Assembly: GCA_963842885.1 (NCBI GenBank)
Contig: CAWJIE010000007.1
Coordinates: 1-64,000, forward strand
DNA: 64,000 nt
Source: an uncultured Nitrososphaerota archaeon
Lineage (GTDB): Archaea > Thermoproteota > Nitrososphaeria > Conexivisphaerales > DTJL01
Direction of reading: 5' to 3'
Under the pieces are notes generated by a model. That model did not search any database and had not been told where the DNA came from. It saw only the letters and a program-made list of their open reading frames with translations. This document shows positions 1 through 64,000 of the stretch, one piece after another (position 1 is the stretch's first letter; each line of letters opens with the position of its first letter). Made by a program: the position numbers and the translations under genes.

Positions 1-1907
1 GCCCAGGTCTTTCTCACGCAGAACGATAGATGCCGATTCTTTTGCGACATCCACGGCGCTCTCGACTGAGATCCCGACGTCAGCGGCGTGGAGAGCCGAG
101 GCATCGTTGATTCCATCTCCCATATACCCTACGACGTTTCCGGCCTTCTTGAACGCGAGAATGATGCGTTCCTTTTGGTTGGGCTCCACCTCCGCGAACA
201 CGTCAGTCTGATTCACCCTTCCGAGCAGCGCCTCATCACTCATCTCAAGCAGGTCCGGGCCGGCGACGACTGTTGGATTTGGGAGCCCGACCTGTTGACC
301 GAGGACACCTGCGACCAGTCGGTTGTCTCCTGTTACGATCTTCAGTGAGATTCCGAGGCGTTTCATCTCGCTGATGGTCTCGGCGATGCCAGGCTTGATG
401 GGGTCGAATAAGAGAAGGAATCCCAAGAAGGTCATTCCGACTTCACTATCTTTCGTGATGAGTTTCTCGGCCCCAATGGATTTGTAGGCGATCCCCAGAA
501 CTCGAAGACCCTTGCCGCTGTACTCCTCAAAGCGTTGCTGAATCTGCTCTCGCTCCGCGTCGATTCCTACGACCGTCCCCTCGGAAGTCTCAACCAAGGA
601 GCAGGCATCAAGCACATTCTGCAGGGCACCTTTCGTCACCATCAGGTCCTCTCCGTCCTTTGATACCAAGATGCTCAGTCGCTTACGAACAAAATCATAC
701 GGGACCTCGTCCAGCTTCTGGTAGCCAGACGCATCAAAATGATGGGCCTGGATCGCTTCGTCAGTCCGAATCGCTTCGTCGATCGGATTCGTGAATCCAG
801 TCTGGTAGAAGGCGTTGAGAAAAGCGTACAGAAGCACTCTTTCGCTTTCGTTTCCTTCAACATCGAGCATGGACTGTATCTTACCGCGCCCTCCGTCAAG
901 GTGCCGGTCTTGTCGGAGCAGAGCACGTTCATGCTGCCGAAGTTCTCAATGGATTCCAGCCGTTTGACTATCACTTTCTGTTGCGCCATCTTTTTCGCTC
1001 CCTGAGCGAGGTTGATGCTGATGATCGCCGGGAGCAGTTGCGGAGTCAGTCCCACGGCGAGTGCCATCGAGAAGAGAAGGGATTCCAGCACCGGACGCGC
1101 AAAGTACACGTTTATGGCGAAGGTGGCAACCACCAGCACCATCGTGACTTCCATAAGGAGATACCCGAACCGCCGGACGCCATGCTCAAACTCGGTTTCG
1201 GGCGGCTTCAGTTTCAACCGCTCGGAGACCTTGCCGAACTCAGTCCTTGATCCGGTTCCAATGACCACTGCCTGCGCGCTGCCACTGACTACGTTGGTAC
1301 CCATGAACAGACTGTTTGTCCGCTGACTGAGCGATGTTTCGGGCGGTAGAACTCCGGCCGTCTTCTCAGCTGGAAAAGTCTCTCCAGTCAAGGATGCTTC
1401 ATTAACGAAGAGGTCTTTCGATTCTATGATCAGAGAATCTCCGGGGACAAGGTCTCCGGCGTTGAGGATGACAATGTCTCCAGGCACAATCTCCTCGACC
1501 GGGATCTCCTTTTGATTTCCATCGCGAAGCACGGTAGCTTTGGTCTGCACGATCGCGAGCAACTTTTCGACAGCTTTGTTGGCGCCTCGCTCCTGCGAGA
1601 ACCCGAGGAGGCTGCTTACCAGGATGATCACCAGGATGATGACCGCGTCCACGTGGTCACCAAGGAAGAATGACAACCCCCCTGCAAAGATCAGGATGAG
1701 GATAACCGGGCTTTTGAATTGAGCGAGCAGAAGCGTAGGGGCGTCTGATCTCTTCTTGCGCGTCAGAAGATTGGGGCCATATTGTCTGAGCCGTTTTCCC
1801 GCTTCATCGTCGGTCAGGCCCTTCGGTGTCGTCTGTAGACGCTCAAGGATATCGGAAGCGGGGACGCTCCAGGAGGATTGTTGACTTTGGCTATCTTGGT
1901 CACTCAC
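1..1907 (-). CDS. mgtA: Mg2+-transporting P-type ATPase (MgtA-like); frameshift near 880; runs off window start
   Basis: LTGET, GLTPQLLP and CSDKTGTLT motifs in ORF 675..1907; TGD and GDGINDA motifs continue in another frame toward position 1. Confidence 0.85.
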
Positions 1908-2323
1908 GAAGATCGCCAGGGAACCGCTCGCTCATCTTTCTTAGGGGATTGGGAGAAAGCGGGCCTATAAGCAGATTGGTTGCCCTTTCGACCAAGGGCC
2001 TCCCCAGTAACTCTAATCATGAGGCTATTACATTGGCGATGGCGGCCATAGACTGAAGCCAATCTAGCCGAGGATCATGGCGATGAGCGGCATGCGTCGG
2101 AGTGATGCAATTTCTTGAATCCACTCAAGGCTGGCCACAACATACTGACTCTATCTATCCTGCGAAAGTGCCTTAGTGGGGATCTCCATCTGTAATTGTG
2201 ACGGTCAACCAGCTGCACGGAGGCGTCGTGCCAAAATGTACCACGTTTGGAAACGCGTATATCATTCCTCCGAGTCTCCTCGAATCATGCGAGGACAACC
2301 GCCAGCGCACATTCAGCGCACGG

Positions 2324-3355
2324 ATGGCAATCCCCCGGCTGGATACCGCCGTGAATGACCAGGCCCTTCCGGTGGGGCCCAAGGATTCGTCTGCAAGGCG
2401 CCGCACGAGAGACTTCAACAATCCTCGGCTGGAGTGGCGGAGGTTGTTCGGCGAGGTCTTCGGGACGTTCTTCCTCGTCGTCGTCGCCGCAGGGGCGGAT
2501 ATGGTAGACGCGGTGAGCCTAGGGGCGGTGGGACGTGTCGCGGCCGTCGTAGCGCCCGGCCTCATGGTGATGGCCGTCATCCTGTTCATGGGCGCGGTCT
2601 CTGGAGCTCACCTCAACCCGGCTGTGAGCATCGGATTCGCAGCGCGGGGGGACTTTCCTTGGAAGCGGGTTCCGGGGTACATCGCCGCCCAGCTCCTCGG
2701 CGCGACCGTCGCGTGCTTGTTCCTCTCGCTGATGTTTGGCAAAGTCGGGATGCTGGGGGCGACAGAACCGGGGCCGGGGATCTCGGACCTCCAGGCGATG
2801 ATGATGGAGCTCGTGCTGACGCTCGGGCTGGTGAGCACGATCCTCGGGACGGCTTCCAAAGCGCAGAACGTGGGTCCGCTGGCCGCGCTGGCAGTGGGTG
2901 GATACGTCGCGCTTGCGGGGTTGTGGGCGAGCCCGATCAGCGGCGCATCGATGAACCCGGCTCGGTCGTTCGGGCCGGACCTCTTGCTCCTGAACTTCGC
3001 TCACTACTGGGTCTACGTAGTGGGTCCGATCGCCGGAGCGTTGTTGGCGGTCGTTGCGGCGTACGTGCTTCGGGGCCCCGGAGGGGACGAGCCCGCGATC
3101 CAGGCCGCTCAGGGCCGGCTCGGGAAGTCTCGGCGAGAGCGCATTACCGGGGGTCGCGAAGAATCCCGTCGACGCCGCCGGAATCCTCCCTGGCGCATCG
3201 AGGATCAACCGTACGGCTCCCCGAGGGAGGGTGAACGGTCCCGACCCGTCCTGACTTGGGCCAAGAGAGAAGCCGATGAACGTAAATTAGCAAACCAAAC
3301 CAAATCAGTAAGCCGATTATTGAAAACGAAACGACCAGAGCTAGTCGATACTTGA
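2324..3355 (+). CDS. MIP family aquaporin/aquaglyceroporin
   Basis: Two NPA motifs (SGAHLNPAVS, GASMNPARSFGP) and six hydrophobic helices; start and C-terminal tail uncertain. Confidence 0.9.
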   Translation: MAIPRLDTAVNDQALPVGPKDSSARRRTRDFNNPRLEWRRLFGEVFGTFFLVVVAAGADMVDAVSLGAVGRVAAVVAPGLMVMAVILFMGAVSGAHLNPAVSIGFAARGDFPWKRVPGYIAAQLLGATVACLFLSLMFGKVGMLGATEPGPGISDLQAMMMELVLTLGLVSTILGTASKAQNVGPLAALAVGGYVALAGLWASPISGASMNPARSFGPDLLLLNFAHYWVYVVGPIAGALLAVVAAYVLRGPGGDEPAIQAAQGRLGKSRRERITGGREESRRRRRNPPWRIEDQPYGSPREGERSRPVLTWAKREADERKLANQTKSVSRLLKTKRPELVDT

Positions 3356-3555
3356 TATCGACATGAGGCGCGCCTGAACACAGCTTCCTGCGTTCCTATC
3401 CCGGCCGGAGCACCATAACTCTCTTTCCAGATGGAGACAACGATGAAGGTCCAACGGCCCTTGGGTTGCTGCCCGCTCTACTCGATACTCCAGCCATAGT
3501 TGCGGTGGGGGTCCATATGTTTCGGACATCGCCCGCCCAGGCCCGTCGCTGGCGT

Positions 3556-3732
3556 TCAGAAGCCGGTGAAGCCCGAGTCCATGGCCAGCCTGCGCTCGGG
3601 GGAGTCCAGCCGGTATTTGGGAGGAAGCGTAGACTTCTTCCTTCCCTTCTTGCCGCATCGCCCGCGGGCCTTGTGCCTCCTGAGGTCCTTCACGATCTTC
3701 CCGCAGACTTCGCAGACCGGCATCGGAGACAT
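3556..3732 (-). CDS. small basic zinc-finger protein (58 aa)
   Basis: CEVCG...RRHKARGRC pattern, Lys/Arg-rich. Confidence 0.5.
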   Translation of the reverse strand: MSPMPVCEVCGKIVKDLRRHKARGRCGKKGRKKSTLPPKYRLDSPERRLAMDSGFTGF

Positions 3733-3806
3733 GTGCTTCACGGTGTGGTTTAACCTTTGGGCGGAACCGGACCGGCTTGCCCATGCACGCCTTTTGCTCG
3801 CACTTC

Positions 3807-3846
3807 GAGGAGGTCGCAATCATGTCCAGCAGCAACAGATATCCGG
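3807..3846 (+). repeat. dispersed intergenic repeat, copy 1
   Basis: gaggaggtcgcaatcatgTCCAGCAGCAACAGAtatccgg; most similar to the IS-interrupted copy at 18978/20301. Confidence 0.75.
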
Positions 3847-3978
3847 ACACATTGGAGTCGACTTGCGGATTCGCCACCAACGCCGTTCTTCCTCGGCTCC
3901 TGCAGCTCTTCAAGATCCTGCAGACTCGTTTGTCTCTCGCAAGGCTAAAAGCATCGAATCCCGCCATGGTGGGCGTGT

Positions 3979-5406
3979 GTGATCGTGGAGCTCAGGCGTG
4001 ACCTCTCCTACTTCGACCTGACGAACATAGTAGTAGGAGCCATTGTGGGCAGCGACATCTACATCGCGTCGGCCATAACCGCCGGCCTGGTGGGCCCCTT
4101 TTCGATCGTGGTCTGGGTGATAGCCGGCATCATGGCCATGGTGCTGGCCTTGGTCTTCGCCTACTCCAGCTATTACGTGCCCAAGTTGGGCGGCTCCTTC
4201 GCCTACGTCTCGACCGCCTTCAACGATTTCTTCGGCTTCTTGGCAGGATGGAGCATGTGGATCGCCGAGGTCCTCGCCCTCCCCGTCTTCGCGCTGACCT
4301 TCGCCAACTACTTGGGTTATTTCGTCCACCTCGACTTCGCCGAATCGCTCCTCGTCAAGGCGCTCTTCCTCTTCGGGCTGACCTTGGTGAACATCGTCGG
4401 CGTGAAGGCCGCCGGGAGGGTGAACGATGTCCTCACGATCGCCAAGCTGTCGCCGCTTCTCCTGATGGTGGTCGCAGGTCTGGTTTCGTTCGTATACAAC
4501 CCGGGCCTCCTCTCAAACTACACCCCCCTGGCTCCCCTGGGGCTGAACAACATCGGCTCCGCCCTCGTGCTGATCTTCTGGGCCTATGTCGGATTCGAGC
4601 TGGGCACTCTCCCATCGGCGGAAGTGAAGAACCCGAAGACCACCGTCCCCAAGGCAATAATCACCGGCATGGTGATAGTCATGGCCTTCTACCTCTCCAC
4701 CAACTTCGTCATCTTCGGGACGGTTAACTGGACCCGGCTCGTCGGGACCTCCGTTCCCTTGGTGCTCGTCGGCTCCGTCCTGCTGGGGCGGTTCGGCGGT
4801 GGGATCATGAGCTTGGGGGCGCTGGTCTCCGTCTCCGGCTCAGACGAGTCGGGCATACTGGGGACCGCAAGGCTCTCCTATGCCATGGCCGTGGACGGCC
4901 TCTTTCCGAGGTCGTTCGCCAGGATACATCCCAAGTTCAAGACGCCGTACGTGGCGCTGATAGCCCAGGCGGTCGTCGCCCTCGCTCTCTCAACTTACAC
5001 GCATCTGTCGAGCCTGATTTCGTTCTCGGTCTTCAACCTGGCCTTCTGCTTCCTCCTCGTCTGCCTCGCGTTCTTCCGATTGAAGAAGAAGGGGGAGGGA
5101 GGGCTGCGCGGGCAGAACGTGGTGCCCATCCTTGGTGTGGCCATCTGCCTCTACCTGCTCTACTCCACCTCCTCCTTGGACAAGCTCATAGGGACCGCCG
5201 TGATCGCGCTCGGAATACCCCTCTACGTCTTCTTCTCGCCGAAGGTCGACATCCACGATTTGAAGGCGGAGCTCGTGTCTGAAGAGGCGATATTGGCCAG
5301 AGCTCTCGAAAAGAGGAGCAGATTCCTGGCGAACTTGCTCAGGGGCGCCCATTGGATCATCCAATCGCTCAGGCGTCATCCGGGTTCTCGGCCTGCGCCA
5401 ACTTGA
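3979..5406 (+). CDS. APC family amino acid permease
   Basis: About 12 TM helices; GAIVGSDIY, GGSFAYV and FWAYVGFE motifs. Confidence 0.9.
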   Translation: MIVELRRDLSYFDLTNIVVGAIVGSDIYIASAITAGLVGPFSIVVWVIAGIMAMVLALVFAYSSYYVPKLGGSFAYVSTAFNDFFGFLAGWSMWIAEVLALPVFALTFANYLGYFVHLDFAESLLVKALFLFGLTLVNIVGVKAAGRVNDVLTIAKLSPLLLMVVAGLVSFVYNPGLLSNYTPLAPLGLNNIGSALVLIFWAYVGFELGTLPSAEVKNPKTTVPKAIITGMVIVMAFYLSTNFVIFGTVNWTRLVGTSVPLVLVGSVLLGRFGGGIMSLGALVSVSGSDESGILGTARLSYAMAVDGLFPRSFARIHPKFKTPYVALIAQAVVALALSTYTHLSSLISFSVFNLAFCFLLVCLAFFRLKKKGEGGLRGQNVVPILGVAICLYLLYSTSSLDKLIGTAVIALGIPLYVFFSPKVDIHDLKAELVSEEAILARALEKRSRFLANLLRGAHWIIQSLRRHPGSRPAPT

Positions 5407-5407
5407 C

Positions 5408-5802
5408 GACAGGACCGTCCCCGTATGCGGCACCAACGCGGCCTGGGCATCCCACCTCGGGGTCGACCCGTCGAAGGTGAGAGTGATCCACAACGGCATC
5501 GACGTCAAGAGGTTCGCCCCGAAGTCCGTTGCTGGGGGGAGAGGCTCACAATCGCTTCGGTGGGTGGGACAATAATGCATAAAGACATCCTAGGCCTCAT
5601 TCGGGCCATGAAGCACGTCAAGGGGGTCGTGCCCGACATCGTCTGCCTGGTCCACGGCGAAGCACCTGACCTGGACTACGCCAAGCGACGCTTGAACGAG
5701 GTCAAGGCTCACGGCGTGGAGGACAATTTCATGTTCAAGGGAGGGACCGACGATTGGCAGACGTCAATCGAGGGAAGATACGAAGGGGCTGTTGCCAGAT
5801 GA
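5408..5802 (+). pseudogene. internal fragment of a GT4 (PelF-like) glycosyltransferase
   Basis: Reads DRTVPVCGTNAAWASHLGVDPSKVRVIHNGID, then after a shift in a G-run SVGGTIMHKDILGLIRAMK; no N- or C-terminus. Confidence 0.55.
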
Positions 5803-6788
5803 AGGGCCTCTCAAAGGCCATCGTGACGGGAGGGGCCGGGTTCATCGGAAGCCGCCTCGTGGGAGAGCTCCTTCACCAGGGCGTGGAGACCATCGTCTTC
5901 GACAACTTCTCGTCGGGCTCGATGGATAATCTCTCCGGGCACAAGGACCACCGGCTGCTGCATGTCGTCACCGGCGACGTACGGAACATGCGCAAGGCGC
6001 TCCCCGACCTGCGTGACGTCGACGGCGTCTTTCATCTGGCCGCCATCGGCAGCGTCGCCATCTCCGTGTCGGACCCCGCCCGAGTCAACGACGTGAACGT
6101 AAACGGCAGCCTGGAGGTGATGAACTTCTGCGTCGAGAGGGGGGTCAAGAGGATGGTCTTCGCCTCCTCGGCGGCTGTCTACGGTGGTCTCAACGCGGGC
6201 ATCGCCACCGAAGACCTCGCTTGCGCCCCCTCCTCCCCCTACGGCGCGTCGAAGCTGGCCGTCGAGAGCTACTTGAGCGCGTACCACAGCTCGTACGGGC
6301 TGGAGACCGTCGCCTTGAGGTACTTCAACGTATACGGTGCCGGCCAGAAGAACAACGACTACAGCGGCGTCATAACGGTCTTCGCCAACAGCCTTCTTCG
6401 CCGCAAGCCCCCCACGGTGTTCGGCGACGGGGAACAGACGCGCGATTTCGTCAGCGTAAGAGACGTCGTCGAGGCCAACAGGCTGGCGATGGCCGCCCCG
6501 GCTGCACCAGGGCAGATCTGCAACGTCGCTTCGGGCGTCACGGTCAGCCTTCTCCATCTGCTGGACGTCCTTCGGAGGATTACTGGAGCGACGGACGTCC
6601 CTTACAAGTTCGCTCCCGCCCGATCCGGAGACGTCAGGTTCAGCAAGGCCTCCATCGCCAAGGCCCGAGAAATCCTTGGCTACACCCCTAGCGTCCGCAT
6701 CGAGGAGGGCTTGGTCGAAGTCGTGGATTACCTGAGGCAATACTCGCCCCCTCAAGGAGCCGCTTCCCATCATCCCAGCGTGGGATAG
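5799..6788 (+). CDS. NAD-dependent UDP-hexose 4-epimerase (GalE/PelX-like)
   Basis: TGGAGFIG, YGASK and LRYFNVYG motifs. Confidence 0.9.
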   Translation: MKGLSKAIVTGGAGFIGSRLVGELLHQGVETIVFDNFSSGSMDNLSGHKDHRLLHVVTGDVRNMRKALPDLRDVDGVFHLAAIGSVAISVSDPARVNDVNVNGSLEVMNFCVERGVKRMVFASSAAVYGGLNAGIATEDLACAPSSPYGASKLAVESYLSAYHSSYGLETVALRYFNVYGAGQKNNDYSGVITVFANSLLRRKPPTVFGDGEQTRDFVSVRDVVEANRLAMAAPAAPGQICNVASGVTVSLLHLLDVLRRITGATDVPYKFAPARSGDVRFSKASIAKAREILGYTPSVRIEEGLVEVVDYLRQYSPPQGAASHHPSVG

Positions 6789-6928
6789 GGTTCTTGTTCA
6801 TGGGAGCCTCCCTGGGCAGCCAGGACGCTTGGAGACGGTCAGCTGCCCCGCGAGGGGTCTGACCGGCCGACGTCGAAGTCACCCCGCGTAGCCACTCCTT
6901 AAATCTGGCTTCTCCCTTCCGCACGCCC

Positions 6929-7192
6929 ATGCCAGAGTTCGTGGTCGTCTCTCGGCTGCTCGTGGACCGGGATAGGCTGACTCCGTTCCGGGACTCTCAT
7001 CAGGCCTACATGGCGAAGCTGAAGGCCGAAGGCAAACTGCGGATGGCTGGCAGGTTCACCGATGGCCGAGGAGGGATGTACATCCTCTTCGCGGATGGCC
7101 TGCCTGCCGCGAAGAAGCTGGCGGACGGCGACCCCTACCATTCGAACGGTCTTAGGGAATACGAACTCCGTGAATGGGAACAGCGCTACTAG
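6929..7192 (+). CDS. YciI family protein
   Basis: 87 aa; R-x-x-H (RDSH), AGRF and DPY pattern. Confidence 0.8.
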   Translation: MPEFVVVSRLLVDRDRLTPFRDSHQAYMAKLKAEGKLRMAGRFTDGRGGMYILFADGLPAAKKLADGDPYHSNGLREYELREWEQRY

Positions 7193-7284
7193 GCGGCCCG
7201 GCCCTGGCGAGCGCCAGGGGTTTGCGTGTAAGCCGAACAGCCACCGTTCTGTTTATTAACGATTAGAGGCTCTATCGACCCGTC

Positions 7285-8308
7285 ATGAAGGTGGGTGTTC
7301 TCACCGGAGGCGGGGACTGTGCCGGTCTCAACGCCGTCATCCGTGCTGTCGTCCGCAGGGCGGACGACTACGGTTACGAAGTCATCGGAATAAGGAGGGG
7401 TTGGGCAGGCCTTCTCGAGCCAGACACCCTGCGCCTGACGTACGAAATGGTGGAGGGGACTCTCCCCCTGGGTGGAACACTCTTGCTCACCTCAAGGACC
7501 AACCCCTTCTCCACGGAGGGCGGAGCCGGCCGCGTCATGGAGAACGTCAAGAAGCTCGGATTGGGCTGCGTCATCGTCATCGGTGGCGAGGACACCCTGG
7601 GCGTCGCACAGAAGCTCTCCGCTCTACGGTTTGAAGACGGTGGGGGTCCCCAAGACCATCGACAACGACCTATCCGCCACCGACGTCACCTTCGGCTTTC
7701 ACACGGCGGTCGACGTGGCCATGGAGGCCATTGACAGGGTGAAGTCCACCGGCGCGTCCCACGAACGGGTCATGGTGGTGGAGGTCATGGGGAGGGGCGC
7801 GGGTTGGATAGCCACATATTCGGGGATAGCGTCGGGTGCGCACGCCATACTCGTGCCCGAGCAACCCTTCGACATGGAGGTTCTGTGCGACAGCCTCAAG
7901 GAAAGGGCCAGGAGGGGGAGGAAGTCATCTCTCGTCGTGGTGGCCGAAGGGGCGCAGCCGAAGGAGTGGGCCAAGGCCGCTGATACCGGGCGCCCGGTCG
8001 ACCAGTTCGGGCATCCGATCCTGGGGGGAGTGGGCCATTTCGTCGCCCAGGAGATCGAAAGGCGGACGGGGCTCGAAACAAGGGAGGTCGTGCTGGGGCA
8101 CCTCATCAGAGGAGGTTCGCCCAACGCCTTCGACAGGGTTCTGGCCACGAGGTTCGGGGTCGCCGCCGTCGACCTCGTCGAGGCTGGAAAGTTCGGGCAG
8201 ATGGTGGCCCTCCACGGGAACCGCATAGTGTCCGTGGACATCAAGGAGGCTCTCAAGCCGAAGCTCCTCGACATGGGCCTTCTGGCCGTGGGTCACGAGT
8301 TCCAGTGA
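7285..8308 (+). CDS. pfp: PfkA-family 6-phosphofructokinase, probably PPi-dependent; frameshift near 7630
   Basis: TGGGDCAGLN, GGEDT, PKTIDND and VEVMGR motifs across ORFs 7285..7734 and 7472..8308. Confidence 0.85.
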
Positions 8309-8380
8309 GCCGCGACCAGTCGGCAGGGCCTTCGGAGGACCCTTATCGTTTATATTGCGGCGTTTGGGATTCCGCAACGC

Positions 8381-9142
8381 ATGACCCCCACTAGAATGGA
8401 CGTCTTCCTGACCAAGGGCAAGAGCCTCCTCCTGGCCTACGACCAGGGCCTCGAGCACGGGCCGTCGACCGATTTCAACGACCGCAACGTGGACCCGTCG
8501 TTGATAATGGAGATGGCCGTGAAGGGGGGGTTCAACGGCATCATATTCCAGAAGGGCCTCGCCGAGCGCTACTATGACGGGAGGGTCCCCCTCATAGTGA
8601 AGCTCAACGGGAGGTCGAGCCTCCCCAAGGGCGAGCCCGTGTCGCGCCAGGTCTGCTCGGTCGAACACGCGGTCTCCCTCGGCGCCAAGGCCGTGGGATA
8701 CACCATCTACCTCGGCAGCTCATTCGAATCCGAGATGTTCGCCGAGTTCGGGCGCATCCAGGAGCAGGCCCACGAGAGAGGCGTCGCCGCCATCGCCTGG
8801 GTCTACCCCAGGGGCGCCGCCGTACAGAACGACACCTCGAAGGAGATAGTCTCGTACGCGGCCAGGGCGGCGCTGGAGCTGGGCGCCGACGCGGCCAAGA
8901 TAAAGTACACCGGGGACAGCCAGAGCTTCTCATGGGCCGTCAGGGCCGCGGGGAAGATGCCCGTCTTCATGTCGGGGGGGCCCAAGGCGCCTGACGACGC
9001 CACGTTCCTTTCTCATGTGGCCGGTGCGATGAGAGCGGGCGCGACGGGGCTGGCCGTGGGAAGGAACGTCTGGCAGAACCCGGACCCGCTGGCCATGGCC
9101 AAGGCCCTGAAGTCGCTCGTCATCGAGGGGAAGCCCCTCTAG
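8381..9142 (+). CDS. fba: class I (archaeal/DhnA-type) fructose-bisphosphate aldolase
   Basis: AYDQGLEHGP, YPRG, ELGADAAKIKY and AVGRNVWQ motifs. Confidence 0.9.
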   Translation: MTPTRMDVFLTKGKSLLLAYDQGLEHGPSTDFNDRNVDPSLIMEMAVKGGFNGIIFQKGLAERYYDGRVPLIVKLNGRSSLPKGEPVSRQVCSVEHAVSLGAKAVGYTIYLGSSFESEMFAEFGRIQEQAHERGVAAIAWVYPRGAAVQNDTSKEIVSYAARAALELGADAAKIKYTGDSQSFSWAVRAAGKMPVFMSGGPKAPDDATFLSHVAGAMRAGATGLAVGRNVWQNPDPLAMAKALKSLVIEGKPL

Positions 9143-9234
9143 ACGAACCAATCCTACCCACGAAGCCCGAACAAGGAAGAAGGTCATCCGTGGGCCTGCC
9201 GCGCGGGCTCCTCGATTCCCGCCAGCGGACATGG

Positions 9235-9318
9235 CGGGCTTGTGTCAGATGGTGTCGGGCTTGTGTCAGATGGTGTCGGGCTTGTGTCAGATGGTGTCGG
9301 GCTTGTGTCAGATGGTGT
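9235..9318 (+). repeat. perfect tandem repeat, 4 x 21 bp CGGGCTTGTGTCAGATGGTGT
   Basis: Units start at 9235, 9256, 9277 and 9298. Confidence 0.95.
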
Positions 9319-9705
9319 TGGCTGGGGTGTCGCTTTCCTTACCGTCGGGTGTCGGCGGCGTTATGTTGGACAATAGCCACCAGCCATTACCACTTGAAGT
9401 GGTGATACAAGGCCTTTGGGTGTCGGCACCCTCCCCGACACCCGACACCCTGGGCCGACACCCTGCCGACACCTTTTGACACCTTAGAACCCTACATGGT
9501 CCAGCTAATAGAGGGTTGGTGGGTGTCAGTTCCCAGCCTAACGACGGACAGAAGAATTGGTCTGCTGGTGGTCTGGTGGGCCTCCAGCCGAGCCAAGAAG
9601 GGTGTCAAAAGGTGTCGGGCCAGCCTGTTGCCCAGCAGAAGGAATCACCGGCCTGTCGCCAGGCGGACGACAAATCCTCCCCTGGAGGGTGTCATATGGT
9701 GTCGC
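9235..9705. repeat. GGTGTC/GACACC motif array between convergent genes
   Basis: 16 exact hexamers counted by eye; perfect 18-bp inverted repeat at 9466-9483 / 9601-9618. Confidence 0.85.
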
Positions 9706-9898
9706 CTTGGCCGCCGCCAAGTCCAGGCGATGGTCCCCTTAGACACTTATCACTCATAAGCCAGCTGAGAACGGCCTCAACTCTTGACTTCCTATTTGTC
9801 AGTAGTCGTGCTTCGCCAATGACAGCATCCTCTCTCCAAAAAGCATCTCTAGATACTCATCAAAGGAATGGCCAAGCCTAGCGCGCTGGCTCCCCCTT

Positions 9899-10687
9899 TC
9901 AGGGAGACCGCGGGGAAGCCCCGCCGAAGACCGAAAAGGCCTCCTCCACGGAGGTGCCATCGTGAACCACCGCCCGGACCGCCTTGATCATGGCGACGGG
10001 ATTCGATGACTGGAAGATGTTCCTCCCCATGTCCACGCCTACCGCCCCCTTCGCTATGGCACTGTGGGCCATCTCGAGCGCCTCCCGCTCGGGGAGCTTC
10101 TTACCGCCCGCGATGACGACGGGCACGGGGCAGGAGTCCACCACCTTCTCGAACTCCTCGCAGTAGTACGTCTTCACGACGTGCGCGCCCAGCTCGGCGG
10201 CTATCCTGCACGCGAGGCCGAGGTACCGCGCGTCCCGGTTCATCTCCCTGCCCACGGCCGTGACGGCTAGGACGGGCATCCCATATCGCTCCCCTTCGTC
10301 GACCAGCCCCGAGAGGTTCAGCAGGGACTGGCGCTCGAACTCGGACCCGACGAAGACGGAGACGGCGACTGCCGATGCGTTGAGCCTGATGGCCTCTTCG
10401 ATCGAAGTGGTGACCCCTTCGTTGGAGAGCTCCCTGAGCACGCTGGTCCCACCCGAGGCCCTGAGGACGACGGGCACCCGGGCCGAGGGATCGACGGAGG
10501 TCCTGAGCACCCCCCTCGTCAGCATCAGGGAGTCGACGTACGGCAGGAGCGGCGTGATGGTCTTCCGAGGGTTCTCCAGGCCCGTCGTCGGACCCTGGAA
10601 GTAGCCGTGGTCGACGGCCAACATGACTGTGTGCCTGCTGACGGGATTCATCATACGCGAGAGCCTGTTCTCAAGTCCCCATTCCAT
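9899..10687 (-). CDS. lsrF: LsrF-like thiolase / class I aldolase
   Basis: MEWGLENRLSR...AVDHGYFQGPTTGLE N-terminus typical of LsrF; GVDMGRNIFQ. Confidence 0.8.
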   Translation of the reverse strand: MEWGLENRLSRMMNPVSRHTVMLAVDHGYFQGPTTGLENPRKTITPLLPYVDSLMLTRGVLRTSVDPSARVPVVLRASGGTSVLRELSNEGVTTSIEEAIRLNASAVAVSVFVGSEFERQSLLNLSGLVDEGERYGMPVLAVTAVGREMNRDARYLGLACRIAAELGAHVVKTYYCEEFEKVVDSCPVPVVIAGGKKLPEREALEMAHSAIAKGAVGVDMGRNIFQSSNPVAMIKAVRAVVHDGTSVEEAFSVFGGASPRSP

Positions 10688-10919
10688 GCATCACTCGCTT
10701 CCTGTAGGTCTATCAGGCGACCCGGCGAAGTAATAAGTATTGCCGGAGCAAATAGGCTGGTTCTTGTCTTAGATAATTCGTTAATTAACGTTTCCGTTAC
10801 GGATATATCAACATTAGATTCTGGATGGTAGATGCAAGACACCATGTGGTGTCAGTTTACTAGCATTAAAGTCTCGCTGTACCAAAACCAAATAAGGGCT
10901 GTACTGTCAAGGAGAACCT

Positions 10920-11427
10920 GTGTCTGACTGGTCTGGCATCAAGAACGTGTTGGACCCTACCACGTATACTTTTGTGATATATCCTCCGGTTGCCTTCGTG
11001 GTGATCTTTGCCCAGATGAGGACACCTCTGAATCTCGCTTGGATAGTCGTATCAGTAGGTTTGGCTGTTGCTGGGCAGGAGTATCTTCGCAAGGTGAAAT
11101 GGAAGATCATGGTTAGTATGCCTCCGGAGAAACGGAAGAAGCTGAACATGCGTTCAGTTATGAGATATGCGATGGGGAACTACAGGAAGCAAGTGCCGAT
11201 AGTCTTAGTATATGTCGCGCAGTTCGTTCTTTCTATGATTGCTTTGTATACAACGGCAAGTATTGTTTTCACTTTGCCTCCTAACGATGTGTATTTGGCA
11301 CCAGAACTCGTCATGTTCAGTCTGGGGGTTGGCCATCATTGCGCTTTCCCTGTATGTCGGGGCGACGTACCGAAAGGAAGCCAAATCGGAGGGCAAGAAG
11401 TTTACCCGTCAAGTTTTCCATAGGTAG
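10920..11427 (+). CDS. hypothetical membrane protein; frameshift near 11325
   Basis: Several hydrophobic segments; lower GC than the core region. Confidence 0.55.
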
Positions 11428-11510
11428 GTTGTCTGCTGGACCTGCGAAATGGCGCGGGCCGTTCTAAGCGGAAAATCATAATAGGAGAGCTGACGCAATC
11501 CTCCATCATA

Positions 11511-12038
11511 TTGGTCAAGTGCGTCAGTTGCGGGGAGGATATCGGTTGGAATGAGAAGAAGATAGACATGGGTGGTTACGGCTACTATTGCATCGATTGC
11601 TTCAAGTGCTACAAGTGCGGGAAGGAGCTGACGAAGGAAACAGCGAACGTGCTGATTCCGGACAAGAGTCTCGTGTGCGCGGATTGTTTGGCAAAGCTGA
11701 GGAGTGGAGAGAAGGACTTTTCCGGAGTCCCGGTCCGCGATGCGGACAGGCTGATGTGCAACTACTGTGGGAAGGAAATCAAGCCCAGCGATGAATTCTG
11801 TCCTTCATGTGGCGCGCGGAATCTCAATACTCCCGTGGCGTACTCTCCTCCTCCTGCAATGGACCTCCGAGGTTCTGAAGATGAGCGCCCGATGAGGTCC
11901 GACGCTAAGGGGATCGGGAAGCAAGTTTCTATTCCCTCAAAGTGGAAGTACTGTCCCGAATGCGGGTGCGAGCTTCCCTATAAGACCGCGAAGTTCTGTC
12001 CTGAGTGCGGGTTTGAGCTTTCATCCAAGCCTACGTGA
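11511..12038 (+). CDS. multi-zinc-ribbon protein
   Basis: Eight CxxC pairs including FCPSCG, YCPECG and FCPECG. Confidence 0.75.
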   Translation: MVKCVSCGEDIGWNEKKIDMGGYGYYCIDCFKCYKCGKELTKETANVLIPDKSLVCADCLAKLRSGEKDFSGVPVRDADRLMCNYCGKEIKPSDEFCPSCGARNLNTPVAYSPPPAMDLRGSEDERPMRSDAKGIGKQVSIPSKWKYCPECGCELPYKTAKFCPECGFELSSKPT

Positions 12039-12120
12039 TACTCCGCTTCAGGTTCAACTGCAAGTGGTTTGCCTATCCAGATGCAAACGCGTTTAAGCCC
12101 GAACGGAGACATTCGACGAT

Positions 12121-13374
12121 ATGGCCTCCATGGCGGTCTCGATTGGGGTCTTCGCTCTGGTGGTGATGTTGTTTGTGGCGGGTCTTGCGTTCTGGCAGTA
12201 TTACACCGTATCGAGTGATAACTCAGAGCTACGGAAGACATTGAACGCCACACAAGTAGACGATGCGCAGCTTCGAGCTCAAGTCAATTCCTTGCAGCAA
12301 CAGGTCACCTCACTGCAGGCAAAAATCAGTGAGTTGGAGGCGGCGGGAGGTAGCGAGAAGCTGAACATCTCATCGGCCTTTGCTGGTATTTCGGGGGGAA
12401 CCTGGGAAGTTCAATTGCAAGGCCTTGATAATGGCTCTGCAGCGGCGTCAATCAATCAACTATTGGTCAACGGAGGTCCCGTTGCCGGGGGCTGGAGGGG
12501 ATGCGTTGGCGATGGCTGTGGGCTTTATTCGAATGTGACCTCGCTCTCGGTGCCTGTTGGTTATTCGTTTACAATCCGATTCAGCTTAAGCACGTCCACC
12601 TACTCATCAGGACAGACGGTTGACATTAGGGTCATTACGGCGCAGAGTTCCTATAGGGTGCTGCTTGTCCTTCCTGGTGGCTCTGTGTATAGCGAGAGCA
12701 TGTCTGTGTACGTGGCAAACGCAACTGCGATTACGTCACCGGCTACCAGCTGGGCCTTGATGATAGCGGGGCGCAACACGGCTCCTTCAAACATATCGCT
12801 TAACAAGATTCAGATCAACGGCGTGACTCTTCCAAGTGCGGTCAACGTGTCGGTGAATGGCAATACAACCGGGTCCTTTGTCAACGCTTCAGTGCCGGCA
12901 GGCGATACGTTCACGTTAGCCTTGAACTTGACAGCGGCGGGATTTGGCAATCTGACGTTCACGACAGGACAGACGATCGAAGTGACGTTGGTCACTGCCC
13001 AAGGTTCCTATCCACTGCAGGTACTGCTTCCTGCGTCGACACAGTATGAGGACCTCCAGGTAAACACAGGATATGCCGTGTCATCCGGCAGCGGAAACTG
13101 GGCGGTTGTCATAGGCGGATACAATGCAGGAACTAATGCGGCTACGGTGCAGCAAGTACAGGTGAACGGGCAAATGGTCGGGAGCTTGGGTGGTGCGATG
13201 ATGATGAGCTCATTGGTCAACGGGGAGATGGTTTCTTATCCGGGCACCGTCATACCTGCCGGGGCTACGTTCAACTACGTCATGACGGTATTTGGCGTGT
13301 CTGCCGGACAGACCATTCAAGTTGAGATCGTTACTTTGCAAAGTTCGTATCCTGTGCAAGTACCTACTTCCTGA
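12121..13374 (+). CDS. membrane-anchored surface protein: coiled coil plus three repeated beta-rich domains
   Basis: N-terminal TM, heptad stretch, three repeats ending GQT(V/I)x(I/V)xxxTxQxSY; many N-x-S/T sequons. Confidence 0.75.
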   Translation: MASMAVSIGVFALVVMLFVAGLAFWQYYTVSSDNSELRKTLNATQVDDAQLRAQVNSLQQQVTSLQAKISELEAAGGSEKLNISSAFAGISGGTWEVQLQGLDNGSAAASINQLLVNGGPVAGGWRGCVGDGCGLYSNVTSLSVPVGYSFTIRFSLSTSTYSSGQTVDIRVITAQSSYRVLLVLPGGSVYSESMSVYVANATAITSPATSWALMIAGRNTAPSNISLNKIQINGVTLPSAVNVSVNGNTTGSFVNASVPAGDTFTLALNLTAAGFGNLTFTTGQTIEVTLVTAQGSYPLQVLLPASTQYEDLQVNTGYAVSSGSGNWAVVIGGYNAGTNAATVQQVQVNGQMVGSLGGAMMMSSLVNGEMVSYPGTVIPAGATFNYVMTVFGVSAGQTIQVEIVTLQSSYPVQVPTS

Positions 13375-13412
13375 TTCGTATGAGCCGGGATAGGGACATG
13401 GGTTCTAGGTCC

Positions 13413-13445
13413 GAGTTTTCTGTAGCTGCTGGAATGGATTGTGAT
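13413..13445 (-). repeat. dispersed intergenic repeat, copy 2 (reverse orientation)
   Basis: Reverse complement reads atcacaatccatTCCAGCAGCtACAGAaaactc. Confidence 0.65.
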
Positions 13446-13749
13446 GCTATCAGGGGTCTTTAGGGAGCTTGTGCGAGAGTTCCAGTTTTGGTTATGTCTC
13501 TCCCATTTCTAAGCAAAGAAGCTCCCCATTGCCATGTTTTCCTTTGCAGGAGCGCATAGAGCGCTTTCCCTTCATGGAACCCCCGCTCTGCATTTGTGGA
13601 CTCGACGAGTCAGCAGCCGAACCCATGTAAGGTCCTGTCGCAGTTGTTTCCCGGTGCTTTGAAACCGTTCCAGAAGCGAACCGACACATTACAGAAAGTG
13701 TAGAAACGCAGCAGCTTTGCTAGCGCATCCGGTCGAGAGATGATGCGGC

Positions 13750-14244
13750 CTACTCCGTCCTCCCCCACTGCTCACGCCAGTATCTCCTCCTCGACCTCCA
13801 GAACAGCATTCGGGCCACAAACAGCGCGAGCATGATGACCAATAGAATGATAAGGAATTCTCCCGGAAAGAACCCACCCTTGAGAGCGAAGAAATAGAAC
13901 AGCACGACGGCGACAATGATACCGATCGGCAGCATGAGCAGAATCCCCAAAGCGCGCGTCCAGGTCGACTGACCCCCTCTACCCGAACCACCGCCTCCGT
14001 GCCCTCCTTTGGCACGTTGCTCCCGAATCTGTTTAAGCCGTTCTTCATCCAGATAATACCTGCCGTTCACCTCGACAATAATGCCTGACTGACCAAGTCT
14101 TCGGTGCATAGCCTCCTCAAAACGCGGCGGCAGGCCCAGCTCCTGGATGGTCATGGCCTTTTCCGGGCTGTCGGCCCCTCTTTGACGGAACCTCTCAATC
14201 AACTCTTGCAGCCGTCGGCGCCCTTCCCCTCGATCTCTGGACAT
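13750..14244 (-). CDS. hypothetical membrane protein (possible winged-helix N-terminus, 2 TM)
   Basis: Charged helical N-terminus, Gly linker, two hydrophobic helices, basic tail. Confidence 0.7.
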   Translation of the reverse strand: MSRDRGEGRRRLQELIERFRQRGADSPEKAMTIQELGLPPRFEEAMHRRLGQSGIIVEVNGRYYLDEERLKQIREQRAKGGHGGGGSGRGGQSTWTRALGILLMLPIGIIVAVVLFYFFALKGGFFPGEFLIILLVIMLALFVARMLFWRSRRRYWREQWGRTE

Positions 14245-14267
14245 CCGGCTTCCTCTCAGTGTCTTGT

Positions 14268-14501
14268 TTAAGGTCCTTCTTCTGGGGCTTCAAGTCCCTG
14301 CATGATCTTTTCCGCGAGTTCCCTCATGGCGTCGGCCTTGACCATGGTTATGCCGCGGCGGTTTCTGCCAGCCATGACAAAGAGGAGGTCGCCCGGTTTG
14401 ATGTCGAGTTCCTTTCGGGCCTCAGCAGGGATGACCACCTGTCCTCTGTCGCCTACCCTTGCGGATCCGTAGAGGCGTGTATCTCTTCTTCTTTCAGCCA
14501 T
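14268..14501 (-). CDS. AbrB/MazE/SpoVT family DNA-binding protein
   Basis: ARVGDRGQVVIPAEARKELDIKPGD signature. Confidence 0.9.
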   Translation of the reverse strand: MAERRRDTRLYGSARVGDRGQVVIPAEARKELDIKPGDLLFVMAGRNRRGITMVKADAMRELAEKIMQGLEAPEEGP

Positions 14502-14789
14502 GCTTACACACTTTTCCTACATTTCCAACTAATATGAAAGTGCACTTAAGAACCTTTCGCCCTTCGCAACGCATGCGGACCGAGCAGCACAGGTGTATAG
14601 CGCAGGTCACACATGAGATTTCTGGGACAATCTACAACTTGAATGTTTTAATAAGGAGAGGAGTCGACTCCCTGATATGAAAATTCTGAAGACCGGTGCC
14701 ATGGCACAGTCTTTCGGCGATGGGCAGGGTGATCGGATGGTTTCTGTGTTGCAGGGAATGGCCCAAGAAATAGCGGGAGGTACGGTTTA

Positions 14790-15938
14790 ATGCCCAATTC
14801 TTCAGGAGCGAGCGACCGTCTGATCAAGGTTTCTACTGTCGCAGTATCGCTTGTCTTGATTCTGGTTCTGCTGACGGCCAGGGTGGCATTGGCAGACAGC
14901 GTCATCAGCACATTGACGTTGGGCGGCAACCCCGATGGGATGGCGTTCGACTCTACTAACGGGAACATCTACGTGGCGAACTATGGTTCAAACAATGTTT
15001 CGGTCATATCGGGATCGAGCAACACTGTGATCGCTAACGTGACGGTGGGCACCGAACCCGACAGGGTCGCCTTCGACCCTGTCAACGGGGAACTCTACGT
15101 GGACTGCTACGGTTCAAACAACGTCTACGTCATAGCTGGGTCCAACAACAGCGTGGTCGCCACGATAGCGGTGGGCAACGAACCCGAAGGAAATGCATTC
15201 GACTCCGCAAATGGCTACCTCTACGTGGCGAACCACAGTGACAACAACGTCTCCGTCATAGATGGGTCGACCAATACGGTTGTCACGACAGTGGCAGTGG
15301 GCAGAGACCCGCACGGAGTCGCATTCGACTCATCCAATGGGTACATCTACGTTACAAACGACGGAGATGGCACGGTCTCCGTCATCTCCGGGTCCAACAC
15401 TGTAATTGCGACGATTGAGGTGGGCATTCTGCTCAGTCTCCCGGAGGGGATAGCTCTCGACTCGGCCAACGGGGATCTCTATGTGACCATCGGCGCCAAT
15501 AACACGGTCTCGGTTATTGCTGGGAATAACAATACCGTGCTAGGCAGGGTGGCGGTGGGCTATTACCCCCAGGTGGCCGTGTTCGACTCAGCCAACGGGA
15601 ACATCTACGTAGCCAACCTCGGAAACGCGACCTCTGCGTCTTTCGGCGAAAATGGCACGGTCTCCGTAATAGCTGGGTCGAACAACACCGTGGTGGCGAC
15701 TCTCCCGGCGGGCTACGGGCCCGCAGGAATCTCATATGACTCGACCAACGGGGACGTCTACGTGTCGAACTACGGCGATGGGACCGTCACCATAATCGCG
15801 ACTTCGGGGACACCGGTTCCAGAGTTTCCGGGGGTTGGAGTGTGGGCTGTTGTGATCGCTTCCGTGGCTGCTGCAATGTTACTTAGCAGGAGGTTTCAGG
15901 CTTCCAGCGTGAAGGCCCTAAAACCCTCGATTGATTAA
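14790..15938 (+). CDS. YVTN/YncE beta-propeller surface protein with PEF-CTERM sorting signal
   Basis: Seven P-x-G-x-AFD...YVxN...VSVI repeats; signal peptide; C-terminal VPEFP + TM + RR. Confidence 0.9.
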   Translation: MPNSSGASDRLIKVSTVAVSLVLILVLLTARVALADSVISTLTLGGNPDGMAFDSTNGNIYVANYGSNNVSVISGSSNTVIANVTVGTEPDRVAFDPVNGELYVDCYGSNNVYVIAGSNNSVVATIAVGNEPEGNAFDSANGYLYVANHSDNNVSVIDGSTNTVVTTVAVGRDPHGVAFDSSNGYIYVTNDGDGTVSVISGSNTVIATIEVGILLSLPEGIALDSANGDLYVTIGANNTVSVIAGNNNTVLGRVAVGYYPQVAVFDSANGNIYVANLGNATSASFGENGTVSVIAGSNNTVVATLPAGYGPAGISYDSTNGDVYVSNYGDGTVTIIATSGTPVPEFPGVGVWAVVIASVAAAMLLSRRFQASSVKALKPSID

Positions 15939-16212
15939 CGAAAGCTTCCTGAGCCCTTCTCCAGCTCACACGATTTGAGATCATGAATAGAGGAGGAGGT
16001 GTTCTCCTCATCACTGCGTTGTCTGCGCCCACGCCGCCGACTTCGACTGGGAGCTAGTCTGCTTGGAATGTGGGGTGTATGTCCTCCTCTACTCGTCGTG
16101 CAGGTCCCTCGAAAAGAGGAAGAAGGGACTCCCAGTTGTTAGAAAGGAGGAGAGCGAAAGGAAGTTCGGATTAGGACTCATCGACCTGAGACGTAAGAAG
16201 GGATGATCAGTC

Positions 16213-16284
16213 TTGAGGATATTGATTTCTTTTCCAGCGGCAACAGATAACCAAGAATAGAATGGGCTGCTGGAAATGATATCA
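16213..16284 (+). repeat. dispersed intergenic repeat, copy 3, followed by an inverted partial copy
   Basis: attgatttctttTCCAGCgGCAACAGAtaaccaaga; 16223-16241 is complementary to 16266-16284 at 16 of 19 positions. Confidence 0.8.
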
Positions 16285-16850
16285 CATCGAGAAGTTATGG
16301 TTGTTTTCTTTAGTAACGCCCTATGTCTTTGGGACATGAAACGATGGGCATTCATTTCAAGAAACACGATGCGGAAAGAGAACGTTGAAAGCAGGCTCCC
16401 CTTCACATCTCAATTTGAACCTTGATTGCAGCATCGGAGCCTTAATTACGGAAGTTGGACTCATGATTGGGTGGGAAGGTCGATTTGTATCAGATTTGCA
16501 GAACGGTGTCACTGTCGGTAGGTACGGGAGGGCGGAACAAGATGTACAAGGTCGACCTGTTTCTCAATCTTGCTTAAATTGACCGTTTCGATCGTTTCGA
16601 CGTCCTTGACCCGGCTATTTCCAAGTCGATTGAGGAGCTAAAGGGCGCCTTGAGCCGTCAGGACTCTAATCAGTTGTTTCACGAGAATCCTACGGTGGAA
16701 GCTGGGCATATCGCCAGGTTCGTTTGCCACTTTCTCTCCGACTCCTTGGGGCGGTTCTGGCCCGAGGTCGGGTCTATCGCCAGAGCAAGAGTGTGGGAGA
16801 GCGCCACTTCCTATGTCGAATATCGAGTCTACGATTGAGGTGGTCTTGCT

Positions 16851-16990
16851 CTGGCTGAGGAAGATCTGAAAGACGAAGTGAAGGACTACGTCGCAAGACA
16901 GCTGGGGTGTCCGCTTGTTGTTGACGAGTCTGACCTTGGTGAAGGGAATAGAATTGACCTCGTTGGTTTCAAGTGGGATGACTCAGGGTT
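16851..16990 (+). pseudogene. possible truncated N-terminus of a PD-(D/E)xK nuclease-like protein
   Basis: AEEDLKDEVKDYVARQLGCPLVVDE...RIDLVG, then runs into the 3' end of the GNAT gene. Confidence 0.3.
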
Positions 16991-16992
16991 CT

Positions 16993-17568
16993 TTACCAGT
17001 AACCCCGTCCGATATGAAAGGTTCTGCCGCTATTCATCACCAAATCATAGATCTCCTTGGAACAGACGGGACTGAACATTTCGTCGGAATCATACCTCGT
17101 TTTTCCATGTACGTCCTCAAACGAGATTCTTCTACTCATTAACCTGAAACCGAGCCGATGGTAGAGTCCGCCGTCAGGATGCTCCTTCAAGTTAGCGCTG
17201 AGGCAAGCAATATGGCATCCCCTTCGCCTCAGAATCGCCAATCCTCTCTTCACCATATCTCCCCCCACTCCTTGGTGCCTTTCGGAAGCGGTAACGCACA
17301 CTCCACCTATCCCACCAAGTAGTATTCTTCTATTCTCAAACAGAGCCTCTCTCTCGAACAACTCGGTCTGTCCTATGATTGTCGCATCGCGGGACGCAAG
17401 TATTCTACCAAAACTCTCCGCTATGAAACATTCCTCGATCTCCATTCTACTGACATGGCTAAAGCACTCCCTCTGAAGCTCCACTACCCGCAGGTTCTGA
17501 GCCGAGGTAAGCTCTTTGGTTGGAACGAATACTATCCTAGCCAATACGCTGCCTAAAGTAGCATGCAA
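16993..17568 (-). CDS. GNAT family N-acetyltransferase
   Basis: GIGGVCVTASERHQGVG (motif A) and LYHRLGF. Confidence 0.85.
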   Translation of the reverse strand: MHATLGSVLARIVFVPTKELTSAQNLRVVELQRECFSHVSRMEIEECFIAESFGRILASRDATIIGQTELFEREALFENRRILLGGIGGVCVTASERHQGVGGDMVKRGLAILRRRGCHIACLSANLKEHPDGGLYHRLGFRLMSRRISFEDVHGKTRYDSDEMFSPVCSKEIYDLVMNSGRTFHIGRGYW

Positions 17569-17752
17569 AGGCGGACATATAGTTCTGACGATGGGAAATC
17601 CTCGAGTCTAGCCCGGATATCTGTAGGACTTCCTGCCGGCGGGTGATGGAGGCACCAGCGAGGCTGGGGCGCAATCAGAATAGACACGCGGGTCATCGAA
17701 GAATAGACCCGTCAATCAAATATGCGTCTCGTCACCCCTCTCCCGAGGGCAA

Positions 17753-17938
17753 TTGTCTCAAGAAATCCCGGGCCGAATGTATCGCTGCATACTGGACGGC
17801 CTCTACTTCAGGGACAAGGAAAAGGCTCTGCTGCACCTGCAGATAGAACACAACTTCGTAAACGTGGACGAGTCCCTCCTCCGGGAGGTCACGTTCGGGC
17901 CTGAAATGATGCCACGGCCGCGGCCTCATTTCCAGTAG
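17753..17938 (+). CDS. small C2H2-like zinc-finger protein
   Basis: YRCILDG...F...LLHLQIEH. Confidence 0.5.
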   Translation: MSQEIPGRMYRCILDGLYFRDKEKALLHLQIEHNFVNVDESLLREVTFGPEMMPRPRPHFQ

Positions 17939-18076
17939 TCGCAACGGCCATCGCAAAAGCGGCGCGCGTCTGCAATCTCCCTTTCCTCTCACGTTCTCGC
18001 CCTTTAATCATCTGCATGGGCCTCCAGTCAGGGCCAGGGTCTCGCCCACGAACCCCAAGGCCGCCCCGATGAAGAG

Positions 18077-18139
18077 GCCGCCATCGTCGTTCAGGTCGAT
18101 GATACTGATTCCTTCTCCAGCAGCAACAGATACCCAAGA
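18077..18139 (+). repeat. dispersed intergenic repeat, copy 4
   Basis: gccgccatcgtcgttcaggtcgatgatactgattccttcTCCAGCAGCAACAGAtacccaaga; aligns ungapped over ~60 bp with copy 7. Confidence 0.85.
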
Positions 18140-18233
18140 TTGCCATCACAAGGTCTCCTGGATAACGCCCCTTAGACCAATGGCAAATCGTCGAAATGCA
18201 GATATAAATCCGAGCCTTCTCTCACTAGTATCA

Positions 18234-18914
18234 ATGGTGAAGTATTGCATCAGTTGTGGGAAGCAGAACGAAGACCAAGCAGTCTTCTGCATAGGGTGCG
18301 GACGAAGGTTCCCGGATGAGTCAACTCCTGTTCAACAGGCGGGGAATACTGCCCCTGCTTCGCCCCCGCAGCCCACTTCACTCTTCACCATAGAGAAGGG
18401 GCCCGGAGCCCACGAGCATAGCTTCACTGATGCCTATCTCAAGGACCCCGAGGGCAAAGTGCTGTTAGTGGCGAGGAGGGAATCGCTCCTCCACGAGAAC
18501 TACGCCATAGTGGACGGAGTCGAGGTCGTCAAAGGTCTCATCGAGCATAAGGCACATCTCACCCACTCGGAACTGCGTCTTGAGGATGCTGACCACAACG
18601 TTCAGGGGTCCATCCAAGTCAGCTCCATCCGGACAGCGGGGGTTCCCCCCAATTGCTGGATAGAAGATGCCAACGGCAACAGGCAGGGTTCAGTGATGTT
18701 CACCAGCGGGCTGCTCGGCTTCTCTGTGGTCAAGCTTGATGGCTCCAGGATCTTCGACGCTTCATTCACCTCCGGACCTGGGCTGAGGCAACTCCTGACC
18801 GCGTTGGAGCACAGGGTCTATGAGATCGATCTCGTTGACTCCAGCTTTCCCTTGCCTATGCTTCTGACCGTCGTTCTAGCCATCGAGGGCGTGACTCTGA
18901 CCACTCGGAGGTAG
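18234..18914 (+). CDS. zinc-ribbon protein with possible LURP/scramblase-like beta-barrel domain
   Basis: YCISCG...FCIGCG, then beta-rich domain ending in LLTVVLAIE helix; TATA-like GATATAAAT at 18201-18209. Confidence 0.7.
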   Translation: MVKYCISCGKQNEDQAVFCIGCGRRFPDESTPVQQAGNTAPASPPQPTSLFTIEKGPGAHEHSFTDAYLKDPEGKVLLVARRESLLHENYAIVDGVEVVKGLIEHKAHLTHSELRLEDADHNVQGSIQVSSIRTAGVPPNCWIEDANGNRQGSVMFTSGLLGFSVVKLDGSRIFDASFTSGPGLRQLLTALEHRVYEIDLVDSSFPLPMLLTVVLAIEGVTLTTRR

Positions 18915-18977
18915 AGGCTTCGATACCCATCGAGTCAAGTCCAAAACCCATGATTGGCTGACAAGCTCGGTTTTTTT

Positions 18978-19003
18978 GAGGGAATCGCAAATCCTTTCCA
19001 GCA
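18978..19003 (+). repeat. dispersed repeat copy 5, left half (interrupted by IS110)
   Basis: gagggaatcgcaaatccttTCCAGCA ends exactly at the IS boundary. Confidence 0.8.
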
Positions 19004-19064
19004 CTCATGAAAGATGCCCCTTGGGCCAGCTTCCTCGAGCCTGCCTTCAGCCAGCGGTGTCCTG

Positions 19065-20108
19065 TCAGCCATCCATGGATTTGAGCTTTGTCTTGTACCT
19101 CTCCCTGTTCGTGGACTCGTACTCCTCCCTTCTCGTGAGCATGAACCAGACGATCTTCAGCATCTTGTTGGCCACGGCGACGACGGCCTTCTGGTCGCCC
19201 CTCCTCCCCTTCACCCGCTCGTAGAAGGACCTCAGCCTCGGGTCGTGCATCGATGCAGACCTCGCCGCCTCCACCATTATCCATCGGAGCATCTTCGAGC
19301 CCTGCTTCGTGATGGCTCCGTGATACTCCACGGAGCCCGATTGGTGGAGCGATGGGGCCAGCCCGGCCCACGACACCAGCTTCTTGTAGTTGGGGAACCT
19401 CTTGATGTCCCCTATCTCGGACCTTATGAGGAGGGCAGAGAAGACGTCCACCCCCGTGAGGCTCAGGAGCAGCCTCACGTCCTCGTCCTGTGACGCCCTC
19501 TCCGTGATCCTGTCGTCCACCCTGGAGATCTGTTCATTGAGGCTCTCCAGGTGATCCAGGTGGTTGTCCAGCATGAGCCGCTCCATCGGGGGGAGCTCCA
19601 GCGTCTTCAGCCACTCCACCCCTCCCTTCCCGAAGAGGTCGGAGAAGTCATGCTTCAGGCCGTTCCTGTCGACCATCGCGTGGACCCTGTTCTTCACCAT
19701 GGTGCGCACCCTCACGATCGACGCCCTGTGCCTGATGAGCTCCCTCATCTCCCTGACATCCTTGGGAGGGACGTAGCTCTCGGGTATCAGGTCCGCCCTG
19801 AGGAGGTGGGCCAGTATCCTGGCGTCCACCCTGTCGCTCTTTATCCTCGCCCATGCGATTGCCTTGGTCTTCGAAGGGGAGGCCAACACGGTCGCGACGT
19901 GCATGGAATCGAGCCTCTCGTATATGCTTAGCCAGTATGCCCCCGTCGCCTCCATCACCACCCTGTCGTCCATGGTGAGCGTCGCAGCGAGGGAGGATAT
20001 CCCTTCGCAGTCGTTTTCGAAGCCGAACTCGTCCACCACGGCCCCGTGCTCGTCCATCATTGAGACCCTGCATTTCGCCTTGCCCACGTCTATTCCCACG
20101 TATCTCAT
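19065..20108 (-). CDS. IS110 family DEDD transposase/recombinase
   Basis: MRYVGIDVGK, VMEATG, KSDRVDA and AGLAPSLHQSG (catalytic Ser loop); AGGAGA upstream. Confidence 0.95.
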   Translation of the reverse strand: MRYVGIDVGKAKCRVSMMDEHGAVVDEFGFENDCEGISSLAATLTMDDRVVMEATGAYWLSIYERLDSMHVATVLASPSKTKAIAWARIKSDRVDARILAHLLRADLIPESYVPPKDVREMRELIRHRASIVRVRTMVKNRVHAMVDRNGLKHDFSDLFGKGGVEWLKTLELPPMERLMLDNHLDHLESLNEQISRVDDRITERASQDEDVRLLLSLTGVDVFSALLIRSEIGDIKRFPNYKKLVSWAGLAPSLHQSGSVEYHGAITKQGSKMLRWIMVEAARSASMHDPRLRSFYERVKGRRGDQKAVVAVANKMLKIVWFMLTRREEYESTNRERYKTKLKSMDG

Positions 20109-20129
20109 TCCACTATTCACTCTCCTTTT

Positions 20130-20255
20130 TGCAGCTGGCATCGGGCTGCATTCACTCATGCGGGCGCCAGGCCCACTTCCTTAGCAGCTCAGGATTCGCC
20201 CAGTCAGCAACACGGTCGCCAGGACCATGCTGAAAATCGGGCTTGCCAGCCCATA
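20130..20255 (-). ncRNA. putative bridge (seek) RNA of the IS110 element
   Basis: Closing helix GCUGGCA/UGCCAGC; two stem-internal-loop-hairpin arms, both capped by CUGGC; loop strands match the target repeat and the donor junction. Confidence 0.75.
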
Positions 20256-20283
20256 CGGTATCAGGGGGCGTCTTTCATAAGGT

Positions 20284-20301
20284 CAGCAATAGATATCCAA
20301 A
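20284..20301 (+). repeat. dispersed repeat copy 5, right half
   Basis: CAGCAAtAGAtatccaaa begins at the IS boundary. Confidence 0.8.
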
Positions 20302-20390
20302 TGACTCGTACTGTGGCTCTCATTCGCAGGTCCAAGCCTACCGCAACGTTTGACACAGGATGCTTGGATTCTCTCTTGAGGTCGGTAGAG

Positions 20391-21194
20391 CTAGCCCAGG
20401 AGCGGGGACATGGACTGCAGCAGCGCGTCCTCGAACTGAATGTGGTTGTTGAAGTGGTTGTTGGGGTCCTGGATCAGCACGTACTCCCAGTAGAATTCGA
20501 AGAGGCCGAAGGTCACTATCGACAGTATGAGGTAGAGTACAAAGCTCCTGCTGGGGATCCCGTTGTACCTGTTGAAGGTGAAGTTTGTGCCGAGCGCGGA
20601 AAGCGCCCGAGAAGCGTCCGCCAGCATCCCGTCCTCCCTCCTTTCATGCCTGAAGAAGTCGCCCGTCAGGAAGTAGAGGATATAGAGGCCGGCGATCACG
20701 TCGACGAACGGCACTATCAATAGGATCACCCAGAGCACAGCGCTCTTCTCGGTCTCTTCGATCTGGGCCTGACGCGATGTCGCCTCCATCGAGCCGAGGT
20801 ATGCCTCGACGTTCGCCCCCTTCCTCGAAGCCGCTTCCCTCAGGGCCACCTGCAGGTCTGCGAAGAACCTCTGCTGCCTCGCGAAGTGCTGGTTGCGCCT
20901 CCTGATGAGGAGGTAGATCACGTAGAGGAAGGCCACGGCCAGGGCTAGGATTAAGACAGTGAACACCAACACCGTGGTGCCGGCAAAGAGGCCTGCGACG
21001 GGGGGGCTGTAGGTATTGCCGGACTGCAGGGCCGTCAACACCGGGAAGGCGACGAAGAGCACGAGGACCACTTCGGTCAGCGCTAGGAGTTCGACAGCGA
21101 TGGGAACAAGCATCCACAGAGGGGAGACCCTCGTGTCGGTCATCACCCTCATCTCAGCGTCCTTTCTGAGATTCTGCACAGTGGCGGACAACAT
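20391..21194 (-). CDS. membrane protein, DUF4234-like
   Basis: Repeated TM + (H/N)xHF units; LSIVTFGLFEFYW...DPNNHF. Confidence 0.7.
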   Translation of the reverse strand: MLSATVQNLRKDAEMRVMTDTRVSPLWMLVPIAVELLALTEVVLVLFVAFPVLTALQSGNTYSPPVAGLFAGTTVLVFTVLILALAVAFLYVIYLLIRRRNQHFARQQRFFADLQVALREAASRKGANVEAYLGSMEATSRQAQIEETEKSAVLWVILLIVPFVDVIAGLYILYFLTGDFFRHERREDGMLADASRALSALGTNFTFNRYNGIPSRSFVLYLILSIVTFGLFEFYWEYVLIQDPNNHFNNHIQFEDALLQSMSPLLG

Positions 21195-21286
21195 ATATTC
21201 TACAGCCGTATGAAAGTAATAAAGGTTCGCAAGGGGGACCGTTCAGGCAGGGACCAGCTTCCCCGTAAACCGCGCGCAGTTCTTTT

Positions 21287-21329
21287 GGTCGATGTTATTG
21301 ATTTCTTCTCCAGCAGCAACAGAACCCCA
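21287..21329 (+). repeat. dispersed intergenic repeat, copy 6
   Basis: ggtcgatgttattgatttcttcTCCAGCAGCAACAGAacccca. Confidence 0.85.
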
Positions 21330-21371
21330 GTTAGGCGACGGGCACAATAAAGGAGAATCCGAAGCTGGATG

Positions 21372-21582
21372 CTAATCCTTTGCGATGATGACTTCCGTGG
21401 ACTTGATGATGACCGAGACCTTGTCGCCCTTCATCAGGCCCAGGTCCTGCGCGGCCTCCTTCGTTATCATCGAGGTTATTGTGAAGGGGTCCTTCACGTC
21501 AACCTTCACTACGGCGGCCACCGCCCCCAGCTGGACTGCGGAGACGGTTCCCACGACTTTGTTCCTTGCGCTTATGCTTCAT
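21372..21582 (-). CDS. Mop/TOBE molybdate-tungstate binding protein; 1-nt insertion after codon 2
   Basis: Corrected start MKISARNKVVGTV; ITSMIT...LGL.KGD.V...IKSTEV. Confidence 0.85.
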
Positions 21583-21688
21583 GTCGCATCGACCTCATTC
21601 TTTCGCGATATAAGGAACTCCCCAATCCATAGTAAACGCAGGGGATTCCCAAGGGAATTTAACCCCGTCTCCATGAGGCTCGGTCGAC

Positions 21689-22313
21689 ATGGCTGGCTCG
21701 GATGGATTCGACGCCCTCGTTCAGGAAGCGGCGAAGCTCAGGGGGCATCTCTGCCTCGGCCTCCCCTTGGGGGTAAAGATGGGACTCGAAGGCCTTCGCC
21801 TGCTGAAAATGGAGAAGCCGGAGGAGAGGAACCGCCTGATGGTCGTCGTGGAGAACAACAAGTGCCCCGCCGACGGGATTCAGGTGGCGACGGGCTGCAG
21901 CGCCGGGAGCAGGAGGCTGAAGGTCCTCGATTACGGGAAGTCGGCGGCCGTCTTCTTCGACGGCGCCACAGGGATGGGGTTCAGGGTGAGGACGAAGAAG
22001 GATTTCTCCAGCCGTGCGATGGATTTGGCGATCAAGGACGGGCTCCTCAAGGAGGGTGAGGAGGTCAAGCAGTTCTCGCCCCTAGATAGGAAGATAACCA
22101 TGAACGCCTTCATGAAGATGACGCCTGCGGAGCTCTTCGACGTCCAGAAGGTCAAGATGGTGGGCGAGGCCCCCTTCCTCCCCAGCCTGACCGAGCCGAG
22201 CGCCCTGCTGCTCCAATGCGGCGAGGAGATAATGGACGGGAAGGGAGTAGTGGAGAAGGGCGGGATGCTCTGCGGCTCTTGCGCGCACGAGCCCATACTA
22301 TGTCTCCGCGTAG
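21689..22313 (+). CDS. FmdE family protein with C-terminal zinc finger (frameshifts near 3' end)
   Basis: GHLCLGLPLG, ENNKCPADGIQVATGCSAG and DYGK motifs. Confidence 0.8.
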
Positions 22314-22437
22314 CAGCCTTTCTCGGCACTCCGTCCTGTCCGTCGAGCCTGGCGTGACCCTTCATGTCGTCACAGCTGCCAGCCCGATAGGGTAAACACT
22401 ATAGATTATCAAGAGCTATAGACTCGTCCCCCGGAGG

Positions 22438-23577
22438 ATGACCCATGCCGTTTTCAAAGGTCACCGCAGTCGCGGTGGTTGTGTTGATAGTCTTCGCCGG
22501 GATCGGCGGGTATTTCGTAGGCTCCTGCGAGGGGCCAAGAGCACCGTCGACTTCCCCACGACCCGCGTCATCACCGACATGGACATGACCGGTCGCAATG
22601 TCACCATTCCCACGACCATCAATCGGGTGCTGACGACCGGCCCGGTGGAGATGGAGCTCGTCTACATGCTCGCCCCAGCCAAGCTGGCCGGATTGAGCTT
22701 CACCTACAACGGCGCTCCGACTGCGGGGGAGGCGTTCCCGCCGCTGGTGCCCGACAACATGTCCGGCTTGCCGATGGTCGGAGGCTGGTTCGGCACCCAG
22801 ACGGGCAACTTTGAGACCTTCATAGGCGAAAGGCCGGACATAATACTGGACGCCCAAGAAGACAACGTGATAAGCATCGCTACTTTGCAGCAGGACTTCG
22901 CCAGCATACCGGTGGTCGAGCTCAATTCGACCTGGGCCGACAACGTAACCACCTATGCGGCGGCCATCACCTTCGTGGGCAACCTCTTGGGCGTGCAACA
23001 GCAGGCCCAGAGTCCTCGTGAGCTACTATCAATACACGCGATGAACTACGTGAACAATATCACCTCCCAAATCCCGGTCAGCGCCAGGGTGAAGGTGTAT
23101 TACGCCGAGGGCAGCAACGGGCTCAGCACCGACCCCTTGGGCTCGATGCACACACAGCTCCTGGCCTTCTGCGGAGGCATCAACGTGGCGAATGTCACCC
23201 TCCTGCCCGGCTACGGGATGGCCAGCGTCAATCCCGAGCAGATCCTCCCGTGGAACCCCTCCATGATAATCATCGGTCGGGGGAGCCAGGCCAGCCTCTA
23301 CCAAACGGTCATGTCCAACACCACCTGGAGCAGCATCAGCGCGGTGGTGAATCGAGCAAGGTCTACGTGAGACCGGACAACCCCTTCTCCTGGTTTGACG
23401 GCCCGCCGGGCCCGATGCAGATCGTCGGGATGTACTGGATGGTGCACACTCCTCTACCCGGCCCAGACCTCCGGGCTGAACCTCAGCGGCCAGGTGAAGA
23501 CGTTCTACTCCGAGTTCATGCACTACACTCTCAACAGCACCCAGGTCGCGTCGCTGCTGGCTGGTGGGCCGAGCTAG
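22438..23577 (+). CDS. ABC transporter substrate-binding protein, iron-siderophore/cobalamin type (frameshifted)
   Basis: TDMTGRNVTIP..INRV, GGWFG, KVYYAEG and PFSWFDGPPG motifs. Confidence 0.8.
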
Positions 23578-23626
23578 AGCGCGCAGGCCTACATCGCGCG
23601 CCTGGCTGGGGCGACGTCCGGAGGGA

Positions 23627-24820
23627 GTGGAAACGTTCAAGGGTCGCGTCCGTGCGGGCGTCGCCGCCTGCGGGCAGGCGACCCGAGAGTTCCACTAGCG
23701 CCCGCCCTTGGGACTCGTCCCACCGGCAGGCCGGCAGTGGAGGCGCTAGCGACGGCCGCCGGGAAGCCCGAGCTGGAGACCGGCAGACAGAGCCCGGCCG
23801 CTCCCGAGAAGGTCAGGAGGGACCTCCATCGGCTTCATGCTGCTCGTCCTGACCGTCGTCTGTCGCCATCGTCTCCCTGGCGATAGGAAGGTACCCGGTT
23901 CCGCTCGTGGACGTCGTGAGAATACTTGTGTCCAGGGTGGTCTCGATTCCGCAGGACGTGGCCCGCGATTGAGGACACGGTGGTCATGCAGATAAGGCTC
24001 CCCAGGATCCTGGCGGCCCTGCTCGTCGGCGGCAGCCTCTCGATAGCCGGTGCCTCCTTCCAGGGGCTGTTCCGCAACCCTCTCGTCTCACCTGACATCT
24101 TGGGGGTGTCTGCGGGCGCGAGCGTCGGCGCCGCCCTTGCCATACTCCTCTACGAGAGCCAACGTAATGATTCAGGTGTGGGCATTCTGCTTCGCTCTGG
24201 TGGCCGTGGGGTTGACATATTTCATGAGCAAGCAGGTCAAGGGCAACCCAACCCTCAGCTTGATCTTGGCGGGCATAGCCATCGAGTCGCTCTTCATGGC
24301 GTTCCTCTCGCTGGTCAAGTACGTGGCGAACCCCCACAACCAGCTCCCCGCCATCACCTACTGGTTGATGGGGAGCCTGAACGCCGTCACCATGGGCGAG
24401 CTGACGGTGGCTGCGGTCCCCATGCTGGGAGGGATAGTCGTCCTGTTGCTCATCCGCTGGAGGATCAACGTGGTGGCCATGGGCGAGGAGGAGGCGATGG
24501 CCCTGGGAGTGGACACCAACAAGCTTCGCGCCGTGATCATCGTCTGCTGCACCGTGGTGACCGCTGCGGCGGTGTGCATCAGCGGCACGATAGGCTGGGT
24601 GGGCCTCGTCATCCCTCACATCGGCAGGATGCTGGTCGGGCCGAACCACAAGGTGCTGCTCCCGGTATCGGTGTTGCTGGGCGCGTCCTACCTGCTGATC
24701 ATCGACGACATCGTCCGCACCGCGGCGAGCATCGAAATCCCGATAGGGATCCTCACCGCGATCATCGGCGCCCCGTTCTTCCTGTACCTCCTGAGCAGGG
24801 GACGGTGGGGGTGGGCCTAG
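23627..24820 (+). CDS. FecCD/BtuC family ABC permease (frameshifted, start uncertain)
   Basis: RLPRILAA...FQGLFRNPLVSPDILGVSAGA, EEAMALGV and IGWVGLVIPH motifs. Confidence 0.85.
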
Positions 24821-25662
24821 TGCTGAGGGTGGAGGATGCGGAGTTCTACTACGACGACGCCCACGAAAAGGGCTTCAAGGACGTAAGCTTCTCCCTGAAT
24901 CGGGGCGAAGTGATGTGCATCCTCGGGCCCAACGGCTGCGGCAAGACGACGCTTCTCAAATGCCTGATCGGGCTGCTCAAGCTGAGCAAAGGTCATGTGT
25001 GGTTGGACGGTCAAGAGATCGACAAGCTGGGGCGGCGCGAAGTCGCAAAGGTGGTCGGCTACGTCCCCCAGCTCCATCAGCCGGCATTCCCCTTTTCCGT
25101 GCTCGACGCCGTCCTCATAGGCAGGGCGCCTCACCTGAACTTCCTGGAGTCGCCGGGGAGGAAGGACGAAGAGATCGCCGAAATGGCCATCGATGCGATG
25201 GGCATCACGGGGCTGAGGGACAGGCCCTACACCCAGCTGAGCGGAGGCGAAATGCAGCTGGTGATCTTCGCCCGCGTCCTCGCGCAGCAGCCCAAGCTGC
25301 TTCTGCTGGACGAGCCCACTTCTCATCTGGACTTCGGCAACCAGGTCCGCGTCCTTCACACCGTCGCAGAGCTGGCCTCCACTGGCCTGCCCGTCATCAT
25401 GACTTCACATTTCCCCGACCACGCCTTCCTCTCGTCCAGCAAGGTGGCGATCATGAAGGACAACAAGTTCTTGGCGGTGGGTTCGCCCGATGAAGTGATC
25501 ACCGAAGAGAGCATGGAGAGGATATACGGAATCAAGGTCAAGATCCTCGACGTGGAGGCCCCCGTCGCTCGCAGGATTTGCGTGCCCCTTGCGGGCGACG
25601 GCGAGAGCTCTCAGGAGAAGGTCGCGCTTTTGGAGAGGTTGACAAATGCAAGAGGAAACTGA
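24820..25662 (+). CDS. ABC transporter ATP-binding protein (FepC/BtuD-like)
   Basis: GPNGCGKTT, LSGGE and LLLDEPTSHLD motifs. Confidence 0.9.
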   Translation: MLRVEDAEFYYDDAHEKGFKDVSFSLNRGEVMCILGPNGCGKTTLLKCLIGLLKLSKGHVWLDGQEIDKLGRREVAKVVGYVPQLHQPAFPFSVLDAVLIGRAPHLNFLESPGRKDEEIAEMAIDAMGITGLRDRPYTQLSGGEMQLVIFARVLAQQPKLLLLDEPTSHLDFGNQVRVLHTVAELASTGLPVIMTSHFPDHAFLSSSKVAIMKDNKFLAVGSPDEVITEESMERIYGIKVKILDVEAPVARRICVPLAGDGESSQEKVALLERLTNARGN

Positions 25663-26230
25663 GAAGTTCCTGGCGAAGGCCAAAGAGCTCCATGGCGACA
25701 TCTGCCCTGGGCTGGTCCTGGGCACCAGGCTCGCCTTGGCTGGCATGAGAGCTCTGAGCCTGGACCCCGCCAAGCGCAACCGCGATCTCATCGTCTTCGT
25801 GGAGGTCGACCGATGCATGACGGACGCGGTGCAGGCCGTGACCGGCCGCTCCCTGGGGCATCGGAACTTGAAGTATGTCGACTACGGCAAGTTCGCCGCC
25901 GTGCTCTACGACAGTTCGTCGCACAGGGCGGTGCGCGTCAGCCCTCGCCGGGAGCGCGAAGAAGGCGTCGGGGACATCATCGAGCATTGGAAGACAGCCC
26001 CGGAAGAGGAGCTGGTCAGGATTGAGGAGGTGGAGGTAAGCGTGGAAGCCGACGACCTGCCGGGGAAGCCCCGCTCCAGGGTTCCATGCGGCAAGTGCGG
26101 CGAGATCATCTTCGACAACAGGGTCGTCTCCGTGGGCGGGAAACCCCTGTGCCGGGCCTGTGCCGAGGGAGCCTATTATCGCCCAGTGACCAAGGTGAAG
26201 GGCGAAACAGGCGGAAGGGGAGCGTTATGA
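25646..26230 (+). CDS. FmdE family protein
   Basis: HGDICPGLVLG, DRCMTDAVQAVTG and CGKCGE...CRAC motifs. Confidence 0.85.
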   Translation: MQEETEKFLAKAKELHGDICPGLVLGTRLALAGMRALSLDPAKRNRDLIVFVEVDRCMTDAVQAVTGRSLGHRNLKYVDYGKFAAVLYDSSSHRAVRVSPRREREEGVGDIIEHWKTAPEEELVRIEEVEVSVEADDLPGKPRSRVPCGKCGEIIFDNRVVSVGGKPLCRACAEGAYYRPVTKVKGETGGRGAL

Positions 26231-26973
26231 TGAAACTGATAGACGACCTCATTGCTTCTGTGCGAGGGCACGAAGCACCTGTCAAGGACGTTCGCGTCGG
26301 GGTCTCATGGACGGGCGTCTGGGGGGAATCCTGCGGCCTGTCCAAGACCTACGGCATCCCGGTGGTCCACGGGAACTACACTCGTGACATGGGTCACCTG
26401 ACCGAGAAGACCACGCTGGAGCTGGCCGAGTACTCCAGGTCCTGGAATCTCGTCGAGGCCAGCATTGGCGTCGCGGCGATCAACTCCATGATCGACTGCG
26501 AAAACGCGACCGATGCCAACGCCCAGGAGCTCATCCTGAAGGAGGGGAAGGGCAGGAAGGTGGCAGTCGTCGGCGCCTTTCCATTCAACCCCCAGCTCAG
26601 GAAGCTGGCGAAGGAGATGTGGACGTTCGAGCTCGATCCGGCGCTCCTCAACCCGGCCGAGGGGGCCATAATCGACACCGCGGCCGAGTCCATCATCCCC
26701 GAGTGCGAGATGGTCATCATCACCGGTTCAGCGCTCATCAACAAGTCCTTGGAAAGGCTGCTGGAGCTCTCCCGTTCGGCCAAGGCGTACACCGTGGTCC
26801 TGGGCCCGAGCACCTGCATGAACAGGGTCCTGCTCGACTACGGAGCGGACCTCTTGGGAGGCGTTCAGGTGGTCAAGCCTGAAATGGTGCTCAGGAAGCT
26901 GAGCCAGAGCGGCGGCATGCTGGACTCGAAGGTCTGCCCGGGCGAAATCATCCCCAAGGTCCTGGCAAAATGA
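26227..26973 (+). CDS. DUF364 family (Rossmann-like) protein
   Basis: EASIGVAAINS, VAVVGAFP and ITGSALINKSLERLL...GPST motifs. Confidence 0.8.
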   Translation: MMKLIDDLIASVRGHEAPVKDVRVGVSWTGVWGESCGLSKTYGIPVVHGNYTRDMGHLTEKTTLELAEYSRSWNLVEASIGVAAINSMIDCENATDANAQELILKEGKGRKVAVVGAFPFNPQLRKLAKEMWTFELDPALLNPAEGAIIDTAAESIIPECEMVIITGSALINKSLERLLELSRSAKAYTVVLGPSTCMNRVLLDYGADLLGGVQVVKPEMVLRKLSQSGGMLDSKVCPGEIIPKVLAK

Positions 26974-27609
26974 GCGCGATTACGGACCCCCAGGAATACG
27001 ACAAGGTCGCCAAGCTCGCCTTCGCCCCCATCTACCCGTACCTCGCCCAGCGAATAAAGGAGAAGTTCGGCATCACCGAGGGCATATGCGTTGACGTGGG
27101 CTCGGGACCGGCCTCTCTGGCGATTGCCATGGCACAGCATCACCGACCTGCGAGTGTTCTCACTGGATATCCAAGCTAAGATGGCAGAAGTCGCCCTCAG
27201 GAACATCGCCAAGGCTGGCCTTTCGTCGCGCATCAAGACCGTCACCGCCGACGTATGCAGGATGCCGTTCGAGGACAGGCTCGCAGACCTTGTCGTCAGC
27301 CGCGGGTCCCTTCCGTTCTGGGAAGACCGTAGAGCCGCCTTCCGCGAAATCTATCGAATTCTGAAGGCAGGGGGAACTGCCTATGTGGGAGGCGGTTTTG
27401 GCAGCGAAAAGATAAGGTCCCAGGTCATGAGGGCATTCTCCACGCAGGAGGCCCTGAAGGCCTGCAGAGACAAATTCCTGGAGGGCATGAAGCGGCTCAA
27501 ATTGTCACCCGAGGAGCTTCAGGCGGACCTGGCGGATGCCTCAGTTCCTGGGACCATTGAGAGGGAGAACTGCGGGCTCTGGGTGCAAATAGTCAAGCCC
27601 GGAAGGTAG
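26970..27609 (+). CDS. class I SAM-dependent methyltransferase (frameshift near 27135)
   Basis: VDVGSGP, DLVVSRGS and EIYRILKAGG motifs. Confidence 0.85.
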
Positions 27610-27627
27610 CCCCGCAGACTTGCGACA

Positions 27628-27689
27628 GCCGTCATCATCGGTGAGGTTGAAGGCATTGGTTCCTTTTCCAGCAGCAACAGGTATCCAAA
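27628..27689 (+). repeat. dispersed intergenic repeat, copy 7
   Basis: gccgtcatcatcggtgaggttgaaggcattggttcctttTCCAGCAGCAACAGgtatccaaa. Confidence 0.85.
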
Positions 27690-27837
27690 AACACAGTGGG
27701 ACCAGTGCAGGCGGCAGTTTCACCATCCGATTCCGAAGGTTAATGAGAACATCGATCCTATCTGCTCCTAGTCAGACAACCCGAGTAGCTGCAAAGCATC
27801 GAGGGTAGTAGGCGTAACTGACCGTGCCAGCCATCCA

Positions 27838-28875
27838 TCATGCGATGATGACGGTCTTCATCCCTTCTCCCCTGACGGCCGTCTGAACCGCCTTGTCGAA
27901 GTCGTCTAGGGAGAACCTGTGCGTTATGAGTGACCCGAAGTTGACGCGACGGTCGACCATCATCTCGAGGGCCCTTCTCGTTTCAACGTCGGTGGCCGCA
28001 TAGCTGGAGATAATTGAGACCTCAGAATTGAAGACGTCGCTGATGTCGTAGTCGAGGACGGAGCCCTTGACGGGGACCCCGAAAAGGCAGACCTTCCCTC
28101 CTCGGCGCACCGACTTCAGGGCCTGGACGACTGCCCTCTGGCTTCCCGAAGCGACGATGGCGAGGTCGACCCCTCTCCCTGCCGTGAGGTCTCTCACGGA
28201 GGCCGGGACGTCGTCCTTCCCGGCATCGAAGGTGGAATGGACGCCTGGCCTCCCTGCGAACGCGAGCCTGGGTTCGCTCACGTCGCTGACATACACCTTC
28301 GCTTTCATCGAGAGGAGGAGCAGGGCGTGCGTCATCCCAACGGGACCCGCCCCCACTACGAGGACCGAATCGTCGGCGCTCACCCCGCACCTGTCGATGG
28401 CCCTGATGCAGCAGGCGGCGGGCTCTATCATGCTGGCTTCTTCAAATCCGACGGCCGCCGGTAGCTTCAGGACGCCCCCTCCTTTCACGTTCCACGAAGG
28501 CACCCTGAAGAGCTCGCTGAAGCCCCCCGGTTCGATGTTGCTTCCCCTGTACTCCTTGCACATGGTCTCGTTCCCATGGAGGCAGTAGTGACATCGATGG
28601 CAGGGGACGTGATGGTGGGGGAAGACCCGGTCTCCCTCCCTGAGATCACCCACATCGCCCAGCGTCGAAGCCACCACGCCGACGGCTTCGTGACCTAGGA
28701 CGGGCATGGCCGCCGTGTATTCCCCGTGGAGCTTCTCTATGTCGGTCCCGCAGAGGCCGCAGGCTTTCATCGAGACCAAGAGGTCGCCCTCCTTCAGGAC
28801 AGGGACTGGCACATCCGACAGGGAGGCCCTTGGACTCGCGGCTCCGGGATCCTTCCTTAGGAGCACGGACTTCAA
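27838..28875 (-). CDS. zinc-dependent medium-chain alcohol dehydrogenase
   Basis: CGTD, GHE, CxxCxxC...C and GAGPVG motifs. Confidence 0.9.
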   Translation of the reverse strand: MKSVLLRKDPGAASPRASLSDVPVPVLKEGDLLVSMKACGLCGTDIEKLHGEYTAAMPVLGHEAVGVVASTLGDVGDLREGDRVFPHHHVPCHRCHYCLHGNETMCKEYRGSNIEPGGFSELFRVPSWNVKGGGVLKLPAAVGFEEASMIEPAACCIRAIDRCGVSADDSVLVVGAGPVGMTHALLLLSMKAKVYVSDVSEPRLAFAGRPGVHSTFDAGKDDVPASVRDLTAGRGVDLAIVASGSQRAVVQALKSVRRGGKVCLFGVPVKGSVLDYDISDVFNSEVSIISSYAATDVETRRALEMMVDRRVNFGSLITHRFSLDDFDKAVQTAVRGEGMKTVIIA

Positions 28876-29002
28876 TTCATCAGCTTCCGCCAAGCTGTGA
28901 ACCGACAGGGAGATATAAGCCGTATCGGAGGCCACCCTTCCGCCCTGTGATAACCCATTTTAACCGCCTCCTCCATGCTTGCCCTCGATATCCTTGTTTC
29001 CG

Positions 29003-29383
29003 ATGCGACGCGAGAACGTCCGCTCAGTGTACAGGCGCGGCCTCATCGCCATCCTCCTAGTCGCCTCCGTCCTCTTGGTGGGGACCATCGGCATGCACCT
29101 CATCGAGGGCTACTCCTACATAGAATCGTTCTACTTTATGTCGATGCTGGCGACGGCGCAGGGGCCTGCCAACACCCCCTCCACGGTGGCAGGGAAACTC
29201 TTCGCGTCTCTGATGGCCTTCGTCTCCGTCGGGACAGTGGTCGCGTCGCTCGGTTTCCTCTTCGGGCCGTTCTTCGGGGCCGTGTGGAGGGTGGGCGTTC
29301 AGAGGGTCGAAGAGGAGGAAGCCCGGCTGAAGAAGGAAGGCGAGAAGGCCGGAACGAAATCAGACGAGCCACCGGCGAACTAG
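29003..29383 (+). CDS. 2-TM ion-channel pore-like protein with non-canonical filter
   Basis: TM - EGYSYIESFYF pore helix - ATAQGP - TVAGKLF - TM. Confidence 0.6.
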   Translation: MRRENVRSVYRRGLIAILLVASVLLVGTIGMHLIEGYSYIESFYFMSMLATAQGPANTPSTVAGKLFASLMAFVSVGTVVASLGFLFGPFFGAVWRVGVQRVEEEEARLKKEGEKAGTKSDEPPAN

Positions 29384-29449
29384 GCTCTCCGCGCTGGAGC
29401 TCGGCGACGCGGACGCAGGTCTCGGGCGACTTCGCGGGGAGCGGAGGGC

Positions 29450-30506
29450 CTACTTCCTGAAAAGCAGACCGAGCTTCCTGGGCTCTCTCCCTCTCCAGCT
29501 TCCCTTGTGGTAGGCGTATGAAGCGAGGAGCGGGAAGGCGAACGCGGCTTCGGCGTACACCATCTGAGTGTCTCCCAGGTCCACCTTCCCCCAGGAATGG
29601 GCCTCCTTGAGCGTCGACCCGGAGAGCCCGCCGTCGCGCTCGTCCGCGACGGTGATCTGAACCGCGTACTTGTGCATCTTCGTCTTCCCCGTCAGGATGT
29701 CCGCCGCCACCACGACGTCCTGGGCGAAGTTCTTGGGCACGCCGCCTCCGATCATGAGAAGCCCCGTCTCCTTCGCCGCCATCTTGACCTTCGTCAGCTC
29801 CAGGAAGTCGCTGGCGGAATCGATTGTGACGTGCTCCTTCCTCCGAAGCTGATGCTCGATGAGGCCGAAGCCTGCGCTGCAGTCGGAGAAGGCCGGGACG
29901 AATATGGGGACCTCCTTCTTGTACGCCGCCAGGACCACCGACTCCCTGTTCTTCGCGTTCTTGTCGAGGATACCTCCCCATCTCGCGGATGAACTCCCTG
30001 GAGGAGTACGGCCTGGGGGGCAAGGAATCGGCTATCTTCCCCACGGTCTCGTCGCATATCCTGAGGTCGTCCTCGTCGATGTACGTGTCGTAGATTCGGT
30101 CGATGTGGAGCTTCTGCAGCTCGTCGTCGTCCACCATCGAGGTGCCGAGATAGTGCTTGAAGCCCAGGCCTTCGAAGAAGTCCTGGTCGACCATGATGGC
30201 CCCGGTGGACACGATGGCGTCGACCATGTTGTGCGTGACCATGTCGTACACGACGTTCTTGAGCCCTGCGCTGAAAAGCGAGCCGGCGAGGCAGAGGATG
30301 ACGGAGCAGTCCCGGTCCGCCAGCATGGAGTCGTAGATCTTGGCGGCGCGGGAAAGCGTGCGCGCCGAGAAGGCCATCTTGGCGTAGTCGTCGATGATCG
30401 AAGTCACGTCATGCTTCTTCTTGATGTCGAAGTGCTCGATGGTGGCTCCCAGATGGTCCTTCTTAGTCCTGACGACATACCCGGCCCTCCCCTTCACTGT
30501 GCTCAT
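29450..30506 (-). CDS. deoxyhypusine synthase family protein (frameshift near 29970)
   Basis: RIYDTY, GGGVPKNF and DGGLSGSTLKEAHSWGK motifs. Confidence 0.85.
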
Positions 30507-30629
30507 AACTGCACAGCTATTGCCAACTCAATTCTTAACGTTTTCCCCGTGCAATACAGAGCGATTCTCCTACAATCTGCGATGTCAGCTCGCGACAAAA
30601 TCCCTTAAATAAAACTCGCCATATAGCAG

Positions 30630-31406
30630 GTGATAATGAACAAAGGCCTTCTGGCTGGAATCGTCATAGTCATCATCATCGTGGCCGTAGGCGGCGTCTA
30701 CCTTCTCACACAGAAACAGACCCCGAGCAACATGCTCGTGGTCGGAACGAATACGCCGTTTCCACCCTTTGAATACACGCTTACCAACGGCAGTGTGACA
30801 GGCTTCGACATGGACGTCATCAGGGCACTGGCCATCAATTCTGGCTACTCTGGCATTACGATTAAGAACCTGGCGAGCTTCGACGACCTCGTCCCCTCCC
30901 TTCAGTCTGGGCAGATTGATGTCATCGCGGCCGGGATGACCATCACGGCCGACAGGCAGACTCAGGTGAACTTCACCAACCCGTACTGGGAGGCTGACCA
31001 GTCGATACTGGTCCTGAACTCTTCGAGCTTCAGGCCTCAGACCATGGCCGATCTCGCAGGCAAGACGGTGGGCGTGCAATCAGGCACGACAGGCGAGTCA
31101 CTGGCCGAGCAGTACAACACGACCCTAGGACCAATAAAGTCCTATGACACCTTCCTCCTGGCGGTCCTCGACCTCGTGAACGGCAGGGTCAACGCTGTCA
31201 TCGTCGACTCCCCCGTCGCCACCGCGTTTACGTCCCAGTACCCCGTGACGGTCTCCTCTACGGTCCCCACCGGAGAGCAGTGGGGCTTCGCAGTCAAGAT
31301 CGGCAACACAGCACTCCTCAACAAGCTCAACACCGCTCTGGCTTCATTCAAGGGCTCCGCCCAGTGGAATGCGCTGATAACGCAGTACTTCGGTACATCG
31401 GGATAG
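30630..31406 (+). CDS. polar amino acid ABC transporter substrate-binding protein
   Basis: PFPPFE, GFDMD and GVQSGTTG motifs. Confidence 0.9.
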   Translation: MIMNKGLLAGIVIVIIIVAVGGVYLLTQKQTPSNMLVVGTNTPFPPFEYTLTNGSVTGFDMDVIRALAINSGYSGITIKNLASFDDLVPSLQSGQIDVIAAGMTITADRQTQVNFTNPYWEADQSILVLNSSSFRPQTMADLAGKTVGVQSGTTGESLAEQYNTTLGPIKSYDTFLLAVLDLVNGRVNAVIVDSPVATAFTSQYPVTVSSTVPTGEQWGFAVKIGNTALLNKLNTALASFKGSAQWNALITQYFGTSG

Positions 31407-31416
31407 ACATAACGGG

Positions 31417-32085
31417 ATGGCAGTGACCGCTCAGCTCGGCCCCTACCTGGGCTATCTGTTATCCGGTTTCTTTTCAACTGCGTTGCTCACGGCCGGGGGG
31501 CTGGCCTTGGGCTTCGTCATAGGGATCTCCCTAGCCTTCGCCGAGGTCTACCTGTCCCGCAGGATAGGCGCCGTGGCGTCAGCCATCGAGCAGGTCCTGA
31601 GGGGGGTCCCCCTGCTCGTCATGTTCCTTCTCATCTATCTGGGGTCCCCGTCGCTGGGCCTGACGCTCTCTCCGGAGATGGCGGCCATACTCGGGCTGGG
31701 CCTTCGCAGCGGGGGTTACCAGTCGCAGATATTCAGGAGCGCACTGGGCAGCATCGGCATTGGTCAGGCTGAGGCAGCCCTGAGCATGGGGATGGGGAAG
31801 GTCGAGACGTACAGGGAGATCCTCCTGCCGCAGGCGCTTCGGCTCTCCATCCCTTCGTGGAGCAACGAGTTCACAGTGGTCCTGAAGGACACGAGCCTAG
31901 CCTACTCCATTGGCGTCGCCGAGATGATGGAGCGTGCGGCCAACGTCGTCGCCATGACCCTTCAGCCGCTCCAGGTGTACCTCATAGTCGCCGCCGTGTA
32001 CCTTGTGGCCACGCTCGTCGTCAGCAGGGGCATGAACGTGGTATACGAACGCTTGAAGATACCGGGGCTTGGAGGCGGAGCCTGA
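31417..32085 (+). CDS. polar amino acid ABC permease
   Basis: RGVPLL, GQAEAALSMG and KDTSL motifs. Confidence 0.9.
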   Translation: MAVTAQLGPYLGYLLSGFFSTALLTAGGLALGFVIGISLAFAEVYLSRRIGAVASAIEQVLRGVPLLVMFLLIYLGSPSLGLTLSPEMAAILGLGLRSGGYQSQIFRSALGSIGIGQAEAALSMGMGKVETYREILLPQALRLSIPSWSNEFTVVLKDTSLAYSIGVAEMMERAANVVAMTLQPLQVYLIVAAVYLVATLVVSRGMNVVYERLKIPGLGGGA

Positions 32086-32855
32086 CGACATCCCCTCTCC
32101 TTCGGGTCGAAGATGTCCACAAATCGTTCGGCAAGCTGGAGGTCCTCAAGGGCGTCTCTCTGGCCATCGACAGAGGCCAGACCAAGGTAATCATCGGGCC
32201 CAGCGGCGCCGGCAAGAGCACCCTCTTACGCTGCATCAACATGCTGGTGCCACCGGACAGGGGGAGGATCTTCCTGGAGGACCAGGAGATAACCGCCAAG
32301 GGGGTGAGGCTCAGCCTGGTGAGGAGCGAGATTGGCTTCGTCTTCCAGCACTTCAATCTGTTCATGCATCTGACTGCCTTGGAGAACGTCCGCCTGGCCC
32401 TGGTCAAGGTCAAGAAGCTCAAGCCGGACGAGGCAACTGCGGTGGCCGGACGTGCCCTCCGCAACGTGGGGATAGAGGATGCCCTCTTCAGCCACTTCCC
32501 GGCCCACCTCAGCGGAGGGCAGCAGCAGAGGGTCGCCATCGCCCGGAGCGTGGCCATGAACACGAAGATCATCCTGCTGGACGAGCCGACCTCGGCGCTG
32601 GACCCCGAGCTGATAGGGGAGGTCCTCCGCGTCATGGAGCAGCTGGCAACGTCCCACACGACCATGCTGGCCGTCACCCATGAGATTGGCTTCGCCAGGA
32701 AGGTGGCCGACGAGATAATCTTCATGGACGACGGCCGTGTGCTCGAGGCCGGCCCTCCGGAGGAGCTGTTCTCCCGACCGAAGGAGGAGAGGACCAAGAG
32801 GTTCCTTAGCAAGATGGAGGTCCTCTACGGCGGCTCCAAGGGGGAGGGGCGATAG
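32082..32855 (+). CDS. polar amino acid ABC ATP-binding protein (GlnQ-like)
   Basis: GPSGAGKST, LSGGQQQR and DEPTSALDPEL motifs; start uncertain. Confidence 0.9.
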   Translation: MTTSPLLRVEDVHKSFGKLEVLKGVSLAIDRGQTKVIIGPSGAGKSTLLRCINMLVPPDRGRIFLEDQEITAKGVRLSLVRSEIGFVFQHFNLFMHLTALENVRLALVKVKKLKPDEATAVAGRALRNVGIEDALFSHFPAHLSGGQQQRVAIARSVAMNTKIILLDEPTSALDPELIGEVLRVMEQLATSHTTMLAVTHEIGFARKVADEIIFMDDGRVLEAGPPEELFSRPKEERTKRFLSKMEVLYGGSKGEGR

Positions 32856-33536
32856 TTGGCCCTAGCGGGCATCTTGGTCCAATACGGGCCGCTCTTCCTG
32901 CAGGGCTTCGAGACCACCCTACTGCTTTCCGCTGCCGGTTTCATTATCGGCTTCGCCCTCGGAGCCCCCCTCTCCATCGGGGAGACCTACGGCGCGAGGC
33001 CCCTGAAGTGGTTGGCGACGGCCTACGTCGAGGTCATCAGGGGGACCCCCATGCTCGTCCAGCTCTTCATCATCTACTACGCCCTGCCTCAGGTGGGCAT
33101 CACCTTCAACGCCCTTACGGCCTCCATCTTGGCCCTAGGACTCAACAGCGCTGCCTACCAGGCCGAATACTTCCGGGGCGCGATGAGGTCCGTACCTTCG
33201 GGTCAGATGGACGCCGCCCTCTCCCTCGGCATGAGCCGGGCTCTTTCGATCCTTTCAGTGATGTTCCCACAGTCACTCCGGCTGGTCATCCCCGCATGGA
33301 CGAACGAGATGGTCTACCTGGTCCAGTACTCCTCCATCGCCTACCTCGTGACCGTGGTCGAGCTGACGCGGGTGGGCTCTTTCGTGGGCTCGGTGACCTT
33401 CCAGTACGTCACGGTCTACCTAATAATCGCGGCGATATACCTGGCCACGACGCTGGCGATCGTTCGGGCCAGCCGGGTCTTGGAATCGAGATACGCGATA
33501 CCTGGGCTGAGCGGCCCGAGGTCGCGCGCCCTCTAG
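32856..33536 (+). CDS. polar amino acid ABC permease
   Basis: RGTPMLVQ and AYQAEYFRG...GQMDAA motifs. Confidence 0.9.
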   Translation: MALAGILVQYGPLFLQGFETTLLLSAAGFIIGFALGAPLSIGETYGARPLKWLATAYVEVIRGTPMLVQLFIIYYALPQVGITFNALTASILALGLNSAAYQAEYFRGAMRSVPSGQMDAALSLGMSRALSILSVMFPQSLRLVIPAWTNEMVYLVQYSSIAYLVTVVELTRVGSFVGSVTFQYVTVYLIIAAIYLATTLAIVRASRVLESRYAIPGLSGPRSRAL

Positions 33537-33599
33537 GCGCCCCTTCCGGCTCAAGATTCATTGCGCGCCTTGAACTACCACTGGTGGCACCGTCCTGCC

Positions 33600-33695
33600 G
33601 TGTCCTGCATAATCTGTGGGAGGGAGATGTTGAAGATGCACTGCCAGGAGGTGTGCCCCGACTGCGAATTCGAGCTTGACTGTTCCGGACTATGA
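33600..33695 (+). CDS. micro zinc-finger protein (31 aa)
   Basis: Manual translation MSCIICGREMLKMHCQEVCPDCEFELDCSGL. Confidence 0.55.
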   Translation: MSCIICGREMLKMHCQEVCPDCEFELDCSGL

Positions 33696-33800
33696 CATTC
33701 TGAGGGCGTGGCGACTTTTGTCTTAACATTTTGACGGTTTCGTACAACGACTTTGGTTGATTTTGATATATGTTCAAATGACTCCACCTCTTCTGTGGCC

Positions 33801-33908
33801 ATGTCGATGGAGACGAAGTTATGCCCGGTCTGCGGAAAGGAGATGCACGAAGTGCGATGCGAGGACATCTGCTCCAACTGTGGCTTCAAGGTCGCATGCT
33901 CTGACTGA
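33801..33908 (+). CDS. micro zinc-finger protein (35 aa), CPxCG-type
   Basis: Manual translation MSMETKLCPVCGKEMHEVRCEDICSNCGFKVACSD; AT-rich TATA-like box ~30 bp upstream. Confidence 0.7.
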   Translation: MSMETKLCPVCGKEMHEVRCEDICSNCGFKVACSD

Positions 33909-34067
33909 CCGCGGGCGCCCCATATCACCATGCAGCCGGCGAGCCTGCGCATATCAAGTGCTAGCGCGACCCATTGTCCGTGGGGGTTCAATACGTGGGT
34001 TCGGTCCCAGCTTGGGCCCTTAGCTGGGTCCTAATCCTTAAATCCCGAAGGCCGACGTCGGAGAGAT

Positions 34068-34631
34068 GTGAAGGGACTGCGAGTCGGCATCACTGGGAGC
34101 CCTGCCACAGGCAAGAAGACGGTGGGGATGGCCTTGGCCGTCGGGCTCAAGGTCCCATTCTTCAACCTGAATGAAGTCGCCGCTAAGGCCGGTTTCTTGA
34201 TTCCCGCCAGAGGCGGCGAGCCACGGCTGGACGCGAGGGGCTTCCGCCGGGTCGCCGGGCGCCACCTCCCCGAAGGCGGCTTCGTGATTTCAGGGGTGTT
34301 CCTGGCTGAGGCGGTCCCGTCGCGCCTTCTGGACTACGTCGTGGTGCTCAGGTGCAACCCACTGGTGCTCTCTGAAAGGTACGACGAGCGAAGCTATCCG
34401 CAGAGGAAGAAGAAGGAGAACCTGACGGCGGAGTTCCTCGACGCCTGCCTCGGCGGAGCCCTCGAGGCCTTCGGCGACAAGGTGAGGGAAGTCGATACAA
34501 CTGGAAAGGGCCTTCGGACAGTCGTCAAGGAGACCCGGTCCGCTCTTAAGGATGGGAAGGCCGCGTTCGGCAGCGTAGATTGGCTGAGCTTGGTCAGGGG
34601 CCCCGAGGACGTCTTTCGTTTCATGGTCTGA
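34068..34631 (+). CDS. AK6/Fap7-type adenylate kinase
   Basis: ITGSPATGKKT and VVLRCNP...RSY...ENL.AE motifs. Confidence 0.8.
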   Translation: MKGLRVGITGSPATGKKTVGMALAVGLKVPFFNLNEVAAKAGFLIPARGGEPRLDARGFRRVAGRHLPEGGFVISGVFLAEAVPSRLLDYVVVLRCNPLVLSERYDERSYPQRKKKENLTAEFLDACLGGALEAFGDKVREVDTTGKGLRTVVKETRSALKDGKAAFGSVDWLSLVRGPEDVFRFMV

Positions 34632-34698
34632 GCTTGGGCTTCACTGCTTGGAGATTGAGCATCTCGCAAGGGCGACCATGTTCGTAGCGCCTGAACAG

Positions 34699-35652
34699 CT
34701 ATATCGAGTCAAAATGGCTGCTCCGCAGCAGCGGCTTGAACTTGGCCGTCTGCTCCCTCACGGTGTATTGCGAGACGCCGAGAAACTCCGCCACCGTCTT
34801 CTGCGTGAAGATCCTCCTCCTGCCTTCCTCCGCGGTAAGGGAGTCCTCGGCCATGTACAGCAACGTCGCCGCGGCAGCCACGGGGTTGTAGCCGGAGAAG
34901 GAATCGCGCCCCACGGCGGCCATGATATAGAACGATCTCTTCAGCAGCGCGGCTTCGTACTTGACGGGATTGAGCCGGCACATCTGTATCCCTTCTTTGA
35001 CGGGCGGGCTCATCATCAAGTTCCTGACGGCGTCCTTCAGGTACTCCTCCACCCTGATCTTGCCGCGTTCCAGCGGCGCGGTGGTGGCTATGGAGATGAG
35101 CGACGTCAGCTTCACCTTGTGCCCCATCAACGCCAGGTTATTCGAAACGACCTTCCAGCCGATGGTGTTGCGCCCTACCCGGCGCGCCGCCACTATGACG
35201 CAGTAGGCGGCCAGGGTGGGGAGGCCGCCCTTCTTGACGCGTGCCTGCCGCAGCCTGATGGAGGCCATATGCTGGGCGTCGAGCATCGCCTTCCTGGGCA
35301 GGTTTATGGATTCGCTCAGCCTCGCCACCATGTCCAGCACGTAGGTCTGGGTCTTCTGCATGGGGCTCCTGAGGCCGAAGTCCGACAGGGTCTTCATGTA
35401 GGCTGGGGTGGAGAACTCGAAGTCGAGCCCAGAGTAGCCGCTCAGCGAAGAGGGGCCGCTGGAGCCCAGGAAGCTGCCCAGCTCCACTTCCTTCAGGTCG
35501 GTCAGGGTGGCCTCCTTGATGCGAAAGGCCGGTTCCCCGACGTCTACATGGGCGGGCACGGCGCCGCAGCTCCTGCAAACCCATTCGCCTTCATATGAAA
35601 TCATGTCCCCTCCGCAAACGTCGCAGGCGGACACTCCGCTGGTATATGTCAT
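34699..35652 (-). CDS. divergent TFB/TFIIB family protein
   Basis: N-terminal CDVCGG...VCRSCG ribbon; C-terminal GYNPVAAAA...TQKTVAEFLGVSQYTVRE. Confidence 0.75.
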   Translation of the reverse strand: MTYTSGVSACDVCGGDMISYEGEWVCRSCGAVPAHVDVGEPAFRIKEATLTDLKEVELGSFLGSSGPSSLSGYSGLDFEFSTPAYMKTLSDFGLRSPMQKTQTYVLDMVARLSESINLPRKAMLDAQHMASIRLRQARVKKGGLPTLAAYCVIVAARRVGRNTIGWKVVSNNLALMGHKVKLTSLISIATTAPLERGKIRVEEYLKDAVRNLMMSPPVKEGIQMCRLNPVKYEAALLKRSFYIMAAVGRDSFSGYNPVAAAATLLYMAEDSLTAEEGRRRIFTQKTVAEFLGVSQYTVREQTAKFKPLLRSSHFDSI

Positions 35653-35906
35653 GGTCGATCCTACCTGCAGTGGCGTCCAGGGGTATTCTCCATGATGGGT
35701 TGACAACATGGTCCCAATGGGAGGGGATATGCTGATGCCGCCCCTGGTCGCACGCTGACCCGGGGTCGACGTTCTGCGCTAAACCAACGAGACGCTAGTA
35801 ACACTTTCAAAATTGAAGCCCCACGCTCCTCGCAGAGCCGCATGGTCAAGTTCATAGGGACGAAAGTGGAGGGTAAGGTCATGCCGTCGAGGGGGTAACC
35901 TGAGGA

Positions 35907-37465
35907 TTGGTCAAGATAGTCATCCCTCGCCAGCGGTCGGCGGCGACCGTCGAATGGTTCCTCGCGTCGGGAGCCGCCCTCGTCGCCATCGGATGCGCGA
36001 TCGTGGCGGCCTACTACTTCTCTCAGACGTTCTGCCCGCCCATCTCCACATCGACGGGGCTCACCTGCACGCTGAGGCGGCGGCGATGGCCCCCAGGGGC
36101 GAAATGTGGCTGCTCCTGGCAGGGGTGTTCGGTCTCATCTCGGCTCTCACCTATCCCATGGCACGCTTCGGCGGTGCCTCCTTCATCCGAGGGCGGCTCT
36201 ACCAGCCCGGCTCGCTCGACGGCGCGGTTGCTCAGGGCTGGAAGGGACGGCTCTTCGTCCCGGCGCTCTTGGTGGCCTACGCTGCGCTGCAGCTGGCTGA
36301 GATCTTCCTGGTCCCGGGCGGGAACGCCCCTTACAGCGACCCCCAGGCGTACTACATCCCCGCGGCGCTCGACATCCTGTCGGGTAAGCGCTGCACGACA
36401 ATCCCCGTCTCCTCCACATGCAACTACGAGCATCCCCCCCTGGACAAGCTCTTTCTCGCGCTCTCCATCAAGGATCTTCGGCAAGAACGTCGTCGGCTAC
36501 TCCATCTTCCCGCTCCTCTTCGGGGCCGGCACGCTTCTCCTGACGTATGGCATCGCCAAGGCTGTGAGCGGCCAGAGGGTGGCCCGATACGCGGCGTTCT
36601 TCCTCTTGATTGACGGAACCTTCCTCGGCTTGTTTCTGCAGGCCTGGACGGACGTCCCCATGGTCTTCTTCGGCCTATTCGCCACCTACGTCTATCTCTC
36701 GACCCTCAAGGACCATCCCTACCTGAAGGTCATCCTGGCCGGGTCGCTCCTTGGCCTCTCGATCCTCTCCAAGGAGACCGGTGTGCTCTTCTTCATCGCC
36801 ATCGTGGGGTACAGCCTTATCGTCTCCCATGACCTGTCGGTGAGGCGTCTGGTCATCCTCCTGGGGACGACCGCCCTGGTCGCCGCCGCCGGCCTCCAGC
36901 TCTACGATATGATCTTCACGCCCTTCCCGACGTTCATCGCCCACATCCAGTACATACTGGGCTACAACTCCCTCATAGGGCTCTCCGGATGGCCACAGGA
37001 GTCGTGGCTTCCGTTCCTCGGCAGGTCCGTGGTGCCCTTCGCTTGGCTGGTCTTCTACCCGCCCTTCGGCTTCATCTCCACCATGCCGGAGGAGTGGCTC
37101 CTCCTGGCCTCGCTGCCCGTGATATCTACTTCGTCGGTTGGAAGATGGAGGCCCTCAGCCAACTCGAGAAGAGGACGATCATGTTCATCTCCGTATGGAT
37201 GGGCGCGACCTTCGCCCCTTACTTCTTCGCCCAGCTCGTCAGGGCGACCTATCCCTTCTATATGGTACAGATGCTCCCGGCCGCCGTGATCGCGGACGGC
37301 TGGATGATGACGAAGTTCACGAGGCCGATGAAGATAGTATTCATCATAGGCTGCCTGGCTTGGCTCTACGTGTTCTTCCCCCTCACGCCCACCGCTGAGC
37401 CAGTCCTGGCCTACGTCAGCCGATGGCTGCAGTGCTTGTCCAGCGCCTGCGCGGGCGGGCCCTGA
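35907..37465 (+). CDS. GT39/PMT-type membrane glycosyltransferase (several frameshifts)
   Basis: NYEHPPLDK and LGLSILSKETG motifs; many TM helices across three frames. Confidence 0.75.
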
Positions 37466-37628
37466 CCCAAGGCGCGCTGCTCGGGCGTTCCCTTTAGCCA
37501 CATCCTGCGGGGAGGCCTGCTCGCAGATTCTCTCCCTTTCTTCAGAACTTCGGAAGACTCTGTCCGCAGCTGGGGCTCCTCTTTCTTCGGTAATTACTTA
37601 TATACACTGAATCTGAAGCACGTGTGGA

Positions 37629-38054
37629 TTGTCAATAGTACCAGCCCGAAGGTTCATCGAGGAGTTGGGCACCTTCACCGGTCGCAAGGTCCAGGTGGAG
37701 ACCGTCGACGGAAGGAAGTACGACGGGGTCCTCCTGGGCATCTCGGAGAATCTTTCACTGGTCCTCAGCGGCTTCGAGGGCGGGATGTACAAGGTGGCCC
37801 TCAACGGCTCCCAGATAAGGGAGATCAAGCTCGTGGAGAAGCCCTTCGACCTTAAGACCTTGGCAGAGACCATCAACAAGGTCTTCCCAGGGCTGGTCAG
37901 GCTCCGAGAGGACATCGGCGCCATCATCGTCATGGACAAGATAAAGGTCACCGAGAGCGGCGTCGTCGAGGGGACGGGCCCCAGCGCCGACAGGGTCCGT
38001 CAGGTCTACGACGCCTATCTGTCTACGCTGAAGAAATCAGAGAAGCAGGCCTGA
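37629..38054 (+). CDS. Sm-like protein with C-terminal domain (SmAP3 type)
   Basis: Sm fold (KVQVETVDGRKYDGVL...LNGSQIREI) plus PFDLKTLA C-domain; sits upstream of tgtA. Confidence 0.8.
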   Translation: MSIVPARRFIEELGTFTGRKVQVETVDGRKYDGVLLGISENLSLVLSGFEGGMYKVALNGSQIREIKLVEKPFDLKTLAETINKVFPGLVRLREDIGAIIVMDKIKVTESGVVEGTGPSADRVRQVYDAYLSTLKKSEKQA

Positions 38055-38058
38055 CCCG

Positions 38059-39589
38059 TTGTTCGAGGTTAGGGACACCGACCTCGCCGGCAGGCTTGGA
38101 AGGCTCTCCCTCGGCGGGAAGACGCTCGAGACCCCCGCCTTCCTGCCCGTCGTCCATCCAGTGAGGCAGGAGATACCCTGCTCGAAGCTCAAGGAGATGG
38201 GCTTCGAAGCCGTGATCACCAACTCCTACATAACCAAGAAGAGGTACGGAGAGGCCGCCATCGAAAGGGGCATCCATTCCATCATCGGCTACGAAGGGAT
38301 GGTGATGACGGACTCCGGCGGCTACCAGGCGCTGATGTACGGAGGGGTCGACGTCGACCCGGTGGCCATGGCGGAGTACCAGCGCGACATAGGAAGCGAC
38401 ATCGCCGTCATCCTGGACCTCCCCACCGGGTATCCTGCCAGCCGCGGACGCGCGCTCCATACTGTCAGGGAGACGCTCAAGGCGGCCAGGCGGACTCTCC
38501 CTTTGCTGTCGTCGAAGCCCCCTCTATGGGTGGGCCCCGTGCAGGGAGGGCAGCACTTCGATCTCGTGAAGAGGTGCGCCAGGGAGATCAGCGCCATGCC
38601 GTTCGACGTCTATGCCATAGGCTCGCCCGTCGAGGTGATGAACGGCTACGACTTCGACGTCCTGGCCTCCATCATCCTCGCCGCCAAGGCCGGCCTGCCG
38701 CCTGAGACGGCCCGTCCACCTCTTCGGGGCGGCCCACCCACTGACCATCCCCATGGCCATCGCCCTGGGCTGCGACCTCTTCGACTCGGCATCCTACATC
38801 CTCTTCGCCAAACAGGACAGGTACATGACGCCCTACGGCGTCCGCCACCTGGCGGAGCTCAGCTACCTCCCCTGCAGCTGTCCCGTATGCTCGACGAACA
38901 CTCCCGGCTCCATCTCCCTCATGCGGAAGCCGCAGAGGGTCGAGGCCCTGGCCCTCCACAACCTTCACGTCCTGAAGACGGAGGTGGCTTCGTCAAGGCA
39001 AGCGATCAAGGAGGGGAGGCTCTGGGAGCTCGTTTCCGCAAAGGCCAGGAGCCATCCCAAGCTACTGGATGCCCTGGCAACGGTCGGCGACAGGAGAGGC
39101 AATGTCTGCTGGAGGGGACGCCCGTGACCAAGCCCAAGGCCCTCCTGCTCTTCGACCGCTTCGACTACGGCCGGCCCGAGCTGGTCAGGTTCCGCTCGGA
39201 CGTCAGGCATCGATGGAGGCCCAAGGAGAAGGCGCTGGTGATCCTTTCCATGTCCAGGGTGAACGAGCGGTTCTTCATCATGGTTCCGAGACTCCTGGAG
39301 ATGGCTGCGGAGCACGGCTTCTCCATCGCGGTCTTCAGGCCCTTCTACGGTCTGGTCCCCCTTGAGCTCTACTGCGACTATCCCGCCTCTCAGACGGTCA
39401 TGCCGGCTACCGTCGAAGGCGCTGGTCATCGACAGCTCCCTCGCCGAAGCTCGGGAGCTGGTCAAGAAAGCAGCGCTTCGCCAAGGTGAGCGTCCTGTAC
39501 GACGACGACAAGGCCCTGGCTTCGAAGCTGGCCCGCCTGTGCGGGGGAAGCCAGGTGAAGGCTCGGCCCGAAGTACGTGGCAGAGCTGA
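38059..39589 (+). CDS. tgtA: archaeosine tRNA-guanine(15) transglycosylase (frameshifted)
   Basis: ETPAFLPV, MTDSGGYQ, PVQGG, GCDLFDSASY and CSCPVC motifs. Confidence 0.9.
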
Positions 39590-39606
39590 AGAAGCGGGCT
39601 CCGGGC

Positions 39607-40314
39607 CTAGGTGTACATTGAGTCGCCGCTGCGCTTCTCCACGTTGGCCTCCTCCCTGAAGGAGTCCGACTCCATGACCTCCGCGCCCTTCATGAGGGCC
39701 GAAGTGTCTATGCTGAAGCCGTAGACGCTGGACATCAGCGAGATCGCGGACGAGGCGGCCCTGGGGTCCGCCCTGTCCGTCGAGGCGTAGGACAGGATGG
39801 CGTACGCCGGGAAGTTCATCGCTTCGAAGTAGTTCAGGAGGATGGCGACGGGGCCCACGATGACGTGGTCGTCCTCCAGCACCGTGGAATCGCTGAGCTT
39901 CCCGGTCGGCTCGAAGGCCGACGTGTAGACGATCCTGTGCGAAGAGTCGTCCACCTTCAGGGAGGCGTCGAGGCCTCCTATCAGCGCCACCTCCTTGAAG
40001 CCGGCTCCGACCGCCCACTGCGCCAGCTCCCTGTAGAACTTGACTTCAAAGTCCCTGTAGAGGGGGACGTCGATCTTGAGGAACACGAGGTTATCCTTCC
40101 TGGCCAGCTCGTGAGGCGTGGTGAGCCTCCCTCCCTGCACCGCGGCCACCGGGGCGATGTAGTCGGAATCGATGAACGCGGCCCTTTCGGCCTTCAGCTG
40201 CTGGATCATGTACTTGACGGACCAGTAGCCAGTGGCGCCAATGCCGTGGAAACCGGCAATCAGAGTGCACCCGTCAAATCTCGACCCTTTCGGTATTATT
40301 TCTAGCAAGCCCAT
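39607..40314 (-). CDS. PAC2 family proteasome assembly chaperone
   Basis: AGFHGIGATG, IVGPVAILL and ADPRAA motifs. Confidence 0.8.
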   Translation of the reverse strand: MGLLEIIPKGSRFDGCTLIAGFHGIGATGYWSVKYMIQQLKAERAAFIDSDYIAPVAAVQGGRLTTPHELARKDNLVFLKIDVPLYRDFEVKFYRELAQWAVGAGFKEVALIGGLDASLKVDDSSHRIVYTSAFEPTGKLSDSTVLEDDHVIVGPVAILLNYFEAMNFPAYAILSYASTDRADPRAASSAISLMSSVYGFSIDTSALMKGAEVMESDSFREEANVEKRSGDSMYT

Positions 40315-40373
40315 ACCCCCATAAGGTTTAAAGACCCTATTGAAAAATGTGGCTATAAGGCTAGTGTAAGAAG

Positions 40374-41631
40374 ATGCAAGTGAGAGTTCTCGGCGCTGCC
40401 AACGAAGTGGGCAGGTCCGCCGTCTTCGTCGAGTCGGACGGCACGCGTCTCCTCCTCGACTACGGCGTAAAGCTGGCTCGGGAGCCCGAGTTCCCCATAC
40501 ACGTCCGGCCTAAGGACGTCGACGGCGTGGTGATTTCTCACGCCCACCTCGACCACGTCGGAGCCGCGCCTCTGTTCTACCTCTCAGCGGGGCCCGTCCT
40601 GGCCTCGACCGCGGTGACGTTGGAGCTTTCCAAGGTCCTCCTCTACGACTTCCTGAAGATCTCCGGTTCTATCCTCCCATTCGACGGAGATGCCGTCGCC
40701 AACATGGCCGACAAGACCCAGCTCGAAGGCTACACCGAGGGTTTCAAGCTCGGCAACCTGAAGGTGGGATTTAGGGACGCCGGGCACATCCCCGGCAGCG
40801 CGATAACGACCATCGAAGGCAGCAGGAAGCTCGTCTACACGGGAGACATGAACAGGACACCCACTCAGCTTCTCGCTCCGGCGGATGTGGACGGACTGGA
40901 AGCGGACGTCATCATCACCGAGAGCACCTACGCGCAGGCAGATCACCCGGACCGCGTGAAGGAGGAGGAGAGGTTCGTCAAGTACGCCGAGCAGATAGTC
41001 AGTGACGGAGGCACACTGCTCGTTCCATCATTCGCCGTGGGCAGGGCCCAGGAGCTGGCCTGCATGCTGTACAGCCACGGCTTCAAGCACAGGGTCTACA
41101 TGGACGGAATGGCGCTCAAGGCCAACCAGATACTCCTCGAGCATCCCGAATCTGTGAGGGACCCGACGCTTCTCAAGAGAGTCGCTCGGCAAGGTCCAGT
41201 TCGTCGAGGACTGGGGCGCGCGCCGCAGGGCCGTGGCCGACGCGTCGGTGATCATTTCGCCCGCCGGGATGCTGGTGGGTGGCTTTTCGACCTTCTACAA
41301 CAAGTCGGTGGCCAAGAACAAGAGGAATGCCATCGCCATCGTTTCGTTCCAGGTGCCGGGGACGCCCGGCAGGACCCTGCTGGAGAAGAAGGAGGTCAAG
41401 CTCGACGGAAAGAGGTACAAGGTGGCAGCCGACGTGCAGAGGTTCGACTTTTCTTCACATCTGGGTATGACCGACTTGTTCAATTTGTTTAAGGAGAAGG
41501 TCAAGGGCTCTCCAAAGGTGATAGTGGTCCATGGAGAGCGTGAGAACAGCGAAGAGTTCGCGAAGCGCCTGCGGGGGGAGCTCGGCCTAGACGCCACGTC
41601 CCCCGAAGCTGGTGAGACATTTGAAATCTAG
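40374..41631 (+). CDS. beta-CASP metallo-beta-lactamase ribonuclease (aCPSF2-like); frameshift near 41185
   Basis: EVGRS, SHAHLDHVG, AGHIPG, ESTY, FSSH and VVHGE motifs. Confidence 0.9.
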
Positions 41632-42151
41632 AGGTACCATATCCTTCGTGTCCCTCGGCGGGCCGTTCGTGGTGACGGACTTCAAGGGCCTGGAGACGGC
41701 TGCCGGGATCTTCGACCTGAAGCCGACCCTCTTCAGAACGCCAGTCCCGCTGGAGGAGGCCGAGCTCAACGCAGCACGGAAGCAATACGACGCAGCGGCG
41801 ATCCTGAAGAGGCTGGAGGGGCTGGTCAAGGCTAGCGGCTCGAACTTCGTCATCGGCATCACCGAGAAGGACATCTACGTGCAGGGCTCCAACTATGTAT
41901 TCGGTCTCGCAGACCCCCAGCGATCGGCAGGGGTCGTCAGCCTGGCCAGGCTGAGGGTGAACTCGAACCCCTCCCTCCTGAACGAGAGGATCATGAAGGA
42001 GGCCTCGCACGAAATCGGTCACCTTGTCGGGCTGAAACACTGCCCAGAGCCAACCTGCATCATGAGCTTCGCCAACTCGACCTTCGACGTCGACTCGAAG
42101 CTTCCCATGCTCTGCAAGGAATGCCTGGCGCAGATAGGCGTGAAGTTTTGA
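41612..42151 (+). CDS. amzA: archaemetzincin zinc protease
   Basis: HEIGHLVGLKHC...CIM...LCKEC. Confidence 0.9.
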   Translation: MRHLKSRGTISFVSLGGPFVVTDFKGLETAAGIFDLKPTLFRTPVPLEEAELNAARKQYDAAAILKRLEGLVKASGSNFVIGITEKDIYVQGSNYVFGLADPQRSAGVVSLARLRVNSNPSLLNERIMKEASHEIGHLVGLKHCPEPTCIMSFANSTFDVDSKLPMLCKECLAQIGVKF

Positions 42152-42925
42152 AGATCGGGACATTTCCCATAGTACTCCTGTTCACGTTGGCTGCCCAGCT
42201 GGCAGCATTGATCTTCACCTTCCAACTGGTGCAGATCCAGGGCCTGGTGACGTTCACGCCTGTCCAGGGCAGCAGCGGTCCCCTCTTCAACTCCCTCATC
42301 TTCCTGGCCTTCCCTGTGGCCGGGAGCCTCCTCTTCCTGAAGTTCTACCGTAGCAGGGTCTTCAAGTACGTCTACGCGCTGGGCGAGGCCATCCTCGTGG
42401 CATTCCTCAGCTTTCTGATCCTCGTCCTCTCCGGGATCGACTTCCTTCCCTCGGTGGTCGCCTCCATCACGGCTGGCATCATAGGCTTCATCATTCTGAT
42501 CTACGGCAAGTCCACCTCCAAGGCCGCCTTCAGCCTCCTCCTCAGCAGCGAGGCCGGCGCCTACCTGGCTTTGGTCTTCACGCCGCCCACGATATACATC
42601 ATCCTCCTCCTCTTCGCCCTCTACGACTACTACTCCGTCAACAGGGGGCCTCTCAAGAAGGTGGTCGAGCAGGTGCCGTTCGGAGCCCTCAGCGTCGACT
42701 TCGGGAACGTGAGCATGGGGCTGGGGGACGAGCTCTTCTACTCGATGATCCCCTCGGCGGCATATCTAATGCGCGGCCCCGTGGCCGCCGCCTTGATGCT
42801 GGTCGTGATAGATCGTCGGCGTGGTCGCCACTCTCATGCTCCTATCCAAAAGGAAGGCCCTGCCCGGGCTTACGATCCCTCTGCTGCTGGCTCTGGGCCT
42901 CTTCGCCGTTCTGACCTTCGCCTAG
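42148..42925 (+). CDS. presenilin/SPP-type GxGD intramembrane aspartic protease (frameshift near 42815)
   Basis: ALYDYYSV and MGLGD catalytic motifs; ALPGL in the shifted frame. Confidence 0.8.
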
Positions 42926-43122
42926 GCCTTTATCTCTTTGATGGGCTTGGAGACGTTCTTCAGGAGCTTGTCGGCCTCGGCCTTCTCCGCGACGTATGTG
43001 TACAAGAGATGTTTCGTCTTGAGCTTCAGTTTCACCTTTTCGTCGCCTCGGACCACCCTAATCTCGTCGGCCTTCTCGATTAGCTTCTTGAACGACTTCG
43101 CATCGTAGATCTGCCTTGGCAA
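42922..43122 (-). CDS. rpl38e: ribosomal protein eL38
   Basis: MPRQI...KVKLKLKTKHLLYTY...ADKL. Confidence 0.8.
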   Translation of the reverse strand: MPRQIYDAKSFKKLIEKADEIRVVRGDEKVKLKLKTKHLLYTYVAEKAEADKLLKNVSKPIKEIKA

Positions 43123-43169
43123 CACGAATACCTCGACGCCCATCTCAACAGGAGATAGGATATAAAGGC

Positions 43170-44378
43170 TTACTGGAGGACGTTCCAGGAGACCTTCGTC
43201 TGAAGGATTTGGTTCCCTGCGTTGCCCACGCGCTGCAGGATCCTCAGCGGCATCCCGTTCCTCTCAAGGTAGCCCACGAAGGCCAGGAGCCAGAGGCTCT
43301 CGGGGAAGACCTTCGCGGGCTCCGAGACCTCGAAGGTCAGCATCTTCGTCAGGCTATCGTAGCGCACCTTCCCCCTGCCCTCGAGTGAAAGGCTGATCAG
43401 CTCGGACCAGGCCGGCAGAGCGGCATCGGGGCTCATGGAGAAGACTTCGCTGGAGATGGTCACTGCCACCCTGTCATAGAACTCCCCAGCCAGCTTCCTG
43501 AGCTCGTCTTCGTCCATCCTCTCCATAACGGTCCCGACGAAGGACCTGTACAGGGACGAATCGCCCTTGATGGAGGGAAGCTCGTCGCCGATGTTGAGGT
43601 TCATGAGCCGCATGAATTGCGCGAGGTCCACGGCGGAGTCCCAGTACGGGGCGAACAGGGTATGGTCCAGGAAGGCGGCGATCTCCGCGATGGGCAAGAA
43701 TAGAGCGCTTCCCGTGCTGCTGTTGGTGATGAGCAGGCTGGAGCCGTCAGCAATGAACACGTTCCTCCCTTCCATCACCTGCCCAACCTTGGCCGATATG
43801 GGGAGGCCGAGTTGCTCCTGGAGCGGCTCCTGGTCCTTGTACGACACGACCACTTTGATGTCTGCCTCGCTCATGTTCAGCGACGCCAGGGAGTCCCTGC
43901 AGTCATGGAGCATGGAGAGGCCCCTGCCGTCGACGAGGGCGTGGAACGAGTACCGGGCTTCAGACACCAACTCGACGACCTTCCGGCCTGCCTCCTCTGA
44001 CACGTACATGTAGTATTTTCCTTCGGCGAGGCTTCTCCCCCTGAGCGAGCTATTCTTCATCTTGTTGATCTTCGCGATGGCCGTCCTCATGCCCTTCAGC
44101 CGGGCCTCCTCCTCGGCCAACGCCTCCTTGAATCCCTCCTCCACGTCTTGGGCACTGCATTTGAGCGGCGTGTCGTAAAGCTTCACGAGGTTCTTCGCGG
44201 CGAGGCTCCTCAGAGCGGCATATGACTTCGTCCTCGGTACGGCGGCGCTGAACGCCAGGTCCTTGACCCTGGATGGCCCGTTGCTCAGCAGGGTCAGGTA
44301 GAGCTTCGCCTCATATTCGGTGAGCCCGAGCTCCTTCATGGCTCCGATCAACGGCTGGCTGCCTGAGGCTCTCGTCAA
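43170..44378 (-). CDS. TrmB family transcriptional regulator
   Basis: LGLTEYEAKLYLTLL...VPRTKSYAALRSL HTH domain. Confidence 0.85.
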   Translation of the reverse strand: MTRASGSQPLIGAMKELGLTEYEAKLYLTLLSNGPSRVKDLAFSAAVPRTKSYAALRSLAAKNLVKLYDTPLKCSAQDVEEGFKEALAEEEARLKGMRTAIAKINKMKNSSLRGRSLAEGKYYMYVSEEAGRKVVELVSEARYSFHALVDGRGLSMLHDCRDSLASLNMSEADIKVVVSYKDQEPLQEQLGLPISAKVGQVMEGRNVFIADGSSLLITNSSTGSALFLPIAEIAAFLDHTLFAPYWDSAVDLAQFMRLMNLNIGDELPSIKGDSSLYRSFVGTVMERMDEDELRKLAGEFYDRVAVTISSEVFSMSPDAALPAWSELISLSLEGRGKVRYDSLTKMLTFEVSEPAKVFPESLWLLAFVGYLERNGMPLRILQRVGNAGNQILQTKVSWNVLQ

Positions 44379-44448
44379 CTTGAGCCTTCGCTCGGCCGTC
44401 GCCCTTAGAAGGAGTCAAGTGCAAAGTTCTTCACAACGTGCTCAACGG

Positions 44449-44483
44449 CCTGTCACCGTGACCCCTGTCACCGGAGTGACAGG
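44449..44483. promoter_or_regulatory. palindromic operator candidate between trmB and the cdv genes
   Basis: CCTGTCAC-cgga-GTGACAGG at 44464-44483 plus a direct repeat of CCTGTCACCG at 44449. Confidence 0.5.
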
Positions 44484-44545
44484 ATTCGTGGGTTACAACA
44501 GTCATAAAGTGCGCATATGGGCGTCAACTGCCAAGGTGCCTAATA

Positions 44546-45187
44546 ATGTCCGAATTCAGTAAGAAATGGCAGAGTCCCCAGGGCGCCGGCTTTGGGGAGA
44601 AAGTAAAGGACGCGGTCAGACCCGCTGGTCCTCTGAAGCCCCGCATCGATCAAGCTGTACGAGGGATACAGATCCAGGTATCGAAGCTCGAGAACACAAG
44701 CAACAAGCTGAAGGAGAGGGACGGAGCGCTCTTCACGAAGGTCGTCTCCTCCATCCAGAAGCACGACATGCAGCACGCATCAGTCTACGCCAACGAGCTG
44801 AGCGAGATCAGGAAGATGGCAAAGATGGTCACTTCCGCGAGAATCGCGCTCGAGCAGATAATACTCAGGCTCAACACCGCGACGGAGCTTGGTGACATCG
44901 TAGTCACCCTGGCCCCCGCCATGGCCGTAATCAAGAGCGTGAAGTCCGGCCTGGTCGGTGTGATGCCTGAAGCTGAGCAGGAGATCGGCGAGATCAACAA
45001 CGTGCTCAGCAGCATCCTGGTCGACGCCGGACAGCTTGGCGGCTTGACCCTCAACTTCGAGGCTGCTAACGAGGACGCCGAACACATACTCGCAGAGGCG
45101 TCCGCGGTGGCGGAGCAGAAGATGAAGGACAAGTTCCCCGACCTGCCAAGCATGACTGGCGAGGCCGGCCAGAGCTTCTCACAATAG
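44546..45187 (+). CDS. ESCRT-III/Snf7 protein (CdvB1/B2-type)
   Basis: ASVYANELSEIRK...ALEQIILRLNT...LGD helical core; no winged-helix tail. Confidence 0.9.
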   Translation: MSEFSKKWQSPQGAGFGEKVKDAVRPAGPLKPRIDQAVRGIQIQVSKLENTSNKLKERDGALFTKVVSSIQKHDMQHASVYANELSEIRKMAKMVTSARIALEQIILRLNTATELGDIVVTLAPAMAVIKSVKSGLVGVMPEAEQEIGEINNVLSSILVDAGQLGGLTLNFEAANEDAEHILAEASAVAEQKMKDKFPDLPSMTGEAGQSFSQ

Positions 45188-45219
45188 ACGCACGGAAAGG
45201 GTGATGGGCTGACGAAAGG

Positions 45220-45270
45220 GAGGTCGCCGGGTCTGACCGGCGACCTCTCAAACTTCTTTTTTAGTTCTTG
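45220..45270 (+). terminator. hairpin plus T-rich tract after the ESCRT-III gene
   Basis: GAGGTCGCCGG-gtctga-CCGGCGACCTC (11-bp stem), then CTTCTTTTTT. Confidence 0.6.
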
Positions 45271-45378
45271 TTTTATTGTCTTAATTTGATTGTTAATCAT
45301 TTGTGACCATTATGATTCTAAACGAAGATGGCTGTTCGACTAGCGTCATTGGGCATAGCGGAGGCAGGCTGACCTACT

Positions 45379-46203
45379 TTGAGACTGAACTGGGGTTCCA
45401 AGAAGACGGACGAGAACCTCCGTGAGAAGATCTCGGACGCGATAAGGAAGCTGGAGCTTCACAGGAGGGAAGTGGAGACCCTGCGCCACCGCCTCGAGGA
45501 GAGGAGAGTGAAGCTCTTCGACATAATTGTCTCCTCGGTGCAGAAGCAGGAGAGGGAAAGGGCCTCGGTCTACGCCAACGAGCATGTGGAAGTGAAGAAG
45601 ATCATACGCGTGCTCGTGACCTGCGAACTAGCCCTTACCCAGGTGATACTACGTCTGGAAAGCATAAGGGACATCGGGGACGCCATGACCGAGATGGGGC
45701 ACGCCTTCAAGGTAATCAAGGGCGTCGGCACGGTCCTCAACGGCCTCAGCGCCGACGTGATGAACGTCCAGGAGGACATCCAGAACACGCTCAGCGATAC
45801 GATGGCCGAGCTGGGCCAGGTGGCGCCCAACCTGAACATCGACGTCAACACGTCCAGCGGCGAAGAGATAGTCGAAGAGGCGATGCGATACCTGGAGAAC
45901 GAAATCGAGAACAGCGACCTCCCCGAGCCGATCACCGCCGCCCCCGACCCGACGGCCTTCGACAGGGTGAAGAGGACGGCCCTCCTCGCGGCGGGAGAAG
46001 GCGACGAGGACCCATTCAAGATCGACATCTTCCAGTCGTCAGGCCACAAGCCGCTGGAGGACGCGGTCGCCGACTACGTCAACTCTCAGGGAGGGAAGCT
46101 GAACGTATACGAAGCCGCGGTCGCCCTGAACGCCCCCCTCGACGACGTCGAGAAGACCGTGATCAAGCTCGTCAGGGAAGGTCGCGTCAAGGTGGGCAGC
46201 TAG
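45379..46203 (+). CDS. cdvB: ESCRT-III cell division protein CdvB with C-terminal winged-helix
   Basis: Snf7 core plus YVNSQGGKLNVYEAA...LVREGRVKV tail; directly upstream of Vps4. Confidence 0.85.
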   Translation: MRLNWGSKKTDENLREKISDAIRKLELHRREVETLRHRLEERRVKLFDIIVSSVQKQERERASVYANEHVEVKKIIRVLVTCELALTQVILRLESIRDIGDAMTEMGHAFKVIKGVGTVLNGLSADVMNVQEDIQNTLSDTMAELGQVAPNLNIDVNTSSGEEIVEEAMRYLENEIENSDLPEPITAAPDPTAFDRVKRTALLAAGEGDEDPFKIDIFQSSGHKPLEDAVADYVNSQGGKLNVYEAAVALNAPLDDVEKTVIKLVREGRVKVGS

Positions 46204-46222
46204 GAAGGGAGTCGCATAGCTC

Positions 46223-47431
46223 ATGAGCGAACAGGCAGCAAAGATGTTGGAGGAGGCCGCCAGCAAGCACGCCAGCGACGCGATCAAGGCCGACAGCGAG
46301 GCTCGCTACGGTCAGGCCATAAGCAGCTACCAGAAGGCCATCTCGACTCTGATGCGTCTCGTCCAGCTCTATCCGGAATACAAGCTCAACCAGATGTACC
46401 TGCAGCGGGCCATGGCATATCAGGAGAGGATCAAGGCCCTGCAGTCCGCCAGGGGCTTCATGCCCCCCGACGAAGGGGGGATGCCCGATGAGGACACATA
46501 TTCGTCAGGGGGCGCACCGCCATCCGGCGGGGGCCCCATGGTCGTGGAGAAGATCAAGGCCTCGTATGACGACCTCGTGCTCAAGGAGAAACCCGACGTC
46601 AGCATCGAAGACGTCGTTGGCCTGGAGGACGCCAAGCGCGCGTTGAAGGAGGCCATCGTCTTCCCCTGCAAGAGGCCCGACCTGTTTCCCTTGGGCTGGC
46701 CAAGAGGGCTGTTGCTCTACGGCCCCCCTGGGTGCGGGAAGACCATGCTGGCGGCGGCCACGGCCGCGGAGATCGAGGGTTCCTTCATGACCGTCGACGC
46801 GGCCAGCATCATGAGCAAGTGGCTGGGCGAGGGAGAGAGGAACGTCGCAAAGCTCTTCAACGCGGCGAGGAAGCTGTCCGAGAAGGGCCAGCCTGCGATC
46901 ATCTTCATCGACGAGGTGGACTCCCTCCTCGGTGTGAGGTCCCAGGAGGTGGGCGGCGAGGTTAGGGTCAGGAACCAGTTCCTGAAGGAGATGGACGGGC
47001 TCGCCGACAAGGGCAAGAACATTCAGATGTACATCCTTGCGGCCACGAACAAGCCCTGGGTCCTGGACACGCCATTCCTGAGGCGTTTCCAGAAGAGGAT
47101 CTACGTCATGCTCCCCGACCCCGCTTCTAGGCGCCACATGTTCGAGCTTTACACCAAGCCACTTTCGATGGACCCCAGCGTCCAGGTGGACGAGCTGGGG
47201 CGTCTGGGCGAGAACTATTCGGGGAGCGACATAAAGGACATCTGCCAGTCTGTCCAGCTGCGGGTCGTCAGCGAGCTCTTCGAGAGCGGCCACGGGATGG
47301 AACCGGGCAGCCGCACGAGAGCCATATCAATGAACGACTTCAGGGAGGTCTTCAGGACGAGGAAGCCCAGCGTGCCCCAGGAGACCCTGAAGGCATACAT
47401 AAAGTGGAGCGAGCAGTACAAGGCCCTCTAG
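46223..47431 (+). CDS. cdvC: Vps4/CdvC AAA+ ATPase
   Basis: N-terminal MIT domain; FPLGWPRG, GPPGCGKT, IFIDEVD and ATNKPW motifs. Confidence 0.95.
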   Translation: MSEQAAKMLEEAASKHASDAIKADSEARYGQAISSYQKAISTLMRLVQLYPEYKLNQMYLQRAMAYQERIKALQSARGFMPPDEGGMPDEDTYSSGGAPPSGGGPMVVEKIKASYDDLVLKEKPDVSIEDVVGLEDAKRALKEAIVFPCKRPDLFPLGWPRGLLLYGPPGCGKTMLAAATAAEIEGSFMTVDAASIMSKWLGEGERNVAKLFNAARKLSEKGQPAIIFIDEVDSLLGVRSQEVGGEVRVRNQFLKEMDGLADKGKNIQMYILAATNKPWVLDTPFLRRFQKRIYVMLPDPASRRHMFELYTKPLSMDPSVQVDELGRLGENYSGSDIKDICQSVQLRVVSELFESGHGMEPGSRTRAISMNDFREVFRTRKPSVPQETLKAYIKWSEQYKAL

Positions 47432-47450
47432 GAGCGCTTCCGTTCCAGGG

Positions 47451-48764
47451 CTATGGGGTCAGCCGCAGCGAATCCCTCGGGTAGAGGACGGCCTCGCGCA
47501 CGTTGGCGCTTCCGGTGACCTGGGCGACGAATCTTTCGACCCCGAACCCCCAGCCGGCGTGAGGAGGCATTCCCCAATCGTAGACGCGAAGATGGTCCCT
47601 GAAGAGCTCCAGATCAAGTCCCTTCTCCTTCAGTCTGTCTTCGAGTATGGACCGTTCTGCGACGCGTTCCCCGCCCGATGCCAGCTCGAGCGGCCCGTGC
47701 ATTAGGTCGAATGACTCGCTGACCTCGGGTCTTTGGGGATTGGGCTTGATGTAGAAGGGCTTGATGGAGGACGGCCATTCCGTCAGGAAATAGTATCCAG
47801 GATGGGCTTCGCCTAGTGCCTTCAGGGAGTCGCCGTCTAGGTCGTCGCCGAAGCTGGCTTTCAAGCCCTTCCCCTGTATTTCTCTGATGGCGTCTTCGTA
47901 TCTCAGGACGAGGAAGGGAGCCTCGGCAGGTTCGGGCTGGCGTCTCAGGAGCTCGAAATCCGCCTTGCACACCTCAGCCAAGTGCCGGATGCTGTCGGCG
48001 GTCAGGTCTTCAACGAGGCCCATGGCGTCCTCCTTCGTGAACAAGGCCGCTTCGGCGTCGAGTCCCAGGAACTCGTTCAAGTGGCGCGTCGTGTGGCTCT
48101 TCTCGGCTCTGAAATAAGTCCCCACCTCGTAGACCCTTTCGAGCGACAGGGTGAGCTCCTCTTTGTACAGCTGCGGGCTCTGGGCCAGGCAGGCCTCTCT
48201 ACCGAAGTAGTCAAAGCCGAAGAGCTCAGCACCTCCTTCGGTGGCGGCCCCGATCATCTTGGGCGTGCGCACCTCAATGAAACCCTTGAGCTCAAGGAAC
48301 TTCCTTGCGAAGTTCAGAAACTCGGCCTCGATCCTGAATATGGCTGCCGAGCGGGGGTTCCGCAGGTCCAGGGGCCTGGCGTCCAGCCGTGTGTCCAGCG
48401 CGGCTTCCACTCGGCCGGTCGGGTCCAGAGGGAGCGGATGGACGGCCTTGGCCAGCAAGACAAAGGAAGTGGTTTCGATTTCGAATCGGGAGATCTTGGA
48501 GCGGCTCTCCTTCACTATCCCGGTGACGCTAACGAAGCTCTGCCTCGGAAGCGACCCGGCTTCGGCGAACCTCTGGTCGCCTAGGGACTTCTTGTTGAAG
48601 ACGGCCTGAAGAACGCCGTGGCTATCTCGAATGGTGAAGAAGACCAGGGAGCCGATTGAACGGAGGTCCTCTATCCACCCTGCCACGGTGACGCTCTTGC
48701 CGACGACGCTCTCGTCGATCTGATCAGAGTACCTATCTCTTCTCGGGCCTGTCTTCTCGCTCAA
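47451..48764 (-). CDS. aspS: aspartyl-tRNA synthetase, archaeal type
   Basis: OB fold; EGGAELF, LAQSPQLYK, FRAE and PPHAGWGFGVER motifs. Confidence 0.95.
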   Translation of the reverse strand: MSEKTGPRRDRYSDQIDESVVGKSVTVAGWIEDLRSIGSLVFFTIRDSHGVLQAVFNKKSLGDQRFAEAGSLPRQSFVSVTGIVKESRSKISRFEIETTSFVLLAKAVHPLPLDPTGRVEAALDTRLDARPLDLRNPRSAAIFRIEAEFLNFARKFLELKGFIEVRTPKMIGAATEGGAELFGFDYFGREACLAQSPQLYKEELTLSLERVYEVGTYFRAEKSHTTRHLNEFLGLDAEAALFTKEDAMGLVEDLTADSIRHLAEVCKADFELLRRQPEPAEAPFLVLRYEDAIREIQGKGLKASFGDDLDGDSLKALGEAHPGYYFLTEWPSSIKPFYIKPNPQRPEVSESFDLMHGPLELASGGERVAERSILEDRLKEKGLDLELFRDHLRVYDWGMPPHAGWGFGVERFVAQVTGSANVREAVLYPRDSLRLTP

Positions 48765-49260
48765 ACTTGATGACCAGTTCGATTCCTCTTGTGCCTTTGA
48801 CTATCCTTTTTACCTTTTCGAGGTTGACCGGGAAGCGCCCCGTCTTCCGCCCGGGGATGATGACCTTCATCGTCTTGCTCCCATCGGGCAGCCAGACGGT
48901 GTTCATGGTCATTATGCGTGCGGGGAAAAGGAGGTGTTCGACGTAGCGCCTGTCGTCCGTGTCCAGCTCCGTGAACCAAAGTTTCCTGCCCAGCGTCTCC
49001 TCGAGGTTCTTCGTGAACTCCTGGTCTGTCCTGAGGAGGGACATCTCGCCCAGCCCCACCATCAGCACGAGCTCTCCGTCGACTTCGGCGGCCTTGCGAA
49101 GGGTTATCTTGTCCAGCAGGGGGAACTTGCCCACGTTCTTCGCGAGCATGTAGGAGACGTCCACGTCGGTCCTAGAGAGCTCTCCGCTCCGGAGTTTCAT
49201 CTCGCATTTGGGGCACAGAACCCCAACCTTGGCGTCAAAACTACAAATTGGGAGCTTCAA
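48733..49260 (-). CDS. archaeal NusA-like KH-domain protein
   Basis: MKLPICSFDAKVGVLCPKCE N-terminus; NTVWLPDGS. Confidence 0.7.
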   Translation of the reverse strand: MKLPICSFDAKVGVLCPKCEMKLRSGELSRTDVDVSYMLAKNVGKFPLLDKITLRKAAEVDGELVLMVGLGEMSLLRTDQEFTKNLEETLGRKLWFTELDTDDRRYVEHLLFPARIMTMNTVWLPDGSKTMKVIIPGRKTGRFPVNLEKVKRIVKGTRGIELVIKFEREDRPEKR

Positions 49261-49450
49261 ACTTCCGAAACCTCAGAGCTCTGGTAATCTTGCTTGATTT
49301 GCTTGTTTAAATATTTTAGGCCACGCCGCTCAAATCGAAGGAAGTCTCCAGGCTAACCACCTTTCTCGAGTCCCTCACCCACGCTGCCGGGGGGCGATTG
49401 AATGGCGTATTTCTTAAATACGCTTCGCGGGCCTAGGAGGGCTGAATCTT

Positions 49451-50550
49451 ATGAGACTGCTTGAGTACCAGGCGAAGGAGCTTTTCAGGGAGCACGGCGT
49501 CGCTGTGCCGTCGAGTTTCCTTGTCAGGAGCGGCGCCGACCTGGAGGCCGCTGTTGAAAAGGTGGGGATCCCTCTGGTGCTCAAGGCACAGCTCCCAGTG
49601 GGGGGAGGGGAAAGGCCGGCGCGATCCTCAAGGTGATGGAGAAGGAAGAGCTCAAGCCTGCGTACGAGAAGCTCTCCTCCTTGGTGATCTCCGGGCTTCA
49701 GGTAAAGGAGGTGCTGGCGGAGCAGTTCTTCCCGCACGAAAGGGAGTTCTACTGCAGTTTCTTCCAAAACAGGAGCCAGAGATGCTTCTCCCTCATTGTC
49801 ACGAAGGAGGGAGGGATAGACGTGGAGGAGGTCAAGGACAGGGAGGTTGTGGACTTCGGCCTCGACGGACCCTCGGATTCAGATTATGAGCGGGCCGTGT
49901 CCTACTTCCATCTTTCTGAGGAGGACTCTGCGGCCCTCAAGGGTCTCCTGAAGGCGCTGTACTCTCTCTATCAGGGGGCTGAGGGGGACCTGATCGAAAT
50001 CAACCCGCTCGCCTTCACGCCAGGCCAGGGGTTCACGGCTCTGGACGCCAAGGTCATCGTGGATGACAACGCGCTTTTCCGCCATCCGGAGCTGCAGAAG
50101 TTCATGAGGAAGGATTCTTCGGAAGAGGACGCCGAGAGATACGGCTTCAACTTCGTGTCGCTTGACGGGGATGTGGCCGTGGTGGGCAACGGGGCCGGTC
50201 TCGTCTTGGCGACGCTGGACATGATATCGTCCAAGGGGCTGAAGCCGGGATGCTTCCTTGACCTCGGCGGAGGGGCTTCTTCGGACAGGGTCCTGGCAGC
50301 TTTGAAGCTCCTGTCGGCGCAGCCCAACCTCCGTGCCATATTCATCAACGTGTTCGGGGGCATAACGAATGGCGTCTCGGTGGCCGAAGGGATCATACTT
50401 GCGAAATCCCAGGGCATCCTGACTAAACCACTGGTGCTGCGGCTCAGCGGGGCTGGCGACGTTGAGGCAAGGGAGATGCTGGCCAAAGAAGGGCTGAAGT
50501 CGTTCATAGAAGAGCAGGAAGCACTCTCGGCGGCGGGGATGTGGAAGTAG
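49451..50550 (+). CDS. sucC: succinyl-CoA synthetase beta subunit (frameshift near 49610)
   Basis: LLEYQAKELF, EINPL, NGAGL, FLDLGGG and NVFGGI motifs. Confidence 0.9.
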
Positions 50551-51450
50551 ATGAGCCTTCTCAGCAGCTGGCTTTCTGGCGCCGCCAATCCGGCGCAGTC
50601 GAAGGTGGCGGTCAGGGGTATAACGGGGAAGTACGGCAGCTTGCACTCACAGCTCATGGCGGAATACGGGACAAAGATTGTGGCTGGCGTGACTCCGGGG
50701 AAGGGAGGTCAGTCGGCTGGCGGTGTGCCCGTCTTCGACTCGATGTCTGAAGCCGTCAGGGCGACGGGGGCTGAGGTGAGCATGGTATTCGTGCCCGCTC
50801 CGGCATATCTCACTGCAGTGAAGGAGGACTTCGAGGCGGGAATCAGACTCGTGGTGGGAGTGACCGAGAGGGTCCCCGTCAGGGACACCATGGGGACGAT
50901 CGAGGCCGCGCGCAAGGCGGGGGGTCACATCATAGGGCCGAACACGCCGGGGCTCATCATCCCGGGCAAGACCAAGCTCGGCATCATGCCTGCCCAACCC
51001 TTCACGAGCGGCCCGGTGGCGCTCTTCTCCAGAAGCGGCACGCTGACGTACGAAATAGCTGAATACATCAAGCGCAGCGGCTTCGGCGTCTTTGCCGCCC
51101 TCGGGATAGGCGGCGACCCCATCGTCTCGACGAACTTCATCGAATGCTTGGAGATGGTGAGGGGGAACCCGGCCGTCCAGGCCGTGGCGATCAACGGCGA
51201 GATCGGTGGCGACGCAGAAGAGAAGGTTGCTTCCTACATCGCTGATACGGACTTCCCCAAACCGGTCGTGGCGTACGTAGCAGGAAGGAGTGCGCCGAAG
51301 GAGAAGAAGATGGGCCATGCCGGCGCCATCATCTACGGCAAGGCGGGCACCGTGCAGTCGAAGGAGAAGGCGCTCAACGCCGCAGGCGTGCCGGTGGCCA
51401 AGATGCCTTGGGAGGTCCCGGAGCTGTTGAGGCAGGTCATCGGGAAGTAG
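50551..51450 (+). CDS. sucD: succinyl-CoA synthetase alpha subunit
   Basis: GVTPGKGG, GPNTPG, SRSGTLTYE and MGHAGA motifs. Confidence 0.95.
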   Translation: MSLLSSWLSGAANPAQSKVAVRGITGKYGSLHSQLMAEYGTKIVAGVTPGKGGQSAGGVPVFDSMSEAVRATGAEVSMVFVPAPAYLTAVKEDFEAGIRLVVGVTERVPVRDTMGTIEAARKAGGHIIGPNTPGLIIPGKTKLGIMPAQPFTSGPVALFSRSGTLTYEIAEYIKRSGFGVFAALGIGGDPIVSTNFIECLEMVRGNPAVQAVAINGEIGGDAEEKVASYIADTDFPKPVVAYVAGRSAPKEKKMGHAGAIIYGKAGTVQSKEKALNAAGVPVAKMPWEVPELLRQVIGK

Positions 51451-51535
51451 GACATCCGCAAGCCTGCTCGGTCGATCTCTGCCTCCCTAGCAACACTGAA
51501 ATGGATGGCAGTCGCCGAGCTGGCGAGGGTTCATT

Positions 51536-52015
51536 TTGCGCGGAATCTTGCGACGGCAGGACAGGGCGCTGGGTGCGCAAGACGCGGAGAGGATGCTCGG
51601 ATCGTGCGAGTTCGGCGTATTGTCGACGGTGGGCGAAGACGGCTATCCTTACGGTGTCCCCGTCAGCTTCGCGTACAGCGGTGGAGCGATCTACTTTCAC
51701 TCAGCGAAGGAGGGGCATAAGATCGACAACATCAGGCATGATAAGAGGGTCTCCTTCTGTGTCGTAGGTTTCGCCCATGTGCAGCCCAAGGACTTCACGG
51801 CCTCCTTTGAAAGCGCTGTCGCGTTCGGCAGGGCCCACGTCGTCGAAGGGGATGAGAAGAGAAGGGCGCTCCTGGCCATCGCTGTGAAGTATACCGACAG
51901 ATCGACCCAGGAGATAGAGGGCTTCATCGGTGACGAAGGCGCGAAGGCGACGGTCATGAGGATCGACCTGGAGAGCGTCACGGCAAAGGGGAACCTGCTG
52001 CCCTCCAGAGCTTGA
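51536..52015 (+). CDS. pyridoxamine 5'-phosphate oxidase-like (NimA-like) flavin-binding protein
   Basis: PYGVPVSF, YFHSAKEGHK and FESAVAFG motifs. Confidence 0.85.
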   Translation: MRGILRRQDRALGAQDAERMLGSCEFGVLSTVGEDGYPYGVPVSFAYSGGAIYFHSAKEGHKIDNIRHDKRVSFCVVGFAHVQPKDFTASFESAVAFGRAHVVEGDEKRRALLAIAVKYTDRSTQEIEGFIGDEGAKATVMRIDLESVTAKGNLLPSRA

Positions 52016-52104
52016 GGATTACCTGAAGTGGCCTGGCGAGGCCCTCCCTGAGAACGCCGTCCAGGACGATTGAATCTGATACGCTCAACGCTATATAGCG
52101 GTCA

Positions 52105-53268
52105 ATGCCACGCAACGGTTGGAAGTTGACCCCGTCTTCTTCGGGCACGAAGGATGGTGCGGAGTTCCCCACGCCTCCCGGCTCTCGGCCGAGGCTTTCG
52201 ATCATCATCCCGACTTACAACGAGCGAGACAACCTTTCAGCCCTTCTCGAGAGGATTCAGAAGGCCCTACAGGGGGTCAGCTACGAGGTCATCGTCGTGG
52301 ATGACAACAGCCCCGACGGCACCTGGCAGGTCGCTGAAGAGGCTTCGGGTAGGTCGTCCGCGGTCGTCTTGGTCAGGAGGCCGGGGAAGATGGGACTGGC
52401 GTCGGCTTTCACCGACGGCCTTAGGCGCTCGAGGGGTGAGTTAGTGGGCCTGATGGACGCCGACCTTCAACATCCACCCGAGCTCCTCCCCGAGCTCGTC
52501 AGAGCGATCGATGACGGAGCCGACATCGCCGTAGCTAGCAGGTTCGTCAAGGGAGGAGGCGTGGGCTCGTGGTCCGCGTGGAGAAGGCTGGTCAGCTGGG
52601 GCGCTCGCCTCCTTGCGACCTTGGCCCTGCCCAAGACAAGCGGCGTGAAGGACACGATGTCTGGCTTCTTCGTCGCCAAGGAAGAGGTCATCTCTGGCAT
52701 GGAGCTGAGCTCAAGAAGCTTCAAGGTGCTTCTGGAGATGCTGGCCAAGGGCAAGTACGGCAAGGTCGTCGAAGTGCCCTATGTCTTCGAGCCCCGGCGA
52801 AAAGGTCGTAGCAAGCTGGGGTCCGGAGAGATGTGGAACTACCTAAAGCATGTCTTCCGTCTCTTCGTTGAGACGAAGAGCTATCAGACGTTTGTCAAGT
52901 TCTGCCTCGTGGGGTTGAGCGGAGTCGTGGTCAACGAGGCGATTTTCTGGGCCCTCTCCGTCCGGCTGGGGGTATACTACCTGCTATCCGGGGCCCTCAG
53001 CGCTGAGTCGGCCATCGTCAACAACTTCATCTGGAACGACTCCTGGACCTTCCGCGAAAAGGCCGGCGACAGGTCGGCTCGGGCCAGGCTGTCAAGATTC
53101 CTGAGATTCAACGTTAACATGGCGGGAGGGGTGCTGATTGGCCTCGTCGTCCTCTATGTTCTTACAACCTTGTTGGGGCTGAACTCACTCATCTCGAACT
53201 TGTTCTCTATAGTTGTCTCCATGCTGTGGAACTACGCGGCCAGCACGAAGCTCGTGTGGAACCGATAA
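52105..53268 (+). CDS. polyprenol-phosphate mannosyltransferase (GT2) with GtrA domain
   Basis: IPTYNE, VDDNSPDGT and DADLQHPP motifs; C-terminal GtrA helices. Confidence 0.9.
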   Translation: MPRNGWKLTPSSSGTKDGAEFPTPPGSRPRLSIIIPTYNERDNLSALLERIQKALQGVSYEVIVVDDNSPDGTWQVAEEASGRSSAVVLVRRPGKMGLASAFTDGLRRSRGELVGLMDADLQHPPELLPELVRAIDDGADIAVASRFVKGGGVGSWSAWRRLVSWGARLLATLALPKTSGVKDTMSGFFVAKEEVISGMELSSRSFKVLLEMLAKGKYGKVVEVPYVFEPRRKGRSKLGSGEMWNYLKHVFRLFVETKSYQTFVKFCLVGLSGVVVNEAIFWALSVRLGVYYLLSGALSAESAIVNNFIWNDSWTFREKAGDRSARARLSRFLRFNVNMAGGVLIGLVVLYVLTTLLGLNSLISNLFSIVVSMLWNYAASTKLVWNR

Positions 53269-53357
53269 CCTGATCGTCGTCGCTAGTAGGTTACGATAGA
53301 TGTTGCGGGGTGCCCCATTTGCAGATGGGTACACTTATCCTATAACTACTGCATGGT

Positions 53358-53525
53358 TCATGCTTTACGGCTGATCATGAACTGCCCTTGCTTGCCTTTG
53401 CTTTGCTTGCCTTCTTCTTTGGCGGGTGGGTTCCTCCACGGAATATACATCCTTTCAAAGTCGCCTACGATAGCTAAGACATGACCACAGTGAGGGCATC
53501 TGAGCGTTTTCTCTTTGCTTCCCAT
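53358..53525 (-). CDS. possible small zinc-binding protein
   Basis: LRCPHCG, only one CxxC. Confidence 0.3.
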   Translation of the reverse strand: MGSKEKTLRCPHCGHVLAIVGDFERMYIPWRNPPAKEEGKQSKGKQGQFMISRKA

Positions 53526-53606
53526 AGCCCACTTGAAGCGTCGCACCTATTCTGACTGCGCCGCCGAAGGAAACACTTAAGCGAACGCGATGCCACTTCT
53601 CGAAGG

Positions 53607-54131
53607 ATGCGTTATACTTTCGGTGTTGTCCGATGGGCGATGATTGGTGTTGCCGTCGGCGCCACACAGGTCGTAGGCTGGGCTTCGCTCAACCCTCTTC
53701 TAACCTCCGCTCCGTCATACGCAGCTGCTTCATGGTATGAAGACGCCGAGGACGCGTTCGTGTTCCTTTCTACCATAGTGTTCCCCTTTGTGGGCGGGTA
53801 TATCGGGCAAGCTGATTTGGCGGACTTGCGAATGAAGAGGATTCTAGTTTGGACATCCGTAGGTTGCTTGGCTGGAACCATCGCGTCGCTGTTTCTCTTC
53901 TCCGTACAAACGTGGCCATTCGGCAATGATTGGAGCGTCGTGTTTTTCATCTCCAATATCGGATACTGGGAGGCCTATGGTCTAATGGGTACGGTCGCGT
54001 TCCTCGTTGGAGCAATACTGACCACGCTTGTATATGTCTTGGAAGCGGGGGCATTCGCCTTCGTTGGAGCCGCGACGCAACACATCCTTTGGAAGCGGGG
54101 GCATCCGCTTTCCCCTCTACCCGCCAGTTGA
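53607..54131 (+). CDS. hypothetical membrane protein
   Basis: Four or more hydrophobic segments. Confidence 0.55.
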   Translation: MRYTFGVVRWAMIGVAVGATQVVGWASLNPLLTSAPSYAAASWYEDAEDAFVFLSTIVFPFVGGYIGQADLADLRMKRILVWTSVGCLAGTIASLFLFSVQTWPFGNDWSVVFFISNIGYWEAYGLMGTVAFLVGAILTTLVYVLEAGAFAFVGAATQHILWKRGHPLSPLPAS

Positions 54132-54269
54132 ACGCTTGTCCCCGTTTGTGGGTTTCCGATTTCATGCCGTTTCTGCCTGCTGACAGCAACGAATAGGTTC
54201 GGAGTTATCTCCAGTACACACTGGCGAAAGGTAGAAATAGTATCGTTGAAGGTGCTGATGTAGATACAG

Positions 54270-54440
54270 TTGCCAATCGCCGACTCGGGGAAGAAGGCCA
54301 TCGCCATGGAGAGAAGGCTCTACTTCAAGATCTGCATGAGCTGCGGCTCGAAGAACCCGATCGACGCCGTTCGCTGCAGGAAGTGCAAGCGAAGCAACAC
54401 CCTCCGGGTCAAGAACAGGACGACGGGCCCGAAGAAGTAG
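54270..54440 (+). CDS. rpl40e: ribosomal protein eL40 (not in ORF track)
   Basis: Manual translation MPIADSGKKAIAMERRLYFKICMSCGSKNPIDAVRCRKCKRSNTLRVKNRTTGPKK. Confidence 0.9.
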   Translation: MPIADSGKKAIAMERRLYFKICMSCGSKNPIDAVRCRKCKRSNTLRVKNRTTGPKK

Positions 54441-54504
54441 CCTGGATTCTGACCTGCCGGAGAAACGCTTTATACGACTGCTCTTGAACCCCATTCTACT
54501 GAAT

Positions 54505-54583
54505 GGGCCGGTCGTCTAGCCTGGCCTTGGACGTCGCTCTCACACAGCGAAGATCGGCGGTTCGAATCCGCCCCGGCCCACCA
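54505..54583 (+). tRNA. tRNA-Val(CAC)
   Basis: GGGCCGG/CCGGCCC acceptor stem, TCGCT-ctCACac-AGCGA anticodon arm, GGTTCGAATCC T-loop, encoded CCA. Confidence 0.95.
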
Positions 54584-54671
54584 AGTACTTGTTTTGCCAA
54601 GATTCAATGCGAATAGGCTCCCGCGGAGGGTCCGAGATCAAGGAGCGTAAGTAACGCCCATCGTCCCAGAC

Positions 54672-54992
54672 ATGAAGAGGGCGATCGTTTCCATGTTGAG
54701 ACCTTGGGCCTCGAGTTGCAGGTGAACCATGGCGACCATTGTGTTCAAGGCCGGACACCGGGCGCCATGATTGGGCTTCATCCGCCGAGCAGGGACGGCC
54801 CGAAGACGGGGGGAGTCCGAGAGCCTCTCAATCGGCTTCGGAGTCGGGAACCTGCGTTCTGCGATGTCCGAGCTGAAGGCCAAGGGCTTGAGCTTCTCTC
54901 GCGAGGTTGAGGATCAGCCTGCGAACATCGCCTTCTTCACGGACCCCGACTGGAATCGCCTATCTCCCTCAGAGATCGCGCGTTCGGGCTAG
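54672..54992 (+). pseudogene. degraded VOC/glyoxalase family gene
   Basis: LGLEL...IGLH and SIGFGV...ELKAKG...FFTDPDWN in different frames. Confidence 0.55.
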
Positions 54993-55093
54993 CGGCCACT
55001 GGAATCGCCACCGGACTGTCTGTTGCTCGAGCAGGCCGGTTCAAGAATAGGGTACTAAGAGATGACCGGGGATTAGGGATGAAGGAGACTGAA

Positions 55094-56026
55094 TTAATCG
55101 ACCACGCGGACCGAGGCTTCGCTCAGCTTGCTCACCGTAAGGCGGGCCGAGGGATATGCTTCCATCACCCTTGAAGTGATGTGGCGGGTGTCGTCCCTCC
55201 ATGCAATGCAGTGGACGGCCTCTCCTATCATGTTGTGCGTCGCAGCTATGGCACCCGTCTCCTCCAGCAAAGAACACGCCTTGTCGGCGTCCTTCGATCC
55301 CAGACCTGTGTCCAGTGCGAACTTTCGGCTCTCCTTGAGCATCAGAGAGGACGAAGGGTCGGCAAGCACACTCCTCATGACCTTCTCTCCCGCGTCGTTC
55401 ACCTTCGAGATCAAATCCGGTGAGGTGAGGACGAGCCGCTTCTGCCTTGACGCGAAGGTGAGAGCGATGAGGGAGTACTTCTCGAAGTCCTCCATGAACG
55501 CCTCGATCCGACAGATACCCGGTCCTCCTCCCTTGACTATGAGGCCTCCGACTCCAGAGCTCGTGCAGATGGCCCCGACGGTGCCCAGCCCCGTGTGGCA
55601 GACAAGATCGGCCTCATGGGCTATGTCGGTCGCGAGCTTGATCGTCGACCGGTGCCCGAGCTCCAGCAGCGCCGCGGTGGAGGCACCGAGCGAGGCGGAC
55701 GCGCTTGTGCCGAAGCCTGCGCCGATGGGGACCTCCACCCGATGTTCAATCCTGAACCTCTGGGTGGACCCTGTGCGCCGCCGGACGATGTCCAGGACCG
55801 TCTGAGTAGTGCTGTTCGCTATGGGCCTGCCGTCGAACAGCACCTCGTCGGTAGGGGAAGCTACCTTCTCGGCCGTGGTGTGCGTGCCCTTGACAAGCTT
55901 GAATCCGCCGCCGCGGGCGCCCACGCTCTCAAAGGGTTGAGAGAAGCTTCCATCAGCGTTCACGCCTTCGAACGTGAAAAAGCAGGAGACGGCAGAGGGG
56001 ACATAGACAGAACGCATACCGTTCAT
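55094..56026 (-). CDS. pantoate kinase (GHMP family)
   Basis: VPSAVSCFF, PIGAGFGTSA, AHEADL...TGLGTV, GGPG and NMIGEAV motifs. Confidence 0.85.
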   Translation of the reverse strand: MNGMRSVYVPSAVSCFFTFEGVNADGSFSQPFESVGARGGGFKLVKGTHTTAEKVASPTDEVLFDGRPIANSTTQTVLDIVRRRTGSTQRFRIEHRVEVPIGAGFGTSASASLGASTAALLELGHRSTIKLATDIAHEADLVCHTGLGTVGAICTSSGVGGLIVKGGGPGICRIEAFMEDFEKYSLIALTFASRQKRLVLTSPDLISKVNDAGEKVMRSVLADPSSSLMLKESRKFALDTGLGSKDADKACSLLEETGAIAATHNMIGEAVHCIAWRDDTRHITSRVMEAYPSARLTVSKLSEASVRVVD

Positions 56027-56049
56027 CTCATGATGAAGAGCCGAGATAG

Positions 56050-56892
56050 TTAAGCCTGTTGTTGCAATGATTGCCCGGCCGCAGGGCGTTGGACCCGGTC
56101 GAAGCTGGCGATCCTCGGCGCCAGAGGCGCCACCACCAGCGTTACGGCGATGCCGAGCTCGAAGATCGACATGACGCTAGCCAAGATGGGACCGAAGTGG
56201 GGCCAGCTGCTGTAGAAAGCGTCGAAGTAGCCGGTGAGGCTGAGACCTCCGATGACGAAGAAGGGCACGGAGGACAGGATCGATACAGACAGAATTCTCG
56301 TAACCGACTCCTTCGCCCAGTAGGGAACTCCATTAGACCAGATTCTGGAGGACGGATTGGTGTACAGTGCGCGCAGGATGACCGGAAGCACGAGGATCAT
56401 GAAGGGCAGCATGGTGAACTCCCAGAAGAGGGTAAAGCCAGCCAGGCCCATCCAGAACGCAGTGCCCGTGCTGTTCGAGAACGCCAGTAACATGACACCT
56501 GCGGCGGATATCAGGTTCCCCACAAGGAGCGAAACCGCCGACCCGACGGTGAACGCGCTCCACGACTTGTAACGGTTCACTATCCAACCGAAAAGCAGGA
56601 ATCCGACGAAGTTGCCAGGAAGGCCCGCAGCCACGGCCAGTAGGTAGGTAGTCTGGCCCAGTGGGACCAGGAACAGGATATCGCCCACCAGCGACCCGAG
56701 ACCGGCCCCAACCGCGCCGACCAAAGTGCCAGAGGTGATGGAGAATATGGCGGGCACGACCACGCCGGGCCTGAACTGACCTACGCCCCACGGCGTCCCG
56801 ATGGGCGCCGTCATCCCGTTCACCACGGCATAGAGCGCCGCGCAGACGGCCATCCTCGCCAGCGCCGAAGCAGCTATGCTCTTGCGTTGCAT
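56050..56892 (-). CDS. ECF transporter S component-like membrane protein
   Basis: AALYAV...GVGQFRP.VV.P...GAVGAGLG motif; multiple TM helices. Confidence 0.7.
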   Translation of the reverse strand: MQRKSIAASALARMAVCAALYAVVNGMTAPIGTPWGVGQFRPGVVVPAIFSITSGTLVGAVGAGLGSLVGDILFLVPLGQTTYLLAVAAGLPGNFVGFLLFGWIVNRYKSWSAFTVGSAVSLLVGNLISAAGVMLLAFSNSTGTAFWMGLAGFTLFWEFTMLPFMILVLPVILRALYTNPSSRIWSNGVPYWAKESVTRILSVSILSSVPFFVIGGLSLTGYFDAFYSSWPHFGPILASVMSIFELGIAVTLVVAPLAPRIASFDRVQRPAAGQSLQQQA

Positions 56893-56984
56893 CGTGGGTT
56901 GCCTCTGCCGCTAAAGATTTTAGCGTTGCATACTATTTCTTTATACCAGTATAAAGAGGACGGAACTGGAGACTAGTCGTCCGC

Positions 56985-57521
56985 CTAGTCCCCTCTCTTG
57001 GCCTTGAGGCTGCTGAAGACGGATCCGGGCCGAAGGACGCTGACACCTGCAACGTCGCGGATGACTTCGATGAGCACGACCCAGTCGGGAGCCTCGAGAT
57101 CCACTTTACGCTTGACCGTGCTGGCGGCTGCCTCTATGAAGCTCTGGGATCGCGTATCGTTGTGCCTCTTCTCTACGGTGACCCTGTAGGAATCCCCTTC
57201 TGCGATCCGACCGGACAGGGAGGTCACCTTCTCCTTCACTGCGTCAGGGGTGGCCTCCGTAACCTTCTCCACTGGTATGAACCTGAGCACGAGCCTGACG
57301 TTAGACGGCTCGTCCTCTACAAGCGATTTCAGCCTTCCTACGACGCCTACAGGGTCAAGCGAAGTGCGGCCAACCACGAGGCCGATGATGCCGGTCGTCG
57401 TGACGGCGGCGCCGGCGTCCCCCAGCTCCCTGAGCAGCGAGACGCATTCGGAGGCGGCTTCTCTTTCGAGCCCCTTGAACGTAGTCACTATGAAATTGAA
57501 ACTGGAGCCTAAAGTCTCCAC
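56985..57521 (-). CDS. THUMP domain protein
   Basis: VLRFIPVE, YRVTVEKR and KVDLEAPDWVVLIEV motifs. Confidence 0.85.
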   Translation of the reverse strand: METLGSSFNFIVTTFKGLEREAASECVSLLRELGDAGAAVTTTGIIGLVVGRTSLDPVGVVGRLKSLVEDEPSNVRLVLRFIPVEKVTEATPDAVKEKVTSLSGRIAEGDSYRVTVEKRHNDTRSQSFIEAAASTVKRKVDLEAPDWVVLIEVIRDVAGVSVLRPGSVFSSLKAKRGD

Positions 57522-57682
57522 ACTGTCCCTCTGGCGGAGGTGCCTTATTTCCGGTGCGCTGCAGCTCCCCCCGCTGCCTGACTTGGGCATGGTGCGCAGA
57601 CCTCCTTCCCCCGGCCTCGTTTCACGCGCGGCAATAAACTTATAAACAGATGCTACTCTGTGGTCGGGACAGTGGTTCTATC

Positions 57683-57778
57683 TTGAACGGTTTCGATGAG
57701 GAGGAAGAGTTCGAAGGAGAGAACGACGACTGGGAAGAAGACACCGACGAGATAGGAGACGAAGACGAAGAGTCCTAA
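57683..57778 (+). CDS. hyper-acidic micro-protein (31 aa)
   Basis: MNGFDEEEEFEGENDDWEEDTDEIGDEDEES; TTATAAA at 57640-57646; T-rich tract downstream. Confidence 0.5.
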   Translation: MNGFDEEEEFEGENDDWEEDTDEIGDEDEES

Positions 57779-57911
57779 AGCTTCAACTTCGTCACTTACG
57801 GTGGTTCTCTTTTGTGTTCTTGGGCGGGCAGCCGTGAGGCTGTGTCAGGGTGGCCATTCTACTGTTCCTGAAAGCCTTAAAGCGCCGGGAGTGACGTGTT
57901 TAACGGATACG

Positions 57912-58595
57912 TTGAAGGAGATATCGCTCCCCGTCTTGGTCATCAATTTCAAGAACTACAGGGAGACCCTCTCCGAGGAGGGCCTGCAGCTTGCCAGGTC
58001 GGTCCAGGCTGCCGCCTTGGAGGCCAGAGCCAGCGCGGTCATAGCCCCGTCGCCAGCGATGCTTTCGAGCGTGCTTGCTGAGACCCGCCTCCCCGTCTTC
58101 TCTCAGCACGTAGACCCGTCGAAGGCGGAGAACTCGACCGGCTACGTTACGCCGTTCGTCCTGAAGACCCTGGGGTGCGCGGGCTCGATCTTGAACCATA
58201 GCGAGCACCGGCTCACGGTCGAGCAGATTCGCGATTCCATAGCGATGCTGAAGGGAAGCTCTCTTCACAGCTTGGTGTGCGCAAGGGACGCGGAGGAAGC
58301 GGGTGAGCTCGCTTCATTGGACCCCGACTTCATAGCAGTCGAGCCCCCCGAGCTCATCGGCAGCGGACGCGCCGTTTCAAAGGTCTCGCCGGAGGTGGTG
58401 GTCGAATCCGTCAATGCGATCAGGAAGGCGAACCTGCGCACGGTCCCCCTCTGCGGCGCAGGCATCGTGGACGGCGCCGACGTACGCGCCTCTCTCAGAC
58501 TCGGGGCCAAGGGGGCGCTCGTGTCCAGCGGCGTAGTGAAAAACGCAAACCCCTACGAAAAAGCGTTGGAATTACTGAAGTCCCTCGCTCCATGA
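57912..58595 (+). CDS. tpiA: triosephosphate isomerase, archaeal type
   Basis: INFKNY, LNHSEH, VEPPELIG and CGAGI motifs. Confidence 0.95.
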   Translation: MKEISLPVLVINFKNYRETLSEEGLQLARSVQAAALEARASAVIAPSPAMLSSVLAETRLPVFSQHVDPSKAENSTGYVTPFVLKTLGCAGSILNHSEHRLTVEQIRDSIAMLKGSSLHSLVCARDAEEAGELASLDPDFIAVEPPELIGSGRAVSKVSPEVVVESVNAIRKANLRTVPLCGAGIVDGADVRASLRLGAKGALVSSGVVKNANPYEKALELLKSLAP

Positions 58596-58689
58596 GCAGC
58601 TAGCTTAGCCCGTTTCAGCCCGATTCTTTGCGCAGGTAGTGATGATACGCTTATAATCTCGATGCAGAGCCAAAAAGGTCGGGACTATT

Positions 58690-59943
58690 ATGTCCGAGAA
58701 GATCAATCCATGGCAGGTAGCCCTTGAACAGCTGAAGTCCGCTGTCGATCTTCTGAACGTGGACCGATCGTACTACGAGATCCTCGCAAGGCCGAAGAGG
58801 ATACTCCAGGTCTCGGTGCCAGTGAAGATGGACAACGGCTCGGTCAAGGTATTCGAGGGCTTTAGAGTGCAGCATTCCGACGCGAGGGGACCCTACAAGG
58901 GTGGTATCAGATACCACCCGCAGGTCTCGCTCGATGAGGTCAAGGCTCTCTCGATGTGGATGACTTGGAAGACCGCCGTCGTCGACATCCCGCTGGGTGG
59001 CGGCAAGGGTGGGATCATCTGCGACCCCAAGGCCATGTCCGAAGGGGAGGTCGAGCGCATGACCAGGCGCTACGCCTACATGATCAGCGACATCATCGGT
59101 CCGTATGTGGACATCCCGGCGCCCGACGTATACACCGAAGCCAAGCACATGGCCTGGATAATGGACACCTATAGCATCCTCAAGGGGCACCTGGAGCCTG
59201 GCCTGATCACAGGCAAGCCCATCGCACTGGGCGGAAGCCTGGGTAGGGGACAGGCGACGTCAAGGGGCGTCGTCATTACGGCCGCGGCGGCAGCGAAGAA
59301 ACTCGGCATCCCGCTGAAGGATGCAAGGGTCACCATACAGGGCTACGGCAACGCAGGCATGAACGCGGCACTTCTGTTTCACGAGGACTACGGTTCCAAG
59401 ATCATCGCCGTGAGCGATTCGAAGGGTGGAATCCTCAACACGGAAGGACTGAACCCCGTGAAGGTCCAGGAGCACAAGGAGAAGACCGGAAGCGTCATCA
59501 ACTTCCCAGGTGCGAAGAACATCTCCAACGAAGAGCTCCTCATGACCGAGACCGATGTGCTCGTGCCGGCAGCTCTTGAGAGCGTGTTGACCGGTAGGAA
59601 CGCGAACGGTGTCAAGACGAAGATAATCGCAGAGGCCGCCAACGGCCCGTGCACGCCCGATGCGGACAAGATATTCCACGAGAAGAAGATCCTCCACATC
59701 CCCGACATCCTCGCCAACGCCGGAGGCGTCACCGTGAGCTACTTCGAATGGGTCCAGAACCTTCAGAGGTATGAGTGGACCGAGGCCGAGGTGAACGCCC
59801 GCCTCAACGACAAGATGGTGGCCGCCTTCAACGCAGCCTACGACGCGAGCACCAAGTTCAACGTCGAGATGAGGCGCGGCGCGCTCACGCTCGCCGTGCA
59901 GAGGGTCATCGACGCGATGAAGTTGCGCGGTCTGTGGCCTTAG
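58690..59943 (+). CDS. gdhA: glutamate dehydrogenase
   Basis: GPYKGGIRYHP, GGGKGG, QGYGNAG and ANAGGVTVSYFEW motifs. Confidence 0.95.
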   Translation: MSEKINPWQVALEQLKSAVDLLNVDRSYYEILARPKRILQVSVPVKMDNGSVKVFEGFRVQHSDARGPYKGGIRYHPQVSLDEVKALSMWMTWKTAVVDIPLGGGKGGIICDPKAMSEGEVERMTRRYAYMISDIIGPYVDIPAPDVYTEAKHMAWIMDTYSILKGHLEPGLITGKPIALGGSLGRGQATSRGVVITAAAAAKKLGIPLKDARVTIQGYGNAGMNAALLFHEDYGSKIIAVSDSKGGILNTEGLNPVKVQEHKEKTGSVINFPGAKNISNEELLMTETDVLVPAALESVLTGRNANGVKTKIIAEAANGPCTPDADKIFHEKKILHIPDILANAGGVTVSYFEWVQNLQRYEWTEAEVNARLNDKMVAAFNAAYDASTKFNVEMRRGALTLAVQRVIDAMKLRGLWP

Positions 59944-60254
59944 CAGATCAGAAGCCGCACTCCTCAAAGCCGTTTTCTGTCTTTATTTCACCCGAGGCGC
60001 AGCAGCGAAGCGTCTGCCTGCCGCAAGGCCTCCCTTTCTCAGTTCTCTCGCTTAATCATTGAATGATACTGGCCACGCGTTCATGTCGAGGGGTGGAGCC
60101 CCATGCCCGTCGACTTCGGCGTAGAAAACGGCCCTACCCTGAGAGGGGTTTGGGAAGCATGACACTTTGGCATCTCAGACTCAATGGAAGGAGGGCGCTA
60201 CTCAGGCAGCCCAGGCGGTGCCCGTCGCCGGTTCGCCGCTCCTCTATGGCGCGC

Positions 60255-61311
60255 CTATCGGATGATCTCCCAACGGCCCTGGTTTGCGTCGAGCTGCTCC
60301 TTTGTGTAGCTGTCCATGGGGTGTTCCCTGTCCGGGACCTCGACTTCCTTCTGGACGTCAAAGAGGGCCGTGGAGAAGTATCTCATGGCGTTGTCGTTGT
60401 ACAGCACGACTATCTTCTTGAGCTCCGGATGGCGCCTGGCTACCTTGAGGGCGGCTAGCGTGTTGGCGCCGGAGCTGATACCCACCAGGAGGCCCTCCTC
60501 CTTCATGATCCTCTTGGTCATGGCGATCGCCCCCGCGGATGGCACGGTGACAACGCCGGTCAACATCGCAAGGTCCAGGTTCGCAGGGACGAACCCGTCG
60601 CCTATCCCTTCGATGGAGTGCGCGCCCCACCTCCGTTCGGCCAGCAGCGGGGCTTCCGCGGGTTCCGCGGCATACAGCCTGACGTCTGGGGTTCTTCTCT
60701 CTCAGGAAGCGCCCTATCCCGGTGATGGCCCCTCCTGTGCCTTGCGTCAGGACGACCGCGTCGACGCCCCCCGCGGTCTGCTCCCAGATCTCGGGCCCCG
60801 TGGTCTCGTAGTGGGCTCGAGGGTTGTCAGGGTTGGAGAACTGGTTGGGGAACCAATACCTGGACGGCTCCGCCGCCTTCATCTCTTCGATCTTCTTGAG
60901 GCAGAGGTCGACGTCGCTCTCGCCTCCAGGCGTCGTGATCACGTCGCCGCCGAGGGCCTTCATGATCTTCCTCCGCTCGATGCTCATCCCTTCGGGCATC
61001 ACTATCGTGACCTTGAAACCAAGGGAACGGCCTACGAAGACGCAGGCGATCCCAGCGTTCCCCGTGCTGGATTCGAGAATCTCCATACCGGGCTTGAGCT
61101 CCTTCCTCCCTATGGCCGCGGTGATCATCTTGTAGTAGATCCTGTCCTTCAGGCTCCCCGTCGGGTTCGTGAACTCCAGCTTGGCGTAGATGGAGGGCTT
61201 CACGCCCTCGGACGTGGGGATCTTGCGAAGCTTGACGAGCGGCGTCCTTCCGATGGCGTCAAGGACGTCATCGAAGGCCTTTCCGTCCTTGTCCCAGGAA
61301 ACCATGGGCAT
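60255..61311 (-). CDS. cysK: cysteine synthase-family PLP enzyme (frameshifted)
   Basis: NPTGSLKDR, SSTGNAG, NQFSNPDN, GTGG and EEGLLVGISSGAN motifs. Confidence 0.85.
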
Positions 61312-61380
61312 TCGTTCCTTCGCTGTGCTCCACGCTTATTTATCTCTTTGAATGAAATCGATCGTTGAGGAGCGTAAGCG

Positions 61381-61672
61381 TCAGGGCCTCTTGCCGGCCT
61401 CTACGATGGCCGCCACCAGATCCGAAACGCGGACTCCGACGAGCGTCCCGTCGGAACAGAACAAGGCGCTGGTGATGGCTTGGGCAACCAGCACAGTCTC
61501 TGAGCCGGACGCCACGAAGTGCTCTCTCCATCGAGTCAACGAGCCCCTCCGGATACGCGAAGAACTCGCCGGATATCTTGACACTGGAGATGCTCTTGCC
61601 CTCACATGAGACGTCGACCGAGTAGAGCTTCCCCCCTTCTTCCTTCCGCGTGACCTTCCCCACCGCCATCAC
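61381..61672 (-). CDS. lipoate-protein ligase accessory (C-terminal-domain, LplB-like) subunit; frameshifted
   Basis: KEEGGKL...VKISGEFFAYPE; adjacent to lplA. Confidence 0.75.
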
Positions 61673-62427
61673 CTGCTCTCCAACCAGGATGGGTCCGAAT
61701 AGCGCTTCTCCGCGTACATTAGGGCGAATCTATTCTCTTCTTCGGAGAGCGTCCCTTGGTCTAAATCGGCTCCCAGCGCTTTGGAAAAGCCGTCTTCCAG
61801 CTTCCGGCATAGTCGGGTCGTGTCGATCTGCACCCCTTCGGCTGCGATGGTCGTGACCCTGTCGGCAGGATCGGCCAGGGCCCTCTCTTCTACCTTAAGC
61901 CGGGGGACGTTCAGGACCTTGAAGGCCACGTCCGTGTCCATGACCATGAGGACCGTCCCATGCTGGAGGACGGCTCCATTCCTCCTCACCTGCGCGGAGC
62001 CGCTGATCTTCCTGCCTTTCACCACCACGTCATTGATTCGTGAGAATTCGGCTTTCAGCCCGAGCGTCCTAAGCGTCCCGATGACGCCCCCAAGGAGGTA
62101 TTCGAATGAGGCCACATAGTCGCGACTGGGAAGGTACTCTTCGTTGAGGACCACGCTGTAGGTCACTTCTCCCAGCTCGTCATGGAAGACGCTCCCTCCC
62201 CCGCTGATGCGCCGCACGACGTCGATGCCGAGCTCGCGGCAGGCCTCAACGTTCACGGCCTCCTTGAAGGCCTGGAAGCGGCCTATGCTGACGGCCGACG
62301 GGCTCCAGGTGTAGAGGCGGAGAGTCGGAGGGGAGCTTCCGGCAGCGACGGCATCCAGGATGGCCTCGTCGGTCCCCATGTTATAGGAGGCGCTGGCCTT
62401 GCCGTCGCGGATGAGCCTCCACTTCAT
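61669..62427 (-). CDS. lplA: lipoate-protein ligase A / octanoyltransferase family
   Basis: NMGTDEA, RRISGGGSVFHD, KISGSAQ and QHGT motifs. Confidence 0.9.
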   Translation of the reverse strand: MKWRLIRDGKASASYNMGTDEAILDAVAAGSSPPTLRLYTWSPSAVSIGRFQAFKEAVNVEACRELGIDVVRRISGGGSVFHDELGEVTYSVVLNEEYLPSRDYVASFEYLLGGVIGTLRTLGLKAEFSRINDVVVKGRKISGSAQVRRNGAVLQHGTVLMVMDTDVAFKVLNVPRLKVEERALADPADRVTTIAAEGVQIDTTRLCRKLEDGFSKALGADLDQGTLSEEENRFALMYAEKRYSDPSWLESR

Positions 62428-63365
62428 AGCGCTTCTCCCCATATTGACCGACGGAAGGTTGTAGAGGGGGCCGTGCGACCCTCTCGGTGTAGAACGGCCT
62501 GCTGCAGTCCGGGCATCCGGTCGTAAGATAGGGTTCCTCGCTCTCCCTGATGGAGGCCAGGTCCGGGGATTCCGACGATCCGATCAAGCCTGCCCTCCTT
62601 GAATGCGAAGTTGCCGAGTCTCGCGCCCTTCTCGAAAATCAGGTACCTGGCCAGCTGGATACCCCTATACCTTGCCAGGGCTGGCGTCCTGGCCTCGACA
62701 ATGTTCAGTCCGGGAACCGCCGTGAAGGAATGCAGCGCCACCTTGGCACCCATCTCCTTGAACTCCTGCATGAAACGCACAGCCTCTTCGTCGTTCTCCC
62801 CCAGGCCCACGATCAGATAGGTGTAGACGTTCCCTGCCCCGAAGACTTCTAGGGCCTGCCGGATGGCGGCCACATGCTTCTCCCAAGTGTAGAAGCCTTT
62901 CCTCCCCTTGTGCTTCTCGAAGAGCTCAGGTGTCGCCGCGTCCATCGGCACTGCAACCTTGTCTGCGCCCTCTCCTTCAATCTCGCGTAGTTCTCCGTAC
63001 CAACGGGCATGATGGACACCGAAACTGGGAGGGAGCGTTCAAGGGAATCGAGGATCGCGAAGGAATCTTGGAGGAAACCGGGGTAGTTTACCACCTGAAG
63101 GCAGGCCCTCCTGAATGCCGCTCCGCGGCCTCTGAGCTTCTTGGTGACGGCCTCCAGGTCGTACGGCTTCCATCTGACCCTCGACAGGTAGTCCGGGGAG
63201 CTGGTCGAGGACGAAGCCAGGGTGCAGAAGCTGCAGTCAGCCAAGCACTTCCCCCCGGCGAGAGTGCTGTAGGTCATGAAGATATGCGGTTCTGAGCGGG
63301 GCGTCCAGCCTTCCCCTCGATAGCCCGAGCACGACAGCCGTCCCGTCGGAGACACGGACCATCAT
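62424..63365 (-). CDS. radical SAM protein, archaeal lipoyl synthase LipS2-like (several frameshifts)
   Basis: CLADCSFC...LSRVRW and C-terminal TTGCPDCSRPFY motif; co-oriented with lplA. Confidence 0.75.
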
Positions 63366-63495
63366 TAGCCATCTGGAGACGATACCGCTCTATATTAGTT
63401 GAGCTTCCCGAGTCTGGGTTGCTTGATTGCTCCCATGGCCGGCTATGATTCGCCGTTGGCCTTCCGAAATGCGAAAGAGAGCAGATGCCGCCAGA

Positions 63496-64000
63496 CTACT
63501 GCGTTGGCTGTTGGGACTTCACTAGCTGGACGTACCTAGCCAGGCCGTCTTCGAACGGCGTCTTCGGGGTCCATTCGAGGAGCGCCTTGGCCTTGTCGAT
63601 GTTGATGCGCACGCCCTTGAAATCGCCGGGCCGCGGTGCCTGATGCTCGACGTTGACCTTCCCCAGCAGCTTGTTGAGGCTGGTGACGATGTCGAGAATA
63701 GTCACGAACCGTGCCCCTGCCAGGTTAAAGATCTGGTTCTTCCCCTTCTCCTTAAGGGCGTCCACGTTCCCCTCCGCGAGGTCTTCGACGTGAATGAAGC
63801 ATCTCCCCTGGCTGCCGTCGCCGAAGAGAGTTATCGCCTCTCCCCTCAGCGCCCTCCTTGCGAAGGCGGAGATGGCCATGTTCCCCCTCATCCTGGGGCC
63901 GTAGGGGATGTCATAGCGCAGGATGGTAAATGGCAGCCCGTAGACCTTGTTCCACGCCTGGAGAAGGTGCTCCTGCCCAATCTTGGTCTTGGTGTACACG
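63496..64000 (-). CDS. NAD-dependent epimerase/dehydratase, C-terminal part
   Basis: YTKTK, GDGSQGRCFIHVEDLA and RPGD motifs; N-terminus lies beyond the window. Confidence 0.85.
   Translation of the reverse strand, partial: VYTKTKIGQEHLLQAWNKVYGLPFTILRYDIPYGPRMRGNMAISAFARRALRGEAITLFGDGSQGRCFIHVEDLAEGNVDALKEKGKNQIFNLAGARFVTILDIVTSLNKLLGKVNVEHQAPRPGDFKGVRINIDKAKALLEWTPKTPFEDGLARYVQLVKSQQPTQ

Follow-up and report, generated by a model that had tools for sequence, protein, structure and literature searches.

We found that the repeat M1, which lies between accessory genes of the window (the whole 64,000-nt stretch of DNA that was analysed, from a soil archaeon), belongs to a set of at least five short modules (M1, M2, M3, MB and M4), that it is a specific insertion site of an IS110/IS1111-family element, and that the facing of the modules is independent of gene strand. 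The explanation that we favour, to which we give an even chance, is that the modules serve as portable sites of recombination, by which cassette-like units are delimited and, probably in a homology-driven manner, reshuffled.

Copies of M1 in the window

The array is contained in a 17-kb accessory island. This island is an insertion relative to the congeners G002 and G003, in which the genes for a DeoC-type aldolase and an alcohol dehydrogenase abut, and both genomes are colinear with the window in its core part. In a contig of run X1, positions 10820-13453 of the window were swapped for 911 other letters. The features of the window are as follows; the limits of the four uninterrupted, co-oriented M1 copies are those of the profile search.

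3802..3860, + strand: M1, divergent sub-type; exact core 3825-3839 (nhmmer E 4.9e-4)
10738..27812: accessory island, 17 kb, containing the array; coordinates set by eye from the junction sequences
13395..13460 (extent approximate), - strand: M1, divergent sub-type, reversed; core 13419-13433 with 1 mismatch
about 15990-16200, + strand: small zinc-ribbon gene, directly before the next M1
16205..16274, + strand: M1, directly 3' of the small zinc-ribbon gene
18075..18155, + strand: M1, between the GNAT unit and a zinc-ribbon gene; found by core scan and profile
18970..19001, + strand: left half of the split M1, with the IS to its right
19002..20283, - strand: IS110/IS1111-family element, 1282 bp, with subterminal inverted repeats
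19065-20159, - strand: IS transposase, domains DEDD_Tnp_IS110 and Transposase_20
20284..20310, + strand: right half of the split M1, with the IS to its left
20323..20338, + strand: M2, facing as the M1 copies; core GGCTTGGACCTGCGAA on the - strand
20391-21194, - strand: DUF4234 membrane gene, left neighbour of the next M1
21242..21353, + strand: M1, between the DUF4234 and TOBE/Mop-like genes; core 21309-21323
21372-21554, - strand: TOBE/Mop-like gene, named from its translation and not from a family scan
27614..27712, + strand: M1, 5 nt past a methyltransferase gene

A scan of the window for the M1 core, TCCAGCAGCAACAGA, with up to 2 mismatches allowed, revealed six matches (3825+, 13419-, 16233+, 18116+, 21309+ and 27667+), compared with a mean of 0.18 per window in 100 shuffles, none of which reached six. 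A seventh copy was interrupted by the IS element. The ungapped alignment of the four uninterrupted, co-oriented copies over ~45 bp, which had been made in the preliminary description, was reproduced, and the two further copies that it had placed near 3807 and 13413 (reversed) were recovered with cores at 3825+ and 13419- as the divergent sub-type. Both the core scan and the profile search agreed with its statement that no copy lies between 28 and 64 kb. The small zinc-ribbon gene and its M1 occur together again in G002, and the rightmost M1 copy still belongs to the island, whose right edge follows ~100 bp later.

The IS element and its target

The insertion point of the IS in the M1 core was TCCAG-CA / GCAAYAGA, and all three IS copies occupied the identical M1 position in the same orientation, which makes the repeat the specific target of this IS110-family element. 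A 2-nt core was common to the IS and its M1 target. The halves at 18978 and 20301 had been read as one copy split by the IS; contigs of three of four runs represented the IS-free allele, joining 19001 directly to 20284 at a joint that was ambiguous by 2 letters and had 111-255 letters on its sides. When the 130-nt upstream non-coding end of the IS was compared with the target for guide segments complementary to both strands, only three 6-nt matches emerged, and by our own estimate about three are expected by chance. The IS110 transposase (PF01548) was present in G000 and G002, the only two genomes in which M1 was abundant, and was not found in G001, G003 or G004.

The module family in the genome and its relatives

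A profile search of the genome, a check suggested in the preliminary description, yielded 50 M1 matches on 6 of the 11 contigs. The family was restricted to the genus, with modules present in all five genomes of the genus and in none of 26 genomes of other genera. The array that had been described in the window is real, but its repeat occurs genome-wide as part of a larger family of mosaic repeats, and the M2 at 20323..20338 had been missed. In the 2.03-Mb genome, 183 matches formed 108 mosaic intergenic loci, which occupied 37 of 112 20-kb bins at a median spacing of 1.8 kb; 62 of the 88 same-facing gaps were shorter than 3 kb. M1 was intergenic at 51 of its 53 places, and 75 of the 89 intergenic regions with a repeat depth of at least 5 contained these modules. 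The order of the modules within the mosaics varied and some copies were truncated, the conserved length of the modules ranged from 40 to 210 nt, and the 24-nt core of M1 was very conserved. M1 was non-coding and had no Rfam match: at gathering score the window matched Rfam only in a tRNA at 54505, and seven module-rich loci searched at E values up to 1 gave chance-level matches elsewhere only.

Orientation of the modules

The preliminary description had noted co-oriented repeats separating gene-sized units in the window, and across the genome 88 of 100 pairs of adjacent module loci shared their facing; for M1 alone, the same facing was observed in 40 of 47 adjacent pairs. Neighbouring loci on 33 metagenome contigs shared their facing without exception (32/32 pairs), and in 11 loci from three other congeners all modules were co-oriented within each locus. 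In a tally made by hand from a table with crude gene calls, the facing of M1 was shared by its neighbour gene on the CCAA-end side at 29 of 53 places and by its opposite neighbour at 23 of 53.

Breakpoints in gene order

Breakpoints inside the repeat, which the preliminary description had proposed to look for between strains, were found inside the sister modules M3 and M2 in one comparison of near-identical strains, but no crossover inside M1 itself was directly seen. The metagenome contig L076, which matched C2 104.6-107 kb of the genome at 97-98% identity, showed the unit order A-C-B instead of A-B-C, such that two adjacent units were swapped; the A/C switch fell inside a shared 37-nt stretch of M3 and the C/B switch inside a shared stretch of ~26 nt of M2, in a comparison of a single 3.8-kb short-read metagenome contig with a MAG, where repeats may have been mis-joined in either assembly. 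The stretches shared at the two switches span only 26-37 nt, which speaks somewhat against mis-joining.

Module-bounded units also recurred in different contexts at 90% identity, including one of 540 bp with M1 and M2 at its ends, and an M4/MB module was located at the edge of a 2.5-kb block conserved in four species, beyond which all genomes differed. A comparison of 44 M1 copies with 212 kb of G002 gave eight in which homology crossed M1 and continued for at least 100 nt into the flank; each of these eight G000-G002 homologies was one-sided, five on one side and three on the other, and none was two-sided. This one-sidedness could partly reflect general gene-by-gene scrambling. Accessory genes were scrambled in this way among all five congeners, also where neither genome had a detected module, and modules are therefore not necessary for reshuffling. 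For example, the junctions between the G002 piece L014 and G000 C3 58-97 kb were 0-14 nt long, lay between genes and contained no modules, and the homology of the GNAT gene with G002 ended 14-26 nt past the gene, where no module is present. Among orthologous intergenic spaces, we found none in which both flanks were conserved and a module was present in one genome only. The only filled/empty pair was a 2-kb module array at a tRNA gene: in G003 the array had the intact tRNA gene on one side and a 17-nt duplicate of its 3' end on the other, and the site was empty in G000.

Interpretation of the modules

Where the genome is flexible, the modules occupy the gaps between gene-sized units and have one facing throughout an array. 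We propose that recombination between two co-oriented copies would delete or circularise the unit between them, and a circle carrying one module could re-enter at any other module; units would thereby be inserted, lost and reordered. Such a mechanism would preserve a common facing of the modules throughout an array, irrespective of the strand of the cargo genes. The recombination is probably homology-driven, because the crossovers fell in two different module types, and we infer that general homologous recombination acts here rather than a dedicated enzyme, presumably through a circle as intermediate. The earlier suggestion that the repeat is a recombination site for capture or shuffling is partly supported by the M3 and M2 crossovers and the one-sided homology at M1, but a dedicated capture system is unproven.

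Alternatively, the modules may be selfish non-autonomous mobile repeats, similar to MITEs or BIMEs, that multiply in tolerant, flexible intergenic DNA and recombine by accident, with no role in capture. We consider this explanation unlikely, though deserving of serious weight. It agrees with the mosaic structure, the variable module order and truncated copies, the confinement to intergenic DNA and the lineage-specific copy number (27 and 28 blast matches in G000 and G002 versus 9, 4 and 2 in G003, G001 and G004), and also with the targeting by an IS110-family element, as REP is targeted by ISPpu9 (10.1101/2025.01.17.633520). Transposition, however, leaves unexplained a strand-independent orientation lock over tens of kilobases, as evident from the pairs counted in the genome and the metagenome contigs. 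Terminal inverted repeats were not found, as the ends of M1 and M4 showed no inverted similarity by eye, and the minimum free energy fold of the full 231-nt element paired both ends but was no more stable than shuffles (z -0.37). No clean filled-versus-empty site was found for a single element. We also found no source element: the single PF01797 (Y1 transposase) gene (C5 213342-213695) adjoins a TnpB-like ORF, named from its translation and not scanned, in an IS605-type unit whose ends are unrelated to the modules, and the 3 kb around this gene showed no similarity elsewhere in the genome. Plasmid and phage collections contained no module match.

A dedicated site-specific cassette system, analogous to the integron and driven by an unrecognised recombinase or by an RNA-guided IS110-type enzyme acting on M1, appears decidedly improbable. 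The array-like layout with co-oriented sites every 0.25-4 kb, the units with a module at each end that are common to species in different contexts, the strong conservation of the M1 core and the abundance of M1 only where the IS110 transposase occurs would all fit such a system. On the other hand, the search for a co-occurring recombinase suggested in the preliminary description was negative, as 81 ORFs of four arrays (33 + 26 + 22) included no recombinase apart from the IS110 transposase. Matches to the tyrosine recombinase family PF00589 were located at C5 10-12 kb, C3 399 kb and C4 324 kb (weak), all outside the arrays examined and outside the window, in which the absence of an integrase had already been remarked. 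DNA folds of M1 showed neither a hairpin nor inverted binding arms: seven of eight M1 regions had z above -1, and the remaining one (z -2.17) paired with a neighbouring partial inverted copy. Moreover, the crossovers fell in two unrelated sequences, co-oriented M2/M3 arrays are also present in congeners that lack IS110, and accessory scrambling also occurs where modules are absent. That the modules are sites at which single genes excise as circles and re-insert, through an unrecognised recombinase or an RNA-guided IS110-type enzyme acting on M1, and that this is a major cause of the scrambling among the five congeners, we regard as unlikely.

It is very doubtful that the modules function in regulation or at transcript ends, as a 3' UTR, terminator or operator, and move with their genes. 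M2 was found 10-20 nt past the stops of two small membrane-protein genes in a G003 array, and in the window 19 nt separate the stop of the TOBE-like gene from the M1 at 21242..21353, with 53 nt between the DUF4234 stop and M2, but the modules kept no fixed gene strand (see the 53 M1 places above) or distance, had a conserved length of 40-210 nt, and lacked T-runs by eye, stable structure and an Rfam match. Scarcely credible is an origin as relics of attachment sites or internal sequences of plasmids or viruses integrated in tandem, for which the G003 array at the duplicated tRNA 3' end, with its empty site in G000, and the position of the window array within a 17-kb insertion would speak, but the modules are not tRNA-like, lie inside islands and not at their exact ends, form arrays without integrase or viral genes, and have no genuine match in phage or plasmid records or in viral contigs, where the sole pattern match was a contig with a GC of 0.37.

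Significance

To our knowledge, little is known about how archaeal accessory genomes are built and reshuffled outside viruses, plasmids and a few reported integrons. In this genus, a colinear core stands beside flexible regions that differ gene by gene and have a same-facing repeat family at their joints. If the modules are substrates of reshuffling, they would provide a simple, testable mechanism of cassette exchange that would also explain the orientation lock; if the cassette-site reading is true, an archaeal genus would possess an integron-like gene-cassette economy without an integron. The IS element adds an example from archaea in which a member of the IS110 family homes to a host repeat, and together with M1 it forms a natural target pair for work on RNA-guided recombinases.

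Comparison with known systems

In integrons, attC is an imperfect inverted repeat whose single strand adopts a hairpin fold. Similar to chromosomal integron arrays (attC, e.g., Vibrio super-integron repeats), the module arrays consist of co-oriented repeats between mostly gene-sized units, their unit order varies among close relatives, and IS110/IS1111-family elements insert in their repeats. Integrons have been reported in Archaea (10.1101/2022.02.06.479319), and an attC-targeting IS1111 group is cited in PMC11187229. In contrast to attC, the modules have no imperfect-palindrome hairpin and the M1 consensus has no R boxes; RYYYAAC and GTTRRRY, as written in the preliminary description, which had found them lacking, were absent from both strands of this consensus by inspection. 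No integron integrase or attI was found adjoining the arrays, cargo genes are present on both strands, several unrelated module sequences occur in variable order, and the arrays are dispersed, with at least 37 20-kb bins occupied.

REP and BIME sequences are composed of palindromic stem-loop units, and a single-copy REP-type Y1 transposase is flanked by repeats. The modules resemble them as short intergenic motifs in mosaics, with about 100 loci per genome, and in being targeted by members of the IS110 family, of which ISPpu9 goes into REP and ISPpu10 into a conserved intergenic sequence (10.64898/2026.03.19.712850). Unlike REP, the modules are not palindromic, are accompanied by no REP-associated tyrosine transposase, are orientation-locked over tens of kilobases and reside in an archaeon. 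With archaeal and bacterial MITEs they share a short, non-coding, multi-copy, lineage-specific and intergenic character, whereas they have no terminal inverted repeats, no target duplications that were seen and no related autonomous element, and their orientation is locked.

The target sites of IS110/IS1111 elements are read by bridge or seek RNAs (PMC11208160, PMC11187229). The likeness to such sites, which covers the action of the IS on M1 and not the nature of M1 and its sister modules, extends to a fixed insertion point and orientation, a shared 2-nt core and subterminal inverted repeats.

Repeat modules in the window and genome

The preliminary description had proposed that M1, a short intergenic repeat, is a recombination site or element end through which accessory genes are captured or shuffled. 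A search for the 15-nt M1 core with up to two mismatches revealed six matches in the window; the shuffled window gave a mean of 0.18 and never reached six. The four clean same-facing copies aligned without gaps over ~45 bp, and a seventh copy was found in two halves on either side of an IS110/IS1111-family element (IS). The copies are thus as first described, and core-match, profile and module searches all agreed with the earlier statement that 28-64 kb contains none. The earlier inventory was accurate for M1 but had overlooked one M2 module, which emerged from the mapping of five modules.

Repeat features in the window
3825 (+), M1 core match
13419 (-), M1 core match
16233 (+), M1 core match
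18116 (+), M1 core match
18970-19001 and 20284-20310, halves of the IS-split M1 copy
20323-20338, M2 module
21309 (+), M1 core match
27667 (+), M1 core match

The window lies on contig C7 of a 2.03-Mb genome (G000; 11 contigs, 58% G+C). A profile built from the copies, as had been suggested, identified M1 at 50 sites distributed over six contigs. When longer flanks were aligned and searched by BLAST, M1 proved to be one module within mosaic elements of 90-230 bp. Genome-wide mapping of five modules gave 183 matches that formed 108 loci, spaced at a median of 1.8 kb and mainly confined to 37 of 112 20-kb bins. As evident from a de novo survey of all intergenic DNA, 75 of the 89 regions with a repeat depth of at least 5 contained modules. 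This survey also revealed a second small repeat family of approximately seven copies.

Repeat families in G000
M2, core GGCTTGGACCTGCGAA
M3, AT-rich module
MB and M4, the remaining two of the five mapped modules (with M1)
Second small family, CCGGGATAGG followed by a short palindrome: C2 50665, 128240 and 135320; C10 7989 and 15411; window ~13440

Among named records, the repeated pattern was present only in contigs of one Conexivisphaerales archaeon MAG. A 231-nt element query matched all five genomes of the genus (G000, 27 matches; congeners G002, 28; G003, 9; G001, 4; G004, 2) and none of 26 genomes from ten other genera. An 86-nt M1 query found M1 by blastn in G000 and G002 only, and the 231-nt query gave one M1-region match each in G001 and G003; G001, G003 and G004 chiefly contain M2 and M3 arrays. 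No published account of these repeats was found, supplements aside, and the words transposase, mobile, repeat, synteny and integron are all absent from the family paper (PMC10640624).

Modules mostly share one orientation

Of 100 pairs of adjacent module loci, 88 had matching orientation, leaving 12 switches, and M1 alone showed same-facing neighbours in 40/47 cases. The same was true of all 32 neighbour pairs on 33 metagenome contigs, a count that retained L059/L084, L077, L079, L081, L083 and L088, likely chance matches in unrelated DNA (GC 0.36-0.65) that contributed no pairs. In 11 loci from three other congeners, module facing was uniform inside each locus. M1 was intergenic at 51 of 53 places. 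According to a table based on crude gene calls, the gene on the CCAA-end side of M1 had the same facing as M1 in 29/53 cases and that on the other side in 23/53. The orientation lock is thus independent of which strand the genes are on.

Replication polarity was considered as a cause and rejected. GC skew showed no pattern that tracked the 12 switches, and one Orc1/Cdc6 gene (C3 234 kb) lies within a same-facing domain and the other (C4 345 kb) close to a switch. The sole switch on C2 (103894-104626) is a pair of M1/M2 loci that face apart around one small gene, as if a single unit had been inverted.

Readings of M1 that were rejected

Read in one of its reverse frames, M1 looks protein-like (W-I-S-[VI]-A-A-G-K-E-I-N-I-I), and most of the variation there is silent. 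A coding role was nevertheless rejected: the frames are short (5-156 aa past the repeat) with frequent stops and no in-frame starts, two sub-types are separated by a 1-nt indel, and a 72-aa translation compared with 31 genomes found open frames of only 28-127 aa, many with stops, in two of them. M1 matched no Rfam family and had no significant RNA or DNA fold (full element, z -0.37; DNA folds of M1 regions, z > -1 in 7/8). Inspection of the consensus agreed with the earlier remark that attC boxes are absent. The 231-nt element had no match in plasmid and phage collections, and the single viral contig that matched the pattern (GC 0.37) looks like chance. M1 also showed no similarity to the IS605-type element of G000 or to the ends of its IS110 element. 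The IS605-type unit, a single copy with a Y1 transposase beside an ORF named TnpB-like from its translation, lies amid housekeeping genes at C5 212194-213695; the Y1 transposase turned up in G000 and G002 alone, a distribution shared with IS110 and abundant M1.

The arrays occupy flexible regions

Window 10738-27812, which contains every co-oriented M1 copy, was absent at the same site in two congeners, where 28-90 bp separate the genes for the aldolase (window 9899-10687) and the alcohol dehydrogenase (27838-28935). The window core (31-51 kb) was colinear with both, and the nearest relatives of the island pieces were on different G002 contigs. The array cargo consisted of ordinary accessory genes on both strands, namely transporters, GNAT and beta-propeller proteins, a Mop/FmdE/ABC module and small membrane or zinc-ribbon proteins. 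The IS transposase aside, the arrays scanned contained no recombinase.

Several cargo genes were observed individually. A small zinc-ribbon protein gene (window 15990-16200, +) stops just ahead of M1, and this pair recurs in at least seven places in G002 and once more in G000 (C2 131.2 kb). A 60-aa gene named TOBE/Mop-like from its translation (window 21372-21554, -) has relatives present in several copies in each of the four congeners; alongside a pair of FmdE genes, a DUF364 gene and the ABC transporter, it points to a module for molybdate or tungstate uptake. Several ABC-transporter genes at window 22400-25800 seem frameshifted, with FecCD broken at 23926/24050, and the phosphofructokinase gene (7285-8308) is likewise split. 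Contigs from two to four public runs carried single-base indels relative to the window at 23014, 23030, 23037, 23352, 23358, 23448, 23956, 24157 and 25731/25736; the ABC-transporter frameshifts are therefore probably errors in the window assembly rather than pseudogenes.

The accessory regions of the five congeners were scrambled gene by gene: consecutive segments of 0.3-1.7 kb with 80-95% identity mapped to scattered places, as in G000 C3 58-97 kb compared with G002 contig piece L014 and in G000 C2 14-34 kb. Some gene-gene junctions in these regions were just 0-14 nt wide and carried no repeat. In G003 (L094 2507-4670), a 2-kb array of M3, a beta-propeller gene, three M2 modules and two small membrane-protein genes is flanked on one side by a duplicated tRNA 3' end of 17 nt and on the other by the intact tRNA gene, which carries an intron; the matching G000 site (C4 182549-182572) is empty. 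This is a classic integrase-type insertion, yet without an integrase.

Proposed recombination at modules

The most direct evidence came from L076, a 3.8-kb metagenome contig with 97-98% identity to C2 104.6-107 kb. Unit order, compared for metagenome contigs after omitting the chance-like L059/L084, L077, L079, L081, L083 and L088 and loci below 2.4 kb, was A-C-B in L076 and A-B-C in G000. At the first junction, L076 tracked one genomic copy until a common 37-nt M3 stretch and the other copy thereafter; the second junction showed the same switch across a common M2 stretch of ~26 nt. This direct crossover evidence is a single short-read contig compared with a MAG. The breakpoints in this comparison fell inside M3 and M2; no crossover inside M1 was directly seen. 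M1-to-M1 joints in public-run contigs (16255 to 20309, 16262 to 27665, 17926 to 21332, 20341 to 21287 and others) had sides of 21-30 letters and were taken as repeat artefacts.

Upon comparison of 44 M1 copies with 212 kb of G002, homology extended across M1 and at least 100 nt into the flank in eight cases. In all eight it ended at M1 in the opposite direction, five times on one side and three times on the other. Module-ended units were found again in different surroundings at ~90% identity. In a contig of public run X1, 911 other letters replaced window 10820-13453, and the right breakpoint adjoined the reversed M1. An M4/MB module, orthologous across four species, marks where a conserved block of 2.5 kb ends (G000 C3 191430-194013; L098, L099 and L100), and every genome differs past it, resembling a variable region with a fixed point of entry.

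In the most economical reading, the modules supply portable homology between one cassette-like unit and the next, and recombination between same-facing copies would excise, insert and reorder these units. A circle would enter only so that its own module and the resident module become direct repeats, a constraint that would explain the orientation lock. Against a special role for the modules, the five congeners vary from gene to gene in their flexible regions even where both genomes lack modules, and GNAT gene homology stops at gene borders; the modules may possibly be purely selfish repeats. A dedicated recombination system acting at the modules is also possible, but the crossovers occurred in two unrelated modules, M3 and M2, and the arrays scanned lack a recombinase save the IS transposase. 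From the sequence comparisons, the crossovers in unrelated modules favour homology over a single dedicated site.

The IS targets M1

In contigs from three of four public runs compared, 19001 was joined straight to 20284 (shorter side, 111-255 letters; two-letter ambiguity). The IS is therefore 1282 bp long (19002-20283), and the uninterrupted site is present in related populations. It carries DEDD_Tnp_IS110 and Transposase_20 domains and subterminal inverted repeats. One degenerate copy (C3 1403-2709) has a broken transposase (2080-2515), in two pieces and with one TAA inside. The transposase family occurs in just two genomes, G000 and G002, which are also the M1-rich ones; this would be explained if the IS persists where its target is common. 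A search of the IS for guide segments against M1 gave only chance-level matches. All three G000 copies occupy an identical M1 position and orientation (TCCAG-CA / GCAAYAGA). According to PMC11187229 and papers on ISPpu9 and ISPpu10, the IS110/IS1111 family is known to home to repeated host sequences, and the IS described here resembles it in homing to the repeated host sequence M1.

What the first reader, a model, noticed from the sequence alone, without database searches (positions are those of the whole stretch)
18978..20301. IS110 element inserted exactly into the dispersed repeat at a CA core
Seen: the left flank ends ...aatcctttccagCA (19003) and the right flank starts CAgcaatagatatccaaa (20284). 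Removing 19004-20285 restores tcctttccagCAgcaatagatatccaaa, a member of the repeat family. Sub-terminal IRs (13/14 match) lie 3 nt and 5 nt inside the two CA cores. The longer non-coding end is upstream of the transposase (~175 bp vs ~60 bp downstream). Established: long sub-terminal IRs are typical of the IS1111 group, while an upstream non-coding region is typical of the IS110/IS621 group, so the layout is mixed. Inference: the other six copies are empty targets.
Basis: partly seen in the sequence, partly recalled or inferred. Interest (0 to 1): 0.8.

Follow-up and report, generated by a model that had tools for sequence, protein, structure and literature searches.

The report
RNA-guided IS in an archaeal repeat
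A 1.28-kb jumping gene of the IS110/IS1111 kind, carrying its own guide RNA, sits precisely inside one copy of a short repeat scattered through an archaeal genome; this is how such elements are known to behave, so it is a clean new example and not a new mechanism.

Summary
Window 19004-20285 is a 1282-bp insertion sequence on the minus strand. It has a 61-nt right end, a 347-aa DEDD transposase gene and a 177-nt upstream non-coding end. It splits one copy of a ~45-nt dispersed repeat at a CA dinucleotide. Two more copies in the genome have the same junctions. Metagenome contigs from two studies carry this locus with exactly these 1282 bp missing.

The upstream end encodes a bridge/seek RNA: an outer stem encloses two arms, each an internal loop capped by a hairpin. 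In the first loop the 5' side complements core plus right flank. The 3' side repeats left flank plus core plus the first 2 nt of the element. Across 37 guide/site combinations (28 guide classes) from archaeal MAGs and metagenomes, guides track their own flanks. Cognate pairing is at least 6 of 8 in 35/37 and 36/37 cases; non-cognate pairing is mostly 3-5.

Guide order and the long sub-terminal repeats are IS1111-type; the RNA position is IS110-type. Published exceptions with this mix exist.

Verdict: a new member of a known kind, of modest interest. The target repeat is itself unexplained: genus-specific, modular and co-oriented.

The parts
18977..19003 (+). Left half of the split copy of dispersed repeat A, ending in the CA core (19002-19003). 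On the element strand this is the right target flank (RT).
   Evidence: nhmmer with the repeat profile; sequence; the same flank at the two other IS copies.
19004..20285 (-). The insertion sequence: 1282 bp counting one copy of the core dinucleotide (TG on the element strand).
   Evidence: Three copies at 93-100% identity with identical ends. Contigs of X1, X2 and X5 skip exactly 1282 bp with a 2-nt ambiguity.
19004..19064 (-). Right end (61 nt) downstream of the transposase gene. It ends ...CTTTCATGAG before the core, which is the left donor (LD).
   Evidence: CATGAG followed by the core is conserved in the relatives.
19007..19020 (.). Sub-terminal inverted repeat, right-end arm (ATGAAAGATGCCCC on the + strand).
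   Evidence: 13 of 14 positions complementary to 20265-20278.
19065..20108 (-). Transposase gene, 347 aa, with DEDD/RuvC-like N-domain and IS116/IS110/IS902 C-domain; contains the GLAPSLHQSG motif.
   Evidence: PF01548 3.8e-27 and PF02371 3.4e-24. NF033542 at 277 bits. PDB relatives: ISCro4 transposase 4e-15 and IS621 transposase 1e-13.
20109..20285 (-). Left end, a 177-nt non-coding region upstream of the transposase gene that encodes the bridge/seek RNA.
   Evidence: The structured part differs at only 2-4 of 120 positions between the three copies, against 39-67 of 1048 in the CDS.
20133..20251 (-). Structured RNA (element nt 35-153): an outer stem enclosing a target-binding arm and a donor-binding arm.
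   Evidence: RNAalifold on 29 sequences gives 31 pairs. 96.2% of cells are paired against 27-44% when partners are slid; 10 pairs have compensatory changes; no shuffle of 500 reaches the covariation score.
20227..20237 (-). Target loop, 5' side (AUUUUCAGCAU). It complements the top strand of core plus right flank, so it is an RTG or 'top-strand match'. The two other copies read AUUUCCAGCAU.
   Evidence: Cognate pairing of at least 6 of 8 in 36 of 37 guide/site combinations, against mostly 3-5 for non-cognate pairs; p = 9e-22. Sequences.
20203..20213 (-). Target loop, 3' side (GUGUUGCUGAC): G, then 6 nt of the left flank, then the core TG, then AC. AC is the first 2 nt of the element, so this tail is handshake-like.
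   Evidence: Cognate pairing of at least 6 of 8 in 35 of 37; p = 8e-19. The last 2 nt equal the first 2 nt of the element in 38 of 42 records: AC 29, AT 8, TC 1.
20176..20183 (-). Donor loop, 5' side (UAAGGAAG). UAAGG complements element nt 4-8 (CCTTA). This assignment is tentative.
   Evidence: 4-6 of 6 positions pair in 15 cognate combinations, but this is not separable from non-cognate pairs, p = 0.11.
20150..20160 (-). Donor loop, 3' side (CAUGAGUGAAU): the last 6 nt of the right end, then the core TG, then the first nt of the left end. This matches the circle junction.
   Evidence: Sequence. The core letters in this loop follow the core type in 31 of 31 records: 16 TG and 15 AG.
20265..20278 (.). 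Sub-terminal inverted repeat, left-end arm (GGGGCGTCTTTCAT on the + strand).
   Evidence: The TATGAAA part is invariant in 29 aligned relatives.
20286..20302 (+). Right half of the split repeat A. On the element strand this is the left target flank (LT).
   Evidence: nhmmer; the same flank at the other IS copies.
20323..20340 (+). One copy of a second abundant repeat module (B, TTCGCAGGTCCAAGCCTA) just beyond the target. It is not part of the IS.
   Evidence: 67 copies with 3 or fewer mismatches and 58 by profile.

Best explanation
This is an RNA-guided insertion sequence of the IS110 superfamily, of the IS1111 type. Its bridge (seek) RNA gene lies upstream of the transposase gene instead of downstream.

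Shown:
- It is a discrete 1282-bp insertion between the two halves of a repeat, with only a 2-nt core shared by both junctions.
- It encodes a DEDD transposase.
- Its 177-nt left end holds a conserved structured RNA. The first internal loop of that RNA carries two segments matching the insertion site. The 5' side complements the top strand of core plus right flank. The 3' side is identical to left flank plus core, so it would pair with the bottom strand.
- These segments change together with the flanks across related elements.
- The second loop's 3' side matches right end plus core plus left end, which is the circle junction.

Inferred from the published mechanism of IS621 and of ISEc11/ISEc21:
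- The element excises as a circle joined RE-TG-LE.
- The transposase-RNA complex holds the circle junction with the donor loop and a repeat copy with the target loop.
- It exchanges strands at the TG core, inserting without target duplication and in one orientation.
- The two letters after the core in the target loop's 3' side match the element's first two letters. They probably act like the 'handshake' letters of IS621, pairing with the incoming donor strand after exchange.

The ~45-nt repeat supplies many near-identical landing sites outside genes.
For: Insertion:
- Three copies have identical ends and related flanks but unrelated sequence further out.
- Contigs from 3 runs in 2 studies skip exactly 1282 bp.
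- The genome holds 8 exact empty 15-nt sites.

Protein.

RNA structure: 31 pairs, 96.2% of cells paired, 10 pairs with compensatory changes, no shuffle of 500 reaching the covariation score.

Guide-flank covariation:
- The test used 37 distinct guide/site combinations in 28 guide classes, from 13 genome and 67 metagenome loci.
- The left guide pairs at 6 or more of 8 positions in 35 of 37; the right guide does so in 36 of 37. Non-cognate values are mostly 3-5. Mann-Whitney p = 8e-19 and 9e-22, not corrected for relatedness.
- The core is TG or AG and agrees between the target loop and the junction in 40 of 42 records on the left and 38 of 40 on the right. It agrees between the target loop and the donor loop in 31 of 31.
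- The handshake-like letters agree with the element's first two letters in 38 of 42.
- A haloarchaeal plasmid relative (45% identity) shows the same layout on reading its ends.

Conservation: the structured RNA differs at 2-4 of 120 positions between copies, against 3.7-6.4% in the CDS.

Literature:
- Guide rules for IS621: passages and section 12 of PMC11208160.
- Handshake guides: passages of PMC11208158.
- IS1111 versus IS110 guide order and NCR position: sections 6, 9 and 12 of PMC11187229.
Against: - No RNA data: no RNA run is listed for this stretch, so transcription, the ends of the RNA and the promoter are not shown.
- No circle junction was seen, but only contigs could be laid, and contigs cannot show rare forms.
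- The window's RNA alone does not fold better than shuffled sequence (z = -0.41). The structure rests on covariation.
- The donor loop's 5' side is complementary to the left end, but no better than to non-cognate ends (p = 0.11).
- No handshake-like agreement was found on the donor loop (3 and 5 matches of 18).
- Two of 37 elements (L011, L062) fit the left guide poorly (1 and 2 of 8) under my fixed register.
- One of the three genomic copies carries a 4-nt insertion that splits the gene.
- The three copies differ by 4-7%, so recent activity in this genome is not shown.
- The IS was not found in 4 congeneric genomes of 59-95% completeness.
Confidence: 0.85

Rival explanations
1. It is an IS110-group (IS621/ISEc21-like) element, as the upstream position of the non-coding region would suggest, and not an IS1111-type element.
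For: The NCR is upstream, 177 nt against 61 nt, which is the usual IS110-group arrangement. PDB relatives by sequence are the IS621 and ISCro4 transposases.
Against: The segment complementary to the top strand lies 5' of the bottom-strand segment. This is the order reported for IS1111 members and the reverse of ISEc21 and IS621. The sub-terminal inverted repeats match at 13 of 14 positions, whereas the IS110 group has 2-3 bp or none. The alignment to the IS5075 transposase, an IS1111-family member by the title of Partridge and Hall cited, covers 97% of the protein in one piece.
Confidence: 0.1
2. Site choice is made by the protein recognising the repeat (sequence or shape), and the matches in the non-coding region are incidental.
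For: The target is a repeated, conserved sequence. A search listing shows a 2026 preprint on ISPpu10 reporting an extra structural layer of target recognition; I saw only the start of its abstract.
Against: 28 guide classes change in step with 37 different sites while the protein stays 60-74% identical. The repeat shows no hairpin: DNA folds of six copies give z from -0.04 to +1.66.
Confidence: 0.04
3. The shared flanks are part of a longer element, or the three loci are segmental duplications and not independent insertions.
For: The flanks are alike for 8-25 nt on each side.
Against: Beyond the repeat the flanks are unrelated. The repeat occurs about 49 times without the IS. The same locus occurs without the IS in other populations.
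Confidence: 0.01

Closest known systems
IS1111-family elements with seekRNA (ISEc11, ISPa11, ISKpn4; Siddiquee et al. 2024, PMC11187229)
   Same: DEDD transposase of about 330-350 aa. Sub-terminal inverted repeats of 7-17 bp. Insertion in one orientation at a specific site without duplication. An RNA with a top-strand match located 5' of a bottom-strand match.
   Different: Here the RNA gene is upstream of the transposase gene (left end), not downstream. The paper notes such exceptions (ISMtsp17; ISHvo10 and ISAcp5 with long NCRs at both ends) but, in the sections I read, does not describe their RNAs. The host here is an archaeon, judged to be Bathyarchaeia from the MAG titles of the nearest relatives.
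IS621 / IS110-group bridge RNA (Durrant et al. 2024, PMC11208160; Hiraizumi et al. 2024, PMC11208158)
   Same: The RNA is encoded in the left end, upstream of the recombinase gene. It has two internal loops, one for the target and one for the donor. [quoted passage not shown] Two handshake letters next to a target guide match the donor.
   Different: [quoted passage not shown] The sub-terminal repeats are long, not 2-3 bp. The two arms are enclosed by a conserved outer stem. No handshake agreement was found on the donor loop. The core is TG or AG.
REP-targeting IS110-family elements (IS621 in E. coli REP; ISPpu9 and ISPpu10 in Pseudomonas putida REP)
   Same: An IS110-family element using a dispersed intergenic repeat as a multi-copy landing site. 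For ISPpu9 and ISPpu10 I saw only the search listings. That IS621 lands in REP is recalled and comes from no call.
   Different: The target repeat here is not palindromic. It belongs to a genus-specific set of co-oriented modules.
IS110-family element on Halanaeroarchaeum sulfurireducens plasmid pHSR2-01 (NZ_CP008875.1, 52987-53982)
   Same: 45% identical transposase. The upstream region has a recognisable target loop whose two sides match its own flanks (read by eye).
   Different: Its downstream non-coding stretch also appears longer, about 186 nt to the junction I read by eye; I did not check that end further. It has a different target and is annotated only as 'IS110 family transposase'.

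Membership tests
IS110 superfamily (DEDD transposase IS) | Transposase with the DEDD_Tnp_IS110 N-domain and the Transposase_20 C-domain | tested here: met
   PF01548 at 95.4 bits (cut-off 29) and PF02371 at 85.5 bits (cut-off 21.3). NF033542 at 277 bits (cut-off 140).
IS110 superfamily (DEDD transposase IS) | Site-specific insertion without target duplication beyond a shared core dinucleotide | tested here: met
   A 2-nt overlap at both junctions in 3 copies. The empty-site joint skips 1282 bp with 2 letters fitting both sides.
IS110 superfamily (DEDD transposase IS) | A non-coding end encodes an RNA whose loops match target and donor | tested here: met
   Covariation of both target-loop sides with the flanks. 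Core covariation in the donor loop. Structure covariation. Transcription itself was not testable.
IS1111 group | Sub-terminal inverted repeats of 7-17 bp | tested here: met
   13 of 14 positions, lying 3 and 5 nt inside the cores. Conserved in the relatives.
IS1111 group | Top-strand match located 5' of the bottom-strand match in the RNA | tested here: met
   The 5' loop side is the reverse complement of core plus right flank. The 3' loop side equals left flank plus core. The rule is taken from PMC11187229 sections 9 and 12.
IS1111 group | Longer non-coding region downstream of the transposase gene | tested here: not met
   177 nt upstream against 61 nt downstream. Published exceptions exist (ISMtsp17).
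IS1111 group | Transposase related over its full length to that of IS1111 (phylogenetic placement) | tested here: inconclusive
   One-piece alignment to the IS5075 transposase over residues 4-340 at 25.8% identity, E = 6e-16. No tree was built because labelled IS110-group references were lacking.
IS110 group (IS621 / ISEc21 type) | Sub-terminal repeats absent or very short, and the bottom-strand match 5' of the top-strand match | tested here: not met
   Long repeats and reversed guide order.
IS110 group (IS621 / ISEc21 type) | Longer non-coding region upstream of the transposase gene | tested here: met
REP-like palindromic target repeats | The repeat unit forms a stable hairpin | tested here: not met
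   Six window copies folded as DNA give z from -0.04 to +1.66.
Integron attC array (considered for the target repeat and its companion modules) | Imperfect palindromic sites beside an integron integrase gene | tested here: not met
   Repeat A has no hairpin. None of the 53 predicted proteins in three module-rich stretches matched an integrase or recombinase family in Pfam at E <= 1e-5. The rest of the genome was not scanned for integrases.

The most novel reading that the evidence does not exclude
The archaeal clade found here (Bathyarchaeia MAGs, peat and sediment metagenomes, a haloarchaeal plasmid) may be a distinct third layout of the IS110 superfamily. It would be an IS1111-type recombination polarity with the guide RNA circularly permuted to the left end. 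The RNA would be a three-way-junction bridge RNA, with a handshake on the target loop only. Its landing site in this genus would be one module of a so far undescribed system of co-oriented, modular intergenic repeats (A-D) that flank accessory genes and may themselves be recombination or mobility sites.
Probability: 0.15. Interest if true: 0.6.

Novelty: new member of a known kind. Interest (0 to 1): 0.35.

Why it matters
The element gives a natural, internally controlled data set for an archaeal branch of bridge/seek-RNA recombinases: 28 guide classes with their own sites. The two traits used to separate IS110 from IS1111 are where the RNA gene sits and the order of the guides. In this branch they come apart. 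That supports the view that the two layouts differ by where the circular form is opened, not by a different RNA. The guide-site pairs also define which loop positions are programmable in this branch, which is useful for anyone mining compact recombinases. For this genome, the result explains a presence/absence polymorphism and identifies a multi-copy safe landing site.

Tried and rejected
- The restored 28-mer with 3 or fewer mismatches has 0 hits in the window. The window copies are too diverged, so a profile was needed.
- Rfam: nothing on the IS region except a chance sR51 match at E = 0.92. Nothing on five repeat-module loci.
- Single-sequence fold of the 177-nt end: not more stable than shuffles.
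- Repeat A as a hairpin: rejected.
- Repeat A as coding sequence: there is some 3-base periodicity in conservation, but no frame is open across copies. The best frame has stops within 5-30 codons upstream.
- Donor-loop 5' side covariation: not significant.
- Donor-loop handshake with the right flank: 3 and 5 matches of 18, which is chance level.
- Module orientation against GC skew: on C2 the switch at 104 kb lies near the cumulative-skew minimum at 100 kb, but C3 and C5 give no consistent picture. Left open.
- Integron idea for the modules: no integrase among 53 proteins.
- IS copies in 4 congeneric genomes: none found; their completeness is 59-95% and they are fragmented, so this does not show absence.
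- No RNA holder is listed among the sequencing runs.
- No circle-junction joint was seen in the contigs laid, and contigs cannot show rare forms.
- Loose ends at 20298-20301 may be further occupied repeat copies. One equals the flank of the empty copy at C4:137473 seen. I could not see how much IS sequence those contigs hold, so I do not count them.
- Literature search for 'IS110' + 'Bathyarchaeota' + 'transposase': 0 papers.
- The search of earlier findings was not open.
- No phylogeny with named IS110 and IS1111 references was made. Supplementary trees of PMC11187229, which may already place archaeal relatives, could not be read.
Full report
OBSERVATION

On the + strand the left flank ends ...tcctttccagCA at 19003. 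The element runs from 19004 to 20285 and ends ...ctttcataaggtCA. The right flank continues gcaatagatatccaaa. The inverted repeats are ATGAAAGATGCCCC (19007-19020) and GGGGCGTCTTTCAT (20265-20278). They match at 13 of 14 positions and lie 3 and 5 nt inside the two CA. The only long ORF is on the minus strand (19065-20159). With the usual MRYVGIDVGK start it is 347 aa (19065-20108). That leaves 177 nt upstream and 61 nt downstream.

IS IT AN INSERTION?

The genome that holds the window (G000, 11 contigs, 2.03 Mb) has two more copies, at C3:1416-2701 (94% identity) and C3:189232-190510 (93%). A Pfam search of the whole genome finds no other IS110-type gene, and shows the first C3 copy split in two. 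The alignment shows a 4-nt insertion there.

All three copies have the same ends. On the element strand their flanks read ...TCTATTGC-TG on the left and TG-CTGGA... on the right. Further out the flanks are unrelated. Comparison with uninterrupted repeat copies leaves exactly 2 nt (TG, or CA on the + strand) that could belong to either side.

Contigs of four public metagenome runs were laid on 18300-21000. One contig each in X1 and X2 (one study) and X5 (another study) joins 19001 to 20284. Each skips 1282 bp, with 2 letters fitting both sides and 111-255 letters on the shorter side. The locus therefore exists without the element in related populations, which are about 95% identical in the flank. 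No joint of the 'goes back' kind (a circle junction) was reported, but contigs cannot show rare forms.

THE REPEAT

The restored 28-mer has no match with 3 or fewer mismatches in the window. A local BLAST of the restored sites against the genome found exact 24-26-nt matches on C3, C4 and C5.

An 18-mer across the site has 40 matches with 3 or fewer mismatches. Their consensus is GATGATATTGATTTCTTTTCCAGCAGCAATAGATATCCAAGA. A profile built from them finds 49 copies at E <= 0.01. Six of them lie in the window besides the split one: 3803, 13416 (minus strand), 16211, 18092, 21287 and 27644.

The 15-nt site specified by the guides (see below) occurs 8 times exactly and unoccupied, 8 times with one mismatch and 21 times with two. 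Composition predicts 0.002 exact matches. The six window copies have 1-3 mismatches.

The repeat is not a hairpin, lies in no consistent ORF and matches no Rfam family.

THE PROTEIN

The protein matches PF01548 and PF02371 and NF033542, 'IS110 family RNA-guided transposase', at 277 bits against a cut-off of 140. Its solved relatives by sequence are the ISCro4 and IS621 transposases, at 4e-15 and 1e-13. The alignment to ISCro4 keeps the GIDV, E, D..D and SG positions.

THE RNA

On the element strand the 177-nt left end contains several matches to the site and to the element's own ends:
- AUUUUCAGCAU (nt 49-59) is the reverse complement of core plus right flank, with one G-U pair. The two other copies read AUUUCCAGCAU, a perfect match.
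- GUGUUGCUGAC (nt 73-83) is left flank plus core TG plus AC, the first two letters of the element.
- CAUGAGUGA (nt 126-134) is right end plus core plus the first letter of the left end.
- UAAGG (nt 103-107) complements element nt 4-8.

To test whether this is more than chance I collected relatives. There were 13 loci from species genomes. Eleven are titled Bathyarchaeia or Bathyarchaeota; the others are titled Nitrososphaerales and, for a weak partial match (34% identity), a Poribacteria bacterium. Identity is 60-74% among the ten full-length matches. A further 67 loci came from metagenome contigs.

Fifty records (47 loci plus two of the three genomic copies entered apart, and the window) have a recognisable first loop. 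An alignment of 29 different RNAs (A2) was folded by RNAalifold without any input from me. It gives an outer stem (GGCUGGC with GCCAGC) around two arms. Each arm consists of a closing stem, an internal loop of 8-11 nt per side, and an apical hairpin.

On that structure 96.2% of cells are standard pairs, against 27-44% when the partners are slid by 1-3 columns. Ten pairs have compensatory changes (5 of 500 shuffles reach that number). No shuffle reaches the covariation score.

The candidate guides are the two sides of the first internal loop. The donor matches are the two sides of the second.

GUIDE-SITE COVARIATION

The element ends were located from the conserved sub-terminal repeat alone: TATGAAA on the left and CATGAG on the right. 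I then compared loops and flanks in 37 distinct guide/site combinations belonging to 28 guide classes.

[quoted passage not shown] The exceptions are L011 and L062, where my fixed register fails. [quoted passage not shown] For guides paired with the sites of other classes the values are mostly 3-5. Mann-Whitney p = 8e-19 and 9e-22. These values are not corrected for relatedness.

The core itself is TG in some lineages and AG in others. It agrees between the target loop and the junction in 40 of 42 records on the left and in 38 of 40 on the right. It agrees between the target loop and the donor loop in 31 of 31.

The two letters after the core in the 3' side equal the first two letters of the element in 38 of 42 records (AC 29, AT 8, TC 1). 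One case has the same left guide but a switch of both (L064 against L043).

Two tests gave no support. The donor loop's 5' side pairs with the left end at 4-6 of 6 positions, but no better than with other elements' ends (p = 0.11). The letters after the core in the donor loop's 3' side do not follow the right flank (3 and 5 matches of 18).

WHICH FAMILY?

Durrant et al. (PMC11208160; passages, section 12) report the following. [quoted passage not shown] The IS110 group has long left ends and 2-3-bp sub-terminal repeats. The IS1111 group has long right ends and 7-17-bp repeats.

Siddiquee et al. (PMC11187229; sections 6, 9 and 12) report that in IS1111 members the top-strand match lies 5' of the bottom-strand match, and that in the IS110 member ISEc21 the order is reversed. 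They also say a few IS1111-type elements have an upstream NCR (ISMtsp17) or long NCRs at both ends (ISHvo10, ISAcp5), and that the family is abundant in bacteria and archaea.

The element here has the IS1111 order and IS1111-length repeats, with the RNA gene in the IS110 position. In the circular form the two ends are joined, so moving the RNA from one end to the other only needs the crossover site to lie on its other side. The guide order, meaning the polarity of the crossover site relative to the cargo, stays the same. This is my inference. It fits Durrant's remark that the RNA 'translocated between the ends'.

Viewed from the opposite DNA strand, the target loop has the same plan as in IS621: a long guide on the 5' side, then a second guide followed by two handshake letters on the 3' side (Hiraizumi et al., PMC11208158, passages).

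A haloarchaeal plasmid relative (45% identity) has the same upstream loop matching its own flanks, read by eye. The layout is thus not confined to Bathyarchaeia.

I could not build a tree with labelled references. The supplementary trees of Siddiquee et al. were not readable and may already contain such elements.

ACTIVITY

Between the three copies the structured RNA differs at 2-4 of 120 positions. The CDS differs at 39-67 of 1048 and the right end at 0-13 of 61. The RNA is therefore the best-kept part.

One copy has a broken gene. The locus polymorphism in metagenomes shows movement at some time. One contig in X1 carries the left end followed, after GCAATA, by a different sequence: a loose end at 20292, which must include IS sequence because no joint is reported there. 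This points to at least one further insertion site sharing only the guide-specified letters.

The IS was not found in the four other species genomes of the genus. Companion modules of the repeat were found in all four, and repeat A itself matched only in G002. No module was found in 26 genomes outside the genus. At least part of the repeat system is therefore more widespread in the genus than this IS; whether repeat A itself is older than the IS is not shown.

WHAT REMAINS OPEN

The nature of the repeat is open. It travels with three other conserved modules: B, 58 copies; C, 37; D, 23, the last with a covarying hairpin. They occur in changing combinations in the intergenic regions of stretches rich in accessory genes such as toxin-antitoxin pairs, ABC and MFS transporters and DUFs. 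A stretch holding the thermosome gene and a TFIIB zinc-ribbon protein gene lacks them.

The modules are co-oriented over long blocks whatever the gene strand. On C2, 37 modules on the + strand lie between 15.5 and 104.0 kb, followed by 22 on the minus strand between 104.6 and 178.9 kb. I have no tested explanation for this.

VERDICT

The finding is correct and now has a mechanism supported by covariation. It is a new archaeal member, with a rare but published layout, of the RNA-guided IS110/IS1111 elements. Interest is modest.

Noticed in passing
window 20323-20340, and genome-wide (for example G000:C2:15557-48810): A second repeat, module B (consensus about gtCAGCCCATTCGCAGGTCCAAGCCCACGTCC), has 58-67 copies. 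It is often directly preceded by one of two other conserved modules. Module C reads about TCAATTAACCTATTGTTTTCAATAACACAAAGATGAAC. Module D is a hairpin, GTTTGCC-N13-GGCAAAC, followed by TTGAAAC. B can also be preceded by repeat A. Orders such as C-B-A and A-D-B occur. No Rfam match.
   Followed up: partly
G000:C2:14700-179000 (outside the window); window copies at 3803-27692: Modules A-D are co-oriented in long blocks regardless of gene strand. On C2, 37 lie on the + strand up to 104.0 kb, then 22 on the minus strand from 104.6 kb. The switch lies near the cumulative GC-skew minimum of that contig (100 kb). Other contigs give no clear pattern.
   Followed up: partly
genomes G001-G004 against G005-G030: The A-D-B composite matches in all 4 other species genomes of the same genus (1-29 matches each) and in none of 26 genomes from other genera of the family and order. 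The repeat system is genus-specific among those searched.
   Followed up: partly
L007-L010 (one Bathyarchaeota MAG, four copies of a 62%-identical relative): In three of the four copies (L007, L008, L010) the left flank, read in frame by eye, is the 3' end of an ORF coding for a hydrophobic helix followed by LLLFRR(H)RK. The IS appears to sit just before the basic tail, so the target there looks like the conserved C-terminal membrane-anchor coding end of a protein family. I did not read the fourth copy (L009) this way.
   Followed up: no
G000:C3:1416-2701 (L002): This IS copy has a 4-nt insertion (AAAG) in the transposase gene that splits the Pfam match into two pieces, so it is probably a dead copy.
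   Followed up: yes
window 20034-20263, run X5 (table 5): Single contigs in X5 skip 85 bp (20034 to 20120) and 96 bp (20166 to 20263) inside the left end. The shorter sides are only 24-30 letters, which the tool warns often come from other organisms. They may be related elements with different left ends.
   Followed up: no
window 18230-18914 (+) and 21372-21554 (-): The genes beside the insertion are a small protein with an N-terminal zinc-ribbon-like CxxC...CxxC motif (an ORF within 18069-18914) and, further right, a 60-aa ORF that looks like a TOBE/Mop-type domain by eye. The IS lies between the convergent 3' ends of 18069-18914 (+) and 20391-21194 (-), so it interrupts no gene.
   Followed up: no

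Follow-up and report, generated by a model that had tools for sequence, protein, structure and literature searches.

The 119-nt RNA encoded upstream of a recombinase gene in the 64,000-nucleotide stretch of DNA analysed here (the window) is very likely to be the bridge RNA (seekRNA) of an archaeal insertion sequence (IS) of the IS110 family with IS1111-type features. This identification comes from sequence comparison, and the original prediction of a bridge RNA with a target and a donor internal loop was upheld by covariation in the stems, by covariation between the guides and the flanks of the elements, and by relatives held out of the model. The system adds an example of RNA-guided recombination in archaea and leaves the known mechanism unchanged.

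The host was identified as an archaeon from an archaeal SRP RNA (127 bits, cut-off 96.5) and a full-length archaeal SSU rRNA. Its genome was found to contain three copies of the IS, which are 93–94% identical and have sharp shared boundaries. In an alignment of the copies and their flanks, the shared sequence runs from ...TATTGCTG|ACCTTATGAAAG to CTTTCATGAGTG|CTGGA, such that the left end of the IS starts with ACCTTATGAAAG and the right end closes with ...CTTTCATGAGTG. A TG core was found at both junctions when the filled sites were compared with uninterrupted repeats. The left end of 175 nt houses the RNA, whereas the right end is only 63 nt, and inverted repeats of 13–14 bp, ATGAAAGA(C/T)GCCC(C), lie 5 nt inward from each end of the IS. 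The features of the element are:

19002–20283, minus strand: insertion sequence, 1282 bp including one TG core at the right end (three-copy alignment)
20265–20278, minus strand: left subterminal inverted repeat ATGAAAGACGCCCC, kept in all relatives
19007–19020, minus strand: right subterminal inverted repeat GGGGCATCTTTCAT (copy alignment)
19065–20108, minus strand: intact recombinase gene, 347 aa, with DEDD_Tnp_IS110 and Transposase_20 domains and the motif GLAPSLHQSG
20133–20251, minus strand: predicted bridge RNA, 119 nt, upstream of the recombinase gene (folding, comparative alignment, 132.8 bits with covariance model R1)
20273–20280, minus strand: TATA-like TTATGAAA, overlapping the left subterminal inverted repeat

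Both domains of the recombinase were detected beyond the curated cut-offs (DEDD_Tnp_IS110, 3.3e-27; Transposase_20, 3.1e-24), and matches to IS621 (1e-13) and ISCro4 (4e-15) were found in the PDB. The recombinase domains, the element boundaries and the archaeal SRP RNA and SSU rRNA all agree with the archaeal IS110-family element that had been proposed. Using phmmer, the recombinase gave a single full-length alignment with each of IS5075 (73 bits) and ISEc11 (67 bits), and alignments in two pieces with IS621 and ISCro4 (54–59 bits). These values, which are pairwise phmmer scores and not a phylogeny, are suggestive of a recombinase nearer to the IS1111-group references than to IS621 or ISCro4. 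A GL-P----S(t)G motif is common to the window recombinase, IS5075, ISEc11, and relatives from Rhizobium and Halanaeroarchaeum.

The RNA is, from its sequence and those of its relatives, a predicted three-way junction with two hairpin arms, each of which includes an open internal loop. The stems are:

20245–20250 with 20134–20139, minus strand: closing stem P1, GCUGGC/GCCAGC, which encloses arms 1 and 2
20238–20242 with 20198–20202, minus strand: arm 1 stem P2
20223–20226 with 20214–20217, minus strand: arm 1 stem P3
20184–20188 with 20145–20149, minus strand: arm 2 stem P4
20171–20174 with 20162–20165, minus strand: arm 2 stem P5

Read on the minus strand, arm 1 is GCCCG-A-UUUUCAGCA-U-GGUC(CUGGC)GACC-G-UGUUGCUG-AC-UGGGC, and arm 2 is GCUGC-UAAGGAAGU-GGGC(CUGGC)GCCC-G-CAUGAGUGA-AU-GCAGC. 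The segments quoted in the original prediction were all located where it had placed them (UUUUCAGCA at 20236–20228, UGUUGCUG at 20212–20205, CAUGAGUGA at 20160–20152 and UAAGG at 20183–20179), and the hairpins, the outer stems GCCCG/UGGGC and GCUGC/GCAGC, the closing GCUGGC/GCCAGC and TTATGAAA at 20280–20273 are likewise in the sequence.

Folded as a single sequence, the RNA is ordinary, with a minimum free energy (MFE) of -53.8 kcal/mol (z = -1.6) that was equalled by 13 of 200 shuffles. Pairing across relatives, which lifts the structure above chance, was assessed in a structure alignment of 17 sequences, which excluded five shortened forms from genome G032, three identical copies from one MAG, and fragments. 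The 24 base pairs in the five helices were paired in 92.9% of cases over the 17 sequences, and six of them change on both sides. None of 500 shuffles matched the observed pairing and compensatory change, and slid controls paired at 20–43%. RNAalifold recovered both arms from the same 17-sequence alignment and left the loop strands unpaired. The register of P1 is ambiguous, as it is 88% paired as drawn and RNAalifold picks a different register. The RNA region 18500–21000 had no match in Rfam at E <= 1, and a scan of the whole window at the Rfam gathering scores returned tRNA only.

Pairing between the two target guides had also been raised as a caveat. Such pairing was found in the MFE fold of the window copy but not across the 17 sequences, where a conserved guide-to-guide helix was rejected: 11–13 of the 17 are unpaired at four of the five column pairs, and at the fifth, three of the seven sequences with letters there are unpaired.

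All three IS copies interrupt a dispersed repeat that reads ttGGATATC-TGTTGC-TG-CTGGAAAAGAAATCAATATC in the orientation of the element. A 40-nt motif of this repeat was matched 33 times genome-wide at <=11 mismatches and never by the reversed pattern, and T[GA]TTGCTGCTGGA was found at 17 sites and the control at none. These counts, together with the uninterrupted sites that were found, bear out the proposal that the genomic repeat is the natural target. The sites in the window are:

20284–20291, minus strand: left target half TATTGC and core TG of the disrupted repeat copy (copy alignment, empty sites)
18995–19001, minus strand: right target half CTGGAAA of the same disrupted repeat copy (copy alignment)
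18116–18128, minus strand: uninterrupted target core TGTTGCTGCTGGA, one of five in the window (repeat search)
3825–3837, 16233–16245 (one mismatch), 21309–21321 and 27667–27679: the other four uninterrupted target cores
3825–3851, 16194–16259, 18077–18142, 21270–21335 and 27628–27693: extended target-repeat stretches

As the uninterrupted repeats have a single TG between their halves, insertion occurs without duplication and the joined ends of the element would read CATGAG-TG-ACCTTA. The donor junction CATGAG-TG-A given in the original prediction thus follows from the element ends set by the three-copy alignment.

The target repeat exceeds the footprint of the guides, with many copies running on as ...ATCAATATCATCgacctgaccgacgatgacgactctcgcttaatcatctttatgttattgaaaacaataggttaattgaa to more than 100 nt overall, and the GGATATC/GATATCC within it can make a hairpin around the insertion point. 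Two roles for the repeat itself were considered and rejected. A leader of opposite-strand genes was rejected as an ORF of >=60 aa starts nearby in only 17 of the 33 copies, at scattered distances and with unrelated products, and a coding role in the orientation of the element was rejected as the frames vary among copies and meet stops within a few codons. A second dispersed motif, GT(A/G)GGCTTGGACCTGCGAA(T)GGG, is present at 20311–20340 (minus strand) in the window. It accompanies many target-repeat copies at a distance of 20–40 nt, to one side or the other, so that the two may belong to a larger composite repeat, or the motif may represent the ends or the target of a different mobile element. 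The window includes two further sets of repeats of a different kind: seven tandem repeats of ~126 nt (42 codons) within a coding region at 14914–15770 (families D1 and D2), which look like a beta-propeller-type repeat protein, and four to five tandem copies of the 21-nt unit TGTCGGGCTTGTGTCAGATGG at 9232–9336 (family D5).

The two strands of the arm 1 loop correspond to the two halves of this target:

20228–20236, minus strand: 5' side of the arm 1 loop, UUUUCAGCA, complementary to the top strand over the core and right flank, TG-CTGGAAA
20203–20212, minus strand: 3' side of the arm 1 loop, UGUUGC-UG-AC, equal to the left flank and core followed by nt 1–2 of the left end

As the 3' strand is identical to the left flank and core, it is predicted to pair with the bottom strand, and both guides overlap on the 2-nt TG core. 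The 5' guide of the window copy has one G-U wobble that arises from a C-to-U change, and the other two copies read UUUCCAGCA. On the left, the three occupied sites read TATTGC and the guide UGUUGC, giving a G-T wobble.

The guides were found to follow the flanks from lineage to lineage. When the six non-core bases of the arm 1 3' strand were compared with the left flank of each of 18 lineages, identity to the lineage's own flank was 4.67 of 6, versus 1.997 for the flanks of others (permutation p <= 1e-5). The corresponding comparison of the arm 1 5' strand with the right flank, in the 11 lineages with a recognisable right end, gave 5.36 of 7 for own flanks versus 2.59 for others (permutation p <= 1e-5). 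The folding and covariation comparison across homologues that had been proposed therefore came out in favour of the prediction, as the stems compensate and the guides co-vary with the flanks on each side. The outermost base of the 3' guide is mostly mismatched and extends the inner stem instead. Exceptions are L033, in which the 5' guide matches the right flank at 3 of 7 positions at best and at 0 of 7 in the standard register, and the short G032 forms L020, L023 and L025, which match the left flank at only 2–3 of 6. L025, the sole one of these three in which a right end was found, matches its right flank at 3 of 7.

The dinucleotide that follows the core in the arm 1 3' guide also corresponds to the start of the left end, being AC with AC in the main group and AU with AT in L034. 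By analogy with the handshake guide described for IS621 (PMC11208158, section 11), this AC is probably a handshake guide that pairs with the product junction, and it is rated probable and not shown because L035 and L023 mismatch there.

There is some chance, well short of even, that the RNA is a fossil, i.e. a former bridge RNA whose copies in this genome are now decaying relics that no longer transpose. The copies are merely 93–94% identical, the recombinase gene of copy C3:1403-2709 is split by a stop or frameshift, and the window copy has the C-to-U change in its right-target guide. Against this, full-length open recombinase frames are retained in the window copy and in copy C3:189224-190519, the stems and guides are intact in all three genomic copies (the RNA gene of C3:1403-2709 scoring 133 bits with R1 despite the broken recombinase gene), and the C-to-U change still allows a G-U wobble with the target. 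As the copies differ by 6–7% and one recombinase gene is broken, the IS may no longer be active in this genome. The question bears on present activity and not on the identity of the feature.

In the bridge RNA reading, arm 2 describes the donor. The two strands of its loop are:

20179–20183, minus strand: 5' side of the arm 2 loop, UAAGG, complementary to CCTTA at positions 2–6 of the left end
20152–20160, minus strand: 3' side of the arm 2 loop, CAUGAG-UG-A, equal to the circle junction (right end, core, first base of the left end)

The 3' side matches the donor junction at 9 of 9 positions and the 5' side does so over 5 nt, and together the two strands are predicted to describe the joined right-end/left-end junction. 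Three covarying donor states were found, namely UAAGG with CCTTA, UAAAG with CTTTA, and UAUAG with CTATA. In addition, the switch of the core from TG to AG is concerted in the DNA ends and target, in arm 1 and in arm 2, and occurs in exactly L029-L032 and L034. As the donor ends are highly conserved, the pairing of arm 2 rests on few covarying positions, and the support for the donor loop from sequence is thinner than that for the target loop.

An alternative was considered in which arm 1 alone guides, as in a target-seeking seekRNA, and arm 2 is a protein-binding scaffold in which the likeness of CAUGAGUG and UAAGG to the element ends reflects shared conservation. The arm 2 loop and the element ends are both highly conserved, leaving few positions able to covary, and the 5' side pairs over just 5 nt, the ensuing AAGU complementing neither the left end nor the core. 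Short seekRNAs described in sections 9 and 12 of PMC11187229 hold target matches only. However, the switch of the arm 2 core from UG to AG coincides exactly with that in the DNA ends and arm 1, position 3 of the arm 2 5' guide tracks the left end through three states, and arm 2 is pseudo-symmetric with arm 1 (G-N6-core-A on the 3' side), like the TBL and DBL of IS621 (PMC11208158, section 7). A scaffold role for arm 2 is thus improbable, and a donor-specifying loop is preferred.

Relatives of the element were identified in several ways. Within the host's order, a DNA search located the RNA region in 6 of 36 genomes, the window's own included. A protein-based scan of species genomes identified 13 loci, one of them bacterial and 12 archaeal; the latter are in Bathyarchaeia, Nitrososphaerales or unclassified archaeal MAGs, and 11 of the 12 include a near-full-length recombinase gene with 60–74% aa identity. 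The covariance model R1, built from the 17 aligned sequences, was then matched in 6 of 151 genomes sampled from the phylum, five besides the window's own, in elements outside the model set. These held-out elements are less closely related, and their subterminal repeats differ. Four lineages were hand-picked among the 11 new R1 hits; in these, the 3' guide equals the left flank at 19 of 24 non-core positions (manual count), the right-hand guides match the right flanks over ~5 nt, and the bases after the core are AA, with a left end that starts AA in three lineages and GA in one. In a haloarchaeal plasmid relative (45% aa identity), an RNA segment GGCCTTG-AC and a left junction GGCCTTG|AC were recognised by eye. 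With filters off, R1 found nothing in the IS5075, ISEc11 and Rhizobium loci, and gave only E = 0.28 upstream of the Halanaeroarchaeum gene.

The nearest bacterial relative examined, on a plasmid of Rhizobium beringeri (L040; 37% identity), likewise has ATGAAAG/CTTTCAT repeats, and a long non-coding region lies downstream of its gene. In that region, at 2350–2370 of the locus, a 12-nt sequence, CATTGGAGACTG, reproduces the right junction (right end, core and 4 nt of adjoining right flank), which fits a putative downstream bridge RNA with a target handshake, though in a single locus with inferred boundaries.

Shortened RNAs of 96–105 nt were found in genome G032 (L015, L018, L020, L022, L023 and L025). 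They are without the 3' half of the outer stem of arm 1 and most of the inner hairpin of arm 2, score 51–70 bits with R1, and have guides that fit their flanks poorly. Two of the G032 elements are only 1007–1146 bp. The shortened RNAs may be decayed or differently built variants. Relatives are likewise inserted in repeats of their own hosts. Copies L014, L017 and L019 of genome G030 share ACTGAGCC(A/G)TAGAGCTTTT... upstream, and four copies in one Bathyarchaeota MAG (L029-L032) interrupt ...TTGCTTTTTAG|AAGGC(A/G)..., a site whose sequence resembles gene 3' ends that would encode a C-terminal membrane anchor and then basic residues.

The closing stem begins 21–28 nt from the TATA-like TTATGAAA, a spacing that does not vary in the alignment. 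The distance suits an archaeal TATA element, from which we infer a possible promoter role. As the box belongs to the subterminal repeat, its conservation is no proof of transcription. The start codon comes straight after the RNA and no oligo-T terminator separates the two, so the RNA may be a processed leader of the recombinase mRNA. It is very improbable that it is simply an ordinary structured 5' leader of the transposase mRNA (e.g. for translational control), with flank matches due to chance or a leftover target, as, despite its position against the start codon region and its unexceptional single-sequence fold, the loops track the flanks of each lineage on both sides, in held-out elements too, and a leader has no reason to copy sequence outside the element.

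Taken as a bridge RNA, the feature would act as follows. Transcription probably begins ~21–28 nt downstream of TTATGAAA in the left end. By analogy with IS621, ISEc11 and ISEc21, the element would excise as a circle, and by analogy with characterised relatives, a recombinase tetramer (DEDD plus the SG serine) would bind the RNA. Arm 2 would pair with both strands of the circle junction while arm 1 pairs with both strands of a repeat copy, ...TGTTGC-TG-CTGGAAA.... The SG-motif serine would then exchange strands at TG, leaving the element inserted without target duplication, and the AC after the core may stabilise the exchanged strand.

The DNA of this system is sufficient to identify its target repeat, donor junction and core, together with a probable handshake dinucleotide. 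Traits that separate IS110 and IS1111 are mixed here, with an upstream RNA alongside an IS1111-like guide order, subterminal repeats and recombinase motif, a mix that is relevant to the movement of the RNA module from one element end to the other. The compact 119-nt RNA and the relatives across several archaeal lineages may be of interest in the search for small or extremophile bridge recombinases, and for the proposed link between IS110 recombinases and archaeal Nop5 (bioRxiv 10.1101/2024.06.21.599552). A broader and tentative reading is that the elements found (in the order and phylum of the host, in MAGs of Bathyarchaeia and Nitrososphaerales, and on one plasmid of a haloarchaeon) represent a mostly archaeal IS1111-type clade, in which the bridge-RNA module might have moved to the left end and been compacted to a dual-loop three-way junction of ~119 nt, with the left subterminal repeat doubling as an archaeal TATA promoter. 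If true, few natural dual-loop bridge RNAs would be smaller, and the clade would be a source of recombinases suited to archaeal (including halophilic) hosts with natural handshake pairing built in.

Bridge RNAs have been predicted for most IS110 and IS1111 entries in ISfinder (PMC11208160, section 12), and section 2.4 of a 2026 preprint reports 32,190 bridge RNAs predicted with 86 models in bacterial and archaeal genomes (bioRxiv 10.64898/2026.10.21.760802). In a further preprint, 662 archaeal IS110-family recombinases were counted and their RNAs were not analysed (bioRxiv 10.1101/2024.06.21.599552). No description of the archaeal clade or of the left-end, IS1111-polarity, 119-nt architecture was found in the literature searched, and ISfinder-wide supplementary tables may list related archaeal elements.

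The element shares several traits with IS621. Both encode the RNA in the left end, ahead (upstream) of the recombinase gene, and in both it folds into two pseudo-symmetric arms whose internal loops serve the target first and the donor second (PMC11208160 and PMC11208158). A 2-nt core is included in every guide, and the two additional bases that follow the 3'-side target guide correspond to the other DNA partner in a handshake-like manner. However, the core is CT in IS621 and TG here (AG in some relatives), and the IS621 RNA is 177 nt by its TBL/DBL numbering (PMC11208158, section 7), whereas the RNA in the window is 119 nt and has no separate 5' stem-loop. In the IS621 loops, the 5' side pairs with the bottom strand, and the arrangement inside each loop is reversed in the window element. 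The original prediction had remarked on this swapped polarity, correctly, and it is already published as the guide order of the IS1111 type: in IS1111 seekRNAs, the top-strand match is 5' of the bottom-strand match, the reverse of the IS110 type, according to Siddiquee et al. 2024 (PMC11187229, abstract and sections 9 and 12). The polarity is therefore explained by affinity with IS1111. Subterminal repeats are absent or 2–3 bp in the IS621-like IS110 group and 13–14 bp here, such that, of RNA position, polarity and repeats, only the upstream position of the RNA agrees with that group.

In its target, the element resembles the REP-targeting IS110-family members ISPpu9 and ISPpu10, whose natural target is reported to be, as here, an intergenic repeat dispersed in tens of copies; the repeat in the window differs from REP in being archaeal and about 40 to >100 nt.

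The remaining comparisons are with the IS1111 group, the marks of which include subterminal repeats, a recombinase of 330–350 aa and the GL-P----S(t)G motif (PMC11187229, section 6). The window recombinase, with 347 aa and GLAPSLHQSG, has this length and motif. The guide order, in which the top-strand-complementary guide is first, is that of ISEc11, ISKpn4, ISPa11 and IS5075. Subterminal repeats of this group are 7–17 bp (12 bp in IS5075 and 13 bp in ISEc11, as found in this analysis), and those of the window element fall within this range at 13–14 bp and begin with ATG. A repeated sequence as target and insertion without duplication are also common to both. However, the IS1111-group RNA and a long non-coding region are downstream of the gene, whereas the RNA in the window is upstream, a position for which section 6 of PMC11187229 gives ISMtsp17 as a rare exception in the tight IS1111 cluster. 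Many IS1111 members have a multi-loop donor site (Durrant et al., PMC11208160, section 12), whereas the RNA in the window has simple internal loops. Finally, the IS1111 references IS5075 and ISEc11 are bacterial loci unmatched by R1, whereas the host of the window element is an archaeon.
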